From an uncultured Verrucomicrobiae bacterium (GTDB lineage Bacteria; Verrucomicrobiota; Verrucomicrobiia; Chthoniobacterales; Chthoniobacteraceae): DNA of 64,000 nucleotides. A program made the translations under genes and the position numbers. Positions 1 to 64,000 of this stretch are shown here, in pieces. Position 1 is the first letter of the stretch; the number at the start of each line of letters is the position of its first letter. The stretch lies in assembly GCA_963769025.1 (NCBI GenBank), contig CAVYKI010000012.1:256001-320000 (forward strand). Reading direction: 5' to 3'. The notes beneath the pieces were generated by a model. The model made no database searches, was not told the origin of the DNA, and worked only from the letters and a program-made list of their open reading frames with translations.

Positions 1-264
1 GAAGAGCGGCTTGCCGCTGATGACGTCCACATAGACGCCCAGTTCGTGGTTGTTCCAATACTTGTTCTCAAATGGCCGCTCCGTGCCGCCCATGATGCAG
101 ACGTAGTAGGCTTCCTTGTCGAGTTTCTTGGCCAATTCTTCCTTGCTGAGTTTGCTGAGGTCTTCGATTTTTTGGTCGTTCACAGGTTTGGCTTTTTCTT
201 CGGCGTTGCAGCCGCACACGGTGAAAGTGAGCGCGGCGAGAAGGGAGAGGGAGAATGTCTTCAT
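1..264 (-). CDS. msrB: Peptide-methionine (R)-S-oxide reductase MsrB, N-terminal part (runs off window), with lipoprotein-like signal
   Basis: Own translation (not in ORF track): MKTFSLSLLAALTFTVCGC...YYVCIMGGTERPFENKYWNNHELGVYVDVISGKPLF; GTERPF..Y...G.Y.....G.PLF is the MsrB N-terminal signature. Confidence 0.85.
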   Translation of the reverse strand, partial: MKTFSLSLLAALTFTVCGCNAEEKAKPVNDQKIEDLSKLSKEELAKKLDKEAYYVCIMGGTERPFENKYWNNHELGVYVDVISGKPLF

Positions 265-319
265 GGTCGGAAGAATCATCGCCCATTTTTTCCCCGCGTC
301 AATTCATGCGCCGAATGCT

Positions 320-628
320 TCAGTTCAAACGCCGGGCCCGGCTCAGCGGATCGCTTTCCTCCAGCCGGATGCGCGCACGCACACGCCGCAGTCCGTAATG
401 CGCACCCATCCCGGCGACGATGAAGAGCGGCAGCGCGAAGAACTGCCCGCGGAACACCAGTTGGGAAAGGAGGATCGCGCCGAGAAGGGAAAAAAGCCAC
501 AGGCCGAAGCTCGCACGCCCGACCCAAGCGCGTTCACGCGGACCATGCGAGCGGCGCATTTCCCACCACGTGGCCATCGCCCACGGGATTGCCCCGAGGA
601 TGAAAATGATGATGAGGATTCGTGCCAT
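320..628 (-). CDS. Hypothetical small membrane protein
   Basis: 3' part of ORF 320..841; from ATG 628 gives 102 aa with about three hydrophobic segments. Confidence 0.55.
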   Translation of the reverse strand: MARILIIIFILGAIPWAMATWWEMRRSHGPRERAWVGRASFGLWLFSLLGAILLSQLVFRGQFFALPLFIVAGMGAHYGLRRVRARIRLEESDPLSRARRLN

Positions 629-779
629 CGGAGGGAGCGTAGCCCCGAACCGCGCGCGCGCCAAGTGCGCACACGCACATCCACTCGCGACAACTTCCCG
701 TTTGATCTCCGCGCGCGTTCCCCGCATACAAACCGCCCGCAAAACGCCGCGACACGGCGCCGCGAACCACCTCAGAACC

Positions 780-2000
780 ATGTCCCATTCCGAAATCCCC
801 GGCGGAGTCACAGCCCCGCAAGGCTTCCAAGCCGGCAGCATTTACTGCGGCATCAAGGCGGCCAACAAGAGCGCCCCGGACATCGCGCTCATCGTCTCGA
901 ACTCCAAGACCGCCGCCGCAGGGACATTCACGACGAACAAGGTGAAGGCCGCGCCAGTCCGCGTCTCGCGCCTGCACGTGCGCACGCCGGACGTCCGGGC
1001 CATCGTGGCGAATGCCGGCAACGCGAACGCATGCACGGGCGTGCCGGGACTTCAAAACGCAAAGCGGATGTGCGCGACCACGGCCAAGGCGCTCGGCCTG
1101 CGCGACCAGCAGGTGCTCGTGTGCTCGACGGGCCGGATTGGCGTCCAGCTTCCCATCGAGAAAATGGAGGCCACGCTCGCCGACTCGGCGCAATGCCTGA
1201 GCCTCAACGGCAGCTCCGCGGCCGCGCGGGCCATCATGACCAGCGACACCTTTCCGAAGGAGTTCTCGGTGGAATTTTCCGCCCATGGAAAACACATCCG
1301 CATCGGCGGAATCGCGAAGGGCGCGGGGATGATCGACCCGAACATGGCGACGATGCTGTGCTTCATCACCACCGACGCGGCCATTGACCGGAGGATCCTC
1401 CAAAAGGCGCTCAGCGTGTCGGTCGAGCAGTCGTTCAACCGCATCACCATCGACGGCGACATGAGCACGAACGACACCGTCCTCGCGCTCGCGAACGGCG
1501 CGGCGGGGAACAAGCCGCTCAAGTACGGCACGAAGGAATTCAAGGCATTCCAGGCCGCGCTCGACGACGTGACGCGCGAGCTCGCGTGGATGATCGTGAA
1601 GGACGGCGAGGGCGTGACAAAATTTGTCGAGGTGCACGTGCACGGCGCCGCCTCACTCGCGGATGCGCGGCGCGCAGCGGAGGCCATCGCAAACAGCACG
1701 CTCGTGAAATGCGCCTGGTTTGGCGAAGACCCGAACTGGGGCCGCATCATGGACGCGCTCGGCTACTGCGGCGCAAAGCTGCGGGAGGAATTCGTGGACA
1801 TTTACTACGACGGCATCCTCGCCGTAAAAGGCGGCATGCTCGCAAAGACGCCGTTTGAAAAGCTGCGCGAAGTCGTGAAGCAGAAGCGCTTCTGCGTCTG
1901 CGTGGATCTGAACCTCGGACGCGGCGAGCACGTCGTCTATACCACGGACTTCACCGCGGAATACGTGAAGCTGAACATGGGCGACGGCACGGGCGGCTAG
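780..2000 (+). CDS. argJ: Bifunctional ornithine acetyltransferase/N-acetylglutamate synthase
   Basis: GVTAPQGF, NAGNANACTG, KGAGMIDPNMATML (autocleavage Thr), DGDMSTNDT, DGEG, DPNWGRI; start ATG 780. Confidence 0.97.
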   Translation: MSHSEIPGGVTAPQGFQAGSIYCGIKAANKSAPDIALIVSNSKTAAAGTFTTNKVKAAPVRVSRLHVRTPDVRAIVANAGNANACTGVPGLQNAKRMCATTAKALGLRDQQVLVCSTGRIGVQLPIEKMEATLADSAQCLSLNGSSAAARAIMTSDTFPKEFSVEFSAHGKHIRIGGIAKGAGMIDPNMATMLCFITTDAAIDRRILQKALSVSVEQSFNRITIDGDMSTNDTVLALANGAAGNKPLKYGTKEFKAFQAALDDVTRELAWMIVKDGEGVTKFVEVHVHGAASLADARRAAEAIANSTLVKCAWFGEDPNWGRIMDALGYCGAKLREEFVDIYYDGILAVKGGMLAKTPFEKLREVVKQKRFCVCVDLNLGRGEHVVYTTDFTAEYVKLNMGDGTGG

Positions 2001-2027
2001 CCGGGGCGCAAATTTTTCCTGCACGGC

Positions 2028-2900
2028 ATGTCCATCTCCGTCCATTCCCGCTCCGAGGCGCTCATCGAGGCGCTGCCGTACATCCAGAAATTCCGCGGCA
2101 AGCTTTTCGTCATCAAGTACGGCGGAAGCGCGATGGAGGACGACGCGGTCATCGACCGGTTGCTCCGCGACATCGTCCTGCTCGAGGCGGTCGGCATCAA
2201 TCCCGTCGTGATCCACGGCGGCGGAAAGGCGATTTCACAGCGCATGCGCGACGCGGGACAGAAGCCGCGGTTCGTCAACGGCCTGCGCGTCACGGATGCC
2301 GAGTCGATCGCCATCGTCGAGAGCGTGCTGGATGGCATCATCAACCCCGACATCGCCGCGCGCATCGTGAAGTTCGGCGGACGCGCCGAAGGCATCCACG
2401 GAAAGACAGTCCTCGTCGGAAAAAAATTGCCGCTGCAAAGCGAAGGCTCGGAGAAGGTGGACCTCGGTTTTGTCGGCGAGGTCACGGACGTGCGCACAGC
2501 GCCGATCGAAGATGTCGTGCATCGTGAAGTCGTCCCGGTGATCAGCCCGCTCGCGCGCGACGACGCGGGCGTGGTTTACAACATCAACGCCGACATCGCC
2601 GCGGCTGGCGTCGCAGGCCGGCTGAAGGCGGCAAAAATGATCTACGTGAGCGACGTGCCAGGCCTCATGCGCGATCCGAACGTGCGCGAGTCACTCATTC
2701 CGAGCGTCACGCTCGCACAGATCGAAAAGCTCATCGCCGACGGCGTGATCACCGGCGGCATGATCCCGAAGGTCGAAAGCGCCGCGCGCGCACTCCGGCA
2801 GGGCGTGGAGAAGGTCCATTTCATCGACGGACGCACGCCTCATGCACTGCTGGTCGAGGTGTTCAGCAACAAGGGTGTCGGCACCGAGATCACGGCGTGA
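2028..2900 (+). CDS. argB: Acetylglutamate kinase
   Basis: EALPYI, VIKYGGSAM, VIHGGG, GLRVTD, NINAD, GGMIPKV; follows argJ. Confidence 0.97.
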   Translation: MSISVHSRSEALIEALPYIQKFRGKLFVIKYGGSAMEDDAVIDRLLRDIVLLEAVGINPVVIHGGGKAISQRMRDAGQKPRFVNGLRVTDAESIAIVESVLDGIINPDIAARIVKFGGRAEGIHGKTVLVGKKLPLQSEGSEKVDLGFVGEVTDVRTAPIEDVVHREVVPVISPLARDDAGVVYNINADIAAAGVAGRLKAAKMIYVSDVPGLMRDPNVRESLIPSVTLAQIEKLIADGVITGGMIPKVESAARALRQGVEKVHFIDGRTPHALLVEVFSNKGVGTEITA

Positions 2901-2934
2901 GGTGTCGGCCCGCGCCGCGCTGTTGCGTGCGCGG

Positions 2935-4068
2935 CTACGCGTGGAACTCGGCGATCTTCGCGATGACGTAGTCGATCTGCTCGCCCGCGAGCTCGGGGTA
3001 AATCGGCAGCGCGAGTGTTTGGCGTGCCGCGCGCTCGCTCTCCGGGAAATCGCCCTCGCGATAGCCGAGATCGCGGAAGCATTCCTGCATGTGGAGCGGC
3101 AGCGGGTAGTAAATCTCGGAGCCGATTCCCGAATCGGTGAGGTGCTTCTTCAGCGCGTCGCGCTTCGTCGAGCGGATGATGAACTGGTTGTAGATGTGGT
3201 GATTTTCCGTCCGGGTTCCGCTCCACGGTTCGACGGGCAGTCCGAGCACCTCGTCGAGGCCGCGCGCGATGAACCCTTCGCGGTACCGCGCCGCATTTTT
3301 CCGGCGGCCCTCGCCCCACGTGTCGAGGTGCGGAAGCTTCACGGAGAGCACTGCGCTTTGGATCGCATCGATGCGGAAGTTGCCGCCGATCCACTTGTGA
3401 AAATAGCGCGGCTCCATCCCGTGATTCCTCAGCGCGCGGATTTTCGCCGCGAGCGCACCGTCAGCACACGTGACCATGCCCGCGTCGCCGAATGCGCCGA
3501 GATTCTTCGTCGGATAGAACGAAAACCATCCCGCGTCACCGATGGCTCCCGCGCCGCCGAGCGGATGCCGCGCACCAAGCGCCTGCGCGGCGTCCTCGAG
3601 CACCGGAACGCCGTACTTTTTTCCGAGCGCGAGAATCGCCGCCATGTCTGCGCAGCAGCCGAACAGATGCACGGGGATGATGGCCTTTGCCCCGGGATTC
3701 TTCCGCAAGGCTTCTTCGAGCGCGGCTGGCGAGATGTTGAAAGTCGCGGGGTCGATATCCGCGAACACAGGCCTCGCGCCGAGGCGGCTGACGCAGCCTG
3801 CCGTCGCAAAAAACGTGTACGGCGTGGTGATGACGACATCGCCCGGCCCGATGCCGAGCGCCATGAGCAGCACGAGCTGCGCGTCCGTCCCGGACGATAC
3901 CCCGATGCAGTGCTTTGCGCCGCAATACGCGGCGACCGCCTGTTCGAAGGCCTCCGTCTTCGGCCCGAGCACGAGCGCCTGGCTGTCGCACACGGCTTCG
4001 ATTTCGGCCATGATGCTGGCCTTGAGCGGAGCGTACTGGGCGCGGAGATCGAGGAGCGGAACCTGCAT
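2935..4068 (-). CDS. DegT/DnrJ/EryC1/StrS family PLP-dependent sugar aminotransferase
   Basis: VSSGTDA, TPYTFFAT, PVHLFG, EDAAQALG, SFYPTKNLGAFGDAG. Confidence 0.93.
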   Translation of the reverse strand: MQVPLLDLRAQYAPLKASIMAEIEAVCDSQALVLGPKTEAFEQAVAAYCGAKHCIGVSSGTDAQLVLLMALGIGPGDVVITTPYTFFATAGCVSRLGARPVFADIDPATFNISPAALEEALRKNPGAKAIIPVHLFGCCADMAAILALGKKYGVPVLEDAAQALGARHPLGGAGAIGDAGWFSFYPTKNLGAFGDAGMVTCADGALAAKIRALRNHGMEPRYFHKWIGGNFRIDAIQSAVLSVKLPHLDTWGEGRRKNAARYREGFIARGLDEVLGLPVEPWSGTRTENHHIYNQFIIRSTKRDALKKHLTDSGIGSEIYYPLPLHMQECFRDLGYREGDFPESERAARQTLALPIYPELAGEQIDYVIAKIAEFHA

Positions 4069-4123
4069 GGGAGCAGAATGGGAAACGGAGCGCGTGCGTC
4101 GAGCGCGGTTTTCGCGGAACGCG

Positions 4124-4441
4124 CTACGAAAGCGCGATGCTGCGTCCCGGCTCCATCTCGAAGTCCGCGATGAATTGCTCGGTCACATTCGGCGAGATCA
4201 CGTCGGCGAGGAACTTGATGTAGATGGAATCCTGCTGGACCAGTTTGAGCCGCTCGAGGTTGTCCACATCGATGGCGTAGAAGAAGTGCCAGGCCGACTG
4301 CGCATCCACATTTTTCCCGGAACGGACGCCAGCGACCTCGGGGATTTTCACCAGACTCATGCGGGCGGTGATCATCATCTGGTCGAGCTTCGCCTCATCC
4401 ACATGGGGAAGTACCTGAAATAACGCGACGTGGTGGATCAT
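4124..4441 (-). CDS. Dabb (stress-responsive A/B barrel) family protein
   Basis: MIHHVALF...IPEV...G.N... ending ADFE; about 105 aa. Confidence 0.7.
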   Translation of the reverse strand: MIHHVALFQVLPHVDEAKLDQMMITARMSLVKIPEVAGVRSGKNVDAQSAWHFFYAIDVDNLERLKLVQQDSIYIKFLADVISPNVTEQFIADFEMEPGRSIALS

Positions 4442-4482
4442 AAAAGAAACGACCCGGCGTTACCTCTGGAAGCGCCGGGTCG
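4442..4482 (-). terminator. Putative intrinsic terminator after nuoA
   Basis: 10-bp stem CGACCCGGCG/CGCCGGGTCG followed on the minus strand by TTTCTTTT. Confidence 0.5.
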
Positions 4483-4507
4483 CAAGCTTGGTGTGATGAT
4501 TTCGGCG

Positions 4508-4882
4508 TTACCCCTTTTTCCAATCCAGCACGCCTTTGCGGATGGCGTAGACGTAGCCGACCGTCACGAGCGAGAGGAAGCCGGCCATGCTCCAGAAAAT
4601 GGTGGTCCCATGCGATTTCAGCATCGGCGCGAAATTCACCGCCCAAGGGTAGAGGAATACCACCTCGATGTCGAAGAGGATGAAGAGCATCGCGATGAGG
4701 TAGAACTTCACCGAGAACCGCGGCTGCGCCTCGCCCTGCGGCAGCATGCCGCACTCGTAGGCCGAGTCCTTTATCGCCGTGCGTTTCGCGGACTTGCCGA
4801 GAAGAACGCTGATCAAAAGCGCGCTGATGCCGAATCCAAGAACAATCCCGACTTGGAGCAGGATGGGTAGAAAGTCCTTCAC
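4508..4882 (-). CDS. nuoA: NADH-quinone oxidoreductase subunit A
   Basis: KDSAYECG, RFSVKFYLIAMLFILFDIEVVFLYPWA, KGVLDW. Confidence 0.95.
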   Translation of the reverse strand: MKDFLPILLQVGIVLGFGISALLISVLLGKSAKRTAIKDSAYECGMLPQGEAQPRFSVKFYLIAMLFILFDIEVVFLYPWAVNFAPMLKSHGTTIFWSMAGFLSLVTVGYVYAIRKGVLDWKKG

Positions 4883-4888
4883 CGTGGC

Positions 4889-5203
4889 TTAGATGGCGGG
4901 CGTGACGTTCGTCTCAAGCTTTGCGAGTTCCTTCGGGAGCCCCTTGTAGCTTTTCTTTCCATCCTTGCCGACAGTGATTTTCACCATTCCGCGGCCGACA
5001 AGGCTCTGGAGCTTCTCATACGCGCGAAGGCGGAGCATCTCTTCACCACCGCTGGCGGCATTCCGGGCCTTTAGATTTTCGTGAACCACATCGAAAAGAT
5101 CCTTGAACTCATATGCGGTTTTCCGGGAGAGCACGGCCGCGAGTTCCTCTGTCACCAAGTCGGGGAGACGACGGCTGAATGCTGGCTTTTTAGTGATGGA
5201 CAT
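4889..5203 (-). CDS. Hypothetical protein (possible winged-helix-like)
   Basis: Basic 104-aa ORF with host-like codon usage, 6 bp upstream of nuoA. Confidence 0.7.
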   Translation of the reverse strand: MSITKKPAFSRRLPDLVTEELAAVLSRKTAYEFKDLFDVVHENLKARNAASGGEEMLRLRAYEKLQSLVGRGMVKITVGKDGKKSYKGLPKELAKLETNVTPAI

Positions 5204-5320
5204 AGGGTCGACACCCTAGCACATCTCCGCCTGCGAACGAGCGAAATTTTCGGCCGGCGCTGTGCTTGTATGCAAACCACTTGTCGGTAGTGCGTTACAT
5301 GGATAAATGCAGGCGCCGAT

Positions 5321-7087
5321 CTATTTATCAGCCGGGGCTCCTGCCCGTGCGGCAGGCGGCACCGGGGCGACCGACCTTCTCGCATACAGGGGCATTACGA
5401 GCGCACCCCCGATGGCAGGCATGTATGCTTGGATAAAGCTCAGCGATCCCGTGCAATCCATCTGCATCCCACCCTCGGTCTCCCCCCAGGCGATCATCAG
5501 CGGCAGCAAATGCCGGCTGACGGTCTCTGCCTTCGGCAGTTTCGATGCATCGAAATATTTCGCGGCCTCCGGATCGCCGAGCAATGCGTAGGCCGCCATC
5601 GGCTTCAGCTTTTCATAGAGCCGCTCGAAGAGTGTCTTCAGGTCGACGTACAGCACGGCCATCGCCGGCGACACGACCGTCTTCTGCGCAGTCTGGTAAT
5701 CCGGCCGCGACCCGACTTTTCCGCCATCGGCCTTCGCTTTCAAGAGCGACGCTTTCACGGTCGCGCCGTTCAGTCCGAACATGAAATGCTTGTCCGTCAT
5801 CGCAAATGTCGGCTGAAAAAAGCCGAGTTCCGCCGGAAAACTCCAGATCGTCGCCCCGTCCTCCTCTGTTTGCGCCGGTTTTTTCGAGTCGCTGAGTTCG
5901 CCGATCATCAAGTCCGCCAGTGCGCGCGCCTTCACCTTGTCGCGAATTTCGAGCGAGGCGAAAAACGTCGGCAAACTCAGGCCACCGCCCTCCCAATCTG
6001 AAAGCATGCTGAACTCCTGGCCAAATGCCGCGTAGATGTCCGCGATCTTCAGCCCCTTCTTCGCAAGCACCTTGGCGAGTTCCGCACCGAACGGTGATTT
6101 CTCGATGAGCTCTGCAGACTTCCCCATATCCCCGCCCGCCACCGCGATCTGGCTCGCAAAATACGCATACGTCGACGGCGAGGTGAATGCGGCCGAGCGG
6201 TTCGCCAACGGATCGAATTGGTAGCCCTTCGCGGCCCGGACGTAGATGCGATCCCGCATCAGGAGCCCGTCCATTTTTCCCGAGTAGAGGATCGATTCCA
6301 CCTCGTTCGGATTGCTCGGGACAATCTCCCCCGGATTCGTGAGCGCCACGAGCCCCTCGATTTTCTTCGCAATGGCAGCCCAGCGCACAAACACCGTCAT
6401 GTCCGGTGCCGCGGCGGAATGCGCGATGGTGCTTTTCCACAGCGCGTCGGAGGAGAGCGACGCCGGTGCACCCGGTTTGTTGATGTAGCGGCTCAGCGTC
6501 TTCTGCAGAAGATCGGTGTCGGTCGAAAACAGGAACCAGTTATCCCGGTAAGCCATCGAGAACGTGATGTCCTTGTCCTTCAGAGTCTCGATTTCCGTTC
6601 CCTCGTAGGTCGTCAGGTCGCCCGCCTTCGCCGCTGGAAATGCATCCATCACCTTCGTGCGAAAGCTCGAGACCACGGCCTGCACGTCGCTCTTCTTACC
6701 GCGGTAGGGAAAACCCCCGACCACCTTCGGCACCGGCCCATCGAACGACGTCGCCGCGAGGAACAACCCAGCCGGGTCCGCGCGCTCGATCTGATCGAAC
6801 ATCCCGCTGACCTGCTTCCACTCCGTGTTCTGCGCGGCGAATTCGCGCCACCTTGACGTGAATGCCTTCCATTCCGGCTCCTCGCTGATCTTGTGAATCG
6901 ACGTCTCCTTCCACCGCGCCTTCGACCGCGCGACGTCCGGGAACTCGATGAACACGATCGTATCCGCAGGCGCCAACTCCGCCGCGCGGCCGGATGTCGC
7001 ATCCGCCGACCCCTGCTTCTTCAGGAAAAATATCGCCGCCGCTGCGACCAGGGCGGCCACGACGACGATGGGGAGTGCCTTCTTCAT
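5321..7087 (-). CDS. Membrane-anchored exported protein (DUF3352-like)
   Basis: N-terminal TM anchor followed by AAELAPADT...; 588 aa; family call tentative. Confidence 0.65.
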   Translation of the reverse strand: MKKALPIVVVAALVAAAAIFFLKKQGSADATSGRAAELAPADTIVFIEFPDVARSKARWKETSIHKISEEPEWKAFTSRWREFAAQNTEWKQVSGMFDQIERADPAGLFLAATSFDGPVPKVVGGFPYRGKKSDVQAVVSSFRTKVMDAFPAAKAGDLTTYEGTEIETLKDKDITFSMAYRDNWFLFSTDTDLLQKTLSRYINKPGAPASLSSDALWKSTIAHSAAAPDMTVFVRWAAIAKKIEGLVALTNPGEIVPSNPNEVESILYSGKMDGLLMRDRIYVRAAKGYQFDPLANRSAAFTSPSTYAYFASQIAVAGGDMGKSAELIEKSPFGAELAKVLAKKGLKIADIYAAFGQEFSMLSDWEGGGLSLPTFFASLEIRDKVKARALADLMIGELSDSKKPAQTEEDGATIWSFPAELGFFQPTFAMTDKHFMFGLNGATVKASLLKAKADGGKVGSRPDYQTAQKTVVSPAMAVLYVDLKTLFERLYEKLKPMAAYALLGDPEAAKYFDASKLPKAETVSRHLLPLMIAWGETEGGMQMDCTGSLSFIQAYMPAIGGALVMPLYARRSVAPVPPAARAGAPADK

Positions 7088-7128
7088 GCAGCCTTCAACA
7101 CCCGCGCGGGACCGTCTTAAAGAAAAAT

Positions 7129-7701
7129 CTACGGTTCCTCGATCCGGCCCTTCGCCCTCAATCCCCGCTCACCCAATTCGAACACCTCCAGGCTCACTTT
7201 CGCCGCCGGGCTTCTCCATGCGTCGAGGATCATCGGCGCGTATTCGGAAAAATCCACCGCAACGCCCGGAAACACAAAAACCGTCTGCCGGTTGGGAATC
7301 ACCACCATCACCGTCGGCCCGAAAACGTCCTCGAACTGCTTCAGGAATTCCGGCGCAAACACCGTCCCGGAAACCGGGAACTTGTCCGAGCGCAACACCG
7401 CGTACTCCACCACTTTTTTCCGGTCCCGCACGAACTCCACCTTCACATGCCGCAGCCAGTCCGACGCGAACCTCGCCGTCACCCGCCGCACGGTCTCCTC
7501 GTTCAGGCCGCCGGCATGCCAGGCCGCGACAGTCGCAAACTCGACGCCCGACTCGCCCATCCTCGCCGGTGCCAGCACCGTGCTCTTCGCGCCGCTCACG
7601 GGAAACGAAACCTCGTGCGCCATGAAGCGCGGTTCCAGCAGGAAAAACCAATCGCTCGCCGCCCCCTCGCACGCGAGCAGCAGCACCGAAAACAGGGCCA
7701 T
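7129..7701 (-). CDS. Hypothetical exported protein
   Basis: 3' part of ORF 7129..8466 from MALFSVLLLAC; the rest of that ORF overlaps ruvA. Confidence 0.6.
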   Translation of the reverse strand: MALFSVLLLACEGAASDWFFLLEPRFMAHEVSFPVSGAKSTVLAPARMGESGVEFATVAAWHAGGLNEETVRRVTARFASDWLRHVKVEFVRDRKKVVEYAVLRSDKFPVSGTVFAPEFLKQFEDVFGPTVMVVIPNRQTVFVFPGVAVDFSEYAPMILDAWRSPAAKVSLEVFELGERGLRAKGRIEEP

Positions 7702-7752
7702 CACCACGCGAATCGCTTCCCGATTTCGCGACGGCCTGCTACCGCTCCGCGC

Positions 7753-8355
7753 ATGATCACGCACCTCTCCGGCACGCTCGTTGACGCGCTCCCCACGCAT
7801 ATCGTCATGGATGTCGGCGGGATTGGTTATCACGTGCTCATTCCTCTTTCGAGCTACGACAGGCTCCCCGCCACCGGCACGCAACTCAAAATCCTCACCC
7901 ACCTCGCCATCCGCGAAGACGCGCACGTCCTCTACGGCTTCATGTCCGCCGCCGAACGCGACCTTTTCCGGCTCCTCATCCAGCACGTCAGCGGCATCGG
8001 GCCAAAGACCGCGCTCGACGTGCTCAGCGGCACCACGGTTTCCAATTTCAAGGCGTGCGTGGTCGCCGGCGACATCGCCGCGCTCTCGAAGACCAAAGGC
8101 ATCGGGAAGAAAACCGCCGAGCGGATCATCGTCGAATTGAAGGACAAGGTCGGCATCGCCGCCGCGTGGGAAGCCGCGAGCGCCGGACACGCGCCATCCC
8201 CCGAGGAAAGCAAATGGAACGACGCCGTCCTCGCGCTCATCGCCCTCGGCTACAAACAGGTGGACGCCCACAAAGCAGTGAAACAAGCCGCCTCGAAATC
8301 CACGTCCGCCACCGTCGAGGAACTGATCACGGCCGGCCTCAAGCTCCTCCTGTAG
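7753..8355 (+). CDS. ruvA: Holliday junction branch migration protein RuvA
   Basis: MITHLSG, VGGIGY, REDAHVLYGF, VSGIGPKTAL, GIGKKTAERIIVELKDK, ALIALGY. Confidence 0.96.
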   Translation: MITHLSGTLVDALPTHIVMDVGGIGYHVLIPLSSYDRLPATGTQLKILTHLAIREDAHVLYGFMSAAERDLFRLLIQHVSGIGPKTALDVLSGTTVSNFKACVVAGDIAALSKTKGIGKKTAERIIVELKDKVGIAAAWEAASAGHAPSPEESKWNDAVLALIALGYKQVDAHKAVKQAASKSTSATVEELITAGLKLLL

Positions 8356-8434
8356 CCGCCGACGGAAGGAGGCGGGCACTCTGAAACGGATGCCGGATGC
8401 CGCATATCCAACCGCAGGCGGGCGGGGCGGAAAA

Positions 8435-8550
8435 TGTGGGACCGACGATTCGTCGGTCCGGCGCATGCGATGAAGAGCCGCGTCTAAAAAAACACGCCAG
8501 TGCCCTTGCGGTGCTCACACCGCAAGGCCCGACGAATCGTCGGCTCCACA
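8435..8550. repeat. REP-like inverted palindrome pair (GTGG-type)
   Basis: TGTGGGACCGACGATTCGTCGGTCC (8435-8459) and near reverse complement GGCCCGACGAATCGTCGGCTCCACA (8526-8550); each arm is itself palindromic. Confidence 0.7.
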
Positions 8551-9930
8551 TTCGCCCACGACCTCCACTAGCCCCCGCCAAAGCGCCTCCACCGCCAGCG
8601 CGATCTGCTCCTCGCTCACGCAGTACGGCGGCATCAACACCAGCACATCGCCGACACAACGCGTGATCAGCCCGTGCGCCCGCGCCGCCTCGCTCACGCG
8701 GTAACCCACGCGCCGCTCGACCGGAAACCGCCGCCGCGTCGCAAAATCCTCCACGATCTCGATCGCGCAAATCATCCCTTCGCACCGCACATCGCCCACA
8801 TTCGGATGCTCCCAAAACCGCTGCGCCATCCGCTCCATCACCGCCGCGCGCGCACACACATGCTCCATCGAGTGCTCGCCCTCCAGCAGCCGCAGGCTCG
8901 CCAGCGCCGCCGCGCATCCGAGGTGATTCCCGCTGTAGCTGTGCCCGTGGAAAAACGTGCGGAACTCCGAATACTCGCCGTCGAACGCCGCGAAAATCTC
9001 CCCGCTCGCGACCGTCGCCGCCAGCGGCAGATACCCGCCCGTGATCCCCTTCCCCAGCGCCAGCACATCCGGCGTCACGCCCTCATGGTGGCACGCAAAC
9101 ATCGCGCCCGTCCGGCCAAATCCCGTCATCACTTCATCGAGCATCAGCCACACGCCGCGCTCCCGACACAGCGCCGCGACGCGCGCGAGATAGCCGTGCG
9201 GATGCATCGTCATCCCCGCCGCGCCCTGCACGCGCGGCTCCATCACGAACGCACTCGCACTCTCGCCCGCCGCGTCCAGCGCGTTCGCCGCCTCGCCCGC
9301 GCATTCCCATTCGCACTTGCGTGAAAGCCGCGCATCCGTCCCGCGCTCCGGCGCCGCGCGATTGAACGGACACCGGTAGCACGCCGGCGACATCACCTCG
9401 CGGCTCTCGAACATCAGGGCGCGATACGTCCCGTGAAAAAGCGCGCTGTGCCCGAGACTCATCGCGCCCACGGTGTCGCCGTGATACCCCGCACCGAGCG
9501 AGAGAAACACGCGCCGCTGCTCCTCGCCGCGCTGCCGCCGCGCTTGGTGGATCATCTTCAGCCCCGCCTCCACCGCCGTGGATCCGTCGTCGGAAAAAAA
9601 CACGCGCCACCCCTCCGGCTCATCGCTGCCCGTGAACGCCCGCAACAGCTCGAACGCAAAACGCGGCGCGACCTCATTCGTCAGCCCGAGAAACGAAGTG
9701 TGCGCCACGCGCCCGAGCTGTTCGCGGATCGCCGCATCCATTTCCGCGCGCCGATGCCCGTGCAGGTTCGTCCAGATCGAGGAATTCCCGTCGAGATACT
9801 CCCGCCCCTGCGCATCGCGCAGCACCGCGCCCTCCGCCTCCACGATCACAAGCGACTCCCCGGCATTCCACTCGCGCATCTGCGTGAACGGATGCCACAC
9901 ATGCCTGCGGTCGAGTTCAGCGGGGTCCAT
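8515..9930 (-). CDS. bioA: Adenosylmethionine-8-amino-7-oxononanoate aminotransferase
   Basis: DRRHVWHPFTQM, YHGDTVGAMS, DEVMTGFGRTG, KGITGGYLPLA, FFHGHSYSGN, MPPY. Confidence 0.93.
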   Translation of the reverse strand: MDPAELDRRHVWHPFTQMREWNAGESLVIVEAEGAVLRDAQGREYLDGNSSIWTNLHGHRRAEMDAAIREQLGRVAHTSFLGLTNEVAPRFAFELLRAFTGSDEPEGWRVFFSDDGSTAVEAGLKMIHQARRQRGEEQRRVFLSLGAGYHGDTVGAMSLGHSALFHGTYRALMFESREVMSPACYRCPFNRAAPERGTDARLSRKCEWECAGEAANALDAAGESASAFVMEPRVQGAAGMTMHPHGYLARVAALCRERGVWLMLDEVMTGFGRTGAMFACHHEGVTPDVLALGKGITGGYLPLAATVASGEIFAAFDGEYSEFRTFFHGHSYSGNHLGCAAALASLRLLEGEHSMEHVCARAAVMERMAQRFWEHPNVGDVRCEGMICAIEIVEDFATRRRFPVERRVGYRVSEAARAHGLITRCVGDVLVLMPPYCVSEEQIALAVEALWRGLVEVVGECGADDSSGLAV

Positions 9931-10062
9931 CGTCGCCGCGATGAACACCCGCCGCGCGCCGCGACGCAAGCCTTGCAGGAAAGCAAAACCGTGTCGGGAA
10001 AATATTCGCGCCCTCGACGCGCGTGCTTGTGCCGATGCCACGCTTGCGATACGCGGGAACCG

Positions 10063-10713
10063 ATGGCTGAGCCAAGGTCCAACTCCGAAGCGGCGGATCG
10101 GCGTCCGCTCAAGTCACGGTCCTACCGCTGGGTGCAGAGTTTCGCTGCAGCGCTGGTGCGCGCGAAAATCACACCGAACGGCATCTCCATCTTCGGCGTG
10201 CTGCTCGCCATCCTCGCCTTCGCGATCCTCTGGATGATCACGCGCGGCTGGATCGCCGCATGGCTCGGCCTGCTCATCGCCGCCGCCTGCGTGCAAGGCC
10301 GACTCATGTGCAACATGATGGACGGCCTCGTCGCGGTGGAAGGCGGACAAAAATCCAAGGGCGGCGATCTCTTCAACGAAATCCCGGATCGCATCGAGGA
10401 CAGCCTGTTCCTCGCCGGAGCGGGACTGGCGTGCGGACACCTCGCGCTCGGCTGCGTCGCCGCACTGCTCGCCGTCTTCACCGCGTACGTCCGCGCATTT
10501 GCCGCGTCGCTCGGGCAGGGACAGGATTTCAGCGGCCCGCTCGCAAAGCCCCAGCGCATGTTTTTCCTCACCGTCGGACTGCTCGCCGCCGCGACGGGAT
10601 TGCTCTGCAATTTTACCGGCAACATCCTCGCATGGATGCTCGCCTTCATCGCAGCCGGCACCGCGCTCACGGCCGCGCGGCGCATCGTGCGGGCCTACCG
10701 TCGCTCGTCATGA
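10063..10713 (+). CDS. CDP-alcohol phosphatidyltransferase family protein (YnbA-like)
   Basis: ITPNGIS, NMMDGLVAVEGG..S.GGDLFNEIPDRIED (DG..AR-type CDP-OH motif), GPLAKPQR. Confidence 0.88.
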   Translation: MAEPRSNSEAADRRPLKSRSYRWVQSFAAALVRAKITPNGISIFGVLLAILAFAILWMITRGWIAAWLGLLIAAACVQGRLMCNMMDGLVAVEGGQKSKGGDLFNEIPDRIEDSLFLAGAGLACGHLALGCVAALLAVFTAYVRAFAASLGQGQDFSGPLAKPQRMFFLTVGLLAAATGLLCNFTGNILAWMLAFIAAGTALTAARRIVRAYRRSS

Positions 10714-11309
10714 CGGCCTCCTGCATTGCGTGGTGTGCCCGAGTCCTCACCGGCGTGCGCGCGCGCTGGCAGGGCTGCGCGCCCGTCGCCGGGCAGCGCG
10801 TGTATTTTGCAAACCACACGAGCAACCTCGACTTCGTCCTGCTCTGGTCCGCGCTCCCCGGCGAACTGCGCCGCAAGACGCGCCCGGTCGCCGCGCGCGA
10901 CTATTGGAAAGGCGGCGTGCGCGAATGGCTCGCGGGAAGTGTCTTCCGCGCCGTGCTCATCGAGCGGAACATCGTCACGCGCGAAAGCAATCCGCTCACG
11001 CCGATGCTCGACGCGCTGACGGGCGGCGAGTCGCTGATCATTTTCCCCGAAGGCACGCGCAATCCCGACGGCGAGGTGAATCCATTCAAGCCCGGCCTCT
11101 TTCACATCGCGAAGGCGAAGCCCGAAGTCGCGCTCGTCCCCGTCTTCATCGAAAATCTGAACCGCGTCCTGCCCAAGGGTGAAATCCTCCCCGTGCCGAT
11201 GCTCTGCTCCGTCACCTTCGGCGAACCGCTGCGCCTCTCGGAAGGCGAACCCAAGCCGCAATTTCTCACCCGCGCCCGCGACGCCATGCTGAAGCTCCGC
11301 CCGTCATGA
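10710..11309 (+). CDS. Lysophospholipid acyltransferase (PlsC family)
   Basis: ANHTSNLD (HX4D), AARDYW, IFPEGTR; ATGA overlap with previous gene. Confidence 0.92.
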   Translation: MTASCIAWCARVLTGVRARWQGCAPVAGQRVYFANHTSNLDFVLLWSALPGELRRKTRPVAARDYWKGGVREWLAGSVFRAVLIERNIVTRESNPLTPMLDALTGGESLIIFPEGTRNPDGEVNPFKPGLFHIAKAKPEVALVPVFIENLNRVLPKGEILPVPMLCSVTFGEPLRLSEGEPKPQFLTRARDAMLKLRPS

Positions 11310-12247
11310 ACCCGGATCGGGAAACCCTCTGGCTCATCGGCGGCGTGCTCGGGCTGCTCACCATCTCGAGCATCATCGGCGCAGTGCTCTCCATGCGCGT
11401 GAAGAGCGAGAGCGGACGCCGCGTCGTGGACAATCTCAACGCCCGCACGCGCGCATGGTGGCTCATGTGCGCGGTGCTCGGCGGCGCATTCGCGCTGGGG
11501 CGCACCGCGCTCGTCGTCATGTTTGCGATCATGTCGTTTCTCGCGCTGCGGGAATTCATCACGCTCACGCCCACGCGCCGCGCGGACCATCGCTCACTCT
11601 TCTGGTCGTTCTTCATCATCCTGCCGCTGCACTACTGGACGCTCGGCACCGCGTGGTACGGGCTCTTCGTGATCCTCATCCCGGTCTATGCGTTCCTTTT
11701 CATCCCCATGCGAAACGCACTCGCAGGCGACACCGAGCACTTCCTGGAGCGCACCGCGAAGACGCAGTGGGGCCTCATGCTCTGCGTCTATTGCGTGAGC
11801 TACGTCCCCGCGCTGCTCATGCTCGATGTCGCCGGCACGCGGTCTGGAAATGTGCGCCTCATCTTTTTCCTCGTCTGCATCGCCCAGCTTTCCGACGTGC
11901 TGCAATACGTGTGGGGAAAATTGTGCGGCAAGCATCCCGTCGCGCCCAAGCTCAGCCCGAACAAAACCATCGAGGGCCTCATCGGCGGCGGACTCTCCGC
12001 AGTCGGCGTCGGCGCGGCGCTGTGGTGGAGCACGCCGTTCACGCCGCTCCAGGCCGCGGGACTCGCCGCGGTGATCGTCGCGATGGGATTTTTCGGCGGC
12101 CTCGTGATGAGCGCGATCAAGCGCGACCGCGGCGTCAAGGACTACGGCGAACTCATCCCCGGCCACGGCGGCGTGCTGGATCGGATCGATTCGCTCTGCT
12201 TCGCCGCCCCGATGTTCTTCCACATCGTGCGCTGGCTGTGGACGTGA
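11306..12247 (+). CDS. Phosphatidate cytidylyltransferase (YnbB-like)
   Basis: SDVLQYVWGK, SPNKTIEG, SAIKRDRGVKDYG..IPGHGGVLDRIDS. Confidence 0.93.
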   Translation: MNPDRETLWLIGGVLGLLTISSIIGAVLSMRVKSESGRRVVDNLNARTRAWWLMCAVLGGAFALGRTALVVMFAIMSFLALREFITLTPTRRADHRSLFWSFFIILPLHYWTLGTAWYGLFVILIPVYAFLFIPMRNALAGDTEHFLERTAKTQWGLMLCVYCVSYVPALLMLDVAGTRSGNVRLIFFLVCIAQLSDVLQYVWGKLCGKHPVAPKLSPNKTIEGLIGGGLSAVGVGAALWWSTPFTPLQAAGLAAVIVAMGFFGGLVMSAIKRDRGVKDYGELIPGHGGVLDRIDSLCFAAPMFFHIVRWLWT

Positions 12248-12275
12248 CCAAACCTCAACCCACGGAATAGCAACC

Positions 12276-14036
12276 ATGACCCCTGCCGCTCCTGCTCAAA
12301 ATCCCGCCTCCACCGGCACGCGCGCGACCTTCACCGCAGCCGACGGCGAGACGCTGCAATACAAACTCTGGGCACCGCCGGGAAAATTCTCCCGCGCCCT
12401 CGTGCTCCTGCATCGCGGCCACGAACACGCCGACCGATGGGACACCGTGGTGCCGCACCTCACGCTGCCGGACACCGCAATCTTCGCATGGGAAGCACGC
12501 GGCCACGGCCAATCGCCCGGACGCCGCGGCCACGCCCCGGGGTTCATGGCCTACGTGCGCGACCTGGAAACTTTCGCGGATCACATCACCACGACCCACG
12601 GCGTGCCGCGGGAAAAAATGTCCGTCGTCGCGCACAGCGTCGGTGCGGTGGTCGCGGCAGTGTGGGCGCACGACTACGCGCCGGCGCTCGCGGCGCTCGT
12701 GCTTGCGACGCCCGCCTTCGAGGTAAAGCTCTACGTCCCCGGCGCACTCGCCGCCACACGGCTTCTTCTCAAGGTGAAGCCGGATGCCACCATCAAGAGC
12801 TACGTGAACGGAACCTGGCTCACGCGCGACGGCGCGGAACAGCGCGCCTACGACGCGGACAAATCCATTTCCAAGGACATCTCCGCGCGCATCCTCGTCG
12901 AGCTTTTCGACTCCGCCCAGCGCGTGATCGCCGACGCCGCAGTGATGACGCAGCCGCTGCTCCTCTTCTCCGCTGGAGACGACAGCGTGGTGAAGAACAC
13001 CGCGCACGAGAATTTTTTCCTCCGCAGCGGCGCGACGGTGAAGGAGCACATCGCGCTTCCATACGCGCGCCACGCGGTCTTCCACGATCTCTGCCGTGAG
13101 GAGGTGTGCGCCAGCATCCGCAAGTTCATCCAGGCGCAGCCCGACGGCAAACCCGCCTCGTCGCACGGCGACGAGCGCGGCCCGACGAAATACGAATACG
13201 ACACGCTGCGCCAGCCGCTCCCCGCGCTCTCGCTGAAAGGCCTGTTCTTTGCCGTGCAGCGCCTCTCCATGCAGACGATGGGGCAGCTCAGCGAAGGCAT
13301 CAGCATCGGCCTGCGCACCGGATTCGATTCCGGCGAATCGCTCGACTACGTCTATCGCAACGAACCGCGCGGATTCCCCGTGATCGGGCCGCTGATTGAT
13401 CGCGGCTACCTCAACGCCATCGGCTGGCGCGGCATCCGCCAGCGCCGCGAACTCCTGCGCGCCGCGCTCCAGCTTGCCGCTGCGTCCGTGCGCAAGGACG
13501 GACTCCCGCTGCAAGTCGCCGACATCGCCGGCGGCGCGGGACGCTACCTTCTCGATCTGCTCGGCTCACCCGAGGGCGAAGGTTTTTCCGCATTGTGCCG
13601 CGACCGCAGCGAGACCGCGCTCGCATGCGGCCGTGCATCCGCCGATGCGCTCGGCCTCGATGCGCGCATCACGCATGAAAAAGGCGACGCCTTCGATCCC
13701 GCATCCATCGCCACCATTGCGCCGCAGCCCGGCATCGCCGTCGTCTCGGGACTCTACGAACTTTTCCCCGCCAACGATCCGCTCCGCCGCTCGCTCGGCG
13801 CACTGCACGCGCTGCTGCCGCAGAAGGGCTGGCTGCTCTACACCTGCCAGCCGTGGCATCCGCAGGTCGAAATGATCGCGCGCGTGCTCACGAATCGCGA
13901 CGGCCAGCCGTGGATCATGCGCCGCCGCGCGCAGGGCGAAATGGATGCACTCGTGCGCGAAGCCGGCTTCACGAAGGCCGCGCAGTGGACGGACGACTTC
14001 GGCATCTTCACCGTCGCCGCCGCGCGCAAGCTGTGA
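12276..14036 (+). CDS. Bifunctional alpha/beta hydrolase + class I SAM methyltransferase (YnbC-like)
   Basis: LHRGHEH, ARGHGQS, AHSVG nucleophile elbow; GFDSGESLDYVY, DIAGGAGRY, SGLYELF, QPWHPQ, WIMRRR. Confidence 0.9.
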   Translation: MTPAAPAQNPASTGTRATFTAADGETLQYKLWAPPGKFSRALVLLHRGHEHADRWDTVVPHLTLPDTAIFAWEARGHGQSPGRRGHAPGFMAYVRDLETFADHITTTHGVPREKMSVVAHSVGAVVAAVWAHDYAPALAALVLATPAFEVKLYVPGALAATRLLLKVKPDATIKSYVNGTWLTRDGAEQRAYDADKSISKDISARILVELFDSAQRVIADAAVMTQPLLLFSAGDDSVVKNTAHENFFLRSGATVKEHIALPYARHAVFHDLCREEVCASIRKFIQAQPDGKPASSHGDERGPTKYEYDTLRQPLPALSLKGLFFAVQRLSMQTMGQLSEGISIGLRTGFDSGESLDYVYRNEPRGFPVIGPLIDRGYLNAIGWRGIRQRRELLRAALQLAAASVRKDGLPLQVADIAGGAGRYLLDLLGSPEGEGFSALCRDRSETALACGRASADALGLDARITHEKGDAFDPASIATIAPQPGIAVVSGLYELFPANDPLRRSLGALHALLPQKGWLLYTCQPWHPQVEMIARVLTNRDGQPWIMRRRAQGEMDALVREAGFTKAAQWTDDFGIFTVAAARKL

Positions 14037-14885
14037 GCGCCACGCGCGAAGCTGCCCTCACCGATCGCGGATTGCGCTGGCGCGGCCTCGCGTGGCTCGC
14101 GCTCTGCGGCCCGTGGTTCTTCATCGCCTACGGCTTTTGCAATTGGTTCACCGCGCAGCGCGCGCATGTCGGCACATGGTACTGGGAGTGGGAAAAGCAC
14201 GTCCCGTTCGTGCCCGAACTCATCGTGCCGTACTGGTCGCTCGACCTGCTTTTCATCGGCGCATTCGCTGCTCGCGCTGCCCGGCGGTGGATGGCTGTGG
14301 TTAGGCTGGCCCGCAATCGCGCTCGCACTCACGGCACTTGCGTACGCCACCGCAAATCCGCGTTGGCTGCAAAAATGTTCCGGCGCCCCGACACCCGCCG
14401 CCGAGTGGATCCTGCTGCCTGTCATCCTCATCTCACGCCTGTGGCAGATGCGCTGGCTGCGCCGCCAGCCCGCATGGCATGAATTCGCACCCGGCGTCTT
14501 TTTCGGCCGTCTGCTCAGCGACTCCGAAGCGCACGCTTTCCTCTCCACCCATCCGCACCTCGCCGTGATCGATCTCACCTCGGAGAGCAAGGAAGCCACA
14601 CCCTTCCGCGAGCACGCGCGCTACTTCCAAATCCCTGTCCTCGATCTCACAGAACCGGACGCGGAGACATGCCGGCAGGCGTGCGACATCATCCGTGAGC
14701 ACGCGCCGCGCGGCCCCGTCTTCATCCATTGCCTCCTCGGCCTCGGACGCAGCGCGCACATCGCCGCCGCATGGCTCCTCGCCAGCGGGCGTTGCGCCGA
14801 CGCGGAAGCCGCAGCAAAAGCCATCCGCGCGCTCGAACCACTCGCCGCGCTGGATGCCGACGCGCTGCGACGGCTCGGCGAATAA
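14033..14885 (+). pseudogene. YnbD-like PAP2/dual-specificity phosphatase with internal deletion and frameshift near 14267
   Basis: Frame of GTG 14033 gives ...FFIAYGFCNW...WEKHVPF...IVPYWSLDLL; a different frame gives WLGWPA...HCLLGLGRSA (CX5R). The middle PAP2 part is missing. Confidence 0.75.
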
Positions 14886-14956
14886 AAAACAGCCGCCAGA
14901 ATCTGCGCGGGAAAAAACTTCTCGCCACGCACGGAGACGAATGAATCCCATGCGGC

Positions 14957-16345
14957 GTGCTCCCCGTCTCCCCCGCCATCATTCCCCCGCTCGATTCCGG
15001 CTTCGTCCCGGCCGTGCTCTGGAACCGCGAATTCCGCCGCCTGTGCGCCGCCGCATCCGAGCCGCTCGCACTCGCACTGGAACGACCGGATGGCACGGTG
15101 TCGCGCTTCGACACGCGCATCCTCCCGCACACCGGCGCGAACTGCGCGCTGAATTTCCGTTACGTCGAGCGTCTGGTGAAAATGCTGCTCTGGTCGCGCG
15201 GCGGATTCCGGCTGTTCGTCGGCGGAAATGCCGCCGTCGCGGACATGCTGCGCGCGACGTATTCGCCGGATGGCGAAAGGCACTTCGACTGCGATTTCGT
15301 CGGCACGAAAGTTTACGGGCGGCCTTTTGAGATCGTCACTTCGGAACTCGCGGAAGTGCCCGCGGAAAGGGCGGGCGCAATCCCGCTCGGGCGGCATCTC
15401 GACGGCTGCCGGATCGGCTTCGATCTCGGCGGCTCGGATCGGAAGTGCGCCGCAGTGATCGATGGCAAGGTCGTCTTTTCCGAGGAGATCGCGTGGGACC
15501 CATATTTCCAGAGCGACCCGCAGTATCACTACGATGGACTGAACGACACGCTGAAGCGCGCAGCCGCGCATCTGCCCCGCGTGGACGCCATCGGCGGCAG
15601 CGCGGCGGGCCTGTATGTCGCAAACGAAGTGCGCGCGGGTTCGCTTTTCCGCGGCGTGCCGCAGGAAGCTTTCGAGAAACGGATCCGGCGGATTTTTTTC
15701 GATCTCCAGCGGGAGTGGGGCGGCGTGCCGTTCGAGGTCGCGAACGACGGCGAAGTCACGGCGCTCGCAGCATCCATGAGCTTCGGAGAAAATCGCGTGC
15801 TCGGCGTGAGCATGGGCACGAGCGTCGCCGCCGGATACGTGACTGCGGACGGCGGCATGACGCCGTGGATGAACGAACTCGCATTCGCGCCCGTGGACTA
15901 CCGCGAGGATGCGCCGCTGGACGAATGGAGCGGCGACCGCGGCTGTGCAGTGCAGTACTTCTGCCAGCAGGGCGTCGCGCGGCTCGCACCGCTTGCCGGG
16001 CTCACGTTTCCGGCGGAGATGAAATTTGCGGAGCAGCTCGTCGAGGTGCAGCACTTGATGCGCGCAGGCGACGAACGCGCGCGGCGGATCTACGAGACCA
16101 TCGGCATTTGCTTCGGCTACGCCATCGCGCACTATGCGGAGTTTTACGACATCGGCACGCTGCTGATCCTCGGCCGCGTGACGAGCGGCGAAGGCGGCGA
16201 CCTGCTGCTCGCCAAAGCGGGCGAAGTGCTGCGCGTGGAATTCCCGGAACTCGCGGAGCGCATCAAGCTCCGCACGCCCGATGAAAAGGACAAGCGCCAC
16301 GGCCAGGCGGTCGCCGCGGCAAGCTTGCCCGCGCTGCGCAAATAG
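14957..16345 (+). CDS. ROK family sugar kinase-like protein with N-terminal extension
   Basis: IGFDLGGSDRK, ANDGEVTALA, SMGTSVAAG, LILGRVTSG. Confidence 0.85.
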   Translation: MLPVSPAIIPPLDSGFVPAVLWNREFRRLCAAASEPLALALERPDGTVSRFDTRILPHTGANCALNFRYVERLVKMLLWSRGGFRLFVGGNAAVADMLRATYSPDGERHFDCDFVGTKVYGRPFEIVTSELAEVPAERAGAIPLGRHLDGCRIGFDLGGSDRKCAAVIDGKVVFSEEIAWDPYFQSDPQYHYDGLNDTLKRAAAHLPRVDAIGGSAAGLYVANEVRAGSLFRGVPQEAFEKRIRRIFFDLQREWGGVPFEVANDGEVTALAASMSFGENRVLGVSMGTSVAAGYVTADGGMTPWMNELAFAPVDYREDAPLDEWSGDRGCAVQYFCQQGVARLAPLAGLTFPAEMKFAEQLVEVQHLMRAGDERARRIYETIGICFGYAIAHYAEFYDIGTLLILGRVTSGEGGDLLLAKAGEVLRVEFPELAERIKLRTPDEKDKRHGQAVAAASLPALRK

Positions 16346-16363
16346 CGGACGAACACGGTCCCC

Positions 16364-17218
16364 ATGAAGCTCCACCTCCCCACCGCGGACATCTTCATCC
16401 CCGACGGCCGACCCACTGCCGATGCACTCGCGCGCATCACGCATCTCGGGATCGGCGCACATCAGGATGACCTCGAATTCATGGCGTTCCACGGAATCCT
16501 GCAGTGCTTCCACGGCGACACGGAATGGTTCGGCGGCGTGACGTGCACGGATGGAAGCGGCAGCGCGCGCACCGGGCGGTATGCGGACTACACCGACCAG
16601 CAGATGATGGCGGTTCGCAAGGAGGAGCAGCGCCAGGCGGCGATCGTCGGACGCTTCGGCGCGATGGTACAGCTCGACTACCCGAGCGGCATCGCAAAGG
16701 ACGCGTCGGACTCCCGGCTGCGCGAAGACCTGCGCACGATCCTCGCGGCCACGAAGCCGCGCGTCGTGTATACGCACAACCCTGCGGACAAGCACGAGAC
16801 GCACATCGCCGTCGTCGTGCCGGTGATCCACGCGATCCGCGATCTGCCGCGCGACCAGCGCCCGCAGGCCGTGCATGGCTGCGAGGTGTGGCGCGATCTC
16901 GACTGGCTGGGCGACGCTGAGAAAGTCGTCCACGACGTGAGCGGGAACGACAGCCTCGCAGCCGCGCTCAACGGAATTTTCGACAGCCAGATCGCCGGCG
17001 GCAAACGCTACGACCTCGCGGTGATGGGCCGCCGCCGAGCGAACGCCACATTTTTCCAAAGCCACGGCGTGGACCGCAGCGACGGGCTCGCCTTCGCGAT
17101 GGACCTCACGCCACTCGCGCATGACGACTCGCTGGACATCGTGGATTACGTGACCGGGGCGATTGACCGGTTCCGCGCGGATGTCTCCGCAAAACTCCGC
17201 AAACGAATCGGCAAGTAA
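16364..17218 (+). CDS. PIG-L/LmbE family N-acetyl-sugar deacetylase
   Basis: GAHQDDLE (HxDD), RKEEQ, THNPADKHETH. Confidence 0.88.
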   Translation: MKLHLPTADIFIPDGRPTADALARITHLGIGAHQDDLEFMAFHGILQCFHGDTEWFGGVTCTDGSGSARTGRYADYTDQQMMAVRKEEQRQAAIVGRFGAMVQLDYPSGIAKDASDSRLREDLRTILAATKPRVVYTHNPADKHETHIAVVVPVIHAIRDLPRDQRPQAVHGCEVWRDLDWLGDAEKVVHDVSGNDSLAAALNGIFDSQIAGGKRYDLAVMGRRRANATFFQSHGVDRSDGLAFAMDLTPLAHDDSLDIVDYVTGAIDRFRADVSAKLRKRIGK

Positions 17219-17254
17219 CCTCACACCACGGAACGCCGACCATCGCACTCGCAC

Positions 17255-18046
17255 ATGGAAATCATCATCCAACCCACTCCCGAAGCCGCCAGCATCATCG
17301 CGGCGCGCATCATCGCGAAGCTAGTCCGGACAAAGCCGGATTGCGTGCTCGGACTCGCGACGGGCAGCACGCCGCTCGCCACCTACCGCGAACTGGCACG
17401 GATGCATCGCGAGGACGGGCTCGACTTCTCGAAAGTGACCACCTTCAACCTCGACGAATACGTCGGACTGCCGCCGGACCACTCGCACAGCTATCACGCG
17501 TTCATGGATGAGCATTTTTTCCGGCACGTGAATGTGCCGCGTGCAAACATCCACATCCCGGACGGCATGGCGCGCGACGTGCCCGAGGAGTGCGCAAGCT
17601 ACGAGGCGGCGATCGTCGCGGCTGGCGGGATCGATCTGCAATTGCTCGGCATCGGCACGGACGGACACATCGGCTTCAATGAGCCGTCGTCATCGCTCGC
17701 ATCGCGCACACGCATCAAGACGCTCACTGAGCGGACGCGCGCGGACAATGCGCGGTTCTTTGACGGGGATCTCGCACGGGTGCCGTTTCACTGCATCACG
17801 ATGGGCGTCGGGACGATCATGGCTTCCCGCGAAGTGCTCATGCTGGCGTTCGGCGCAAACAAGGCCGCGGCGGTGGCTGCAGCCGTGGAGGGATCCATCA
17901 CCGCCATGAACCCGGCGAGCGTGCTGCAGATGCATCCGGTCGCGAAGTGCATCGTGGACGAGCCCGCTGCGGAAAAGCTCGCACGACGCGATTACTACCG
18001 CTGGGTTTTCAGCCACAAGCCCGAGTGGCAGCGAATCAGCGGTTAG
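17255..18046 (+). CDS. nagB: Glucosamine-6-phosphate deaminase
   Basis: LGLATGSTP, TFNLDEYVGL, GGIDLQLLGIG.DGHIGFNEP, ITMGVGTI, PASVLQMH. Confidence 0.96.
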   Translation: MEIIIQPTPEAASIIAARIIAKLVRTKPDCVLGLATGSTPLATYRELARMHREDGLDFSKVTTFNLDEYVGLPPDHSHSYHAFMDEHFFRHVNVPRANIHIPDGMARDVPEECASYEAAIVAAGGIDLQLLGIGTDGHIGFNEPSSSLASRTRIKTLTERTRADNARFFDGDLARVPFHCITMGVGTIMASREVLMLAFGANKAAAVAAAVEGSITAMNPASVLQMHPVAKCIVDEPAAEKLARRDYYRWVFSHKPEWQRISG

Positions 18047-19820
18047 GCGGCGCGGCAGGCGGATTGGGCGGGGCTGGCGACGGTGGCGCGACCTCGTTGG
18101 GGAATGGGATCGACTTCGCTTTCCCTATGAGGCGGTAACCTTCCGACACGCGCACTTCGATTGAGTGCGTCCGCCCATCGCGGAGCCATTCGGGCAGTTC
18201 GGCGCGGAAGGCAATCGCCCCGTCCCCGTAGCCACGATCGCGGAGGTCGGCGCGTGGAAGTATGCACTGGGCGCGCGCGACCCACGCACCGTCGGCGTAC
18301 ACATCCACGATCGCCGGCACGCCGGCCTTGTCCTTTTGCCACACATAGCCGGAGATGCTGCGGTGGTCCGCTTCCTCGATCATCGCGTCGTACGCCGGCG
18401 GCGGCGGGGGCGTGAGACGCCCGCTGAAGAGCAGCATGCCGAGCGCGATGGCGTGGAAGGTGATGCCGATGTTCAGCGCGCGCCACCAAGGGCCGTCGCC
18501 CCACACCTTCGCCTGCTTGTTCCAGCGCGCGAAAATGTCGTAAGCGCACAGGAGCACGGCGTGGTAGATGCCGTAAACGATGTAGTAGAGGGTGAGGCCG
18601 TGCCAGACACCCATGAGGCCGAAGGTGAGGAAAAGGCCGAGGTAGCTAGCCGTGTATTTTCCCTTGAACCACTTGCCCTTCATCGCGGCGAGCTGGAACC
18701 GCATGTGGATGTGATCGCGGAACCAGAACGAGAGGCTGATGTGCCAGCGCGTCCAGAAATCGCGGATGTTCCGCGCGAGGAACGGGAGGGAGAAATTTTC
18801 CGGCGACTTGATTCCCATCAGCCGCGAGATGCCGACAGCGAAGGCGCTGTAACCCGCGAAATCGAAGAACAGGTAGAAGGTATAGACATACATGTAGCCC
18901 GCATAGCCCCAGAAGCCGGCGACTTTCAGCAACGGCACGCGCAGGTGGGCGTCGATTTCCGCCGCGATGATGAACTTGTAGAGGAACCCGCGCATCACGC
19001 GCTGGATCGCGAAGTCCAGGTCGTCGAGGAACTCAGCGCGCGTCCGGGTCTTCACCCAATCCTGGCCGAAGCGGCGGTACCGATCGATCGGGCCGGACGA
19101 AACGGTCGGAAGAAAAAACAGGAAGGCGAAGAGCTGCCCGGCAGAGAGCGATTTTACGACGCCGTCGCGGATGGAAAATATCACATCCAACGCGCGGAAG
19201 GTGACGTAGCTGATGCCGATGTAGCCAAAGACGTTCTCATGCGAGACGAAAGGAAGGAGCCTGTTCACCGTGAGCGGCAGCAGTGTGAGCAGGAGGGCCA
19301 CGACGAATGTCCGATTGGATTTCCAGCGGAGAAACAGGAACGGCACGCAGACCTGCCACGCCGCGCAGAGCAGAAAAAGATAGAGCGGCGAAAACTCGGT
19401 ACCGGTCGCCGTGGCATTCCACGGGCGGATCAGCGTCGCATCGCCAACCGCCGGCAGGTGCATACCCCCGAGGCGGAGAACGATGTTGTCGTGCTGCGCG
19501 AAGATGAGCGCGAGCATCGGAAGAGCGATGATGAAGCACCACCGGGCGCTCGAGTTTGCGAATGTGGCCACCAGGAGCAAAAAGAGCGGGAACGGCCAGG
19601 TCGCCCTCAACTCGTGCAAAAACTGAGTGAACGGTCCCAAGTCATTGATCGGGAACATCACCGCACTTGCCACGTTGATGACAAACGGAACACCGAGGAC
19701 GGCACATGCCATTATGGCGATGCGCCACAGGCGGGTCGGCGCGATGCCGATCACGACGATCGGCAGGACCACGTAGAGCAGCAGCAGGCCGAAGAACGTC
19801 CAGTTGGCAAATGGCGTCAT
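18036..19820 (-). CDS. dltB: DltB-type MBOAT D-alanyl transferase with extra N-terminal TM region and C-terminal soluble domain
   Basis: GISYVTFR, SSGPIDRY, LFFDFAGYS, FWTRWHISLSFWFRD, LMGVWHG (catalytic His); dlt operon context. Confidence 0.9.
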   Translation of the reverse strand: MTPFANWTFFGLLLLYVVLPIVVIGIAPTRLWRIAIMACAVLGVPFVINVASAVMFPINDLGPFTQFLHELRATWPFPLFLLLVATFANSSARWCFIIALPMLALIFAQHDNIVLRLGGMHLPAVGDATLIRPWNATATGTEFSPLYLFLLCAAWQVCVPFLFLRWKSNRTFVVALLLTLLPLTVNRLLPFVSHENVFGYIGISYVTFRALDVIFSIRDGVVKSLSAGQLFAFLFFLPTVSSGPIDRYRRFGQDWVKTRTRAEFLDDLDFAIQRVMRGFLYKFIIAAEIDAHLRVPLLKVAGFWGYAGYMYVYTFYLFFDFAGYSAFAVGISRLMGIKSPENFSLPFLARNIRDFWTRWHISLSFWFRDHIHMRFQLAAMKGKWFKGKYTASYLGLFLTFGLMGVWHGLTLYYIVYGIYHAVLLCAYDIFARWNKQAKVWGDGPWWRALNIGITFHAIALGMLLFSGRLTPPPPPAYDAMIEEADHRSISGYVWQKDKAGVPAIVDVYADGAWVARAQCILPRADLRDRGYGDGAIAFRAELPEWLRDGRTHSIEVRVSEGYRLIGKAKSIPFPNEVAPPSPAPPNPPAAPPNR

Positions 19821-19839
19821 CGGAAATTCACCACCACGG

Positions 19840-21303
19840 CTACAGCATCTCCGCCAACTTCTTCCGGTCGGCCTTCCCGTTGTTGTTCATCGGGAAGCTG
19901 TCGAGGAAATGGAATTTCCGCGGCACCATGTAAGCCGGCAGCCGTTCCCCGAGCTGCGTCTTCAATTTTGCCGCCTGCTCGAAATCCGTACCCTGCTTCG
20001 CCCCGCTGAGGACGATGAACGCGGCAAGCGAATCAATCTTCCCGCCTTTCTGAACAGGGAGAACGACCGCGTCCGCGATGTCCGGCAGCGCGCGAAGGTT
20101 GGCCTCGAGATCACCAAGCTCGATGCGATGCCCGAAGAGCTTGATCTGGCTGTCCATGCGGCCTTCGCAAAATAGCATGCCGTCGCGGTCGCGGCCCCAG
20201 TCGCCGGTGCGATAGGCGCGCGTGTCGTCGATTGGGTAGAATGCCTTTGCCGTGAGGTCGTCCCGCTTGAGGTAGCCGGGGCTGACATTCGGGCCCGCGA
20301 TTACAATTTCGCCGCGCTCGCCGGGAGGCACGGCCTTGCCATCCTCGCCGCGGATGATGACGCGTGTGCCCGGCATGACGTAACCGATGGGCAACGGGTT
20401 CCATTGCGCGATGGTCTCGCGCGTGATGCCCACCTTCGTCATCGCGACGGTCGCCTCGGTCGGGCCGTAGGTGTTCCAGACCGGAACGCCCGGGAACCGT
20501 TCAAGCAGTTGCGACGCGGTCTCCGGTGCGAGCGTCTCGCCGCAAAAGTGGAACGCGCGCAGGTGCGGCATCATCGTCGAGTTGAAGCCCTTTTCGATCA
20601 TGCACATCTGCGCAAACGAGGGGGTGGTCATCCACTGCGTCGCTCCGCTGTTCCGCAGTGCCTCGAAAAGCGCGCGCAGGTTCGAGACGTGATCCTTGGT
20701 GAGGCTGAAGATCGTGTTGCCCGAGCTGAGCGCCAGGTAGATGTCGTGGACGGAGAGATCGAACGTGAACGGCGCGTGGTTCAGGAAAATCTCGCCACAT
20801 TCGCGGAAACCGCCGTCGCCGTGCATCCACGAGAGATAGTGGTTCAGGTTGCCGCGCGTGATCACCACGCCCTTCGGCTCGCCGGTGCTGCCGCTCGTGA
20901 AGAGGATGTAGAAAGGGTCGGTGTTTTCGAGGGGCTTGCGCCGGTAGTCCACCGCGCCCGCCGCCGAAATGATTTCGGCGACCTTCGCAGGCGTGAGGAC
21001 GACCTCGGCGCCGGCGATTTCGACCACGCGCTCCATGCGTTGCGCAGGAGTGGAATAATCGATCGGAACGTACGGCCGCCCGGATCTCACCGCGGCGAAG
21101 AAGCTCATGAGCATCTCCGGCTCCTTGTGCCCGTGCACTGCCACGGGGCTGCGCTTGTCGCCGAGCTGCGCGTCGAGCCATGCCGCGACCGCATTGCTTC
21201 CGGCGAGCAGTTCACCAAAGGTCATCCGCCGATCGTTGCTGACGTGTGCGAGACGATCGGGGGCCGTGCGCCCGTATTGTTCGATTTTGTCGAGAAGGTG
21301 CAT
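19840..21303 (-). CDS. dltA: D-alanine--D-alanyl carrier protein ligase
   Basis: YILFTSGSTGEPKG, FTFDLSV, FCGE, NTYGPTEAT, YRTGD, GHRIELG, NGKADRK; start ATG 21303. Confidence 0.92.
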   Translation of the reverse strand: MHLLDKIEQYGRTAPDRLAHVSNDRRMTFGELLAGSNAVAAWLDAQLGDKRSPVAVHGHKEPEMLMSFFAAVRSGRPYVPIDYSTPAQRMERVVEIAGAEVVLTPAKVAEIISAAGAVDYRRKPLENTDPFYILFTSGSTGEPKGVVITRGNLNHYLSWMHGDGGFRECGEIFLNHAPFTFDLSVHDIYLALSSGNTIFSLTKDHVSNLRALFEALRNSGATQWMTTPSFAQMCMIEKGFNSTMMPHLRAFHFCGETLAPETASQLLERFPGVPVWNTYGPTEATVAMTKVGITRETIAQWNPLPIGYVMPGTRVIIRGEDGKAVPPGERGEIVIAGPNVSPGYLKRDDLTAKAFYPIDDTRAYRTGDWGRDRDGMLFCEGRMDSQIKLFGHRIELGDLEANLRALPDIADAVVLPVQKGGKIDSLAAFIVLSGAKQGTDFEQAAKLKTQLGERLPAYMVPRKFHFLDSFPMNNNGKADRKKLAEML

Positions 21304-21305
21304 GG

Positions 21306-21458
21306 CTAGAACTCCGCGTAAACAAACTCGGGTGTTTCGAAATTTCCGCGTCCATACATCGCCACCAGCACGGCGATGATCGCGAGGTAGTAGAGGGCCA
21401 ACAACGCAGGCCGTGCGCGGGGATGGGCCTCGAGCCAATGCTTTGCGGTCGAGATCAC
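21306..21458 (-). CDS. dltX: DltX-like small membrane protein (50 aa)
   Basis: GTG overlapping the dltC stop; single TM helix (LLALYYLAIIAVLVAMYG) and C-terminal FVYAEF matching the DltX F-x-Y-x-x-F tail. Confidence 0.8.
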   Translation of the reverse strand: MISTAKHWLEAHPRARPALLALYYLAIIAVLVAMYGRGNFETPEFVYAEF

Positions 21459-21703
21459 GCTGCGAGGCGTTTTTGCACGTCGGCCACCATCTTCGCCGGG
21501 GTGGCCCATGCGTCACGGTCGAACTCCGCCGGGGAGATTTCCACGCCGATCTCCGTCTGGAGCGCGACGATGAGCTCCACCGTCTTCATCGAGTCGAGGA
21601 TCTGCAGATCGTAGAGCGCAAGGTCGGGGTTTGTCCGGACTTCCTCGGTGTCGGCGACGCGCGCGAGGACATCGATCACTTGTTCGTTGGTCGCTGTGGC
21701 CAT
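21455..21703 (-). CDS. dltC: D-alanyl carrier protein
   Basis: 82-aa acidic ACP, LYDLQILDSMKTVELI (phosphopantetheine Ser), FDRDAWATP. Confidence 0.92.
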   Translation of the reverse strand: MATATNEQVIDVLARVADTEEVRTNPDLALYDLQILDSMKTVELIVALQTEIGVEISPAEFDRDAWATPAKMVADVQKRLAA

Positions 21704-21736
21704 GGGTATTTGAGGGAATGGCGGGTCACTTTCCCG

Positions 21737-22981
21737 CTAGTGCGATTTCTTCTGTGGCTGGTGGTAGAAATCGTCAAGAACCTTGTTAAAAAGCATCCAC
21801 GCGCGCTCGCCTGGATGGTCGAGTTCGTCCGCAAAAAAGGTCGGGTCATCCTCATACTGGCTGAAGTACACGAGCTGCATTCCGTATTTGGACGCGAGCT
21901 CGTTCAGCCGCTCGCCATATGCCTTTCGCGCGGAAGCGGAGACCCCGGTCGTCTCGAGCGCCGGCCCGTGCAGCGGCATCGAGAGCAGCAGCGCGTCAGC
22001 CCGCATTTCCTTCAAAGTGCGCAACAGCAGCTCGAAATCCTCCCATTCGTCCGCCGCCTTCAGCGTTTTCAGGAAGGCCGCGTCGCGCGAGCCTTTCGGG
22101 AGCTTCGCCATGCGCGGCGCGATGGGTGGGCGCGTCGTCTTTACCTTCACGCTCGTCTTCCGAAGGATCTCCTTCCAATTCAATCCCGGGATGAGGTGCG
22201 GCTTCGGATCCTTCTCCTCGCTGTTCGCTGCGATGCGCAGCCCAGCCTCGATGTGATCCTGCGCGCGGCCCACGTAGTTCGTGAGTTTTCCGAGCGGCCA
22301 GAGCGCTGCGTACAGCGCGCGATCGAGCGTCGTGTCCCCCGCCAGTCGCCGCAGCCCGAACTCCAGCGTCCAGTTTCCCTCGATCGTCTCAGGGTACTCC
22401 ATCATCCGCCGCGCCGCGTCGCGCTTCAGCCCGGGGCCGAGATGCGTGCTGAATGCAAGCTCCCGCGCCTGGAGCACGCTGAAATTCCCCTCGTAGTAAC
22501 CCTGGTTCAGTTTCTCGGTGAAGAAGTAGGTTGGCGAAATCGTGAATGCGACTTTGCGGTCCGCGATATAGTGCCCGACCGATGCGATTTTCTGCATGAT
22601 CGCCAGCGAACTCGTGCCAGGCTTGCCGACCTCGAAGACGCGGAAGCCGGTCGGGAACGGCTCGAAGAAATCCACCGCCTTGGTCGGCACGCGCGGGTCG
22701 CTTCCCAGCTCCGAGCTCCCGTATAGCACGAGCAGATCGGGCTGCGCGAAGGCAGTTTTTTGAAGCGCGACCCCCTGCAGTTTCAGGTCACTGCGTTCGT
22801 TCGTCAGGTTGAGGATAAAGCTCTGCTCGGCCCGCGCGCACAAAAGCACGGCTGCGAGCGCGGAAACCGCGGCGACCCCACCTGCGATGGTGAATGCCTG
22901 AAGATGATGGTGCGTCGTGGGGGCAGTCACGGAGGGAAAATGGAATGGGGCATTAAACTCAACGATGCCGGGTGGAGTCAA
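21737..22981 (-). CDS. dltD: DltD-like protein (start uncertain; GTG 22930 plausible)
   Basis: N-terminal TM, LYGSSEL, TISPTYF, FFADELDHPG...W (Ser and Asp/His catalytic motifs). Confidence 0.88.
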   Translation of the reverse strand: MTPPGIVEFNAPFHFPSVTAPTTHHHLQAFTIAGGVAAVSALAAVLLCARAEQSFILNLTNERSDLKLQGVALQKTAFAQPDLLVLYGSSELGSDPRVPTKAVDFFEPFPTGFRVFEVGKPGTSSLAIMQKIASVGHYIADRKVAFTISPTYFFTEKLNQGYYEGNFSVLQARELAFSTHLGPGLKRDAARRMMEYPETIEGNWTLEFGLRRLAGDTTLDRALYAALWPLGKLTNYVGRAQDHIEAGLRIAANSEEKDPKPHLIPGLNWKEILRKTSVKVKTTRPPIAPRMAKLPKGSRDAAFLKTLKAADEWEDFELLLRTLKEMRADALLLSMPLHGPALETTGVSASARKAYGERLNELASKYGMQLVYFSQYEDDPTFFADELDHPGERAWMLFNKVLDDFYHQPQKKSH

Positions 22982-23068
22982 TCATGCCCCGAAACTCGCA
23001 CGGATGCTTCATGCCGGACCCGCCTTGCGCTGCGAGGCAATACGGTGATACCACCCGCTCCATCCGCC

Positions 23069-24187
23069 GTGCGCATCCTGATCGCTCCCGACAAATTCAA
23101 AGGTTCGCTCTCCGCTCCCGCAGCGGCGCAGGCGATCGCCCACGGCGTGCGGGCTGTGTGGCCTCATGCACACCTCGATTTTGCACCCATCGCCGACGGC
23201 GGCGAGGGTTTTGCCGAATCGCTCGCGGTCGCGCTGGGTGCCAAGTGGGTGACCGCCGCCAGCCAGGACGCCATAGGCCGGCCGATCGAAGCGCGCTACG
23301 CGTGGGTGCCGGAAGAATGCCTCGCAGTCATGGAAATGAGCGAAGCCAGCGGGTTGCACCGGCTAGGGAAAAGCGAACGCGATCCGCGGCGTGCCGACAC
23401 ATTCGGAACCGGGGTGCTGCTCGCGCATGCCGTCGCACGCGGCGCCCGGCGGATTCTCATCGGTCTCGGCGGAAGTGCAACGACGGATGGCGGAGCGGGG
23501 ATGGCGCGCGCGCTCGGTTACCGGTTCCTCGATCACGACGGGCGCGAGTTCCCCGCGCTCCCCGGCACGCTGGCCATGCTCTCCCGCATCGAACGTCCGC
23601 CGGGTCTCCGCTTGCCGGAAATCGTCGCCGCGTGCGATGTGCAAAATCCCCTTCTCGGCGAGCGAGGCACGGCCCGTGTCTATGCACCGCAAAAAGGGGC
23701 GGATCCCGGCACGGTCGAATTTCTCGAAAAATCCCTGTCGCGGCTCGGCGAGATCGCCACCGCATGCCTGGGTTGCGACCATCGTGCCGTCCCCGGAGCC
23801 GGAGCCGCCGGCGGCCTGGGATATGGCTTGCTCACCTTTTGCGGCGCCTCGATCCGCCCCGGATTCGACATGATTGCGGAGACACTGCGCCTCGAAGGGC
23901 GCATCGCCGCGGCGGATCTGGTGATCACCGGCGAAGGACGGATTGACGATCAGACACTCGACGGCAAAGGGCCTGCCGGAGTCGCCGCGCTTGCCCGCAA
24001 AGCCGGAAAGCCCGTGATCGGATTCGCTGGCTCCGTCACAGCCGCGGCGGAAAGCGCAGGGGTTTTCGATGCCATCATCCCCATCGCCGAAGGACCGCTC
24101 ACGATCGACGACGCGATGCGCCAAGCTGCCGTCCTTCTTGAACGCGCTACCTGTCGCGCCATGAGTCTGCTCCGCCTCAGGGTGTGA
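23069..24187 (+). CDS. glxK: Glycerate kinase (GlxK/GarK family)
   Basis: ILIAPDKFKGSL, ADGGEG, GLGGSATTDGG, APQKGA, GAGAAGGLG, ITGEGRID.QT..GK. Confidence 0.93.
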   Translation: MRILIAPDKFKGSLSAPAAAQAIAHGVRAVWPHAHLDFAPIADGGEGFAESLAVALGAKWVTAASQDAIGRPIEARYAWVPEECLAVMEMSEASGLHRLGKSERDPRRADTFGTGVLLAHAVARGARRILIGLGGSATTDGGAGMARALGYRFLDHDGREFPALPGTLAMLSRIERPPGLRLPEIVAACDVQNPLLGERGTARVYAPQKGADPGTVEFLEKSLSRLGEIATACLGCDHRAVPGAGAAGGLGYGLLTFCGASIRPGFDMIAETLRLEGRIAAADLVITGEGRIDDQTLDGKGPAGVAALARKAGKPVIGFAGSVTAAAESAGVFDAIIPIAEGPLTIDDAMRQAAVLLERATCRAMSLLRLRV

Positions 24188-24293
24188 GCGAGAGCAGCAT
24201 TCCGCTCCGCATGGGTCAGCAGCGACGCCGCGCGGAAATTGCCGTCAGCAACTGCGTGGGATGCCGCGGCTCCGGGCCGCCCGCCTGCAGCTA

Positions 24294-24662
24294 CTACTTA
24301 TCCGACGCAGGAGGCGCGTCGGCAATCTTGATCTGGTAACCGTCGATGATCTTCTTCGCGTCTTCGTCGCCACCCTTGGCGAGATCATTCACGTCCTTCA
24401 TCAGATCCGTGAAGGTCTTCTGCGTTTCCTCCGAAGTCTTCACGAGCGGCTTCCGCTCATCGATGGCCTTCGCGAGCTTTTCGCGATTATCCTTCAGCAC
24501 GGCGATCTGCTTGTCCGCGTTGCTGCTCTGCCACTTCATCGTCTCGGTGGCTGTGCCAACACCCTTGATCTGGCTGAAGAAGAGAACGGAAAGCGCCAGT
24601 GCCACAAGGGCGACTGGAACGTGAATGCTGACGAAGGGGTTCTTGGGTTCCTGGTTTTCCAT
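24294..24662 (-). CDS. Hypothetical protein, single TM + coiled coil
   Basis: 122 aa, N-terminal hydrophobic helix then heptad-rich helix. Confidence 0.75.
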   Translation of the reverse strand: MENQEPKNPFVSIHVPVALVALALSVLFFSQIKGVGTATETMKWQSSNADKQIAVLKDNREKLAKAIDERKPLVKTSEETQKTFTDLMKDVNDLAKGGDEDAKKIIDGYQIKIADAPPASDK

Positions 24663-24691
24663 GGCTTTGGTAAATTGAGGGGTTGAGATGA

Positions 24692-25153
24692 TTACGGACG
24701 GAGCGCGGGTGCTTCGGGGTCAGCCGGCTTGGGCGCTGGCTTCGGTGCCGGGGCGGGGCTGGTGGAACCCTGTTTTGTGCGGAGTTCATCGAGCTGCCTG
24801 TCCATTTCCTTCAGCTGCTCGGCGTTCGGGATGAAGCCTTCGAGTTTCTGCTTCTTCATTGCGTCCCTCAGCTTCTCGTTCTTGTTCTTCGCGACGAAGT
24901 ATCCCATGTCTCGGAGGATTTGCGGCCCGAGCTTCTGCGCGACCTGCGCCCCGGTGTTGATGATTTCGGCCTGGCGCTGATACTCTTGGTTTTGCAGCGT
25001 CACGACTTGCGTGAGGTCCTGGATTTCGGACTGCTTCTTCAGGAGTTCCGCCTGCAGGCTGTTATTCGTCTGGGCTGCGCCGAAGCTGACGATACTTAGG
25101 ATGACTGCCACGAGCGCCAGCAGTGAGGAGAGGAGAAATGGAGCGGTTTTCAT
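24692..25153 (-). CDS. Hypothetical protein, single TM + coiled coil, Pro-rich tail
   Basis: MKTAPFLLSSLLALVAVIL...; Gln-rich helix; PAPKPAPKP tail. Confidence 0.75.
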   Translation of the reverse strand: MKTAPFLLSSLLALVAVILSIVSFGAAQTNNSLQAELLKKQSEIQDLTQVVTLQNQEYQRQAEIINTGAQVAQKLGPQILRDMGYFVAKNKNEKLRDAMKKQKLEGFIPNAEQLKEMDRQLDELRTKQGSTSPAPAPKPAPKPADPEAPALRP

Positions 25154-25237
25154 TAAGGGGCGGGACTTGTTCTGCAAGAAGCTCCATCCGTCAAGGAGGA
25201 ACCCGATGTTTTTATCGCGCGGCGTCTTTCCGTCGGC

Positions 25238-25690
25238 TTACCGGCCTTTCTTCGCGCTCTTCGACATTCGCGGCGTTTGGATCAGATTTCCATTCGCATC
25301 ATACGTGTCTATGTTCACCACGATCGCTTTGCCGTTTCGTACGCTGTAGTTGTAGTTTTTGGTGCCGATGAGATTGTCCTTCGCATCGTAGATGACCTCC
25401 TGGATGACGCGGTCTTCCCCATCCAGCTTATAGGCGCTTTTCTGATAAATGACGCCCTTGGCGTTGTAGAAAATGCCGGACACCGCCTGCAGGCGATCAT
25501 CGAGTTGGTAGACTATTTTGTGCGTCATCCTTCTGCTCGAATCGTAAAAAGTCTCGGTGGATTGCCTCTTTGAAGGATCCGTCAGGCGCGAACTCCCCGA
25601 GCGATCGGGATATTCGCGATTCGTCACCCGGATCGGGGGGACTGCAGATGCGATAGCCGAAAGCGTTAGGAGAATGAGCAGCGGTTTCAT
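25238..25690 (-). CDS. Hypothetical exported protein
   Basis: Signal peptide; repeated YD/Y-x-x-x-G beta-hairpin-like motifs. Confidence 0.7.
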   Translation of the reverse strand: MKPLLILLTLSAIASAVPPIRVTNREYPDRSGSSRLTDPSKRQSTETFYDSSRRMTHKIVYQLDDRLQAVSGIFYNAKGVIYQKSAYKLDGEDRVIQEVIYDAKDNLIGTKNYNYSVRNGKAIVVNIDTYDANGNLIQTPRMSKSAKKGR

Positions 25691-25705
25691 CGGGGGGCGC
25701 GCCGG

Positions 25706-27986
25706 CTAGTTTTCCGGGACAAGCTGGATGACATCAATCGCGACATTCCCATCCGCAGGCCCATCGCCAACGATCACGACCGCCGGCTTGCCCGGTTCAA
25801 AGCGGAACTTTCCGAGGCTGACAAAACCTTTCTCCATCGGAGCGGCGACCCGCTCGTTTACCATCAGCTTCTTCGCGCCGTCGGCAGACTCGATCGTCAC
25901 GGGCGCCTTGGTCGCACGATTCTCGTGCGGGCTGTAGCTGAGGCGCACCTCGTAGGAGCCCGCCTTCTCAATCTTGAACTCATAGCGCGCCGCCCCGGTT
26001 TCCTTTGCCCCGCGGTAGCGGTAGCCATCTCCATAATAACCCGGCAGCCCGTGCCCCTCGGCCCATTTGCCGGTCAGCTTAGCCTGGCTGTCGTCGAGCA
26101 CCAGACCCGGCAGCGACTTCACCGGAATTCCCGGTGCGGCATCGTGCTTGTCACCCGGAGGGGGCGCGAGCGGCTGATAGTTTGCGGGGAGCGCAGGCGT
26201 GTCGTTCACCGTCGCCCGGCGAGCTGCGCCCGGCAGGCGCATCAGTTCCTGCAGTTCGGTGAAATAGCGTTCATAGATGTCGCGCGGCATCACGTCGCGC
26301 TTCACGCAGAGGCTCGCGGCCTTGCCGACGACTTCGCCGATCATGCCGCCGGTCTTCATCACGCGGACGGTGCCGAGCGCCTCGTGAGTCACGCTCACGT
26401 TTCGGCCGGCCATGAAGAGGTTCTCCACATTCCGCGAGTAGAAGCAGCGGTAAGGCACCGGGTAGCCGTGCTTCCGGTCCACGCCCTTTCCAAAGACCGC
26501 CTTCGAGATGAACGGGTCGTCCTTTGCCACGCCCTTGGCGTACTGCTCCTTGGGATAATGAAGATCGATGTCCCACGTCGTAGGCACGGTCGCATCGGGA
26601 AATTCCTTCTTGCTCACGATGTCATCCTCCGTGAGCAGGACATCACCCATCAGCTGCCGGCTCTCACGCGGCCCGCCGATGTAGGCGACCCACTCGAGCT
26701 TCGCATTCGCATGCTCGGCCTTTGCCGCCACGGTTCTTCATCGCGTTGAACGCACCGTATAGCGCGCGGAAATTCCAGTCGCGCATGTCCTCCAGCCCGA
26801 GGATGGGATGCTTGTTGAATCCGCTCTCCCAAAACCACTGCGCGTGAAAGCGCTGCGGATACGGGAAGTCCTCCATCTCCAGCGGCAGCGCCCACGGGGT
26901 TTCGGGAAATGCGGACGGCTGACCCGTGTCCTTCCACCGCCACATGTTCGACATGCCGAGGTGCTCGGTTTCGCGAATCGTGTGATCCGCCCCTGCGAGC
27001 ACGCCGATCGTCGCATGCCCCGTCGCGTCGCAGAAAAGCCGCCCGGCGAAACGGCGCTTCATGCCGGAGCGCACGTCGAGCGACACCACCGCGGCGATCC
27101 GCTGCTTGTCCTTCATCTCCACGGCGATGACGCGGTTGTTGAAAAACAGCGTGATGTTTTTCTCCGCACGCACGACCGCCTCCTTCTTGGCGTCGCCAAA
27201 TTCCTCATACGTCCCCGGCGACAGCTTCGCGGTGTCCTGGAATTCCTCCACGATCTCGCCGAGGTTCGGATACATCCCGCGCCGCGTGCCGCCCATCGCC
27301 CACACGCGGACTTCGCTCGATCCATTGCCGCCGAGCACCGCGCGATCCTGAACCAGCGCGACCTTGCATCCCATGCGCGCCGCGGAAATCGCCGCCGCCG
27401 TGCCGCCGTAACCGCCGCCGATCACCACGAGATCGAACGTGCCAGCCTCCTCCGGCTTTTCCGGCAGGCCCAGCATGTCGTGCCGCCAGCGATCGTTGGG
27501 GTCATTCGAGTTCGGCGGAGTGAAAGCGGCGTCCTTCGTGAAGAAAATCGCGTCGCACCGCCCGGCAAATCCCGTGAGATCATGCAGCGCGAGCAAAACC
27601 TCCGGCTTTGTGACCTCGACCGTTCCCCCGTTCTGCCAGGCCCACACCTTGCCCTTCGTCCCAAACGTCTCCGCGAGCGGCTTCCCATCCACCATCACCT
27701 GGAATTTTCCCGGCGTGCCGGGCGCATTCCAGCGCGCCACCCAGTCCATCGTGCGTACCCACACGTGATATTTGCCAGTGGCGGGAAATTTCACCGTCGT
27801 GGTCGCATCCTTCACCGGCTCGCCCATGCCGTGCGCAAGCAGGTACGGCGATCCCATGCTGTCGATGAACTGTGTGTCGAGCGACCAGCCTCCGAGGTCG
27901 TGGAAGCTCTCTGCTTCTACAAAAGCCTGGTCGGCTGCGAGGGCGGTGCCGGCGAGAGCGGCGGCTGCGAGGAGGATTCGGATCAT
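25706..27986 (-). CDS. Exported FAD-dependent oxidoreductase with C-terminal carbohydrate-binding-like domain; apparent +1 frameshift at about 26722
   Basis: Signal peptide, DLVVIGGGYGGTAAAISAAR, LGGNGSSE; continues in the next frame as RESRQLMGD, YPVPYRC, LFMAGR. Removing one T of TTT 26721-23 gives ...KNRGGKAEHANAKLEWV. Confidence 0.85.
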
Positions 27987-28087
27987 GGGAATTTGGGGTC
28001 TTCCGGATCGGTAATGGCAACGCGACGGCGACACAAGCGCGGGTTACGGGCGCAATCGCGGTCCGCGAACCGCATCAGGCGGCGCGG

Positions 28088-28483
28088 CTATTTTCCGCCT
28101 TCGACAGCCTTCTTTGCCGACGCCCATCCGCTGAAGCCCGCCTTCAGATGATAGATCGTCCCGAATTTTTTGAGCGCCGCGATCTTTGGAAGCGCCTGAG
28201 CGCTGCGGCCGCCGGCGGCGCAATGCACAATCACCGGTCCCGACTCCGCAAGCGCTGCGACGCGCTTCTCGAAATCATCCTCGAAAAAATCGACGTTCTT
28301 CGCGCCGGGAATGTGCCCTTTTGCAAATTCCTCGGGCGTCCTCACGTCGAGGACCAGCGGCTTTGAAGCGCCCTTCAAAAGCGCCTCGGCTTCGTCCGGC
28401 GTCACATCCTTGGTCGCGCCCTCAGGCGCGGCGGGCGCGATGGAGAAAAGGGCGCAGAAAAAAATGGCGAGGAACGTTTTCAT
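28088..28483 (-). CDS. Exported rhodanese-like domain protein
   Basis: Signal peptide, VLDVRTPEEF..GHIPGA, VHCAAGGRS, L.AGF..W. Confidence 0.88.
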   Translation of the reverse strand: MKTFLAIFFCALFSIAPAAPEGATKDVTPDEAEALLKGASKPLVLDVRTPEEFAKGHIPGAKNVDFFEDDFEKRVAALAESGPVIVHCAAGGRSAQALPKIAALKKFGTIYHLKAGFSGWASAKKAVEGGK

Positions 28484-28606
28484 GCGCCCACTAGACCGTA
28501 TCGTCCCGCCGGAGGCAACCTGCCATGCGTCGAGGAAGAAAATGCCGGAATGGCGGAAAATTCGCTCGCGCATCGCGCCATCCTGCCGTTTTAACGCACC
28601 TCACAA

Positions 28607-29161
28607 ATGGTCCTCGAAATCGTCAAATACGGAAACCCTGTCCTCCGCGCCAAAGGCCTGGAGGTCGGCGAAAACGACGAGCGTGCGAAAAAGCTCGCTG
28701 ACGACATGATTGAGACCATGCGGGCCGCGAATGGCGTCGGCCTCGCAGCGCAGCAGGTGGGCGTCCCCATCCAGCTCACGGTCATCGACGTGAGCGGCGT
28801 CGAGGATCGCCCGAGCGAAATGATCGTGGACGGCAAGAGCGTGGGCATCGCCGACTTCATGCCGCTGATCCTCGTGAATCCCGTCCTCGAACTCGGCAAG
28901 GAGACCGAGGAGGGCGTCGAAGGCTGCCTCAGTTTTCCCGATCTGAGCGGCGACATCGTCCGCGCCTCGTCCGTGAAGGTGAAGGCGAAGAAGCTCGACG
29001 GCTCGCCCATCGAATTCGAGGCGCGCGGGCTCCTCTCACGCGCCGTCCAGCACGAGGTGGATCACCTCAACGGCATCCTGTTCATCGACCGAATGAATTC
29101 GGCCGTGCGGACCTGCCTCGCAGGAAAGCTCAAGCGGCTCCAGAAGCAGTCACGCGCGTAG
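28607..29161 (+). CDS. def: Peptide deformylase
   Basis: GVGLAAQQVG, EGCLS, QHEVDHLNG. Confidence 0.97.
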   Translation: MVLEIVKYGNPVLRAKGLEVGENDERAKKLADDMIETMRAANGVGLAAQQVGVPIQLTVIDVSGVEDRPSEMIVDGKSVGIADFMPLILVNPVLELGKETEEGVEGCLSFPDLSGDIVRASSVKVKAKKLDGSPIEFEARGLLSRAVQHEVDHLNGILFIDRMNSAVRTCLAGKLKRLQKQSRA

Positions 29162-29170
29162 GCCGGTCGC

Positions 29171-30295
29171 TCACTCCGCGTCCGCCTCCGGTTCGCGGCG
29201 CGAGTGGATCCACACGCTGTTCACGAGGCCGAAGCTGAACATCAGCATCAGCGCAAATGTGCCGCCGTAACTGATGAGTGGCAGCGGCAGACCGGTGATC
29301 GGCATGAGCGCGATCGTCATGCCGATGTTCTGGTACACGTGGAAAAAGATCTGCGCGGTGATCCCTCCCACGATGAGCACGCCGAACAGGTCGGTCGCCC
29401 GCGCCGCCGTGAGCATGCACGAAATGATCAGCACCCCGAACGCCGCAATGACCCCGAGCCCGCCCAGAAAGCCCCACTGCTCGCCGATGGTCGAAAAGAT
29501 GTAGTCCGTGTGCGCCTCGGCAGACGGGATGAGGCCGAGTTCCAGCTGCGTGTCGGGCGCCTTGAATCCCTTGCCCTTGAGACCCGCGGACCCGATCGCG
29601 ATGAGCGACTGGTTCACGCCGTAGCTCGTGCCGCGCGGGTCCACATCCGGATCCATGAACGTCACGACACGGTCCCGCTGATAGGGCTTCAGCTTAAAAT
29701 TCATCACCAGCGGCAGAATCGTCAACCCGGCGAGTACCACCAAGGCCAGCCAGCGCAGCGGCATCCCGCATAGCCAGAGCATCGTGAGGACCACGGGAAC
29801 CCATACGATGGTCATGCCCATGTCCGGCTGATTGAGGATCAACGCCATCACCGGCGCGACAATGATTCCCGAGCAGGCAATGCGGATCGCCGGATGCCAG
29901 CGACGCGCGTAGCTGAGAAAAAGGGCGAGCGAGAGGATGCCGCCGGCCACCGCGATTTGCGAAGGCTGGAAAACCCCGATCACCGGCAGGCGCAGCCAGC
30001 ACTGGGCATTGTTCACCTTGACCCCCATGCCCGTGTAGGTGAGCGCCACGAGCACGATGCTCACGAGATACATCGGCACCGCCAGCCATTTCACCCAGCG
30101 GTAATCGGTGAGCGTCACCACGAAGAAGATGACCAGCCCGATACCGACCCATTTTGCCTGCTGCTGCCAGTAGCGATCCGCCGGGCGCATGTAGGACGCA
30201 CCGTGGATGAAAAGAATGCCCGCCAGCGCAATGATCAGGACCGCCCCGAAGAGCAGCCAGTTCATCCCGAGCAATTTTCTGAGCAGTGGAGTCAT
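29171..30295 (-). CDS. rodA: SEDS family peptidoglycan polymerase RodA
   Basis: FQPSQ, QPDMG, YQRDR, QSLIAIGSAG, HTDYIF, PITGLPLPLISYGG. Confidence 0.9.
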   Translation of the reverse strand: MTPLLRKLLGMNWLLFGAVLIIALAGILFIHGASYMRPADRYWQQQAKWVGIGLVIFFVVTLTDYRWVKWLAVPMYLVSIVLVALTYTGMGVKVNNAQCWLRLPVIGVFQPSQIAVAGGILSLALFLSYARRWHPAIRIACSGIIVAPVMALILNQPDMGMTIVWVPVVLTMLWLCGMPLRWLALVVLAGLTILPLVMNFKLKPYQRDRVVTFMDPDVDPRGTSYGVNQSLIAIGSAGLKGKGFKAPDTQLELGLIPSAEAHTDYIFSTIGEQWGFLGGLGVIAAFGVLIISCMLTAARATDLFGVLIVGGITAQIFFHVYQNIGMTIALMPITGLPLPLISYGGTFALMLMFSFGLVNSVWIHSRREPEADAE

Positions 30296-30308
30296 TGGGG
30301 AAAGGTGG

Positions 30309-30385
30309 GAGTTGAAAGTTGAGGGTTGAGAGCAAAAGGCAACGCGAACCCGGGACCTCTCAACTCTCGACCCTCAACTCTCAAC
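30309..30385. repeat. Inverted array of heptamer (GTTGAGA/G-like) repeats
   Basis: GAGTTGAAAGTTGAGGGTTGAGAG (30309-32) ... CTCTCAACTCTCGACCCTCAACTCTCAAC (30357-85). Confidence 0.7.
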
Positions 30386-31223
30386 CAAATTGCGGCACCG
30401 CCGCCAGCAGCGTCTTCGTGTATTCATGCTGCGGGTTCTCGTAGATCTGCTCCGCCGGCGCGCTCTCCACGATCTTCCCGTGATACATCACCAGCACGTG
30501 GTCGCTGATGTGCTCCACCACCGCGAGATCGTGCGCGATGAAAAGATACGTGAGCCCCAACTCGTCCTGCAGATCCTGAAGCAGATTCACGATCTGCGCC
30601 TGCACGCTCACATCCAGCGCGCTCACCGGCTCGTCGCACACGATGAACTCCGGCTTCACCGCCAGCGCCCGCGCGATGCCGATGCGCTGCCGCTGCCCGC
30701 CGCTGAACTCGTGCGGATACCGCTCCATCATTTCCGGCTGCAAGCCGACCTGCCGCAGCAGCTCGGCCACCCGTGCGCGGCGATCCTCGCGCGACATTGC
30801 CGGGAAATGAATCTCCAGCGCCTCGCCGACGATTTGGAAAATCGAAAGCCGCGGATTCAGCGAACCGAACGGGTCCTGGAAAATCATCTGCATCCGCCGG
30901 CGATACGGGCGGAACTCATCCTCGCGCAGCTGCAGCACGTCGCGCCCCTCGAACAGCACCTCGCCCGCCGTCGGCGGCACGAGCTTCAGCAGCGCGCGGC
31001 CGATCGTCGTCTTGCCGCTGCCGCTCTCGCCGACGAGCCCCACCGTCGTGCCCCTCTCGATTTGAAACGACACTTCATCCACCGCCTTCACGTCATCCGT
31101 ATGCCGGCGAAAAACACCGGTGCGGATGGGAAACCAGACCTTGAGGTTGCGGACTTCGAGCAATGGCACGCCGCGTGTGTCCGCCGGAGCGCCGCCGGTG
31201 TCAAGAAGCTCGCATGTCATCAC
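30381..31223 (-). CDS. Oligopeptide/dipeptide ABC transporter ATP-binding protein (OppF/DppF-like)
   Basis: [50 protein letters not shown]. Confidence 0.92.
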
Positions 31224-31235
31224 GCCATCTTCCCA

Positions 31236-32339
31236 TCACGCCGGCCGGTCGCGCATCGTCCCCGCAAACTCGATCGCATAACCGGCAATCGCAATCATCA
31301 ACCCGATGCCCGCGTGCCGGACGCCCTGCATGAGCAGATAGAACAACGCAAAGGCTCCCGCGCCCAGCGCGCAAAACGCCAGTGTGCGTTGCGTCTGTCG
31401 CGCCAACGTGGAAGCAACGGATGGGAGCGCCGCCGCCCCCACGGCCAGCACGAGCGCGATCCAGCCCAGGCCGTTCGGCATTTCACCGCCATTTCTGTGG
31501 ATGGAGGGCGTCCTGAAATCAAAACCCTGACCGCCGCCCGGCAGCGACCCGCGCATGTCCGGGAACATGTTGCCGAATTGTTCCGCGGCCTGATTCACCC
31601 CGCGTTTCACCTCATCCGCAGCATTGAAGGAAAACCACGGCAGAAAAAAGCCGAGGACCACCAGTGCTGAACCGGCACAGACGAGCTTCCGCGCCGGACT
31701 CATCGCCGCACCCTGCGCATTCGCTTGCTGCGTCACGCCCAGCGAGGCCAGCAGCGTCGCGCTGTCCGCCGCGGTGATTTTCCCCTCCTCCACCATTTTC
31801 AAAATCCGCTCGCGTTCGGGCGACACATCCGCCTGCTTCGGCGCCTCCGCCGCGGCTACCGGAGCGGCCGGTGAGAAATTCAGCAGCGGATACGCAAGGA
31901 GTGAACCCACCGTCACCAGGAGGATGACGGGAAAAGACCAGCCGTAGCCGAGCCACGCGAAAAGCGGAATCAACGCGGCAACGATGAGATTGCCACCCCG
32001 CAGCCACGCCCGCACGCCATCGGCACCCGGTGCCTTTTCCTCCGGCGTAAAGTGCCCGCCGATCCAGCGATGGTAGAGCTTGGCAGCGAGCAGCGCAGCC
32101 GCGGGCACGAACAGAAATCCGCTCGCTAGCATGATGATGTAGTCCAGTTCCTGCCGTCCGCGCGCCGACCGCAGGACGCCCTCCATCTGCTCGATCCGAT
32201 AGGCCGTAATCGCACCGGCGACGATGAGCGACCCGATCCACACCATCGCCGCGTACCGGCGTTCCAGCCCGGTGAAGCGCTTGCAGATCCCGAAGAAGAA
32301 AAACGCCGGAATGACGAATACAATGACGATGGGGGCCAT
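31236..32339 (-). CDS. Membrane protein with central SHOCT-like motif
   Basis: Multiple TM segments; ERERILKMVEEGKITAADSATLL. Confidence 0.7.
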   Translation of the reverse strand: MAPIVIVFVIPAFFFFGICKRFTGLERRYAAMVWIGSLIVAGAITAYRIEQMEGVLRSARGRQELDYIIMLASGFLFVPAAALLAAKLYHRWIGGHFTPEEKAPGADGVRAWLRGGNLIVAALIPLFAWLGYGWSFPVILLVTVGSLLAYPLLNFSPAAPVAAAEAPKQADVSPERERILKMVEEGKITAADSATLLASLGVTQQANAQGAAMSPARKLVCAGSALVVLGFFLPWFSFNAADEVKRGVNQAAEQFGNMFPDMRGSLPGGGQGFDFRTPSIHRNGGEMPNGLGWIALVLAVGAAALPSVASTLARQTQRTLAFCALGAGAFALFYLLMQGVRHAGIGLMIAIAGYAIEFAGTMRDRPA

Positions 32340-32432
32340 TCGCCGAATCCAGCACCGCAAGTCACCGCGGACAAGGTGGAAGATCACCCGCTCACCTGCC
32401 CGCGACAGGCCCGCAAACTCACTCCGCCGCGG

Positions 32433-32639
32433 TCAGCGCCACTCCAGCTTGTCGATGAAGACGTCGAATTCGCGGAGCTTTTCGTGCTGTTCCTTGAGTG
32501 CCGCGATGAGCGCAGGCTCGGACTTCTCCTGCACGCTGACGATGCCCATTGCAAAACCATGGCGTTCCTTTTCGCCCGGCTTTTTCCAGTGATAGAAAAT
32601 GCGGGCCCGGTAACTCTGCGTGGCGGATTCTTCGCTCAT
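32433..32639 (-). CDS. Hypothetical small protein
   Basis: 68 aa, coding-like composition, directly downstream of the methyltransferase. Confidence 0.6.
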   Translation of the reverse strand: MSEESATQSYRARIFYHWKKPGEKERHGFAMGIVSVQEKSEPALIAALKEQHEKLREFDVFIDKLEWR

Positions 32640-32690
32640 GGGTTCTGAAGGATGAACAACGAAAGGCTCAGTGAAAAATGGGGCTCAGTC

Positions 32691-35084
32691 CTACGGTTTC
32701 TCGACGGTGAAGATGAGCACGTAGCGTTGCGGGACGAACTGGGCGTATGAGGAAAACTTGAACCCGTAATGCGTGAGCTGGGCAATCAACAACTCCTTGG
32801 CGATGCGCGGGCCGTAGTAGCCCCCGGCCTTGTCGGAAAGCGGCATATTGTCCGCGATCACCAGCTTGCCGCCGGGCTTGAGCGCCTTCCGCAGGCTGGC
32901 GACGAATCCGTCCCGCACATACTCCAGCGAATTCACGTAGCTCGCGTGGTAGAGCGAGCACAGGAAAGCCATGTCGATTGAGTTTTCCGGCAGCGTGGCG
33001 TCGTTTTCCTTCGAAGGGACCGTCGTGATGTTGCCGATGCCCGCCGCCCGCGCGGAGCGGTCGAGGTTCGCCAACTGGTCCTTCACCAAGTCCAACGCAT
33101 AGACAGTCCCGCCCTTGCCGACGAGATTTGCGAACTTGAAGCTGAAATAACCCGCCCCGCTGCCCACGTCGGCGACCGTCTGGCCGGGCTTGATGTCGAG
33201 GATTCCGAGCATCTGGTCGGTGTGCTCCCAGTTCGCGCGCCGGGGATTCATGAAAGTGAGATATTCCCACCATTCGAGCAACGTATCCACGGGGATATCC
33301 AGCGGAAGGAGAGGATAAGGCGCCGGCTGGGCATCGGTGTCCTCGGTGGATCTTTTTGTCACGACGGGCGCGGGCCCACCCTTGTTCACATTGCCCGTGG
33401 CCGTCAGCGTGCGCGGACTTGCAGGACCCTCGGTGGGCAGGGCTTCAGTCATCACGCCGAGGGAGCGGAGACGCACCGCCTCCTTGTCGCTCAGTTCCTC
33501 CAGCTTGGGCTTCAGTTCCTCGAGGACGTATTTGTTCTTCAGGTACGTGGTCAGCCTCTTGAAATCGTCGCCTGCGAAAAACGCCGCGTAATCGGCGACC
33601 AGCAGGTCCGGAATGAGCTTTTTCCGCTCTGCTTCCGGTGCGAGTGCATAGTCGCAGAACCACTGCAACGCGGCATACTCGTCGCCGATCCGCTCCTTCG
33701 GAATAAGGACGTCGAACATCTCACGCGCGCTCTTCAGCTTTGCAGGATCTTTCTTCCTGAAGCCTTCGAGCATCACCTCCGCCGCCGCGCGTCCCGCAGT
33801 GGTGAAGGTGCCAGTCGAGCCGGCCACCTGGGAGCGCAGCAGGGAACGCCGGGAAAGCACGCGGATTTTCGCCGGGTCGCCATCCACGATCTCGGCGATG
33901 CCAGGGGTCGCGGGGAGCTTGGCGAGGTCATTCACGATGAGTCCTCCCTTCGGGATTTCGAGGGTCGGAGTGGCGGGCGGTGCCTCTCCAGGCTTCGGCG
34001 CCTCCGGCCTCAACTTGAACACGAGCACGTAACGCTGCGGGATGAACTGGTGGGTTCCCGCCAGTTCAAATCCCATGTGCTTGAACTGATCGATGATCAA
34101 CTCCCTCGCGATATACGGTCCGTGATAGGGCAGCTTCCCTTCCACCGGTCCGTTGTCGGCGAGCACAAACCTCGCGTCCGGCTTCATGGCTGCCTTCACG
34201 CTGTCGATCATCGCGGTCCGCTCCTCGTCGGACATGATGGCGTAGAGGTTATGGTAAAGGGAGCACATGAAAAGGAGGTCCACCTTTTCCGGGACGCCGA
34301 TGTCCCCCTCGCGCGGCATGACCGGAAAGACGTTCGGGACCTTCAGTTCGGCGATGGTTTTTTTGAGGTACGCGAGGTGGTTGTCGTTGTTATCGATCGC
34401 GTAAACCTTCCCCGTCGGTCCGACAAGCTTCGCAAATTGAAAGGAGAAATAGCCCGGACCGCTGCCTATGTCGGCCACCTTCTCGCCCGGCTTCAGCTCC
34501 ATCGAGGCGATCATCTTGCTGGTCTTCTCCCACAGCTCGCGACGCGGGTTGGCGAAGAGGATGAAGTCCTCCATGAAGCGGCTCCGCGTGGCTGCATCGG
34601 AATCCTGTTTTTGTCCGGGGACTTCGTCGAGGTGGTACTTGCTGCGGATGAACTCGCGGAAATTCTTCCAGTCATCGGCAGCCAGGAAGTCGCGGAAACT
34701 GCGGACGAACGGGTCGGCCAGGAATTCCTCTTTGCGGACATGCTCGGGAGCGAGTTCGCATTCCATCAGCCACTGCAGGGCGGTGTACTCGCCGCCGAAA
34801 TTTTCATCGGGGATGATGCGCGAGTAAATCGCGATGGCGTTTTTCGCAGCCGACCGGTCACCCTTTTCCAAGAACTTCAGGACATCCCTCGCCGCATCTT
34901 TCCCTCCGTCAGTCACATCAAAGGAATCCAGGCTTCCCAAATGAAGCAGCGAAGTCTTGGACGTGACATTGATGACGCTGCCCTTGATATCCGCCGGCTT
35001 TTCCGAGGCGAATCCCGATGTTGGCAGCAGGCCAAAAATGAGAAGGATTGAGGCGATCTGGGGGCGGAATGCCGCGGTGTTCAT
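32691..35084 (-). CDS. Exported tandem class I SAM-dependent methyltransferase (two repeats of helical domain + MT domain)
   Basis: Signal-like N-terminus (IASILLIFGLL..GFA/SEK); motif I twice (VADIGSGPGYF, VADVGSGAGYF); duplicated EY.ALQW, F.NPRR..WE, F.CSLYH, Y.GP.IA.EL, PQRYVL.F. Confidence 0.88.
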   Translation of the reverse strand: MNTAAFRPQIASILLIFGLLPTSGFASEKPADIKGSVINVTSKTSLLHLGSLDSFDVTDGGKDAARDVLKFLEKGDRSAAKNAIAIYSRIIPDENFGGEYTALQWLMECELAPEHVRKEEFLADPFVRSFRDFLAADDWKNFREFIRSKYHLDEVPGQKQDSDAATRSRFMEDFILFANPRRELWEKTSKMIASMELKPGEKVADIGSGPGYFSFQFAKLVGPTGKVYAIDNNDNHLAYLKKTIAELKVPNVFPVMPREGDIGVPEKVDLLFMCSLYHNLYAIMSDEERTAMIDSVKAAMKPDARFVLADNGPVEGKLPYHGPYIARELIIDQFKHMGFELAGTHQFIPQRYVLVFKLRPEAPKPGEAPPATPTLEIPKGGLIVNDLAKLPATPGIAEIVDGDPAKIRVLSRRSLLRSQVAGSTGTFTTAGRAAAEVMLEGFRKKDPAKLKSAREMFDVLIPKERIGDEYAALQWFCDYALAPEAERKKLIPDLLVADYAAFFAGDDFKRLTTYLKNKYVLEELKPKLEELSDKEAVRLRSLGVMTEALPTEGPASPRTLTATGNVNKGGPAPVVTKRSTEDTDAQPAPYPLLPLDIPVDTLLEWWEYLTFMNPRRANWEHTDQMLGILDIKPGQTVADVGSGAGYFSFKFANLVGKGGTVYALDLVKDQLANLDRSARAAGIGNITTVPSKENDATLPENSIDMAFLCSLYHASYVNSLEYVRDGFVASLRKALKPGGKLVIADNMPLSDKAGGYYGPRIAKELLIAQLTHYGFKFSSYAQFVPQRYVLIFTVEKP

Positions 35085-35252
35085 AAGGTAGGTATCGATT
35101 CGGCGAAGGAGGCGGACATGCGCGACCTGTACTGCCGTTGTGTCTGCGGCTGACGCGTTGTCACGACAGTCCGGTTGCCACCAAAGCACAAGTCCCAAGT
35201 GTCAGACGGGGACTCTCACCCGGCAGTTCCGCACGATGGTTTGCGCAGCGAC

Positions 35253-36779
35253 TCAGGCTTGCGAATCAAACAGTGTTTGATTCAGGTAGGGATTCAGCGG
35301 CCCCTCTGCGTACTCCGAGCGCGGGTATGGGACGAAGTCGGCGCTGTGGAACTGCTGCGCGACTTCGTCGGCAAAGAATGCGCCGAGCTTGGTGACGCCG
35401 AGCGAACGGTCCGGCGTCTCCTGCACGAGCCCAGCGGCCTTCAGCGCCTCGATCTTGCCGCGGAAAACCTCGTCCAAGCCGAGGCCGGTGAGCCGGCGGT
35501 AGTTCGAAGTGCGGACATCGCGGTTCTTAATCGGCAGGACGATGGCCCACCGCGCCTGATCCTCGGCGTTGCGGCGGTAGCCACGATTGATCGGCAGGTG
35601 ACCGCTCTCGATGAGCGAGTAGTACTCGTCGAAGTTCTGGGTGCAGAGCGCGAACCGGTCGCGCATGCTGCTGAACGCCGTCAGGCCGATGCCGATCTGG
35701 TCGAACTGCACGCAGCACTGGTTGTGCGCGTAGACCGAGTAGTCGCCACGGCGGCGCGAGAAGACGCGGCGCAGGTTCTCGGTGTAGCCGTAGTGATTCA
35801 GCATGAGAATCGCAGCCTGCTTCATGATGAACTGCGTCTCGTTGTCCGGGTATTCCTCCGGCCTGCTGTTCACGTAGTTCTTCACCGCTCCTTGGTGGTC
35901 GCCGTAGGCCTCGATCTTCAGGCGATAGAGCTGAATCTCATGCACGCCGAGCTTGCAGGCTTGCTCGATCACATCGAGCCAGTTTTCCAGCGTCTGGCCG
36001 AGGTAACCGAAGATGAACTCGATGTTCACCATGAAGCCGGCGTCGAGCGTTTCCTTGATCGCCTGGAGTGCTTCATTCGGGCCGTGGTGGCGTCCCATTT
36101 TCTTGAGGATGGTCGAGTTCAGCGACTGGACGCCGATGGTCAGCCGGTCCACGCCGTACTCGCGCATCACGGCGAGGCGCTTTTCGCCATCGGGGCCGAT
36201 GAGCGTGTTCGGATCCACGTCGTAGTTGAACTGGCGGCAGATGGACATGTCCACGCGCTCGCAGAAGCCGTCGAGGAAGCGGCGGAACTGATCCACGGTG
36301 AGGAAGGTCGGTGTGCCGCCGCCCACGAGGATCGAGCGGGCCTTGATGCGGTCCACGCCGAGGCGGTTGCGCCAGATGTCCGTCTCCTTCATGAAGGCGT
36401 CGATGTACTTCGACTTTTCGTCGAGCTGCGGCCCGAGCTTCACCGGGTAGTGGCAGAAGACGCAGTGTGAATTGCAAAACGGCACGTGCGCGTAGATGTC
36501 TACCGCGCCGTCGTCCGGCAGCTTGTAGCCTTCGAGCAGTTCGTCATCCGTCATCGGCGGATACATCGTGATCGGCGGGTAATGGACGGACGGGTAAAAA
36601 TCACCCTTCTTGTTGATAAGCCCCGCGTCGCGGAGACGGCGGAAATCTTCGACTCGCTCCTTCGCCTTTTCGATCAGCGCCGCACGGTCCACCGGACCGG
36701 CGTCACAGGGCGGCGGCGGCAGATGCGGACGGAGGAGTTTCGGGTTGATGCCAGTGGGTTCGAGCAGTGCAGCGTTCAT
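35253..36779 (-). CDS. HemN-like (class C-type) radical SAM enzyme
   Basis: YAHVPFCNSHCVFC (CxxxCxxC), GGGTPT, RLTIGVQS, FGYLGQT, IGIGLTAFS, HemN_C-like tail. Confidence 0.88.
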   Translation of the reverse strand: MNAALLEPTGINPKLLRPHLPPPPCDAGPVDRAALIEKAKERVEDFRRLRDAGLINKKGDFYPSVHYPPITMYPPMTDDELLEGYKLPDDGAVDIYAHVPFCNSHCVFCHYPVKLGPQLDEKSKYIDAFMKETDIWRNRLGVDRIKARSILVGGGTPTFLTVDQFRRFLDGFCERVDMSICRQFNYDVDPNTLIGPDGEKRLAVMREYGVDRLTIGVQSLNSTILKKMGRHHGPNEALQAIKETLDAGFMVNIEFIFGYLGQTLENWLDVIEQACKLGVHEIQLYRLKIEAYGDHQGAVKNYVNSRPEEYPDNETQFIMKQAAILMLNHYGYTENLRRVFSRRRGDYSVYAHNQCCVQFDQIGIGLTAFSSMRDRFALCTQNFDEYYSLIESGHLPINRGYRRNAEDQARWAIVLPIKNRDVRTSNYRRLTGLGLDEVFRGKIEALKAAGLVQETPDRSLGVTKLGAFFADEVAQQFHSADFVPYPRSEYAEGPLNPYLNQTLFDSQA

Positions 36780-36819
36780 CGGCGTGGGTTGTTTGTTGGA
36801 AACGGGTTGTGGTTGAGAG

Positions 36820-37869
36820 TTAAATCAGCGGGGCTTTTCCAAAAGTGAGCTTCGCATCGTGGACGAAAGTTTCGCAGCGCGCAAAGCCGGGCGAGCAGCG
36901 ATCCGTGGAGTAAATCGGGAAGAGCTTCTTGAATTCGTCCGGGGTGCCGTCGTGAATCGTCACCGTGTTTGCGCCAGCCATGAGCCCCATGAGCTGTCCG
37001 CCCTTTTTGCCGCGTTCGAGGCAGCTGGTGGTGGGCATCAGACGATGCGGATACATGATCCGCATGAGCGCCATCTGGTTCAGAGCGATCTCCACGTCTC
37101 CCATGGGCTGCGTGCTGTAGTTGCACATCTCGCCGGGGATGAAAACCGTGCAGCTCATCATCGAGAGATTGTATTTCCCGAGCAGGAGGATGTCGTCGAT
37201 CACGTCGTCCATCGACTGGCCGGGCATGCCGACCATGTTGCCGGTGCCAACCTTGAAGCCCACATCGACCAAGTCTTGGAGGCACGCGAGCCGCTTGTCG
37301 AGGGTGTCGCTGGGCTTCCACGTCGAATACAGCGTGGGGCTCGATGACTCGAATTTAAGAATGTAGCGGTCTGCGCCGGCTTCCTTGAGGCGGACGTATT
37401 GCTCGTGGCTGAGATTGCCCATGCAGAGGATGATCTCGAGGTCGGGATGCCTGCTTTTGATCTCCGTGAGGCACTTCGCCGTATATTCGATGAACCCCTT
37501 CGAGCTGTTCTCGCCGGACTGGAGAAGGATGACGCGGCGACCCCTCTCATACAAAAAGTCCACCTGCTCCATGAGCGGGTCAATTTTGATGACGTAGCGC
37601 TTGAGCTTCGATTCCTTCGCCATGCTGCAGTAGTTGCAACTCTGCTGGCAGACGTTCGAGAGCTCGATGACGCTTCGCGTTTCCACTTCGCGCGCCGGCC
37701 ATTCGGCGTCGCGGCGTTCGCGGGCGAGGGCGAAGAGTTTTTCCTGGTCCGAGCCGCGTGCAAGGAGACCCCGGCGGAGCGTCTCCCTCGAATAATCCCC
37801 TGCTGCGAGGGCTTCCACAAATGACACTGAGGACTGTGCATCGGTGTCTTGAATCAATGTCGTAATCAT
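36820..37869 (-). CDS. HydE/PylB/BioB-superfamily radical SAM enzyme (closest in pattern to HydE)
   Basis: IELSNVCQQSCNYC, ILLQSGE, AGADRYILKFES, GNMVGMPGQS, VFIP, MPTTS, AGAN. Confidence 0.85.
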   Translation of the reverse strand: MITTLIQDTDAQSSVSFVEALAAGDYSRETLRRGLLARGSDQEKLFALARERRDAEWPAREVETRSVIELSNVCQQSCNYCSMAKESKLKRYVIKIDPLMEQVDFLYERGRRVILLQSGENSSKGFIEYTAKCLTEIKSRHPDLEIILCMGNLSHEQYVRLKEAGADRYILKFESSSPTLYSTWKPSDTLDKRLACLQDLVDVGFKVGTGNMVGMPGQSMDDVIDDILLLGKYNLSMMSCTVFIPGEMCNYSTQPMGDVEIALNQMALMRIMYPHRLMPTTSCLERGKKGGQLMGLMAGANTVTIHDGTPDEFKKLFPIYSTDRCSPGFARCETFVHDAKLTFGKAPLI

Positions 37870-37878
37870 CGGTTAGAG

Positions 37879-37886
37879 CCTCCTTT
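37879..37886 (-). promoter_or_regulatory. Strong Shine-Dalgarno AAAGGAGG
   Basis: CCTCCTTT on plus strand, 9 nt upstream of ATG 37869. Confidence 0.75.
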
Positions 37887-38243
37887 AATTCGGTTGGTGT
37901 TGTAAAGATTCCGTTAAGAGCGAGACGGAATCAAGGGTTAAAGTTCCGGAGGTTTAAAAGAGACGCGTCCACGCACCGGATATTCGATATTCCTCGCCGA
38001 CCCAGTCGCCCGACAAACGCTCGACGACCCAGTGCATGAGTCAAAGGCAGCCGGTGGGTGCCATCCAGATGCTGCCTCTGGGCGACGCGAACGAACAAAA
38101 ACCGGACACTCAGCACGGACATATCAGGGATACAGCAACCTAAAACTGGCGCGCCCACCTCGTTCAGATTCGGACAAAAACCGGGATTACGGACGAAGTT
38201 TTCCTATCGGCGCGACAGCGAAACGTTTCTGCCGCACAGCAGT

Positions 38244-39122
38244 TCAGGCGTTGCAGAGCACGATCACCCCGCCGAGGGCTGTGAGAGTGCCGACGATCTG
38301 CAGCGGCGTGATCTTTTCCTTCAACACGATCGCCGCGAGCGGCAGCACGAATACGGGCTCCAGCGAAATCAGCGTGTTCGCGATGGCGACCGGCAGGAAT
38401 TTGATCGCCACGAGCGAAAGCCAGAAGCCGCCGAACGTCACCACGCACACGGCGACGAGGAACGAGCCCGCGAGGCGGGCTTCACGGAATGATCCCATCC
38501 ATTCTCCGAGCCGCCGCGTGCACAGCCCAAAGAGCGCGAGCCCCACGGCGCCCGCAGCCATCCTCACAAAAGTGCCCTGCATCGCCGATGCGGTCTCGAG
38601 TCCTTCCTTTGCCATGATGACGGAAACGGACATGCAGATCACCGACAGCATCCCGAGCACGATTCCGCGGACGCGCGAAGGCTGGCGGGGGCCGGAGAGG
38701 TTCGCCCAAAGCACGATCGTCACGCCGACCAGAACGCACGCGATTCCGCCCCACGCGGCTGCGGATGGCCTTTCGCCGAGGAACACGAGCGCGAGCACCG
38801 CGGTGAAAACCTGCCCCACCATCATCAGCACGACGAGCGTCTGCGGCCCGAGGTGGCGGAGGGCCGCGAAAAACAGGGTGTCCCCGACGGCGATCCCGAC
38901 CAAACCGCTCGCGATCATCAGCCACAGGTTTTGCGGAGTCACGCTGCTGTAGCCGAGGAAAAGCAGCGCGATGCCGACGAATACGACGCTGACCGCCGAC
39001 TTCACCAGCGTCATCGCGAGCGGCGACATGCTTTCGCCGATGCGCTTGAAAAGGATCGCCCCGAGTGCCCACGAGGCCGCGGACCCTAGCGCGGCGGCGA
39101 TGCCGAGTGCGGACGTCGTCAT
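38244..39122 (-). CDS. EamA/DMT family transporter
   Basis: 292 aa, about 10 TM in two repeats; GDTLFF..L..LG, FLGER, LEPVF, LKEKIT. Confidence 0.9.
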   Translation of the reverse strand: MTTSALGIAAALGSAASWALGAILFKRIGESMSPLAMTLVKSAVSVVFVGIALLFLGYSSVTPQNLWLMIASGLVGIAVGDTLFFAALRHLGPQTLVVLMMVGQVFTAVLALVFLGERPSAAAWGGIACVLVGVTIVLWANLSGPRQPSRVRGIVLGMLSVICMSVSVIMAKEGLETASAMQGTFVRMAAGAVGLALFGLCTRRLGEWMGSFREARLAGSFLVAVCVVTFGGFWLSLVAIKFLPVAIANTLISLEPVFVLPLAAIVLKEKITPLQIVGTLTALGGVIVLCNA

Positions 39123-39268
39123 CCTCGGAGGTCTCCCGCCTGTGATGCCGAATGCGGACGGCGGGAATGAGCGTGTGTGGACATCAGGAAACGGAGCAGG
39201 ACAACGTGCGCGGCAAAGTGCGCGGGAGTAAATGGAGCGACCACATGGCAGTCAAGGTTCCGCACGCT

Positions 39269-40228
39269 TCACTCCGCAATCGCGTAGCGTCCCATGCTGC
39301 GCGACTGGTAGAGTTCGCCCTTGGACCAGATGCAGCCCTCGACATGCGGCGCCTGCTCGATCAAAGGCAGCCCGGCTTCCCGCCCGAGCACGAATGCAAC
39401 CGTCGAGAGCACGCCGGCTTCCGTGCAGGTCGGCGCGATGACCGTGACGCTCTGGCAGCCGTTATCCACCGGCCAGCCGGTACGCGGATCGAGGATGTGT
39501 GTGAATGAACGCCCGTCGATCTCGAACGCCCGGAGGTAGCCGCCCGAAGTCGTCACGGCGCGATCCTTAACGGCGACGCCGCCCCAGCAGCGCTGCGGGT
39601 CGAGCGGGTGCTCGAGCCCGACGCGCCATTCGCCACCACCCGGCGCCTCGCCGCTCACGCGCAGATCGCGTCCGAAATCCACACAGATGTCCTTGATGGT
39701 CCACTGCCGGCTTTGTTCGAAAATCCGATCCACCGCGTACTCCTTCCCGATTCCGCCAAGGTCGATTCCCATTCCCGCCTCGGGCAGGAAGATCCCCCCG
39801 CTGCGGCGTTGCACCTTGCCCCAGCCGGTGAGCGCGAGCGCGCGCGAAATTTCCCCCGGCGCCGGGATGACAGGCTTCTCCGCATGGTAGTCCCAGAGCC
39901 GCGCGATGGGGAGCGTGCTCGCATCAAAAACACCGCCGGTCCGCCACGTGAACCAGTCGCAGAGTTTCAGGATGCTCTCGAGTTCCGCGTCCGTCTCCAC
40001 CCAGTCGCGCCCGGCCATCGCGTTGATTTTTGAGATGAGGCTGTCGGCCCGGAATCGCGAATATTTCGCCTCGAAGTTCTCGACCCATGCGACGACGGCG
40101 CGGCGGAATTCCCCGGCGGCGCGCAGCGACGGCGCTCGGAAAATCACCTGGCAATGCGTTCCCATCGCGCGGAATTCGAGCCGATCGAAACCCGCGTCCG
40201 CACTGGATGGCGACCCCGTCGGCGACAT
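39269..40228 (-). CDS. apbE: FAD:protein FMN transferase
   Basis: FRAMGT, SRFRADS.IS.IN, IDLGGIGKEYAVD, TTSGGY, HILDPRTG. Confidence 0.93.
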   Translation of the reverse strand: MSPTGSPSSADAGFDRLEFRAMGTHCQVIFRAPSLRAAGEFRRAVVAWVENFEAKYSRFRADSLISKINAMAGRDWVETDAELESILKLCDWFTWRTGGVFDASTLPIARLWDYHAEKPVIPAPGEISRALALTGWGKVQRRSGGIFLPEAGMGIDLGGIGKEYAVDRIFEQSRQWTIKDICVDFGRDLRVSGEAPGGGEWRVGLEHPLDPQRCWGGVAVKDRAVTTSGGYLRAFEIDGRSFTHILDPRTGWPVDNGCQSVTVIAPTCTEAGVLSTVAFVLGREAGLPLIEQAPHVEGCIWSKGELYQSRSMGRYAIAE

Positions 40229-40237
40229 TGCCGGAGA

Positions 40238-41542
40238 TCAGAACGGGAACCGCAGGCCGATCGTGTAGATGTTCGCGTTCGGATACGCGTCACTGCTGGT
40301 CACCTTGTCGCGGCCCCACATGTCATAGCGCTCGTAGCCCACATCGACGGAGTAGGTGTCGCGCGGCGTCCATATCAACTTCACGCCGTAGGAGAGCGAC
40401 GCTGCGTTCGAAAGCCGGTAGTCGGCGGAATAAAATTCCGGCGTGCTCGTGAACATCATCCCGTAAAAATTCGCCGCGTCCTGCTGGTGATAGCGCACGC
40501 TGGGCTTCAGCACGAGCGTGGGGCCGATTTTCTGGTACCACGCAAAGGCCGCCGTGTGGGCGCTCACTCCGAATGAATCCCGGTAGAAACGGTGCGACAC
40601 CTCGGCGTTGCCGTTCAGCGAATCCACCGCGCGCGTGAGCGACGTGAACAAAATCTGATGGTCCTTCCGCCCGGGGCGTTTGTCGCTCAGCAGCGAGCCG
40701 CTGACCCATGCGACCTTGTACGGATCGGAAAGAAAACCCGACGAATAGCCGGCCGTGAAGTTCACGGCGAGCACGGTCTTCGGATCGAGCACCTGCGTCG
40801 CGCCGAGAAAAAACTGCACGCCATTTTTCGTCTCCGTCGAGTGGGTGGCGATGGCGTCCACGTCGTCGTGATTCAGCGCCAGGCCCGCCGAGACGACCGT
40901 GTTCTTCTGGTTGAACTCCCGCGCAACCTTCCCCGTGGCGGTGAACGAAGTGTAGTCCAGTTCGTTGCTAAAGGCGAACTGCCCGCTGTACAGATAGTCT
41001 CCGGAGCGGAGGGTGAGCTCGGCGTTCACGCCGAGGCGTGCATCGTTGAAACGCTGCGTCGGCAGCACGTCGTCCGTCGCCGACGGAAGCGGCGGCGCGG
41101 ACGGGCCGGTAGCGGACGTCGTGCTGACCGTCGTCCGCGCGCTCGCCCCCGACACCACATTGTAGGTGCGTCCGGCGCTGCCGATGCGGATCTGGTTGGT
41201 CGTCGGCGCGCCGGTCGGCGATGCGCCGGAAATCACGTCGTAGATTCCCTCGATCTTGAGATTCAGCCGCGTAGAAAGCTCCTTCTCCAAAATGAACGAC
41301 GGACCCCACACGGTGACGCGATCCCGCTCCTCGGCGTACCAGATGTATTTGAAATCCACCCGGTCCTCGGCATCTGCGCGGCGCACCTGGAGGAGTTGGA
41401 GCGCGACGGCGAGCATCATCGCTCGCGTCCGCAGGGAAGTGCCGCTCAGTTGCGGCCGTATCGGGATGAAGTCTCTTGCGCACGAATTCGCATCCTTTCG
41501 GATCGCCGCTGCCGTTTTCAAGAAAAACCCTGACAGTTTCAT
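40238..41542 (-). CDS. DUF3570-like outer-membrane beta-barrel protein with flavinylation motifs (start uncertain, 41542 or 41419)
   Basis: Y.EE..RV.V, DVISGAS and NVVSGAS, SNELDY.S, FNQKNT, GFLSDPYK, YRDSFG, SADYRLS, C-terminal Phe; adjacent to apbE. Confidence 0.8.
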   Translation of the reverse strand: MKLSGFFLKTAAAIRKDANSCARDFIPIRPQLSGTSLRTRAMMLAVALQLLQVRRADAEDRVDFKYIWYAEERDRVTVWGPSFILEKELSTRLNLKIEGIYDVISGASPTGAPTTNQIRIGSAGRTYNVVSGASARTTVSTTSATGPSAPPLPSATDDVLPTQRFNDARLGVNAELTLRSGDYLYSGQFAFSNELDYTSFTATGKVAREFNQKNTVVSAGLALNHDDVDAIATHSTETKNGVQFFLGATQVLDPKTVLAVNFTAGYSSGFLSDPYKVAWVSGSLLSDKRPGRKDHQILFTSLTRAVDSLNGNAEVSHRFYRDSFGVSAHTAAFAWYQKIGPTLVLKPSVRYHQQDAANFYGMMFTSTPEFYSADYRLSNAASLSYGVKLIWTPRDTYSVDVGYERYDMWGRDKVTSSDAYPNANIYTIGLRFPF

Positions 41543-41699
41543 TCCCGCGCTCCGTTCCCGGCCTCGCCCTGCGCGGCCTTCGCGTTTCCGGTTCCGCGTC
41601 GGTTGCGGAACATTTTCCCGGGCCGCATTCGCCATCTTCATTGACAAACCAGCGCCACGGTAAAGCGTATCCCCGGCCGGAAAAACAGGATCACCAACC

Positions 41700-42236
41700 A
41701 TGAACCACACAGACTTCACCCCACTGACATGCGGGCGCCCGTCGGGGACGCCGTGGATTGCGACCCTCCTCGCGCTGCTCGTCGTATTCACGGGTTTCGC
41801 GAACGCGGCGGATGCCGGCACGCGCCTGCCCAGCCTCAGCGGTGCTTCGCTCGAAGGCGACTTGCCGGCCACACGCGGCAAGGTCCTGCTGGTGGATTTC
41901 TGGGCGTCGTGGTGCGGGCCGTGTAAAAAATCATTCCCGTCCCTCGAAGAGTTGCACCAGCGCTACAAGGGGCGCGGCCTCGTCGTGATCGGCATCAGCG
42001 TGGATGAGGACGCCGGGGCGATGCATCGATTCCTCCGCCAGCACCCTGTCTCTTTTTCCATCGTACGCGACCGGGAGCAAAAGCTGGTCAAGGCGCTGAA
42101 AATCGAGGCGATGCCCACATCCTTGCTTGTGGACCGGAGCGGCGTGATCCGGTTCGTGAATTCGGGATTCAGGGGCTCGTCCACCGAGGCCCAGCTCCAG
42201 CGGCAAATCGAGCAGCTTCTCCAGTCTTCCAAATGA
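41700..42236 (+). CDS. TlpA-family thioredoxin-like disulfide reductase
   Basis: Signal/TM, GKVLLVDFWASWCGPC, ISVD, MPTS.LVDR.G. Confidence 0.92.
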   Translation: MNHTDFTPLTCGRPSGTPWIATLLALLVVFTGFANAADAGTRLPSLSGASLEGDLPATRGKVLLVDFWASWCGPCKKSFPSLEELHQRYKGRGLVVIGISVDEDAGAMHRFLRQHPVSFSIVRDREQKLVKALKIEAMPTSLLVDRSGVIRFVNSGFRGSSTEAQLQRQIEQLLQSSK

Positions 42237-42463
42237 AATCACCACGCCGACCCATCTTTCTCGCCACGCTCCTGCTCACCTGTGCGTGGCTGCTGGGCGG
42301 CTGCGCCACCGTCGCGCCTTGGGAGAAGGGAACGCTCGCCGAATACGGCATGCGCCCCGATCGGGATCCGCTCGGCGACGGCCTCGCCGAACACGTTTAC
42401 TTTTCCCGCGAAGCTGCGTTCGGCGGAAAAGGCATCGGCGGCGGCGGCTGCGGCTGCAACTGA
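42233..42463 (+). CDS. DUF4266-like lipoprotein
   Basis: Lipobox LGGC, V.PWEKG.LA, H.Y.SREA, C-terminal GGGGCGCN. Confidence 0.85.
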   Translation: MKSPRRPIFLATLLLTCAWLLGGCATVAPWEKGTLAEYGMRPDRDPLGDGLAEHVYFSREAAFGGKGIGGGGCGCN

Positions 42464-42533
42464 GCGACGCTCACGCATTGCCGGGCGCGTCCGGGCCGCT
42501 CGCGCGTGCGGTGCAGCAGGACGCCGCAGGGCG

Positions 42534-42950
42534 TCAGAGGCCCAGTGCGCGCAAGGTAGGAGTGTCGATGCTTCCCGTGACCCTGAGTTCGTGCCGGGCC
42601 TGGAATGCGCGAAGCCCGGCACGCGTGCCACGCCCGAAGTCGCCGTCCACCGGTCCTTCGTAATAGCCAAACCGTTTCAATTTCCGCTGAACCTGCGCGA
42701 CCAGCGACGAACCTTCCACCGCACCCGGGTACGGAGGACGCGGCGGGATCGGGATCGGAAAGCCAGGACCAGGACCACCGGGACCACCAGGGCCAAATCC
42801 GGGACCTCCCGGCCCGCCGGGGCCAGGGCCGCCTGGACCTCCTCCGGGGCCTCCCGGGCCGCCCGGGCCGGGCTGTGCGAACGAGAGGCTTGCCAGTGAA
42901 AGTGCCGCGAGAAGCACCGTGGTCCGTGACAGGGAGAGGATTCGTTTCAT
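42534..42950 (-). CDS. Exported Gly/Pro-rich protein with peptidoglycan-binding domain
   Basis: Signal peptide, (GGP)n linker, VQRKL...GYY.G.VDG.FG..TR.....FQ....L.VTG. Confidence 0.85.
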   Translation of the reverse strand: MKRILSLSRTTVLLAALSLASLSFAQPGPGGPGGPGGGPGGPGPGGPGGPGFGPGGPGGPGPGFPIPIPPRPPYPGAVEGSSLVAQVQRKLKRFGYYEGPVDGDFGRGTRAGLRAFQARHELRVTGSIDTPTLRALGL

Positions 42951-43136
42951 GGGACTTTCCTAGAGTGCGAAGCGGGGACGGTCAACTCGATTGGCATCAA
43001 CCCCGAGTGCCCATGGATGCATGCTTCCCGCCGCGACGCGAAAGCCTGGTCCACCGGGGCGAATCCAACCCTCTCACCCAATCCAGCCGCGACGGAACGG
43101 CGTCCTTCCCGCACCGCAAACCCGCGGCCGGCCGTG

Positions 43137-43586
43137 TCAGCCGACCTGCTCGCCGAAGACGTACCGCGTGAGGTGTTCGATCGTCGCCGTCTGAGCGGAG
43201 ATGATCCACTTCACAAGGTCACCGATGGAGAGGATGCCGACGATCTCGCCGTTCTCGACCACCGGCAGATGGCGGATGCGCTGCTCGGTCATGAGCTGCA
43301 TGCAGTCATTCACCGTGCTGGAGGTGGTGACCGTCTCCGGGTCGCGGGTCATGATTTCGCCGACGAAAGTGTCCTTCGACGTGCGGCCCATGAGCACGAC
43401 CTTGCGCGTGTAATCGCGCTCACTGAACATGCCGACGAGCCGGCCTTGCTGGAGCACCGGAACCGCGCCGATGTTATGCTCCGCCATCATTTTAATCGCA
43501 TCGAGCACAGTGGCGGTGGCGGTGATGGAATGAATGGTCGGGGCCTTGTCGCGCAGGAGCGCGCCGACGGAGTCTGTGTTTTGCAT
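43137..43586 (-). CDS. CBS domain protein
   Basis: IGAVPV...LVGMFSERDY, IMT, IRHLPVV...GILSIGDLVK. Confidence 0.92.
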   Translation of the reverse strand: MQNTDSVGALLRDKAPTIHSITATATVLDAIKMMAEHNIGAVPVLQQGRLVGMFSERDYTRKVVLMGRTSKDTFVGEIMTRDPETVTTSSTVNDCMQLMTEQRIRHLPVVENGEIVGILSIGDLVKWIISAQTATIEHLTRYVFGEQVG

Positions 43587-43812
43587 GGCGAGGGGTTTTC
43601 ACCGATGCTGAAACTCGCCGCCGAGGATTCAAGACCAAAAACCGGCAAACCATTTCCCTCACGGCGAATTCACGAAAACGAATACCCGTCGCAACAGGGG
43701 GCGAAATCGTGAATGCACCGGTACGCAGCCCCGCCCTGCGGGCGTAAATGCCGCGGAGCTTTGCGAGCGGACACCTTTGGACACCCGCCGCCGAACCCGC
43801 TAAACGCTCGCC

Positions 43813-44514
43813 ATGCCCGGCATCCAGGTCGGATTTCTCATCTTCACTTTTGCCGGGCCGATCCTGCTGTGGATCCTCAGCCGACACGTGGATTCCCTGC
43901 GTTTCGCGAAAGGGATTTGTTGGACCTTCGCTCTCGCCCTCACCGGCGCGTGGGCCACGACCATCGTCGTGCTTTACCGGGACGACGCGCTCATCCCCCG
44001 CTACGCGCTCCCGATGCAACTCTGCGACTGGGCGCTTGCCGCGACGGTCGTCGCCCTCGTCCTGCGCCGCCAGCTTTGCTTCGAACTCGCCTACTTCTGG
44101 GGCCTCGCGGGTACCGCGCAGGCGCTCATCACCCCGGCGCTCGACGACACCACGATGTGCCGCGTCGTCGGCTTTTTCATCATCCATTCCGTGATTCCCG
44201 CCAGCGTTTTGTGGCTCATGTTCGAGTTCAAAATGCGGCCCCAGCGCGGTGCATGGCTGCGCGTGGTGCTGTGGTCGCAAGTCTATCTCTTGCTCGCGCT
44301 GCTCACGAACGCCGCCACCGGCGGCAACTACGGTTTTCTGAGCCACCGCCCGAGCGTCCGCAGCATGCTCGATCTTTTCTCCGACACACCCTGGTTCTAC
44401 ATCCTGCAGATCGATCTCACCGGGCTTGCCATTTTCTTCGTCCTCGATCTGCCCTGGCAGTTCGTCCGGCGGCGCCAGGCGGCGCAGGCAAAATCGTCCG
44501 CGTCCCCGCCCTAA
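43813..44514 (+). CDS. YwaF/TIGR02206-like integral membrane protein
   Basis: LPMQLCD, YFWGLAGT.QALITP, FFIIH, NYGFL..RP. Confidence 0.8.
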   Translation: MPGIQVGFLIFTFAGPILLWILSRHVDSLRFAKGICWTFALALTGAWATTIVVLYRDDALIPRYALPMQLCDWALAATVVALVLRRQLCFELAYFWGLAGTAQALITPALDDTTMCRVVGFFIIHSVIPASVLWLMFEFKMRPQRGAWLRVVLWSQVYLLLALLTNAATGGNYGFLSHRPSVRSMLDLFSDTPWFYILQIDLTGLAIFFVLDLPWQFVRRRQAAQAKSSASPP

Positions 44515-44749
44515 AACAGGCTGGAAGATTGTTTCACAGGCAGGCGCGGTGGCATCTCCGATGCTACATTGGAGTGCCGTGAAGAAGTTCCCCTTCCCTC
44601 CCAAACTCGATCCCCTGGGCGTAAAGACCGGGCTCGAACTCGCCGCCGGCGGCATCCTCGCGTTGCTGCTGATGCGCTGGTTCGGGATGTAATCCGCGGG
44701 CTGCCCACGGAGTCTTGCCGCGCAAAGGGCGATGCGCGAGGATTCCGCC

Positions 44750-44983
44750 ATGCCGACCTACATCTACCAGACGACAGACGAGACGAAGCCCCCGCGTCAG
44801 TTCGAGATCCGGCAGAGCATGAAGGACGACCCGCTCACAAAGCATCCCGAGACCGGCGAGCCCATCCGGCGCGTCATCACCGGCGGTTTCGGCTACATGG
44901 GGAAAGGAAACGCCCCGCGGCACGCGGACATGCAGCGCAACATGGGCGGCGGCTCGTGCGGCACCGGTTGCGGCTGCCACTGA
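44750..44983 (+). CDS. FmdB-like zinc-ribbon protein variant
   Basis: MPTY.Y...FE..QSM.D.PL...P..G....R.I pattern; Cys-rich tail CGTGCGCH. Confidence 0.75.
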   Translation: MPTYIYQTTDETKPPRQFEIRQSMKDDPLTKHPETGEPIRRVITGGFGYMGKGNAPRHADMQRNMGGGSCGTGCGCH

Positions 44984-45099
44984 CAGGCAGCCGCCGACGG
45001 AGGCGGGCCGATCGGGTTCCTGCCGTCGCAGCAGTCCTGCAAGATTGCCCGCCTCCTTCCGGCGGCAGTTGCAGAAAGACGGATGCGCCCCGTCCATGA

Positions 45100-46422
45100 T
45101 TGACCGCCGTCATTTGCCGTTTGCACTCGCGCTCCCAGCGCGCTCTCATCCGCGCCCCTGTGGAGAACCCGCCTGCCAACACCACCAACCGCACGACGCT
45201 GCGCCTCATTTTCCTGACGCTGTTCATCGACATGATCGGCTTCGGGATCGTCATCCCCGTGCTGCCGCTCTACGCGGAAGGCTCGCGCTTCAACGCGACC
45301 GAAACCCAGCTCGCGTGGATCGTCGGCATTTACTCGCTGCTCCAGGTCGTCTGCGGCCCGATCATCGGGAAAATCAGCGACCGCGTCGGCCGACGGCCCG
45401 TCCTGGCGGTGAGCATCTTCGGCACTTCCGTCGGGTTCGCCATCATCGGCACCGCGGGCCTCGGGTGGTTCAGCCCCGAGACGGCCATCATCCTTCTCCT
45501 CGTGGGCCGCGCGATCGACGGCATCAGCGGCGGCAACATCTCCACCGCCATGGCGTGCATCGCCGACAGCACGAGCAAAAAGGAGCGCTCGCGCAACATG
45601 GCCCTCATCGGCGCGGCGTTCGGGCTCGGCTTCGTCATCGGCCCCGCGCTCGGCGGCGTGCTCAGCAAATACTTCGGCCTCGCGTTCCCGTTCTATTTCG
45701 CCTCGGCCCTCGCGCTCATGAACGCCGTGCTCGTCATGCTCCGCCTGCCCGAGACGCTCACGCCCGAGGTCCGCGCGCGGGCGCGCGAAATGGCGAGCCT
45801 CGGCGAGGTCTTCAGCGGCGGACGCGCGGGCACCGTGATCATCGCGCTGCTCAGCCAGCTCGCCGGAGTCACGGGCTTTTCCGTGATGACCGCGCTCTTC
45901 GCGCTCTTCTGCGCAAAACGCTACGGCTACGACACCGCGCATGTCGGCTACGTGCTCGCCTACGTCGGCATCGTCGGCGTGCTCATGCAGGGCGGCGTCG
46001 TGCGGCGGCTCCTCGCGCGGCCCATCGAGAAGCCGCTCGCCATCATCGGCACCGCGGTGCTCGCAGGGAGCATGGCTCTGCTCGCCATCCTGCCCACCGG
46101 CAGCGGCATCGGCCTGCTCCTGCTCGTGTGCGCCGGCATCTCCGTCGGCAACAGCCTTTCCACCCCATCGCTCAACGGCCTCGCCTCCCGCCTCGTGGAT
46201 TCCCACGCGCAGGGCCGGCTCATGGGATTGATGCAAAGCGCCGGCGGCCTCGGCCGCTTCCTCGGCCCGATGCTCGGCTACTCGCTCGTGCATCTCGACA
46301 CGGCCGGCAACTACGGCCGCGTCGCCTTCCTCGCCTCGGCCGGGCTGCTCTTGGTGGACTGCGTGCTGCTGCTGCTCATGCGCGTCCCGCCGCCACACGA
46401 TCACGAAGAACAGCCAGCCTGA
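45100..46422 (+). CDS. MFS transporter (TetA/DHA1-like); start may be GTG 45160
   Basis: FIDMIGFGIVIPVLP, GKISDRVGRRPV, GRAIDGISGG, AFGLGFVIGPALGG. Confidence 0.9.
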   Translation: MTAVICRLHSRSQRALIRAPVENPPANTTNRTTLRLIFLTLFIDMIGFGIVIPVLPLYAEGSRFNATETQLAWIVGIYSLLQVVCGPIIGKISDRVGRRPVLAVSIFGTSVGFAIIGTAGLGWFSPETAIILLLVGRAIDGISGGNISTAMACIADSTSKKERSRNMALIGAAFGLGFVIGPALGGVLSKYFGLAFPFYFASALALMNAVLVMLRLPETLTPEVRARAREMASLGEVFSGGRAGTVIIALLSQLAGVTGFSVMTALFALFCAKRYGYDTAHVGYVLAYVGIVGVLMQGGVVRRLLARPIEKPLAIIGTAVLAGSMALLAILPTGSGIGLLLLVCAGISVGNSLSTPSLNGLASRLVDSHAQGRLMGLMQSAGGLGRFLGPMLGYSLVHLDTAGNYGRVAFLASAGLLLVDCVLLLLMRVPPPHDHEEQPA

Positions 46423-46426
46423 CCTT

Positions 46427-47389
46427 ATGCGCCTGAACCGCTTTCTCGCCTCCGCCGGCCTCGGCTCCCGCCGCAGCGTCGAGGAACTCATCACCCAAGG
46501 CATCGTCCGCGTGAATGGCCAGGTCGTCACAAACCTCGCCACGCAGGTCGGCCCGACCGACGCCGTGAAAGTCGGCAGCCGGCTCATCCGTTCCGAGGAG
46601 CCGATTTACGCCGTGCTGCACAAGCCGCCGGGCTACGTCTGCACCGCCGCGGATGAATTTGACCGCCGCACGATCTTCGAACTCTTCCCGCCGAACTGGC
46701 CGCAAGTGCACCACGTCGGCCGCCTCGACAAGGAAAGCGAAGGCCTCATTTTTGTGACCAACGACGGCGACCTCACGCACATCCTCACCCACCCCGGCCA
46801 CGAGGTGGAAAAGGAATACGACGTGTTGATCGACCGGCCGTTCAACCCCGACGACCGCGAGAAGCTGCTCAAGGGATTTCACATCGAGGGCGGCTTCGCG
46901 AAGTGCGAGGGCGTCGAGGCGATCAAGGCAAACCGCTTGCGGCTCGTGCTTACGCAGGGCATCAAGCGGCAGATTCGCGTGATGCTCTACAAGCTCGGCT
47001 ACGAAGTGGAGCGACTCTTCCGCATCCGCATCGGCCCCATCGTCATCTCCGGCCTCGCGCGCGGCGCGTGGCGTTTCCTGAACCAAAAGGAAGTCGCCGA
47101 ACTGCGCAACGCCAAGCCGAAGGTGAAGCCGCCGGTCAAGCCGCTCAAGCCACGGACCGCCGGTGAGAAAAAGCCGCGCCCACACCGGCCCGCGTCCCGC
47201 AAATTTACGCCCAAGTCCTGGGCTCCGAATCCGAAGAAGGCCCCGGCCGCCAATGTCCCGGCGAAACCTGAATCCCGCCCCGAGTCGCCGGCCCGCAAGC
47301 CGCGCCCCGCGTCCGGTTTCAAACCTCGCCCTGCGTCCGGCTTCAAGCCTCGCGGCGGCGCAGGCGATCGAGAGCGACGGCGGCGATAA
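46427..47389 (+). CDS. RluB/RsuA-family rRNA pseudouridine synthase
   Basis: MRLNRFLA S4 domain, HKPPGY, VGRLDKESEGL, HP...VEKEY, RQIR.M; basic tail. Confidence 0.92.
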   Translation: MRLNRFLASAGLGSRRSVEELITQGIVRVNGQVVTNLATQVGPTDAVKVGSRLIRSEEPIYAVLHKPPGYVCTAADEFDRRTIFELFPPNWPQVHHVGRLDKESEGLIFVTNDGDLTHILTHPGHEVEKEYDVLIDRPFNPDDREKLLKGFHIEGGFAKCEGVEAIKANRLRLVLTQGIKRQIRVMLYKLGYEVERLFRIRIGPIVISGLARGAWRFLNQKEVAELRNAKPKVKPPVKPLKPRTAGEKKPRPHRPASRKFTPKSWAPNPKKAPAANVPAKPESRPESPARKPRPASGFKPRPASGFKPRGGAGDRERRRR

Positions 47390-48407
47390 TCACCGCGCCG
47401 ATAATCACGCGCTGGGTCCAGTCCTCCCACGCCATCGCGGTCGCGCCGTTGCGCAGCACGGTCATCAGCAGCGCGCCGAGCACTGCGCCGAAGACGCTCC
47501 CGCTGCCGCCGTTCAGGCTCGCGCCGCCGATGACGACCGCCGCGATCACATCGAGCGCAAGGTCCGGTGCGCCGGTCGGATCGCCCTGCGTGAGACGGGA
47601 AAATTGCAGCGTGCCCGCCAGCCCGAAGAGCGCACCTGCGAGCGAGTAGATCGCGACCTGCGTCCAGCGCACGCGGATGCCGCACAGCCGCGCCGTCGCC
47701 TCGTTCGACCCGATGGCAAAGATGCGCCGGCCGAAAACCGTGCGGTTCATCACGACCGCGACGAGCACCGAAAGCCCGATCGCGAGCCACACGCCCGCGG
47801 GCAGCGGCCAGAATTGCCCCGGCTCCTCGACGGCGAGCAGATTGAGCAGCCACGACTCGCCGATGTCCCCGTCCAGATTCACCGTCTGATTTTCCGAGCG
47901 CCACAGCGCGAGACCGCGGATGACGCTCATCATGCCGAGCGTGACGATGAACGGATTCTGCCGCAGCCCCGCGACGAGCGAGCCATTCACGCAGCCCACC
48001 GCCGCGCCTGCGAGGATCGCGATGAGCGCGGCGGTGAGCGGCGTGCTGCCGGTGTTCAGCGATTTCGCGACGAACACGCTGCACATCGCGACGGACGAGC
48101 CGACGCTCAGATCGATTCCGCCGCTCACGAGGATCAAAATCATCCCGAGCGCGCCGACGGCGACGATCGCGGTCTGCGTGAGATTCTTTTTCCAAGCTCC
48201 GCCGGTGATGAACGAGTTCAGCCCCGTGAACGTCTCGTCCGGCTGCGCGCGCATTTTCGCAAATGCCTCCGTGAACGCGATCCCTTCGTGCTGCTGCTGA
48301 AAGTCGCGCACGTCCTTCCAAGCCAGCAGCGCGCAGAAAAGCCCGACGACCAGCGCAAGCGCGAGCACGGGACTGAGCAGGGAAAAAATTCGGCGGAGGG
48401 CGTTCAT
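47343..48407 (-). CDS. Monosaccharide ABC transporter permease (RbsC-like)
   Basis: GGIDLSVGS, PFIVTLG, T.FGRRIFAIGSN, LDVIAAVVIGGASL.GG.G. Confidence 0.92.
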   Translation of the reverse strand: MNALRRIFSLLSPVLALALVVGLFCALLAWKDVRDFQQQHEGIAFTEAFAKMRAQPDETFTGLNSFITGGAWKKNLTQTAIVAVGALGMILILVSGGIDLSVGSSVAMCSVFVAKSLNTGSTPLTAALIAILAGAAVGCVNGSLVAGLRQNPFIVTLGMMSVIRGLALWRSENQTVNLDGDIGESWLLNLLAVEEPGQFWPLPAGVWLAIGLSVLVAVVMNRTVFGRRIFAIGSNEATARLCGIRVRWTQVAIYSLAGALFGLAGTLQFSRLTQGDPTGAPDLALDVIAAVVIGGASLNGGSGSVFGAVLGALLMTVLRNGATAMAWEDWTQRVIIGAVIIAAVALDRLRRREA

Positions 48408-48414
48408 GGGGAAA

Positions 48415-49981
48415 TCAGGTCGTGCCGATGGCCGCTTCCATCAGCGTGTGCTCGGTCCACTCGGCGGCGGGGCGCACGGCGGCGAGTCTGCCGCGGCACA
48501 TCACGCCGATGGTGTCGCAGACACCGAGCAGTTCCGGGATGTAGCTGCTCACGAAAAGCACCGCCTTGCCCTGCGCCGCGAGTTCGCCGATCAGCCGGTA
48601 GATCTGCGCCTTGCTGCCGACATCGATGCCGCGCGTCGGCTCGTCGAGCAGCAGGATTTTCGCGTCGTGATGCAGCAGGCGGCCGAGCGCGATCTTCTGC
48701 TGGTTGCCGCCGGAGAGTTCGCCGACGGCCTGCTCCGGATCGCGGGCGCGGACGGACAGCTTGGAAATCCACTCGCGCGTCGCGCTGCGCTCGCGTCCGC
48801 GCAGGAGCCAGCCGGCGCGTGCGATCGGGCGCGTCGCGGTGAGATTTTCCGTGAGCGAACGCCGGAGCATGAGCCCCTCCTCCTTGCGGTTCTCGCTCAG
48901 CAGTCCCACGCCCTGCGCGAGCCGCCGCGGCGGCGATGCGGAGGATTCCTCACGTCCAAAAATCGCGACGCGCTCCGCAGCCATCGCATCGAGCCCGAAG
49001 ATCCGCCGCAGCAGCTCCGTGCGCCCCGAGCCGACGAGCCCGAACAGGCCGAAAATCTCGCCGGCGCGGACGCCAAGGTAGGGCGCGCTCGCCGAGTCGC
49101 GCCCGATCTCCCGCTCTCGTCATGACTTCATTCCGGCTCGCGCTCCCGCTTCAAATGGGGCGCCTCGGCGAGGTCGCCCTACCATGCGCCGCCTCCACGC
49201 GCAGCACCACCTCCCCCATCGCATGCGCGATCCGCGGATACAGCTCGCTCACCTCGCGGCCCACCATGAGCCGGATGATGTCCGCCATCGGCGTCTCCGC
49301 GAGCGCGCCGGTGCCCACGCTCTCGCCGTCGCGCAGCACGGTGAAGCGGTCGCACACGCGCCGGCATTCCTCGAGGAAATGGCTGATGTAAATCACGCTC
49401 ACGCCGCGCGCCTTCAGCCGCGCGATGACGGCGAAGAGCCGCTCCGCGTCCGCCTGCGTGAGGCTGCTCGTCGGCTCGTCGAAAATCATCACGCGCGGCT
49501 CGCCCGCGAGCGCGCGGGCGATTTCCACGAGCTGCTGCTCCGCGATGGAAAGCGAGCGCACCGGCGCATCCGGCGGCAGGTCGCCGTGGCCGAGTTCCGC
49601 GAGCGCGCGCCGCGCCGTGTCGCGCATCGCGCCGCGCCGCAGCCAGCCGAGGCTTCCGAGATACGAAGGCTCCGCGCCGAGCACGATGTTCTCGGCCACG
49701 CTCAAATCCGGCGCGAGGTTCAGCTCCTGGTAAATCATCGCCACGCCCGCGCGCCGCGCCTCGTGCGGATTGCGCGGCGCAAACGGCGCGCCGTCCAGCA
49801 TGATGCGCCCCGCGTCCGCCTCGTGCGCGCCGCTGAGGATTTTCATCAGCGTGCTCTTCCCCGCGCCATTCTCGCCGATGAGCGCATGCACCTCGCCCTC
49901 GCCGACGCCCAGCGAAACGCCCCGCAGCGCGGCAGTCGCACCGAAGGATTTCTGAACTCCGTCGAGCGTCAGTCGCATCAC
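48415..49981 (-). pseudogene. Monosaccharide ABC ATPase (RbsA-like) split by a palindromic insertion at 49077-49183
   Basis: N-half GENGAGKST, FDEPT, YISH; C-half GEIFGLFGLVGSGRTE, LSGGNQQK, DEPTRGIDVG in another frame; stops in all three frames within the insert. Confidence 0.8.
49077..49183. repeat. GTAG-type REP-like inverted pair inside the ATPase gene
   Basis: GGTAGGGCGCGCTCGCCGAGTCGCGCCC ... GGGGCGCCTCGGCGAGGTCGCCCTACC. Confidence 0.8.
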
Positions 49982-50035
49982 TTCAAAAAGGCAAATTCCT
50001 CTGCTTCCGGGTCAGGTGATTTTGTCTCGGCGCGG

Positions 50036-50380
50036 TCAGCCTCGTGCGGATTGAAGAAAGGTGCCGAGCCGCTGGAGCAAACGCGCGTGGCGCTCGGATG
50101 AGATGGAGCCGAGAACACCGAGCAAGCGGTCGGCAGGAAGAACGACGAGATAGCCGAGACGGATGAGCGAAAGAGCCTTGAGTCCGCTGCCACGAAAATC
50201 GGGGTGCGATGGTCCGATGGTTTCGTCGAAGCCGACGGCCTCCTGTTGGAGTTGGGTGCTGACGCCGCAAACGAGCCAGTCGCCGAATGGAGGCATCTGG
50301 CGAAGCAGAACCGCCGGTCTCGGTTTCGTGCGTCCGTCTGCCTGCGGGAGTGCCGTGAGCGCGACATCCCCCTCGGTCAT
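50036..50380 (-). CDS. PemK/MazF family toxin
   Basis: GDVAL..LPQADG..KPRPAVLL, VCGVST, SGLK..S.IR, LG.IS. Confidence 0.85.
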   Translation of the reverse strand: MTEGDVALTALPQADGRTKPRPAVLLRQMPPFGDWLVCGVSTQLQQEAVGFDETIGPSHPDFRGSGLKALSLIRLGYLVVLPADRLLGVLGSISSERHARLLQRLGTFLQSARG

Positions 50381-50601
50381 GGCCGGAGATCGTCCAGCGT
50401 GTATTCTGGTTCGTCGTCACCGTAGGCCCGGGCGAGGCTCTGGGCGCTGAGGGCTGCCCACTCCGCGCGCTCGGCGTCATGCTCGGGCGTGGCCGGGGAA
50501 AGCACAGTCACCGCCAGAGGAGCGTTCGGCGCAAGCTCGAACGGCTCGTCGAGCACGATGTGCTCACCGTCGTAGTGGGCTTTGAGAATCACGGATGGCA
50601 T
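50377..50601 (-). CDS. Putative antitoxin
   Basis: 74 aa acidic; LKAHYDG..I.LDEP..L beta N-terminus, W..LS...L..AY..DEPEY tail; ATGA overlap with toxin. Confidence 0.75.
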   Translation of the reverse strand: MPSVILKAHYDGEHIVLDEPFELAPNAPLAVTVLSPATPEHDAERAEWAALSAQSLARAYGDDEPEYTLDDLRP

Positions 50602-50813
50602 GGCGAAGAAATACGCCGGCGTGTGGTTTTGAGCAAGAGCGCGAAACTTCGTTGATTCTTAGCGGGGCTGCCGCGATGATTATTCCACAGTCCGGGGGCT
50701 AATTCCTCTCCCAACGCGCAAGCGGTGGTGATGAACCCCCGGTCTTTTTTTTGTACTTTTCACTCTGAGGATGGCTCATCGCGTGATGGGCGCGATCCGT
50801 AGGTTCAGCTCAA

Positions 50814-51350
50814 TCATCTTGTCCTTTTCGGCCAAGAAACATCCTTGAGTGGAACCCCCTCGCTTTTCAACCGCTCGTGCATCACACGCAGCTTTTCCCG
50901 GTTCTCAGGCGTGTCCCCTTCTCGCTGAAATACGTCGCTGAGAATTGCGCCGTGCAACTCGTAATATTCATGCATCTCACGACAGAACGCCGCATCCGCC
51001 CCAGTGAGTCGGGTGTAATTCTTCAAGCGCTCCTTCGAGCCATTAGCGCCAGTGCGTTCGTAGTTCGCCGCAGGGCGAAAGTAGTCAGCGTGTTCCTGCC
51101 CTTTTGTGAGACCCAGATCACCCATGATGTGCAAGGGTGCGCCATCTTTTCCGATTAGGATTTGGCCGTCTTTGGTAAGTGTGTCCATCCTGCCGTAAAC
51201 CCACACCCAAGCACCGTTGTGCATGGCCTCATATTGTTCCTTCTTTGTGGCTAGTGACGGCATTTGCTGGGTGGCGGCACGCTTGCACGATGGGAAAAAT
51301 ATTCCGGCAAGCACGCAGAGTAGAAGCATACGGAGTTTCATGGTTGGCAT
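50814..51350 (-). CDS. Hypothetical lipoprotein (lower-GC segment)
   Basis: MKLRMLLLCVLAGIFFPSC lipobox-like; visibly AT-richer than flanks. Confidence 0.65.
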   Translation of the reverse strand: MPTMKLRMLLLCVLAGIFFPSCKRAATQQMPSLATKKEQYEAMHNGAWVWVYGRMDTLTKDGQILIGKDGAPLHIMGDLGLTKGQEHADYFRPAANYERTGANGSKERLKNYTRLTGADAAFCREMHEYYELHGAILSDVFQREGDTPENREKLRVMHERLKSEGVPLKDVSWPKRTR

Positions 51351-51387
51351 TTAGCGGTTTCCTACTTTCGCTGATCCAGCGCGACGT

Positions 51388-52363
51388 TCATTTCAAATAC
51401 TTCTCCAGCGGCGGGCGGAGGAGTTCGGCGTTCGCGGGGTCGGCGATGTTTTCCTTCGTCACGACGACCACGCCGGTGTCGATGCGTTTCTCGACGGGCT
51501 TGCCTTGCAGGTGCGCGACGAGCGCCTTGAGCGCGTCGCCGCCGATGCGCATCGGGTTTTGCAGCACGAGGCCCTGCACGTCGCCCTTTTCGAGATCGGC
51601 GACGCTCTGCGTGCCCGCGTCGAAGCCGATGATTTTCACCTGCCCGCCGGCGCGTCCGATTTCGCGGATGGCCTTCGTCACCGCGGTCGTCACCGGCTCG
51701 CACGGGCAGAAGATGCCGTCCACTTCCTTGCCGAAACGGTTCAGGATGTTTTGCGCCTTCGCGTAGGCGCTCTCGCGCGTGGAGCCGGAGTATTGGTCGC
51801 TGGAGATGATCTGGATGCCGGGGGATTTTTTCATCGCGTCGAGGAATCCGGCCTCGCGCTCCTCGGTGCTGTTCGAGCCGACCATGTAGCGCAGGAGGAT
51901 GACTTTGCCCTTTCCGCCGAGCTGCTTCGCGAGCGCCTCGCCGCCGAGCTGGCCGCCCTTGAAATTGTCCGTGGCGACGTAGCTCACGATCTGCTCGGTC
52001 TTCACGCCGCTGTCGAAGACGACGACGGGCACCTTCGCCTTCACGGCGGAATTCACGGGCCGCACGAGCGCCTGCGAATCGAGCGGCGCGAGGCAGATGC
52101 CGCTGACCTTGCGCGCGGTGAAATTTTCCACGAGCGCGATCTGCTGGTCGCGGTCGTCCTCCTTGAGCGGGCCCTTCCACACGAGGTCCACGGTGATGCC
52201 CTCGGCCTTCAGCTCCTCGACCGCGCGCAGCCCGCCGGCGTGGACGCTTTTCCAGAACTCATGCGTGGTGCCCTTGGGGATCATCGCGATGGTGTATTTT
52301 TCCGCGGCGAAAGTGACGGCGGCGAGAGACAGGAGGGCGGCGAGAGTCGGGGAGGAACTTCAT
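51388..52363 (-). CDS. Sugar ABC transporter substrate-binding protein (RbsB-like); apparent +1 frameshift at about 52350
   Basis: IPKGTTHEFW, APLD, VATDN..GG, RE.GF, GFD, QNP..IG, IDTG; removing one base of GGGG 52349-52 restores signal peptide MKFLPTLAALLSLAAVTFAAEKYTIAMIPK. Confidence 0.88.
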
Positions 52364-52510
52364 GCGCGCGGTTGTATTCGGGCCACCCGCATGCGGCAAG
52401 CCGGTGGAACGCATGTTTCACCGCACACATTTTCCGATTGTTGCGCCTCTGGAAAAAGAGCTTGCCGTGGAAGCCGCGCCCCGTAATTTCCGCACCCCGC
52501 AAACGGACAA

Positions 52511-52585
52511 TCCGGAGTAGCTCAATGGTAGAGCACGCGACTGTTAATCGTGTGGTTGTAGGTTCGAGTCCTACCTCCGGAGCCA
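52511..52585 (+). tRNA. tRNA-Asn (GTT)
   Basis: TCCGGAG/CTCCGGA acceptor stem, AGCTCAATGGTAGAGC D arm, CTGTTAA anticodon loop, GGTTCGAGTCC T arm, encoded CCA. Confidence 0.97.
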
Positions 52586-52625
52586 TGCGGTTCACCTCAG
52601 GCAGAGAGCCACCGAGGGATTGGGC

Positions 52626-54266
52626 TCAGTCGTTGGGAACAGTCACGGTGACGACGTTGGAAACGCCGGTTCCCTGCGGCCCCTGCGGCGTCGGTTTCAG
52701 GGCGTAAACGCGGTAGCGCCAGGCGGTGCCTGCGCCGGGTTTCGTGTCGGTGGCGCGCACAATATTTTCCCCGGGCAGACCGATGAGATTTTGGAATTCG
52801 GTGCCCGGTTCGGCGGGAGCCCGCTGGACGATGAAGAACCGCTCACCGACCGCATTGTCCACCCACTGCAGCTCGACGCCGGCCGCGCTCGCGCGGACAA
52901 CCCGCAAGTCGCTGGGGGCATCAGGCGAATCGGCACCGGGGACCGGAGCGCCGCCACCGTTGCCCGCCGGCTGTTTCGGCGTCGGGCGCTCGCCCGGCTG
53001 TTCGAGTTGGGCGCGGGCCAGGTCGTAGCGTTTCCGGATGAAGCTTTCCATCGACGCGATGACATCCCGGTAACTGGTATCGCTGGGAACGGTGACGCGT
53101 CCTTTTGGAAACGGATCCTTTTGGAGATCGCCCTCGATCGGTGCGTAGAGCGCGTGGAGTTTGGGGATCAGGATTTCCGGCCGGAAATATTTTTCGAGGA
53201 TGACGCCGGCATCGCGGCGATAGCGGGCGAGCAGCTCCGGCTGGGTAACGATGTGTTCGAGAAGCGGACGGCCGGAAACGGGCGTCGGCCACGCAGCATG
53301 CCAGCCATCCAGCACGGGTATCCGTCCGAATGCCTGATCCGCAAATCCCACATCCAAGTCCCATGGGAGGTAGGTCCAGCGCTGATCGGCGGGATTGCGG
53401 TAGAGATAGTAGTTGTGCGGGCCCCAGCCGGTAAGCTGGTCAAAAGCGCCCGAGAGCAGCAGCACCGCGGTCGTTTTGATGAAGGCGTCCAGATCGAGCA
53501 CGCGCTCGAGCTCGACCGCGGTGCCGGGCGGCTCGGGATTGAGCGTGCGAATGAACTCCGCCAACTGAGCGAACGCATCCGCGCCGGCTTTCGTCTCCAG
53601 CTCGAAAGTTTTCTCGTAGTCCTTTGGATCACCCGCCGGCCGCAAGTCGGCACCCGGCCCGCCTTCGTGGACCTTGAACAACGGGCCGGTCGCTGCGCCG
53701 AAATTCTGCTCGAGGAAAGTTTCATCCAGCCGCTCCACGTTCACATGCACGCCGAGGTATTCGCCGTTGAGATAGACCTTCGCGTGGTTGCAGCGCGAAG
53801 CGTTGACGCCGAGGTCGCGCAGAATGTCGGTGATCAGGCGTTCGCTGAAGAGGCTCCCGAACTGGATTCCATTGTCGAGGGCGACGCGTCGCAAACCGAG
53901 GAAGCGCTGCGCTTTCGTGAACTCGCCGAATTTGATCAGGAAGCTGCGTTTGTGCGGCGACTGCGGCTGGGACGAGCTGTTGCCCTTGTAACGAATTCCC
54001 ACGTTCGAGATGACCCGATCATTCCAGCGAAACGTGCCCGGGACGTAAATGCGCTCCGGCAGGGCGTCCTTGAGCTTGCGCAGATTCTCCGGCGCGATCT
54101 CGAGGTGAATCGTCTGCACCGTTTCCGGCGCGTAGAACTCGGCCTGCTTTGGTTGGCCGGCTTCGGCGCGGCACGCCGGACCGGCGAGCAGAAAGGTCAG
54201 GACGGCCAGGCCTTTGCTGGCGGAGGAGAGGAAAGCGAACGGGGTTTTCACTGGAGCGCGTTCCAA
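52626..54266 (-). CDS. CotH kinase-family protein with C-terminal FN3-like domain
   Basis: VGIRYKGNSS, K.SF.IKF, VYLNGEYLG...NVE, HNYYLY, LPWDLD..F; APSDL...L.W.DN..GE..F. Confidence 0.85.
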   Translation of the reverse strand: MERAPVKTPFAFLSSASKGLAVLTFLLAGPACRAEAGQPKQAEFYAPETVQTIHLEIAPENLRKLKDALPERIYVPGTFRWNDRVISNVGIRYKGNSSSQPQSPHKRSFLIKFGEFTKAQRFLGLRRVALDNGIQFGSLFSERLITDILRDLGVNASRCNHAKVYLNGEYLGVHVNVERLDETFLEQNFGAATGPLFKVHEGGPGADLRPAGDPKDYEKTFELETKAGADAFAQLAEFIRTLNPEPPGTAVELERVLDLDAFIKTTAVLLLSGAFDQLTGWGPHNYYLYRNPADQRWTYLPWDLDVGFADQAFGRIPVLDGWHAAWPTPVSGRPLLEHIVTQPELLARYRRDAGVILEKYFRPEILIPKLHALYAPIEGDLQKDPFPKGRVTVPSDTSYRDVIASMESFIRKRYDLARAQLEQPGERPTPKQPAGNGGGAPVPGADSPDAPSDLRVVRASAAGVELQWVDNAVGERFFIVQRAPAEPGTEFQNLIGLPGENIVRATDTKPGAGTAWRYRVYALKPTPQGPQGTGVSNVVTVTVPND

Positions 54267-54457
54267 CCCCGTTGGCCGGCGTTCGTTGCCGCATTTAAAG
54301 TTCTGCAGCGAATCGCATCGCCGTTCCGCTTTGGAAATCGTTTGCCGCAGATATGGCGAATAGCATCTACGGCAGGGTTCATCCGTTCGACAGGGAGCAG
54401 CCGGTCCGGCTGAAAATCGCGGTTTGCCTTGCCGCCGGAGCGGGGCATTTTGCGGCC

Positions 54458-54904
54458 ATGAATACGCTCCTCCCGGTCATCGCGGCTCTCGCCATTGCCG
54501 CAAACCTGCCGCTCGCGGCGCAGGTGATCCCGACGACGCCGAAGAAATTCGATACGCGCGGACTTGGAGACGCACAGGGGACGAATTCGGTGGGATTCAC
54601 GAAGGCGCCCCCGCAGATCGCTGTGAAGACGACCACGCGCATCGTGCTCGGGGAACCGCGGCAGTGGAAGATGAGCGACGGGAAGTTTTTCGTGGGAAAG
54701 CTGATCGCGTTTGAGGACATCGTGACCGACGGAAATGCCGGGACAGCGGCTCCGGTCGTGCCGAAGCATCCGACCGTGGTGCGCGACGGAAAAGCGCGCG
54801 TCCTCGTGAACTCGAAGCCCTACGAGATCGCGCTGGATCGGCTCGGCCCCGAAGAACGGAAATTCATCGAGGACACGCGGGCGGCGATTGCGGCGAAGAA
54901 GTAG
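54458..54904 (+). CDS. Hypothetical exported protein
   Basis: Signal peptide; R.W...DGK.F.GKL and I.LDRL..E.R.FI resemble SHD1-like domains. Confidence 0.7.
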   Translation: MNTLLPVIAALAIAANLPLAAQVIPTTPKKFDTRGLGDAQGTNSVGFTKAPPQIAVKTTTRIVLGEPRQWKMSDGKFFVGKLIAFEDIVTDGNAGTAAPVVPKHPTVVRDGKARVLVNSKPYEIALDRLGPEERKFIEDTRAAIAAKK

Positions 54905-54955
54905 GTTGGCGTCGCGCCGCGGGAACCGCTAGCAGGGCGGGCGTCCATTTTCCCC

Positions 54956-56296
54956 ATGAGCAACGACCGCCTCCCGCCGCAGACAAAATACATCGTCGGA
55001 AACGAGGCGTGCGAGCGGCTGAGCTACTACGGGGTCGTCGCGATCCTCACCACCTACGCCGCGATGCTGTTTGGCGACGTGGCCGGCGCGACCGACCTCG
55101 CAAAGGACGCCGCCAGGCAGGAGGCGAAGGAGGTCGTGCATTGGTGGAAATTCGCCACGTATTTCCTGCCGCTGGCCGGCGCATTCATCGCGGATCGTTT
55201 CTGGGGCCGCTACAAGACGATCCTCCTCATCTCTTTCGCCTACTGCGCGGGTCACGGGCTGATGTCGGCGACGGAGGGGACAAAGTGGGGTCTTTTCGCG
55301 GGGCTTGCGCTGCTCGCGATTGGCTCGGGCGGCATCAAGCCGTGCGTGTCGGCGTTTGTGGGCGATCAGTTCAAGCCCGGGCAGGAGCGCCAGATGACGA
55401 CGGTTTATGGGCTCTTCTATTGGAGCATCAACTTCGGGAGCTTCTTCTCGTTCGCCGTGATTCCCGTGCTGAAGGATCATTTCGGCTACGCCGTGGCGTT
55501 CGCGGTTCCAGGCGCATTCATGCTGCTCGCCACGCTCGTTTTCTGGATGGGCCGGAAGCACTACGTGATGAAGCCGCCCTCGGCCACGCTCGCGCCGGTG
55601 GACGCAGCGACGAAGACGGAGGATCGGAAGACGCTCTGGAGCATCATAGCGATCTTTGCGCCGGTGACGGTGTTCTGGGCGTTGTTTGATCAGCAGCACA
55701 CGACGTGGGTGCAGCAGGGCAATCAGATGGTGACGGGGACGATCGGCAGCTACAACGTCACGGGCGAGCGGATGCAATCGGTGAACCCGCTCTACGTGAT
55801 GACGCTCATCCCGATCTTCACGCTGTGGCTGTATCCCGCGCTGGAGCGCTGGGGATTGAAACCGACGCCGTTGCGCCGGATGGGCGCGGGAATGGTGCTC
55901 GCGGCGGCCGGGTTTGCGATTTCCGCGATCCTCCAGCAACAGATCGAGGCCGGAGCGAAGCTCAGCATTTGGTGGCAACTCCTCCCCTACGGCGTGATGA
56001 CGGCGGCGGAGGTGCTCATCTCGACGACAGGCCTGGAGTTCGCGTTCACGGTCGCGCCGGCGCGGCTCAAGAGCACGATCATGAGTTTCTGGCTGCTGAC
56101 GGTGGCGTTCGGAAACATGCTGGCGGCGCAAGTCACCGCGCTGAACAAGGTGACGAATGCCGCGGGCGAAACGGTGCGGCGCTTGTCCGCTTCGGAGGAG
56201 ATGTTTGCCTACGTCGGCCTGATGCTCGTGGTCGCGGGCATCTTTGCAGCCATCGCGCGAAAATTTCCTGAGCGCACAGCGGAGGCGCAAAGATGA
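54956..56296 (+). CDS. POT/PTR family proton-dependent oligopeptide transporter
   Basis: NEACERLSYYG (ExxERxxYY), GSGGIKPCVSAFVGDQF, FYWSIN.GS, GLEFA...AP..LKS. Confidence 0.93.
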   Translation: MSNDRLPPQTKYIVGNEACERLSYYGVVAILTTYAAMLFGDVAGATDLAKDAARQEAKEVVHWWKFATYFLPLAGAFIADRFWGRYKTILLISFAYCAGHGLMSATEGTKWGLFAGLALLAIGSGGIKPCVSAFVGDQFKPGQERQMTTVYGLFYWSINFGSFFSFAVIPVLKDHFGYAVAFAVPGAFMLLATLVFWMGRKHYVMKPPSATLAPVDAATKTEDRKTLWSIIAIFAPVTVFWALFDQQHTTWVQQGNQMVTGTIGSYNVTGERMQSVNPLYVMTLIPIFTLWLYPALERWGLKPTPLRRMGAGMVLAAAGFAISAILQQQIEAGAKLSIWWQLLPYGVMTAAEVLISTTGLEFAFTVAPARLKSTIMSFWLLTVAFGNMLAAQVTALNKVTNAAGETVRRLSASEEMFAYVGLMLVVAGIFAAIARKFPERTAEAQR

Positions 56297-56324
56297 ACGC
56301 GCTGCGCATTCAGGCGCGAGCCCT

Positions 56325-56432
56325 TGGACTGCGGCGGCTTGCCGCCGCTTTGGGTGGCGAGCCTTGGCGAGCGCGGCCGGTCTTTCTCGGCAAGCCTCGG
56401 GATCAAAAGCGGCGGCAAGCCGCCGCAGTCCA
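56325..56432. repeat. REP-like perfect inverted pair
   Basis: TGGACTGCGGCGGCTTGCCGCCGCTTT (56325-51) and exact reverse complement AAAGCGGCGGCAAGCCGCCGCAGTCCA (56406-32). Confidence 0.85.
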
Positions 56433-56468
56433 GGACGCATGCACGCCTCGCTCTCACTTCCGACTCCC

Positions 56469-58614
56469 ATGAAATTTCTCCTTCTCATCGCCATGCTGAA
56501 TATCGCCGCAACCGCCGCCGACTGGCCGCGAATCATGTATCCGCCCACCCGCAAGGAGGACGTCACGGACGAATATCACGGCACGAAGATTACCGACCCG
56601 TACCGCTGGCTGGAGGATGACAATTCAGCCGAGACCAAGGCGTGGGTGACGGAGCAGAACCGGCTCACGTCCGCGTTCCTCGGGACCATCGCACGGCGCC
56701 CACAGATCCGCGCGCGGCTCGCGAAGCTCTGGAACTTCGAGCGCTACGGCGAGCCTTTCGAACGCGGCGGGCGCTACTTTTGGACTTACAACTCCGGCCT
56801 GCAAAACCAGCGGGTGCTCTATACCGCCGACAAGCTCGATGCGCCGCCGCGCGTGCTGCTCGACCCGAACACGCTCTCCGCCGACGGCACCGTGTCGCTG
56901 AAGGACACCGCGCCGAGCGAGGACGGCAAGCTGCTCGCGTACGGCCTCAGCCGCGCGGGCAGCGACTGGGAGGAATTCCGCGTGCGCGACACGGTGACCG
57001 GCAAGGATCGCGAGGACCTCATCCAGTGGGTGAAGTTCAGCGGCGCATCGTGGATGAAGGACGGCAGCGGGTTTTTCTACTCGCGCTTCGACGAGCCGAA
57101 GACGGGCGACGAACTGAAGGGCAAGGTGGAATTCCAGAAGCTCTACTTTCATAAACTCGGCACGCCGCAGAGCGCCGACACGCTCATCTACGAGCGAAAG
57201 GACCATGGCGATTGGGGCTTTCACGGCAGCGTCACCGACGACGGGCGCTGGCTCGTCATCCACGTGACTCAGGGCACGGACACGAAGAACCGTGTCTTCT
57301 ACAAGGACCTCACGCAGCCGGATGCGAAGGTCGTCGAGCTGCTGAACGACTTCGATGCGGACTACAGCTTCGTCGACAACGTGGGTCCCGTGTTCCTTTT
57401 CCAGACGGACCTCGACGCACCGCGTTACCGCGTAATCGCCGTGGACACGCGCACACCGCAGCGCGCGAACTGGCGCGAGCTGATCCCGCAGGCCGCCGAA
57501 AAACTCGACGGCGTCGGCAGTGTCGGCGGCAAACTTTTTTGCAAATATCTCAAGGACGCGCGAAGCGAGGTCCGCGTGTTCGCGCCAAAGGAGGATCGTG
57601 CCTCGCCACCCTCCGTCCTCAACGTCCAGCTGGAGCGCGCCCTCGTGCTTCCCGGCATCGGCACGGTGGGCGGTTTCGGCGGGCGGGCGGGCGACACGCA
57701 CACGTTCTTCAGCTTCGCGAGCTTCACCGAGCCTGGCGCGATTTACCGGCTCGAAGTGGCGACGCTAGAATACGCCGTGTGGAAAAAGCCGAAGGTGGAT
57801 TTCAAAAGCGCCGACTACGAGACGAAGCAGGTCTTCCTTCAGAGCAAGGACGGGACGCGCGTGCCGATGTTCATCACGCACAAGCGCGGTCTTGTGCTCG
57901 ACGGCAACGCGCCGGTGATCCTCTACGGCTACGGCGGGTTCAACATCTCGCTCACGCCCGCATTTTCCGTCTCGCGCGCCGTGTGGCTGGAAATGGGCGG
58001 CGTCTTCGCGGTGGCGAATCTCCGCGGCGGCGGCGAGTACGGAGCCGAGTGGCACAAGGCCGGCACGAAGCTGAAAAAGCAAAACGTCTTCGACGACTTC
58101 ATCGCCGCGGCCGAGTGGCTCATCTCGAACAAATATACGCGCGCCGGAAAAGCTCGCGATCCAGGGCGGCAGCAACGGCGGCCTGCTCGTCGGAGCGGCG
58201 ATGACGCAGCGCCCGGAACTTTTCGGGGCGGTCATTCCGGCCGTCGGCGTGATGGACATGCTGCGCTTCCACAAGTTCACCATCGGCTGGGCGTGGAAGA
58301 GCGACTACGGCAGCGCCGAAACCCAGGAAGATTTCAAGGCGCTGCTCGCCTACTCGCCGTACCACAACCTCAAGCCCGGCACGCGCTACCCCGCGACGCT
58401 CGTGATGACCGCCGACCACGACGACCGCGTCGTCCCCGCGCACAGCTTCAAGTTCGCCGCGCGCCTGCAGGAGTGCCAGGCCATCGGTGGTCCGCCTGTG
58501 ATGATCCGCATCGAGACGAGCGCGGGCCACGGCGCAGGAACCGCGCTCACCAAGGTGATGGACGAGACCGCCGACGCGTGGGCCTTCCTCACGAAGGTCC
58601 TCGCGATGCCGTAG
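56469..58614 (+). CDS. Prolyl oligopeptidase (S9A); apparent +1 frameshift at about 58150
   Basis: [31 protein letters not shown]; after removing one A of AAAA 58148-51: [29 protein letters not shown]. Confidence 0.92.
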
Positions 58615-58648
58615 CAGACGGCGGCAGGATGGCGGCCAGCGCCTCGAG

Positions 58649-58843
58649 TCATTTCCACGTCTCGTTGCCGACATACCCGATCTGCACGTAGAAAAACGGC
58701 GGCTCGGTGTTTTGCCGCTCGTAGATTTCCTTCACGTGCTCGCCTACGATGACCTCGTAGAAGTCCGGCGCAGCCGTCGCCTCGATGACCTCTCCATCGC
58801 GGCTGCCACCGATGAACTCAATGGGGAATGTGGTGTCGTACAT
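58649..58843 (-). CDS. Hypothetical small acidic protein
   Basis: 64 aa, FIGG..DG motif, coding-like. Confidence 0.55.
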   Translation of the reverse strand: MYDTTFPIEFIGGSRDGEVIEATAAPDFYEVIVGEHVKEIYERQNTEPPFFYVQIGYVGNETWK

Positions 58844-58896
58844 GGCGTAAGATTGGACGGATGCGGCACGAAATCGTTCAACCTGTTTGCCCAGTT

Positions 58897-59056
58897 TTCG
58901 CCGCCGCTGCGCACACGCTCTCCGCGTTGCCGTTGAACAAGCCGTTCGCGATGCACGTCAGACGCAGTGCGAACATTCAACGGCGGCAGCGGTGAATTCC
59001 GCTGAAACCTGGCCATCATCCGGGTGGGGTTGGAATCCCCGGCCGCCGGCATTTTT
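58897..59056 (+). ncRNA. Candidate structured RNA with cloverleaf-like 3' module
   Basis: Manual pairing: CGGCGGC/GCCGCCG closing three hairpins including GGGG-TTGGAAT-CCCC; competing upstream stems; followed by a T-run. Confidence 0.3.
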
Positions 59057-59139
59057 CATGCGCCGGGGGATCTGCGAACGGGCATTGCACACAGGTAGGC
59101 CGGCCATTACACTGAAAGTGGAAAAACCCCAGGAGCCTT

Positions 59140-59823
59140 ATGAACGAAAAAACGCTCAGTCTTTACCAACACGTACTGCGGGGACTGTCGGAGGAATGTT
59201 CCCAAATCGAGTCTCTCGACGAGAGGTTCGTATCCTTCGTGTCGGACGTCCGCGACATCGAGCGGGATGCCATCGCCGGCGCCCCTCCGGCGGATTGGGA
59301 GCGCGACTGGACCCGCATCGGCACGTTGCTCGCCGACATCCACGTGCACGCGGCCAATGCGCGCAAGCGGCTTCAGGACACCGTATCGCCCGACAGCGAT
59401 CCCCTGGCGGAGTGGGCGCCGGTCGCCGCGATCGACGATGAAATCGAGGCGTTGCTCGCAAAGCGGAAGGCCGCCGCGGCCGCGCTGGTGACGCCGGCGA
59501 AGCACGCCGACTGGGAGGCTGGATGGATGGCGCTTGAATCCCATTTTTTCACGTTGCGCGCGCACGCGAGGAGCTTGCAGGTGAAGCTCGAATTGCAACG
59601 CCGCTTCGGAAAACAGAAGGCCACGGAGATCGCCGCGGATCTGGCCGCGAAGCTGCCGGAAGACCTGCGCGACGCGAAGGGCGTCGAGGCGCTCCACAAG
59701 GCTGACGAGCAGTTGCAGGAGGACCGTCAGCATTTCCATGGCGTCTGGGACATGTTGAAGGCGCTCGCGCTCTGGGTGGAAACCCCTGAAGAGCGCGCCC
59801 GGCAGATCCGCGAGGAAAAATAG
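59140..59823 (+). CDS. Hypothetical helical protein
   Basis: 227-aa ORF with AGGAG RBS upstream. Confidence 0.7.
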   Translation: MNEKTLSLYQHVLRGLSEECSQIESLDERFVSFVSDVRDIERDAIAGAPPADWERDWTRIGTLLADIHVHAANARKRLQDTVSPDSDPLAEWAPVAAIDDEIEALLAKRKAAAAALVTPAKHADWEAGWMALESHFFTLRAHARSLQVKLELQRRFGKQKATEIAADLAAKLPEDLRDAKGVEALHKADEQLQEDRQHFHGVWDMLKALALWVETPEERARQIREEK

Positions 59824-60163
59824 CACCCGCGGAGCATCGCCTTCGCGAAGACCCGGTCGATCGCTGCGGGCTCGCTGCGTCGGCTGACTCACTCAAAGGA
59901 CCGTGCGAGCCAAACGGAAGGCGCGCGGTCCGATCGGGCGTAGTGTCGGATTGTGTGAAGCCCCGGTGGGCGCTCATTTTGAAGGAGGAAGCCATGAAAT
60001 CAGGAAACTCCTCCATGGGCGTCCTGCTTCATCAACTTCCGAACTGAGCCACTACCGACGCCGCCCGTATGGCTGATGGCCGGCGTTCATCCCACGGAAA
60101 GCGCCTTTCCTGCGCGTCAAGGACCGGTGGCCTTCGCGATGTAAATCCGTCCCTTTCGAGGAC

Positions 60164-60180
60164 TTGGCACCGGGCGTGCT
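60164..60180 (+). promoter_or_regulatory. Sigma54 (RpoN) -24/-12 promoter
   Basis: TTGGCACCGGGCGTGCT: GG and GC at exact consensus spacing, 17 nt before ATG 60198 with a GGAG RBS. Confidence 0.65.
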
Positions 60181-60197
60181 AAGGCACCCGGGAGTCC

Positions 60198-63100
60198 ATG
60201 ACTGGATCCGAAACTCATCGTCGACAGAAATCACGTCCCTGCCGCCACTTGCGACTACTTGCCGCAGTGGTGTCCGGCGTGTTGCTGGCATCGGCGAGTG
60301 CGCTTCGGGCCGCTACTTTGACGTGGACGGGGGCGGGTGGCGACGGGCTCGTCGGCACTGCTGCGAACTGGAGTCCCGCGCAGATCCCGGTTTCCGGTGA
60401 CGTGTTGATCTTCGCGGGAAGCACATCCCTCGCACCACAAACCGGGACGGCCTTGAGCGTCGGCTCGATCACTTTCAACAGTACGGCTTCGACGTTCACC
60501 CTCGGCGGCGCGGGCATGTACACGATCGGATCCGGTGGCCTCACCAACAGCAGTGCGAGCACACAGACCATCAACAACGCCATCACCCTCAGCGCGGCGC
60601 AGACGTGGAACGCGACCAGCGGCTCCCTGGTCTTCGGCGGCAATATCGCCAACGGCGGATTTCTGCTGACGCTCGGCGGCGGCTTTGCGACGGCCATCAA
60701 CGGTGTGATCAGCGGCACGGGCGGCCTCACGAAGGCCAGCACCAGCACCAACACCCTGACCTTGAATGGAGCCAACACCTACTCGGGGACGACCACCCTC
60801 TCGGGCACCAGCGGCACTGTCGCCATCGGCAACAACTCGGCCTTCGGCACCGGCACCCTCACGCTGGGCGGCGCGAGAATCCAGACCTCCGGCGGGGCTC
60901 GCACCATTGGCAACGCCATCAGCGTCACCGCCAACACGACCTTCACCAACGCGGACGACCTGACCTTCAACGGCAACTTGAGCATGACGGCCAACCGCAC
61001 GTTCACCACCAGCGGCGCGGGGATCGTCACCTTCAACGGCATCGTCACCCAAGCATCCGGCAGTCGCAGACTCACCAAGGCCGGCACCGGCACGCTGATC
61101 CTCAACGGTGCGAACACCCACACCGGCGGCACGACCCTCAGCGCGGGCACCCTCATCCTCGGCAACAACTCCGCCGCCGGCACCGGCACGTTTTCCCTCG
61201 GCGCCGGCACCATCCAGGCCGGCGGCGGTGCGCGCACTTTCACCAATGCCGTCACACTCGCGGGCAACACGACGTTCTCCGGCTCCAATGACTTCACCTT
61301 CACCGGCGCGGCGGCTGCATCGGCCACCCGCACGCTCACAGTCAGCAATGCTTCCACGACCTTCACCGGCGTCATCAGCGGTTCGGGCGGACTGACGAAA
61401 AACGGCGCCGGAACGCTTACCCTCGGTGGCACGGCCGCGAACACCTTGAGCGGCACCGTGAGGGTGAACGAAGGCGCGCTCGTGCTCAACAAGACGGCGG
61501 GCCTGAACGCATTCGGCGGCTCGGTACTCACGATCGGCGATTCGTCGGGGGCGGCAAATTCGGCCATCATCCGGCTCAACGCCTCCGGCCAGATTCCCTC
61601 CGCAGCGGCCGTGACGATCCGGACAGACGGCCAGCTCGATCTGCAAAGCTTCACCGACGACATCGGCACGCTGACCATGACCGGCGGCAGCGTCACCGGT
61701 ACGGCCACCTCGCGGCTCGACCTCGGCGGGAATCTCACCGCGACCACGACCGGCTCGAATGTCGCGATGATCACCTCGAATGTCGGCCTCAACGCATCGC
61801 GCACTTTTACCATCAACAACAACTCGGTCGCCACGGACAGCGATCTGACCGTCTCCGGGATCATTTCCGATGGCGGCGCAGCCAGCGCGATCACGAAGGC
61901 AGGTCTTGGGACGTTGCTCCTCAGCGGCGCGAACACTTTCAGCGGCGGTTCGAGCATCAACGCCGGCACCGTGACCATCGACCATTCCTCCGCGCTCGGC
62001 ACCGGCGCGGTGAACTTCGGCGACACCACCGGCAGCACCGCCGCCAGCGTGCTTTTCGGCACAAATGGCGGATACAATGTGACCAATGCCATCACCGTGC
62101 GCTCCGGCAGCACCGGTGCTCTGACACTGGGCGGCACGAACACCGGCGGCACGAATGCATTCAGCGGCGCCATCACGCTGAACAAATCCGTCACGCTCAC
62201 CGCCGAGGCGGGAGGCACGGTTGCATTCGGCGGCGCGATCTCGGGCGCGGGGTTCGGCATCACCGCCAACGGCACGGGCACCATGCTACTCAGCGGCGCG
62301 AACACGTACACCGGCCTGACGACCGTCAGCGGAGGCACGCTGGCCTACGGCGCCAGCAATGTCATCGCCACCGGCGGCGTCACCATTGACGGCGCCACGT
62401 CGGTCCTCGATCAGCGCGCAAACCAGAGTGACACGGTGGGGCAGGTCATTCTTTCCAACGGCGGCACCATCACCGGCAGCGGCACTTCCACTCTCAGCAG
62501 CACCGCGGGATTCGACTTGCGCGATGGCTCGGTGTCCATCGCGCTCGGCGGCAGCGTGGCGCTCACAAAATCCACCGCGTCCACCGTCACGCTCTCCGGG
62601 CAGAACACCTACACCGGAGCGACCAGCGTCACCGCCGGCACACTGGAACTCGGCATCGCAGGCAGTCTCCCGTCCGCATCCGCCGTCAGCATTTCCAGTG
62701 GCGCGGAGTTGGATCTCGGCGGGTACAATCAAACCATCGGCTCGCTCGCCGGCGCGGGCTCGGTCACGCTCGGAGCTGCGGTCCTGACGGCTGGCGGCGA
62801 CAGCAGCTCGACCACATTTTCCGGCGTCATCAGCGGCTCCGGCGCGCTCACGAAAACCGGCGGCGGCATTTTCACGGTGAGCGGAACGAACACCTACACT
62901 GGCGCAACGACCGTCAGCGCGGGCACGCTGCGGCTCGGCGCGTCCGATGGCGTGTTCAGTTCCACGGTGCTGAATGTGGCCGGCGGCGCGACCTTCGATC
63001 TCAACAACTTCTCCACAACCGTCGGCTCGCTCACCGGCGCGGGCAGCATCACCCTGGGCAGCGGCACTCTGACCTCGGGCGCCCACAGTTCGAATGTGAC

Positions 63101-64000
63101 CTTTTCCGGCGTCATCAGCGGCACCGGCGGCTACATCAAAAATGGAACCGACACGCTCACACTCACCGGCACCAACACCTTCTCCGGCGCGGTCACGATC
63201 AACAATGGCTCCCTCGTGCTCTCCGGTTCTTCGGGCGGCACCGCGAACGCCTCGGACTTCACCCTCGGCAGCGGCGCGACTTTGACGCTCGACAACAGCG
63301 CAGGCGACCAGAGCAACCGCATCGGCGACAGCGCGGCCATCACGCTCAAGGGCGGCACGCTGCGCTACGTCTCCGCCGGCAGCGGCTCGGGCGAAACCGT
63401 CGGCGCGCTCATCGCGTCAAGCGGCGCTTCCAATGTCACCGTCGTTCACAACGGCACGTCCACCGACAGCACCTCGCTGACGTTCAGCTCGCTCGGCACG
63501 ATCAGCGCCGGGGCGACAGTGAACTTCTCCGCCATCGGTGGCACGCTGGGCTCCGACGTTTTCGGCCCGCACATCTACATCACCGGCCAGGCGGAAGGTC
63601 TCATCGGCGGCTGGGCCACCGTCGGCAGCAATTTTGCCGAATACTATTCCGACGGCGTTCGCGCATTCAGCACCTACTACACCGGCAGCTTCGGCATCAA
63701 TGTGGACGACCCCACCAAGATCGTCCTCCTCGACAGCAGTTCACCTGCTTCCGCGTACACGCTCACGAACGATGGCACGACGACCGACCTCGGACTGAGT
63801 CTCACCGATGTTGCCAACGTCGATCTCGGCGCATCGGCATCGCGCACGCTGAATCTCCTGGGCGGCGGCCTGCTCAGTTCAATATCGCCCACGACCATCT
63901 CCGGCGCGGGACGGCTCACCGCCGGGGGCACGGCTGCCGGTTCGCTCGCGGTCTCGGTGGACGACGGTCACCCGCTCACGATTTCATCGAGCATCATCGA
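60198..64000 (+). CDS. Large secreted protein with autotransporter-associated beta-strand repeats (partial, >1260 aa)
   Basis: Own translation: MTGSETHRR...LLAAVVSGVLLASASALRAATLTWTGAGGDG..ANW; many G.LTK.G.GTL.L.G.NT(Y/F).G.T repeats; no stop seen in this frame, hence absent from the ORF track. Confidence 0.88.
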   Translation, partial: MTGSETHRRQKSRPCRHLRLLAAVVSGVLLASASALRAATLTWTGAGGDGLVGTAANWSPAQIPVSGDVLIFAGSTSLAPQTGTALSVGSITFNSTASTFTLGGAGMYTIGSGGLTNSSASTQTINNAITLSAAQTWNATSGSLVFGGNIANGGFLLTLGGGFATAINGVISGTGGLTKASTSTNTLTLNGANTYSGTTTLSGTSGTVAIGNNSAFGTGTLTLGGARIQTSGGARTIGNAISVTANTTFTNADDLTFNGNLSMTANRTFTTSGAGIVTFNGIVTQASGSRRLTKAGTGTLILNGANTHTGGTTLSAGTLILGNNSAAGTGTFSLGAGTIQAGGGARTFTNAVTLAGNTTFSGSNDFTFTGAAAASATRTLTVSNASTTFTGVISGSGGLTKNGAGTLTLGGTAANTLSGTVRVNEGALVLNKTAGLNAFGGSVLTIGDSSGAANSAIIRLNASGQIPSAAAVTIRTDGQLDLQSFTDDIGTLTMTGGSVTGTATSRLDLGGNLTATTTGSNVAMITSNVGLNASRTFTINNNSVATDSDLTVSGIISDGGAASAITKAGLGTLLLSGANTFSGGSSINAGTVTIDHSSALGTGAVNFGDTTGSTAASVLFGTNGGYNVTNAITVRSGSTGALTLGGTNTGGTNAFSGAITLNKSVTLTAEAGGTVAFGGAISGAGFGITANGTGTMLLSGANTYTGLTTVSGGTLAYGASNVIATGGVTIDGATSVLDQRANQSDTVGQVILSNGGTITGSGTSTLSSTAGFDLRDGSVSIALGGSVALTKSTASTVTLSGQNTYTGATSVTAGTLELGIAGSLPSASAVSISSGAELDLGGYNQTIGSLAGAGSVTLGAAVLTAGGDSSSTTFSGVISGSGALTKTGGGIFTVSGTNTYTGATTVSAGTLRLGASDGVFSSTVLNVAGGATFDLNNFSTTVGSLTGAGSITLGSGTLTSGAHSSNVTFSGVISGTGGYIKNGTDTLTLTGTNTFSGAVTINNGSLVLSGSSGGTANASDFTLGSGATLTLDNSAGDQSNRIGDSAAITLKGGTLRYVSAGSGSGETVGALIASSGASNVTVVHNGTSTDSTSLTFSSLGTISAGATVNFSAIGGTLGSDVFGPHIYITGQAEGLIGGWATVGSNFAEYYSDGVRAFSTYYTGSFGINVDDPTKIVLLDSSSPASAYTLTNDGTTTDLGLSLTDVANVDLGASASRTLNLLGGGLLSSISPTTISGAGRLTAGGTAAGSLAVSVDDGHPLTISSSII

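Follow-up and report, generated by a model that had tools for sequence, protein, structure and literature searches.

Two radical SAM enzymes, a tandem methyltransferase and an EamA-family carrier make up a gene cassette whose probable role is to build, from an amino-acid-like precursor, a methylated compound that is released from the cell. Tentatively, and with somewhat less than even confidence, we propose that the cassette makes a small methylated metabolite, tailors it outside the cytoplasm and exports it. The copy described here is one instance of a horizontally spread cassette. Literature searches returned no description of the cassette or of a matching pathway, in line with an earlier sequence-only reading that had recognized no described pathway with this combination.

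The cassette and its recurrence

The window (the whole 64,000-nucleotide stretch of DNA that was analysed, from an uncultured Verrucomicrobiae bacterium) carries all five genes on the minus strand, and an open reading frame check places them exactly where the sequence-only reading had put them. Domains were assigned by Pfam and NCBIfam profile searches, and the features are as follows.

38244..39122, minus strand: EamA/DMT-family carrier, 292 aa (PF00892)
37879..37940, minus strand: conserved promoter-like element and ribosome-binding site 5′ of the HydE-like gene (intergenic alignment)
36820..37869, minus strand: HydE-like radical SAM enzyme, 349 aa (P0003; PF04055)
35253..36779, minus strand: HemN-like (class-C-type) radical SAM enzyme, 508 aa (P0002; PF04055)
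32691..35084, minus strand: tandem (double) class I SAM-type methyltransferase, 797 aa (Pfam matches in both halves)
35007..35084, minus strand: predicted Sec signal peptide of the methyltransferase, residues 1-26 (sequence by eye and hydropathy)
32433..32639, minus strand: orf68, conserved 68-aa cytoplasmic protein, a clade-restricted accessory (jackhmmer and alignment)

The gap between the two radical SAM genes (36780-36819) is the 40 nt reported before, and the earlier statement that PKS and NRPS genes are absent holds for the 38 further window ORFs searched with Pfam. The sole related match in those ORFs is a stand-alone AMP-binding ligase (19840-21516). Pfam found neither a MacB/HlyD pump nor an amino-acid permease next to the cassette in the window, and no riboswitch or regulator offering a clue to the ligand was found.

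Loci were gathered by similarity to the HydE-like protein, giving 89 loci in 72 non-redundant groups, and the counts therefore give no measure of how frequent the other genes are where a HydE-like gene is absent. Of these groups, 54 have the HemN-like gene, 35 have EamA and 32 have the methyltransferase, with all three together in 24; where at least 3 kb is available on both flanks (30 groups) the corresponding counts are 25, 21, 20 and 18. These well-flanked groups display at least 14 distinct arrangements of gene order and strand, and 50 of 51 co-directional HydE-like/HemN-like pairs are spaced by -24 to 198 nt. On a conjugative plasmid of Bradyrhizobium the order is methyltransferase-DMT-ABC-FtsX-HlyD, amino-acid ABC importer, HydE-like, HemN-like. 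Recurrence of the set in unrelated genomes, on which the earlier proposal had been hung, is thus seen in shuffled order on many unrelated contigs as well as a plasmid. The HydE-like gene stands alone in 5 of the 30 well-flanked groups, and two Chthoniobacterales genomes hold a solo copy, 76-77% identical, without a HemN-like orthologue, so that this enzyme can persist without the rest of the cassette. At locus L051 a B12-binding radical SAM gene, of another methyltransferase-type class, follows the HydE-like gene in place of the HemN-like one.

The 68-aa ORF had also been counted as a member of the cassette. Judged by its alignment, orf68 is a real conserved gene, with 17 invariant residues including a C-terminal EWR across nine aligned sequences, but it is confined to one clade; jackhmmer found it in 12 of the 89 loci, and in each it closes the cassette at the 3′ end, behind the methyltransferase or HemN-like gene. 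It has no match to a Pfam or NCBIfam family, and the Atlas gave no lead.

The two radical SAM enzymes

Both enzymes score under the curated HydE and HemN/HemW/ChuW cut-offs, which agrees with the earlier reading of them as HydE/PylB-like and HemN-like rather than as the characterized enzymes. The HydE-like protein reaches 197.7 bits against TIGR03956 (NCBIfam cut-off 254.6), matches the Thermotoga maritima HydE structures at E 5e-53 and is about 40% identical to that enzyme as estimated by hand from the alignment. It belongs to the same radical-SAM TIM-barrel family as HydE (3ciw, 4jy8, 8qmk) and keeps the CxxxCxxC motif, as C74xxxC78xxC81, which is invariant in 22 homologues. By reading of the alignment, T. 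maritima HydE R155 and T268/T269 are retained, and the homologues have an invariant lysine at the position of R159. These Arg and Thr-Thr residues we take to be the binders of the thiazolidine/cysteine ligand carboxylates, and with these roles the HydE-like protein appears to keep the carboxylate-binding residues of HydE. Whereas HydE has HydF and HydG as partners, the HydE-like gene pairs instead with the HemN-like gene. The absence of hydA, hydF and hydG previously noted extends from the window to the 83%-complete genome, in which searches gave neither a HydA domain nor any HydF or HydG match reaching cut-off.

The HemN-like protein shares the HemN-type fold of HemN and the class C radical-SAM methyltransferases, lies at about equal distance from HemN (1olt, E 2.6e-18) and NocN (9p2u, E 1.6e-14), and falls under every curated cut-off. 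Its top-scoring NCBIfam model is that of the STM4012 family (NF006067), at 161.6 bits; this is far under the cut-off of 380, so that the protein is not a member of that family, which is itself uncharacterized. A Y-x-H ahead of CxxxCxxC and a GGGTP motif are retained, consistent with two bound SAM molecules as in HemN and class C enzymes. The family, with a mean column identity of 64% over 20 homologues including cyanobacteria and Gammaproteobacteria, differs from these enzymes in an invariant N-terminal extension of its own (GDFxPSVHYPPITMYPP) and an invariant NQCC motif close to where the second SAM would bind, in which C355-C356 aligns 5-6 residues past HemN F310/Q311. The class C mechanism and the enzymes NosN, C10P, YtkT and Jaw5 are treated in a review that also mentions uncharacterized bacterial subclades (PMC10114718).

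The tandem methyltransferase and the EamA carrier

Each half of the methyltransferase contains one class I domain (Pfam), composed of a helical N-domain and a Rossmann domain. DxGxGxG, YAxD, CSLYH, VDN, PYHGP and PQRY are kept in both halves, and by these motifs SAM binding appears intact in each. The predicted structure (pLDDT 91.9 for a half-unit, pTM 0.81 at full length) has 3dh0 as its top structural match (Z 21.0), with small-molecule natural-product methyltransferases next, and the modelled fold is nearest to small-molecule methyltransferases.

The longest ORF begins at TTG 35198, and homologue alignment favours ATG 35084. From this start the N-terminus, MNTAAFRPQIASILLIFGLLPTSGFA/SE (the slash marking the predicted end of the signal), resembles a Sec signal peptide by eye and hydropathy, with a basic residue, a hydrophobic stretch (peak 2.92 in an 11-residue Kyte-Doolittle window) and then GFA/S; the region has pLDDT <50 in the full-length model. 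A comparable hydrophobic segment is found in 15 of 15 full-length homologues from the loci. The methyltransferase had been described as exported, and the signal-like N-terminus stands for this protein, but export is not universal, as about 26 of 92 classifiable homologues carry no signal peptide, including those of Eisenbergiella, a Clostridia bacterium and Methanothrix. These homologues mean that the chemistry does not in itself require a periplasmic step. We know of no methyl-donor supply for a periplasmic SAM-dependent methyltransferase.

The EamA protein matches PF00892 at 138.9 bits in two repeats and is 48% identical to the DMT protein of the Bradyrhizobium plasmid cassette. In the 35 groups that have it, the gene lies next to the HydE-like gene, upstream or downstream and on either strand. 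Its earlier placement in the operon is correct as far as a co-oriented neighbour goes, but not as a member of the same tight operon: a gap of 374 nt with a conserved promoter-like element separates it from the radical SAM genes, and across the Chthoniobacterales-type set this gap spans 166-374 nt. When seven such intergenic regions were aligned, the ATG of the HydE-like gene was preceded by an invariant TTGA, TAAC..A....T.ACA and then GGAGG, the remainder of the gap being unalignable; a generic sigma-70 scan did not call the element. In this lineage EamA is a neighbour outside the tight operon.

Alternative explanations

Some DMT/EamA proteins transport SAM, and EamA could be a SAM/SAH exchanger feeding the exported methyltransferase, whose target would be either a component of the envelope or a toxic compound entering the cell, with the radical SAM pair making a co-substrate or being only loosely coupled. 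The canonical SAM motifs, the co-occurrence of EamA with the methyltransferase and the many lineage-specific exported proteins of unassigned function in the neighbourhoods agree with this explanation, yet we consider it rather unlikely. NCBIfam places EamA nearest to generic carboxylate/amino-acid/amine carriers (75.5 bits, under cut-off), the methyltransferase fold is closest to small-molecule biosynthetic enzymes, no ars, mer or teh metalloid/resistance genes were found in the scanned neighbourhoods, and the tight radical SAM pair and its pairing with the methyltransferase are left unexplained.

C10P together with the methyltransferase C10Q forms a two-component cyclopropanase (CC-1065 biosynthesis), and a conserved pairing of HemN-like and methyltransferase-fold genes is common to both systems. 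On this model the HemN-like enzyme would make a covalent SAM-substrate sulfonium adduct via a methylene radical, EamA would export it, and the methyltransferase-fold protein would bind its adenosyl-methionine part and resolve it, nucleophilic substitution freeing SAH; free SAM outside the cytoplasm would therefore be unneeded. The otherwise hard to explain intact SAM motifs of an exported protein, and the direct adjacency of EamA and methyltransferase in several loci and the plasmid, point this way, as does the class C mechanism described in the review (PMC10114718). The cassette, however, comes without scaffold genes such as PKS or NRPS, adds a HydE-like enzyme and a DMT carrier, and has a tandem partner that bears a signal peptide in diderm bacteria. 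The likeness drawn is one of gene pairing. Signal-peptide-free homologues show that co-location with the HemN-like enzyme is viable as well, and a DMT carrier is not known to export a charged sulfonium adduct. We regard this relay as unlikely.

Uptake and breakdown, in which periplasmic methylation of an external compound would be followed by import through EamA or an APC permease and processing by both radical SAM enzymes in the cytoplasm, is distinctly unlikely. Amino-acid transporters do recur by the cassette: APC permeases lie among the genes of 7 loci (6 groups), and a Na:Ala symporter, a branched-chain-type binding protein and an Aap-like importer occur once each. TonB-type outer-membrane receptors flank it at L070 and L092. 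Nevertheless, the recurrent efflux components point outward; HlyD adaptors were found at 13 loci (9 groups), accompanied by MacB_PCD/FtsX permeases, ABC ATPases and a single OEP. Methylation before catabolism would be unusual, and radical SAM pairs of this kind have their known roles in biosynthesis and cofactor maturation.

A tetrapyrrole system, in which the HemN-like enzyme handles porphyrin or haem like HemN, HemW and ChuW while the other proteins modify or export the tetrapyrrole, is very improbable. MacAB-TolC is able to export protoporphyrin, homologues of the HemN-like protein carry HemN_C (PF06969), and there is family resemblance to HemN (120.2 bits), HemW (113.4) and ChuW/HutW (120.9). 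These scores are all far under cut-off, which for HemN is 324.95 (NCBIfam), and CxxxCxxC is followed by H-Y rather than by the fourth cysteine of HemN. No hem, chu or hut genes occur in the window or scanned neighbourhoods, and the HydE-like partner and amino-acid transporters do not fit.

That the two enzymes are housekeeping HydE and HemN/HemW proteins beside an unrelated methyltransferase and transporter by chance, as their public annotations 'biotin synthase' and 'coproporphyrinogen III oxidase' might suggest, is scarcely credible and already contradicted by their sub-threshold scores, the absence of a HydA domain and of above-threshold HydF and HydG matches from the 83%-complete genome, the separate HemN-type paralogues (25-32% identical) in the same genomes, the persistence of co-occurrence across phyla in shuffled orders, and the presence of both orthologues in exactly the same 2 of 401 genomes sampled from the phylum, which is incompatible with housekeeping.

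A proposed pathway

The biosynthesis and export of a small methylated metabolite would follow a logic resembling that of pyoverdine, which matures in the periplasm and leaves through the MacAB-type PvdRT-OpmQ: synthesis in the cytoplasm, export across the inner membrane, periplasmic tailoring and expulsion by MacB/HlyD/OEP. Nine locus groups and the plasmid have pump genes of this type near the cassette, whereas the window copy has none beside it. The cassette differs from the pyoverdine system in lacking an NRPS, in using a SAM-type methyltransferase for tailoring, and in having a DMT carrier rather than an ABC exporter at the inner membrane.

From the genes, their family placement and co-occurrence, the signal-peptide pattern and the folds, all observed or computed, we infer the chemical steps. 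The HydE-like enzyme would bind a small carboxylate or amino-acid-type substrate, and a 5′-deoxyadenosyl radical would rearrange it or form a C-S or C-C bond. The HemN-like enzyme, holding two SAM molecules, may then pass a methylene or methyl group derived from SAM on to the intermediate in class C style, its NQCC motif falling in the substrate region. The intermediate would cross the inner membrane via EamA, and the methyltransferase, a covalent pseudo-dimer of two small-molecule-type units, would add the final methyl group or groups. Judged by its signal peptides, this step would be periplasmic in double-membraned bacteria, including this one, and cytoplasmic in single-membraned bacteria and archaea. 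Where recurrent neighbours provide them, an amino-acid permease or ABC importer may feed the precursor and a MacB/HlyD/OEP pump may eject the periplasmic product. Since these pumps take periplasmic substrates, their recurrence fits cytoplasmic synthesis, export by EamA and finishing in the periplasm, which is a plausible route for the methylated compound out of the cell.

Organization of the cassette

The cassette is transcribed from the minus strand in the order EamA carrier, HydE-like radical SAM protein, HemN-like radical SAM protein, methyltransferase and the small conserved ORF orf68:

38244-39122, minus strand, EamA/DMT carrier, 292 aa
36820-37869, minus strand, HydE-like radical SAM protein, 349 aa
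35253-36779, minus strand, HemN-like radical SAM protein, 508 aa
32691-35084, minus strand, tandem methyltransferase, 797 aa
32433-32639, minus strand, orf68, 68 aa

An ORF check confirmed the boundaries that the sequence-only reading had assigned to all five genes, as well as the 40 nt that it had counted between the two radical SAM genes. The gap between the HemN-like and methyltransferase genes is 168 nt, and that between the methyltransferase and orf68 is 51 nt. The longest ORF of the methyltransferase starts with a TTG at 35198, and homologues align only from the ATG at 35084. The 374 nt separating EamA from the HydE-like gene cannot be aligned among relatives, except for a block of the form TTGA / TAAC...ACA / GGAGG right before the start codon. 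The conservation of this block suggests that the four downstream genes probably have their own promoter in the lineage of the window; a generic promoter and terminator scan gave nothing usable. An Rfam scan of the window and 16 loci showed no riboswitch inside the cassette or ahead of it; the sole match in the window is a tRNA gene (52511-52582, plus strand).

The host genome (5.3 Mb in 13 contigs, 83% complete) has its nearest public relatives among Chthoniobacterales MAGs of the Verrucomicrobiota, and the remainder of the window consists of housekeeping genes. As had been noted at the outset, PKS and NRPS genes are absent from the window, where a Pfam scan found none; none were found in the scanned neighbourhoods of other cassette loci either.

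Several genes bordering the cassette were considered as members and rejected. A DUF3570 gene and an ApbE flavin transferase gene (39269-41881, minus strand) are co-directional with it in the window, while in two close relatives, L005 and L008, the same pair (4601-6973) is inverted and divergent from EamA, indicating a local inversion breakpoint at the EamA end. An ORF of 383 aa with a SHOCT-like domain (31236-32387, minus strand) lies between orf68 and an ABC ATPase gene; it is missing at the same place in the relative L004 and is therefore a variable insertion. The ABC ATPase and FtsW genes still adjoin a solo HydE-like gene in locus L009. Elsewhere in the window, a 586-aa fusion of an S33-type hydrolase (Hydrolase_4) with Methyltransf_20 (12276-14036, plus strand) directly follows an acyltransferase gene (10260-11309) and a CDP-diglyceride synthase-type gene (11306-12247), and the run 10260-14036 is possibly a lipid-modifying operon. 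At 25706-28034 (minus strand) FAD_oxidored is split over two overlapping ORFs, with profile positions 1-165 in 26664-28034 and positions 274-415 together with Golvesin_C in 25706-26731, which a frameshift, an error in the assembly or a genuinely split gene could explain.

Recurrence and distribution

With the HydE-like protein as anchor, eight loci were collected from species genomes, one from the phylum sample and 80 from metagenomes (the best 80 of 144 confirmed). These 89 loci reduce to 72 groups at 97% nucleotide identity, 30 of which are well-flanked, with at least 3 kb on both sides. Many of the 72 groups are short contigs, and absences stem partly from contig ends.

Table. Genes accompanying the HydE-like gene (all groups; well-flanked groups), including the best 80 of 144 metagenome loci
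HemN-like: 54 of 72; 25 of 30
EamA: 35 of 72; 21 of 30
Methyltransferase: 32 of 72; 20 of 30
HemN-like, EamA and methyltransferase together: 24 of 72; 18 of 30
None of these three: 14 of 72; 5 of 30

The expectation that the whole set would recur in unrelated genomes was thus borne out, with the orders shuffled: the methyltransferase may lie upstream, downstream or on the opposite strand, and EamA before or after the radical SAM pair, a variability that favours selection on co-location over inherited synteny. The radical SAM genes themselves stay close, 50 of 51 co-directional pairs in the same set, with its best 80 of 144 metagenome loci, being spaced by -24 to 198 nt. Homologues carry the names of Planctomycetes, the cyanobacteria Calothrix, Desmonostoc and Chroococcopsis, Competibacteraceae and Chromatiaceae, Eisenbergiella and a Clostridia bacterium, and Methanothrix. 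Cassettes that tie the radical SAM pair to both a methyltransferase and a carrier come from Verrucomicrobiota, Planctomycetota, cyanobacteria, Gamma- and Alphaproteobacteria, Clostridia and Methanothrix.

Within its own phylum the pair is rare. In an evenly drawn sample of 401 genomes, close HydE-like orthologues occur only in the window genome and in one other, G335, and close HemN-like orthologues in exactly the same two; HydE-type proteins roughly 30-36% identical are found in 42 further genomes. The well-flanked groups with none of the three partners are L009, L051, L084, L089 and L098. Three non-redundant lineages of Chthoniobacterales type (L007, L009 and L011/L061/L062) hold an intact solo HydE-like gene 75-77% identical to that of the window, so that the HydE-like enzyme can persist alone. 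In two of these genomes no HemN-like orthologue was found, only paralogues 25-32% identical, and such HemN-type paralogues also occur in cassette-bearing genomes. In locus L051 (10001-12505) a 62% identical HydE-like gene is followed after 16 nt by a B12-binding radical SAM gene in place of the HemN-like one; this pair sits inside a glycosyltransferase region.

The orf68 gene is present in 10 of 72 groups and 8 of 30 well-flanked groups (best 80 of 144 metagenome loci included), and is limited to the clade in which HydE-like identity exceeds 55%. Its product matches no Pfam or NCBIfam family, and its best Atlas score, 0.84, is at chance level. A RiPP precursor would be expected beside its modifying enzymes at every locus and would combine a conserved leader with a variable core; orf68 was rejected as one, given its presence in only 10 of 72 groups and its conservation over the full length, with an invariant C-terminus.

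The two radical SAM proteins

Characterised members of the HydE family form C-S bonds by radical adenosylation and give S-adenosyl products. The HydE-like protein has a HydE-type barrel, and the cysteines of its CxxxCxxC motif (C74, C78 and C81) are invariant in 22 homologues. Structures of T. maritima HydE match it with an E-value of 5e-53 (4jy8 over residues 14-325), at an identity of about 40% as estimated from the printed alignment. Its score on the HydE model TIGR03956, 197.7 bits, lies below the equivalog threshold of 254.6, and the PylB and BioB models of NCBIfam score far lower than the HydE model. R155, R159, T268 and T269 of T. maritima HydE are residues that we take to line the substrate pocket; in the alignment, read by eye, R155 is kept as R168 and T268/T269 as T280/T281, and R159 is replaced by K172, a lysine invariant across the 22 homologues. 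HydE co-occurs with HydF and HydG according to the available part of one study (PMC3226654). In the host genome, 83% complete, the HydA domain PF02906 has no match, and the best scores on the HydG model (174.8 bits against 312.15) and the HydF model (88.4 bits against 325.55) are below cut-off. Together with the sub-cut-off HydE score, this argues that the HydE-like protein is not a hydrogenase maturase.

Class C enzymes of the HemN type use a second SAM as the source of a methylene or methyl group, carry out SAM-methylene radical transfer and make SAM adducts. The HemN-like protein of the cassette is roughly equidistant from HemN (1olt, E-value 2.6e-18) and NocN, a class C methyltransferase (9p2u, E-value 1.6e-14, core only). 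Its best NCBIfam model is the uncharacterised STM4012 family (161.6 bits against 380), and it falls below cut-off on HemN (TIGR00538, 120.2 bits against 324.95), on the haem chaperone HemW (TIGR00539, 113.4 against 205.4) and on ChuW-HutW (TIGR04107, 120.9 against 400). The suspicion that the two proteins might simply be characterised HydE in a genome with hydAFG, or bona fide HemN or HemW, is therefore not upheld by these scores and by the lack of hydAFG matches above cut-off in the 83%-complete genome. The two-SAM residues before the cluster motif and in GGGTP (Y96-A-H98 and G153-G-G-T-P157) align to those of HemN and are invariant in 20 homologues. The HemN cluster motif is CxxxCxxCxC, with a fourth cysteine; the HemN-like protein reads C102-NSH-C106-VF-C109-H-Y111, without that cysteine, and H110 and Y111 are invariant in the 20 homologues. 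Also invariant are an N-terminal extension and an NQCC motif (cysteines C355 and C356), which follows HemN F310/Q311 by 5-6 residues in the alignment. Identity across phyla is about 60%, implying strong constraint. A predicted complex of the HemN-like and HydE-like proteins scored 0.00, which gives no verdict either way. The available part of a review of HemN-like proteins describes bacterial subclades without characterised members (PMC10114718).

Arsenic chemistry was considered and set aside. The top NCBIfam hits of the methyltransferase are ArsM-type, but at 75.4 bits against 510 they are far below cut-off; each methyltransferase domain has one conserved cysteine and the neighbourhoods contain no ars genes, which leaves a weak lead at most. 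The CC pair of the HemN-like protein resembles the tail of ArsL, which carries an As-binding RCCLKC sequence according to the available part of its description (10.1101/2024.02.01.577332).

The methyltransferase and the carrier

The methyltransferase consists of two copies of a unit made up of a helical N-domain and a Rossmann domain, with SAM motifs intact in both. The motif I (DxGxGxG) residues D205/G207/G209/G211 and D639/G641/G643/G645 are invariant, and the acidic D231 after strand 2 is nearly so. The half-unit model has a pLDDT of 91.9, and its Rossmann domain best matches 3dh0 (Foldseek E-value 6e-12; VIA Z 21.0, rmsd 1.9 over 182 residues), followed by MppJ, PhzM, SgvM, Fur6, MtfA and XrdM, all small-molecule natural-product methyltransferases. 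The full-length model, with a pTM of 0.81, fits a covalent pseudo-dimer. Run against 1.84 billion proteins, a profile built on the unit retrieves 265 representative clusters at E <= 1e-30, and the unit exists both singly, in proteins of about 350 aa, and doubled, in proteins of about 700 aa.

The sequence-only reading had described this protein as exported. That stands for the window, where a signal peptide is predicted, and for the loci, where all 15 full-length double methyltransferases open with a basic residue followed by a hydrophobic stretch, both ahead of the first conserved motif; it does not extend to the whole family. Among the 120 best database homologues, 92 could be classified with an 11-residue hydropathy window, the other 28 having no start methionine or no anchor motif. 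The threshold is passed by 59 of the 92 and failed by 33, seven of which have clear signal peptides by eye, with scores of 1.78-1.97, just below it; about 26 of the 92 have short, polar N-termini from which a signal peptide is absent. Signal peptides are present in Verrucomicrobiaceae, Competibacteraceae and Planctomycetes, and absent in Eisenbergiella porci, a Clostridia bacterium and Methanothrix. These six named homologues, a pattern rather than a statistic, suggest from their N-termini that the methyltransferase may act beyond the inner membrane in organisms with a periplasm and in the cytoplasm of those lacking one.

The carrier has two EamA repeats (PF00892, 138.9 bits), and its NCBIfam matches are generic only (TIGR00950, 75.5 bits against 230.2; RhtA, 29.8).

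Recurrent neighbours and a plasmid copy

All ORFs of the loci were clustered and representatives scanned with Pfam. HlyD-type adaptors occur in 13 loci (9 groups), accompanied by MacB_PCD/FtsX permeases and ABC ATPases; in locus L116 an OEP is present as well. APC-family amino-acid permeases, which NCBIfam names only as generic amino-acid transporters or antiporters, lie between genes of the cassette in 7 loci (6 groups); in L070, for instance, one has the methyltransferase on one side and the pump genes on the other. Single instances of amino-acid transport genes include a Na:Ala symporter, a branched-chain-type binding protein and the Aap-like importer of the Bradyrhizobium plasmid. The cassette is also accompanied by several exported proteins that are lineage-specific and belong to no family. 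The window's copy adjoins no efflux pump, amino-acid transporter or exported protein of this sort. In locus L074, a cassette copy without a recognisable double methyltransferase lies between two paralogous exported proteins of 553 and 759 aa (6369-8030 and 12476-14755) that match no Pfam family, and a PCMT-type methyltransferase is encoded upstream. In L116 a SAM riboswitch (RF00162, 53.2 bits; 5279-5420, minus strand) precedes a Cys/Met-metabolism PLP gene divergent from the cassette; its position is probably coincidental.

A 317-kb conjugative plasmid of Bradyrhizobium sp. ISRA443, a named strain from a peanut sample, also carries the cassette (L140, NZ_CP094524.1 157767-183191). Its HemN-like protein is 58% identical; its HydE-like protein, at 32% identity, is more divergent and scores 165.7 bits on the HydE model, below 254.6. 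The methyltransferase is a single unit with a signal peptide, and the copy further includes genes for a DMT carrier, for HlyD with an ABC ATPase and an FtsX permease, and three for amino-acid ABC import. The Eisenbergiella methyltransferase, used as a query against plasmids, retrieved the same Bradyrhizobium plasmids only. The plasmid cassette is followed by a polysaccharide-type region of glycosyltransferases, GalE, an ABC-2-type transporter pair and an FkbM methyltransferase.

A possible pathway and its alternatives

The gene content, family placement, co-occurrence, folds, motif conservation and signal-peptide pattern of the cassette are established by this analysis; the chemical and transport steps we infer throughout. 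The reading that we favour, as plausible if just short of probable, is a make-tailor-export pathway that starts from an amino-acid-like precursor and yields a small methylated metabolite. The HydE-like enzyme would convert the precursor by radical chemistry, the HemN-like enzyme would add a SAM-derived carbon, and EamA would export the intermediate; the double methyltransferase would then complete the product, in the periplasm in the window's organism, and MacB-type pumps, where present, would expel it.

To our knowledge, neither ATP nor SAM is available in the periplasm, and the main difficulty of the make-tailor-export model is the methyl donor for a periplasmic methyltransferase. Exchange of SAM for SAH by EamA would answer it, and SAM transporters of the DMT family are known from Rickettsia and Chlamydia; we regard such exchange as unlikely. 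A relay of a SAM-substrate adduct, by analogy with C10P/C10Q, would answer it too, and seems to us about equally unlikely. Here as there, a HemN-like protein has a methyltransferase-fold partner encoded nearby (in 25 and 20 of the 30 well-flanked groups, respectively). In C10P/C10Q, however, the partners share a compartment and the scaffold comes from neighbouring genes, whereas here the methyltransferase has a predicted signal peptide and no PKS or NRPS was found in the window or the scanned neighbourhoods.

Uptake and breakdown of a compound is doubtful, less likely than either SAM/SAH exchange or the adduct relay. A role in tetrapyrrole metabolism, for a HemN-like protein that scores below cut-off on HemN, HemW and ChuW-HutW, is very unlikely and again behind these two, and ordinary housekeeping, for genes with close orthologues in 2 of 401 phylum genomes, is scarcely credible beside them.

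As a unit, the cassette has no counterpart in NCBIfam release 20, and a search of the open-access literature in PMC and bioRxiv found no paper on this gene combination, in keeping with the first impression that it matches no described pathway; the papers on ArsS and ArsL that turned up deal with other matters. Its proteins are new subfamilies of known superfamilies. Beyond the make-tailor-export pathway, we see a small chance that the cassette performs SAM-type alkyl transfer outside the cytoplasm, with an adenosyl-sulfonium compound made by the radical SAM pair, exported by the DMT carrier and used by the methyltransferase-fold protein in the periplasm; the compound may be a covalent SAM-substrate adduct or a private SAM analogue. 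If this is true, energising group transfer outside the cytoplasm by an exported sulfonium donor would be a new principle.

The patchiness of the cassette, in 2 of 401 phylum genomes, and its copy on a conjugative plasmid suggest that it probably represents an accessory trait of ecological value; a secreted metabolite, a signal, a chelator or an antimetabolite would be examples. An exported methyltransferase with intact SAM motifs raises the directly testable question of how methyl transfer is fed outside the cytoplasm. Both radical SAM proteins come from families whose characterised members perform unusual chemistry, and here they are coupled to a methyltransferase and a carrier across phyla.
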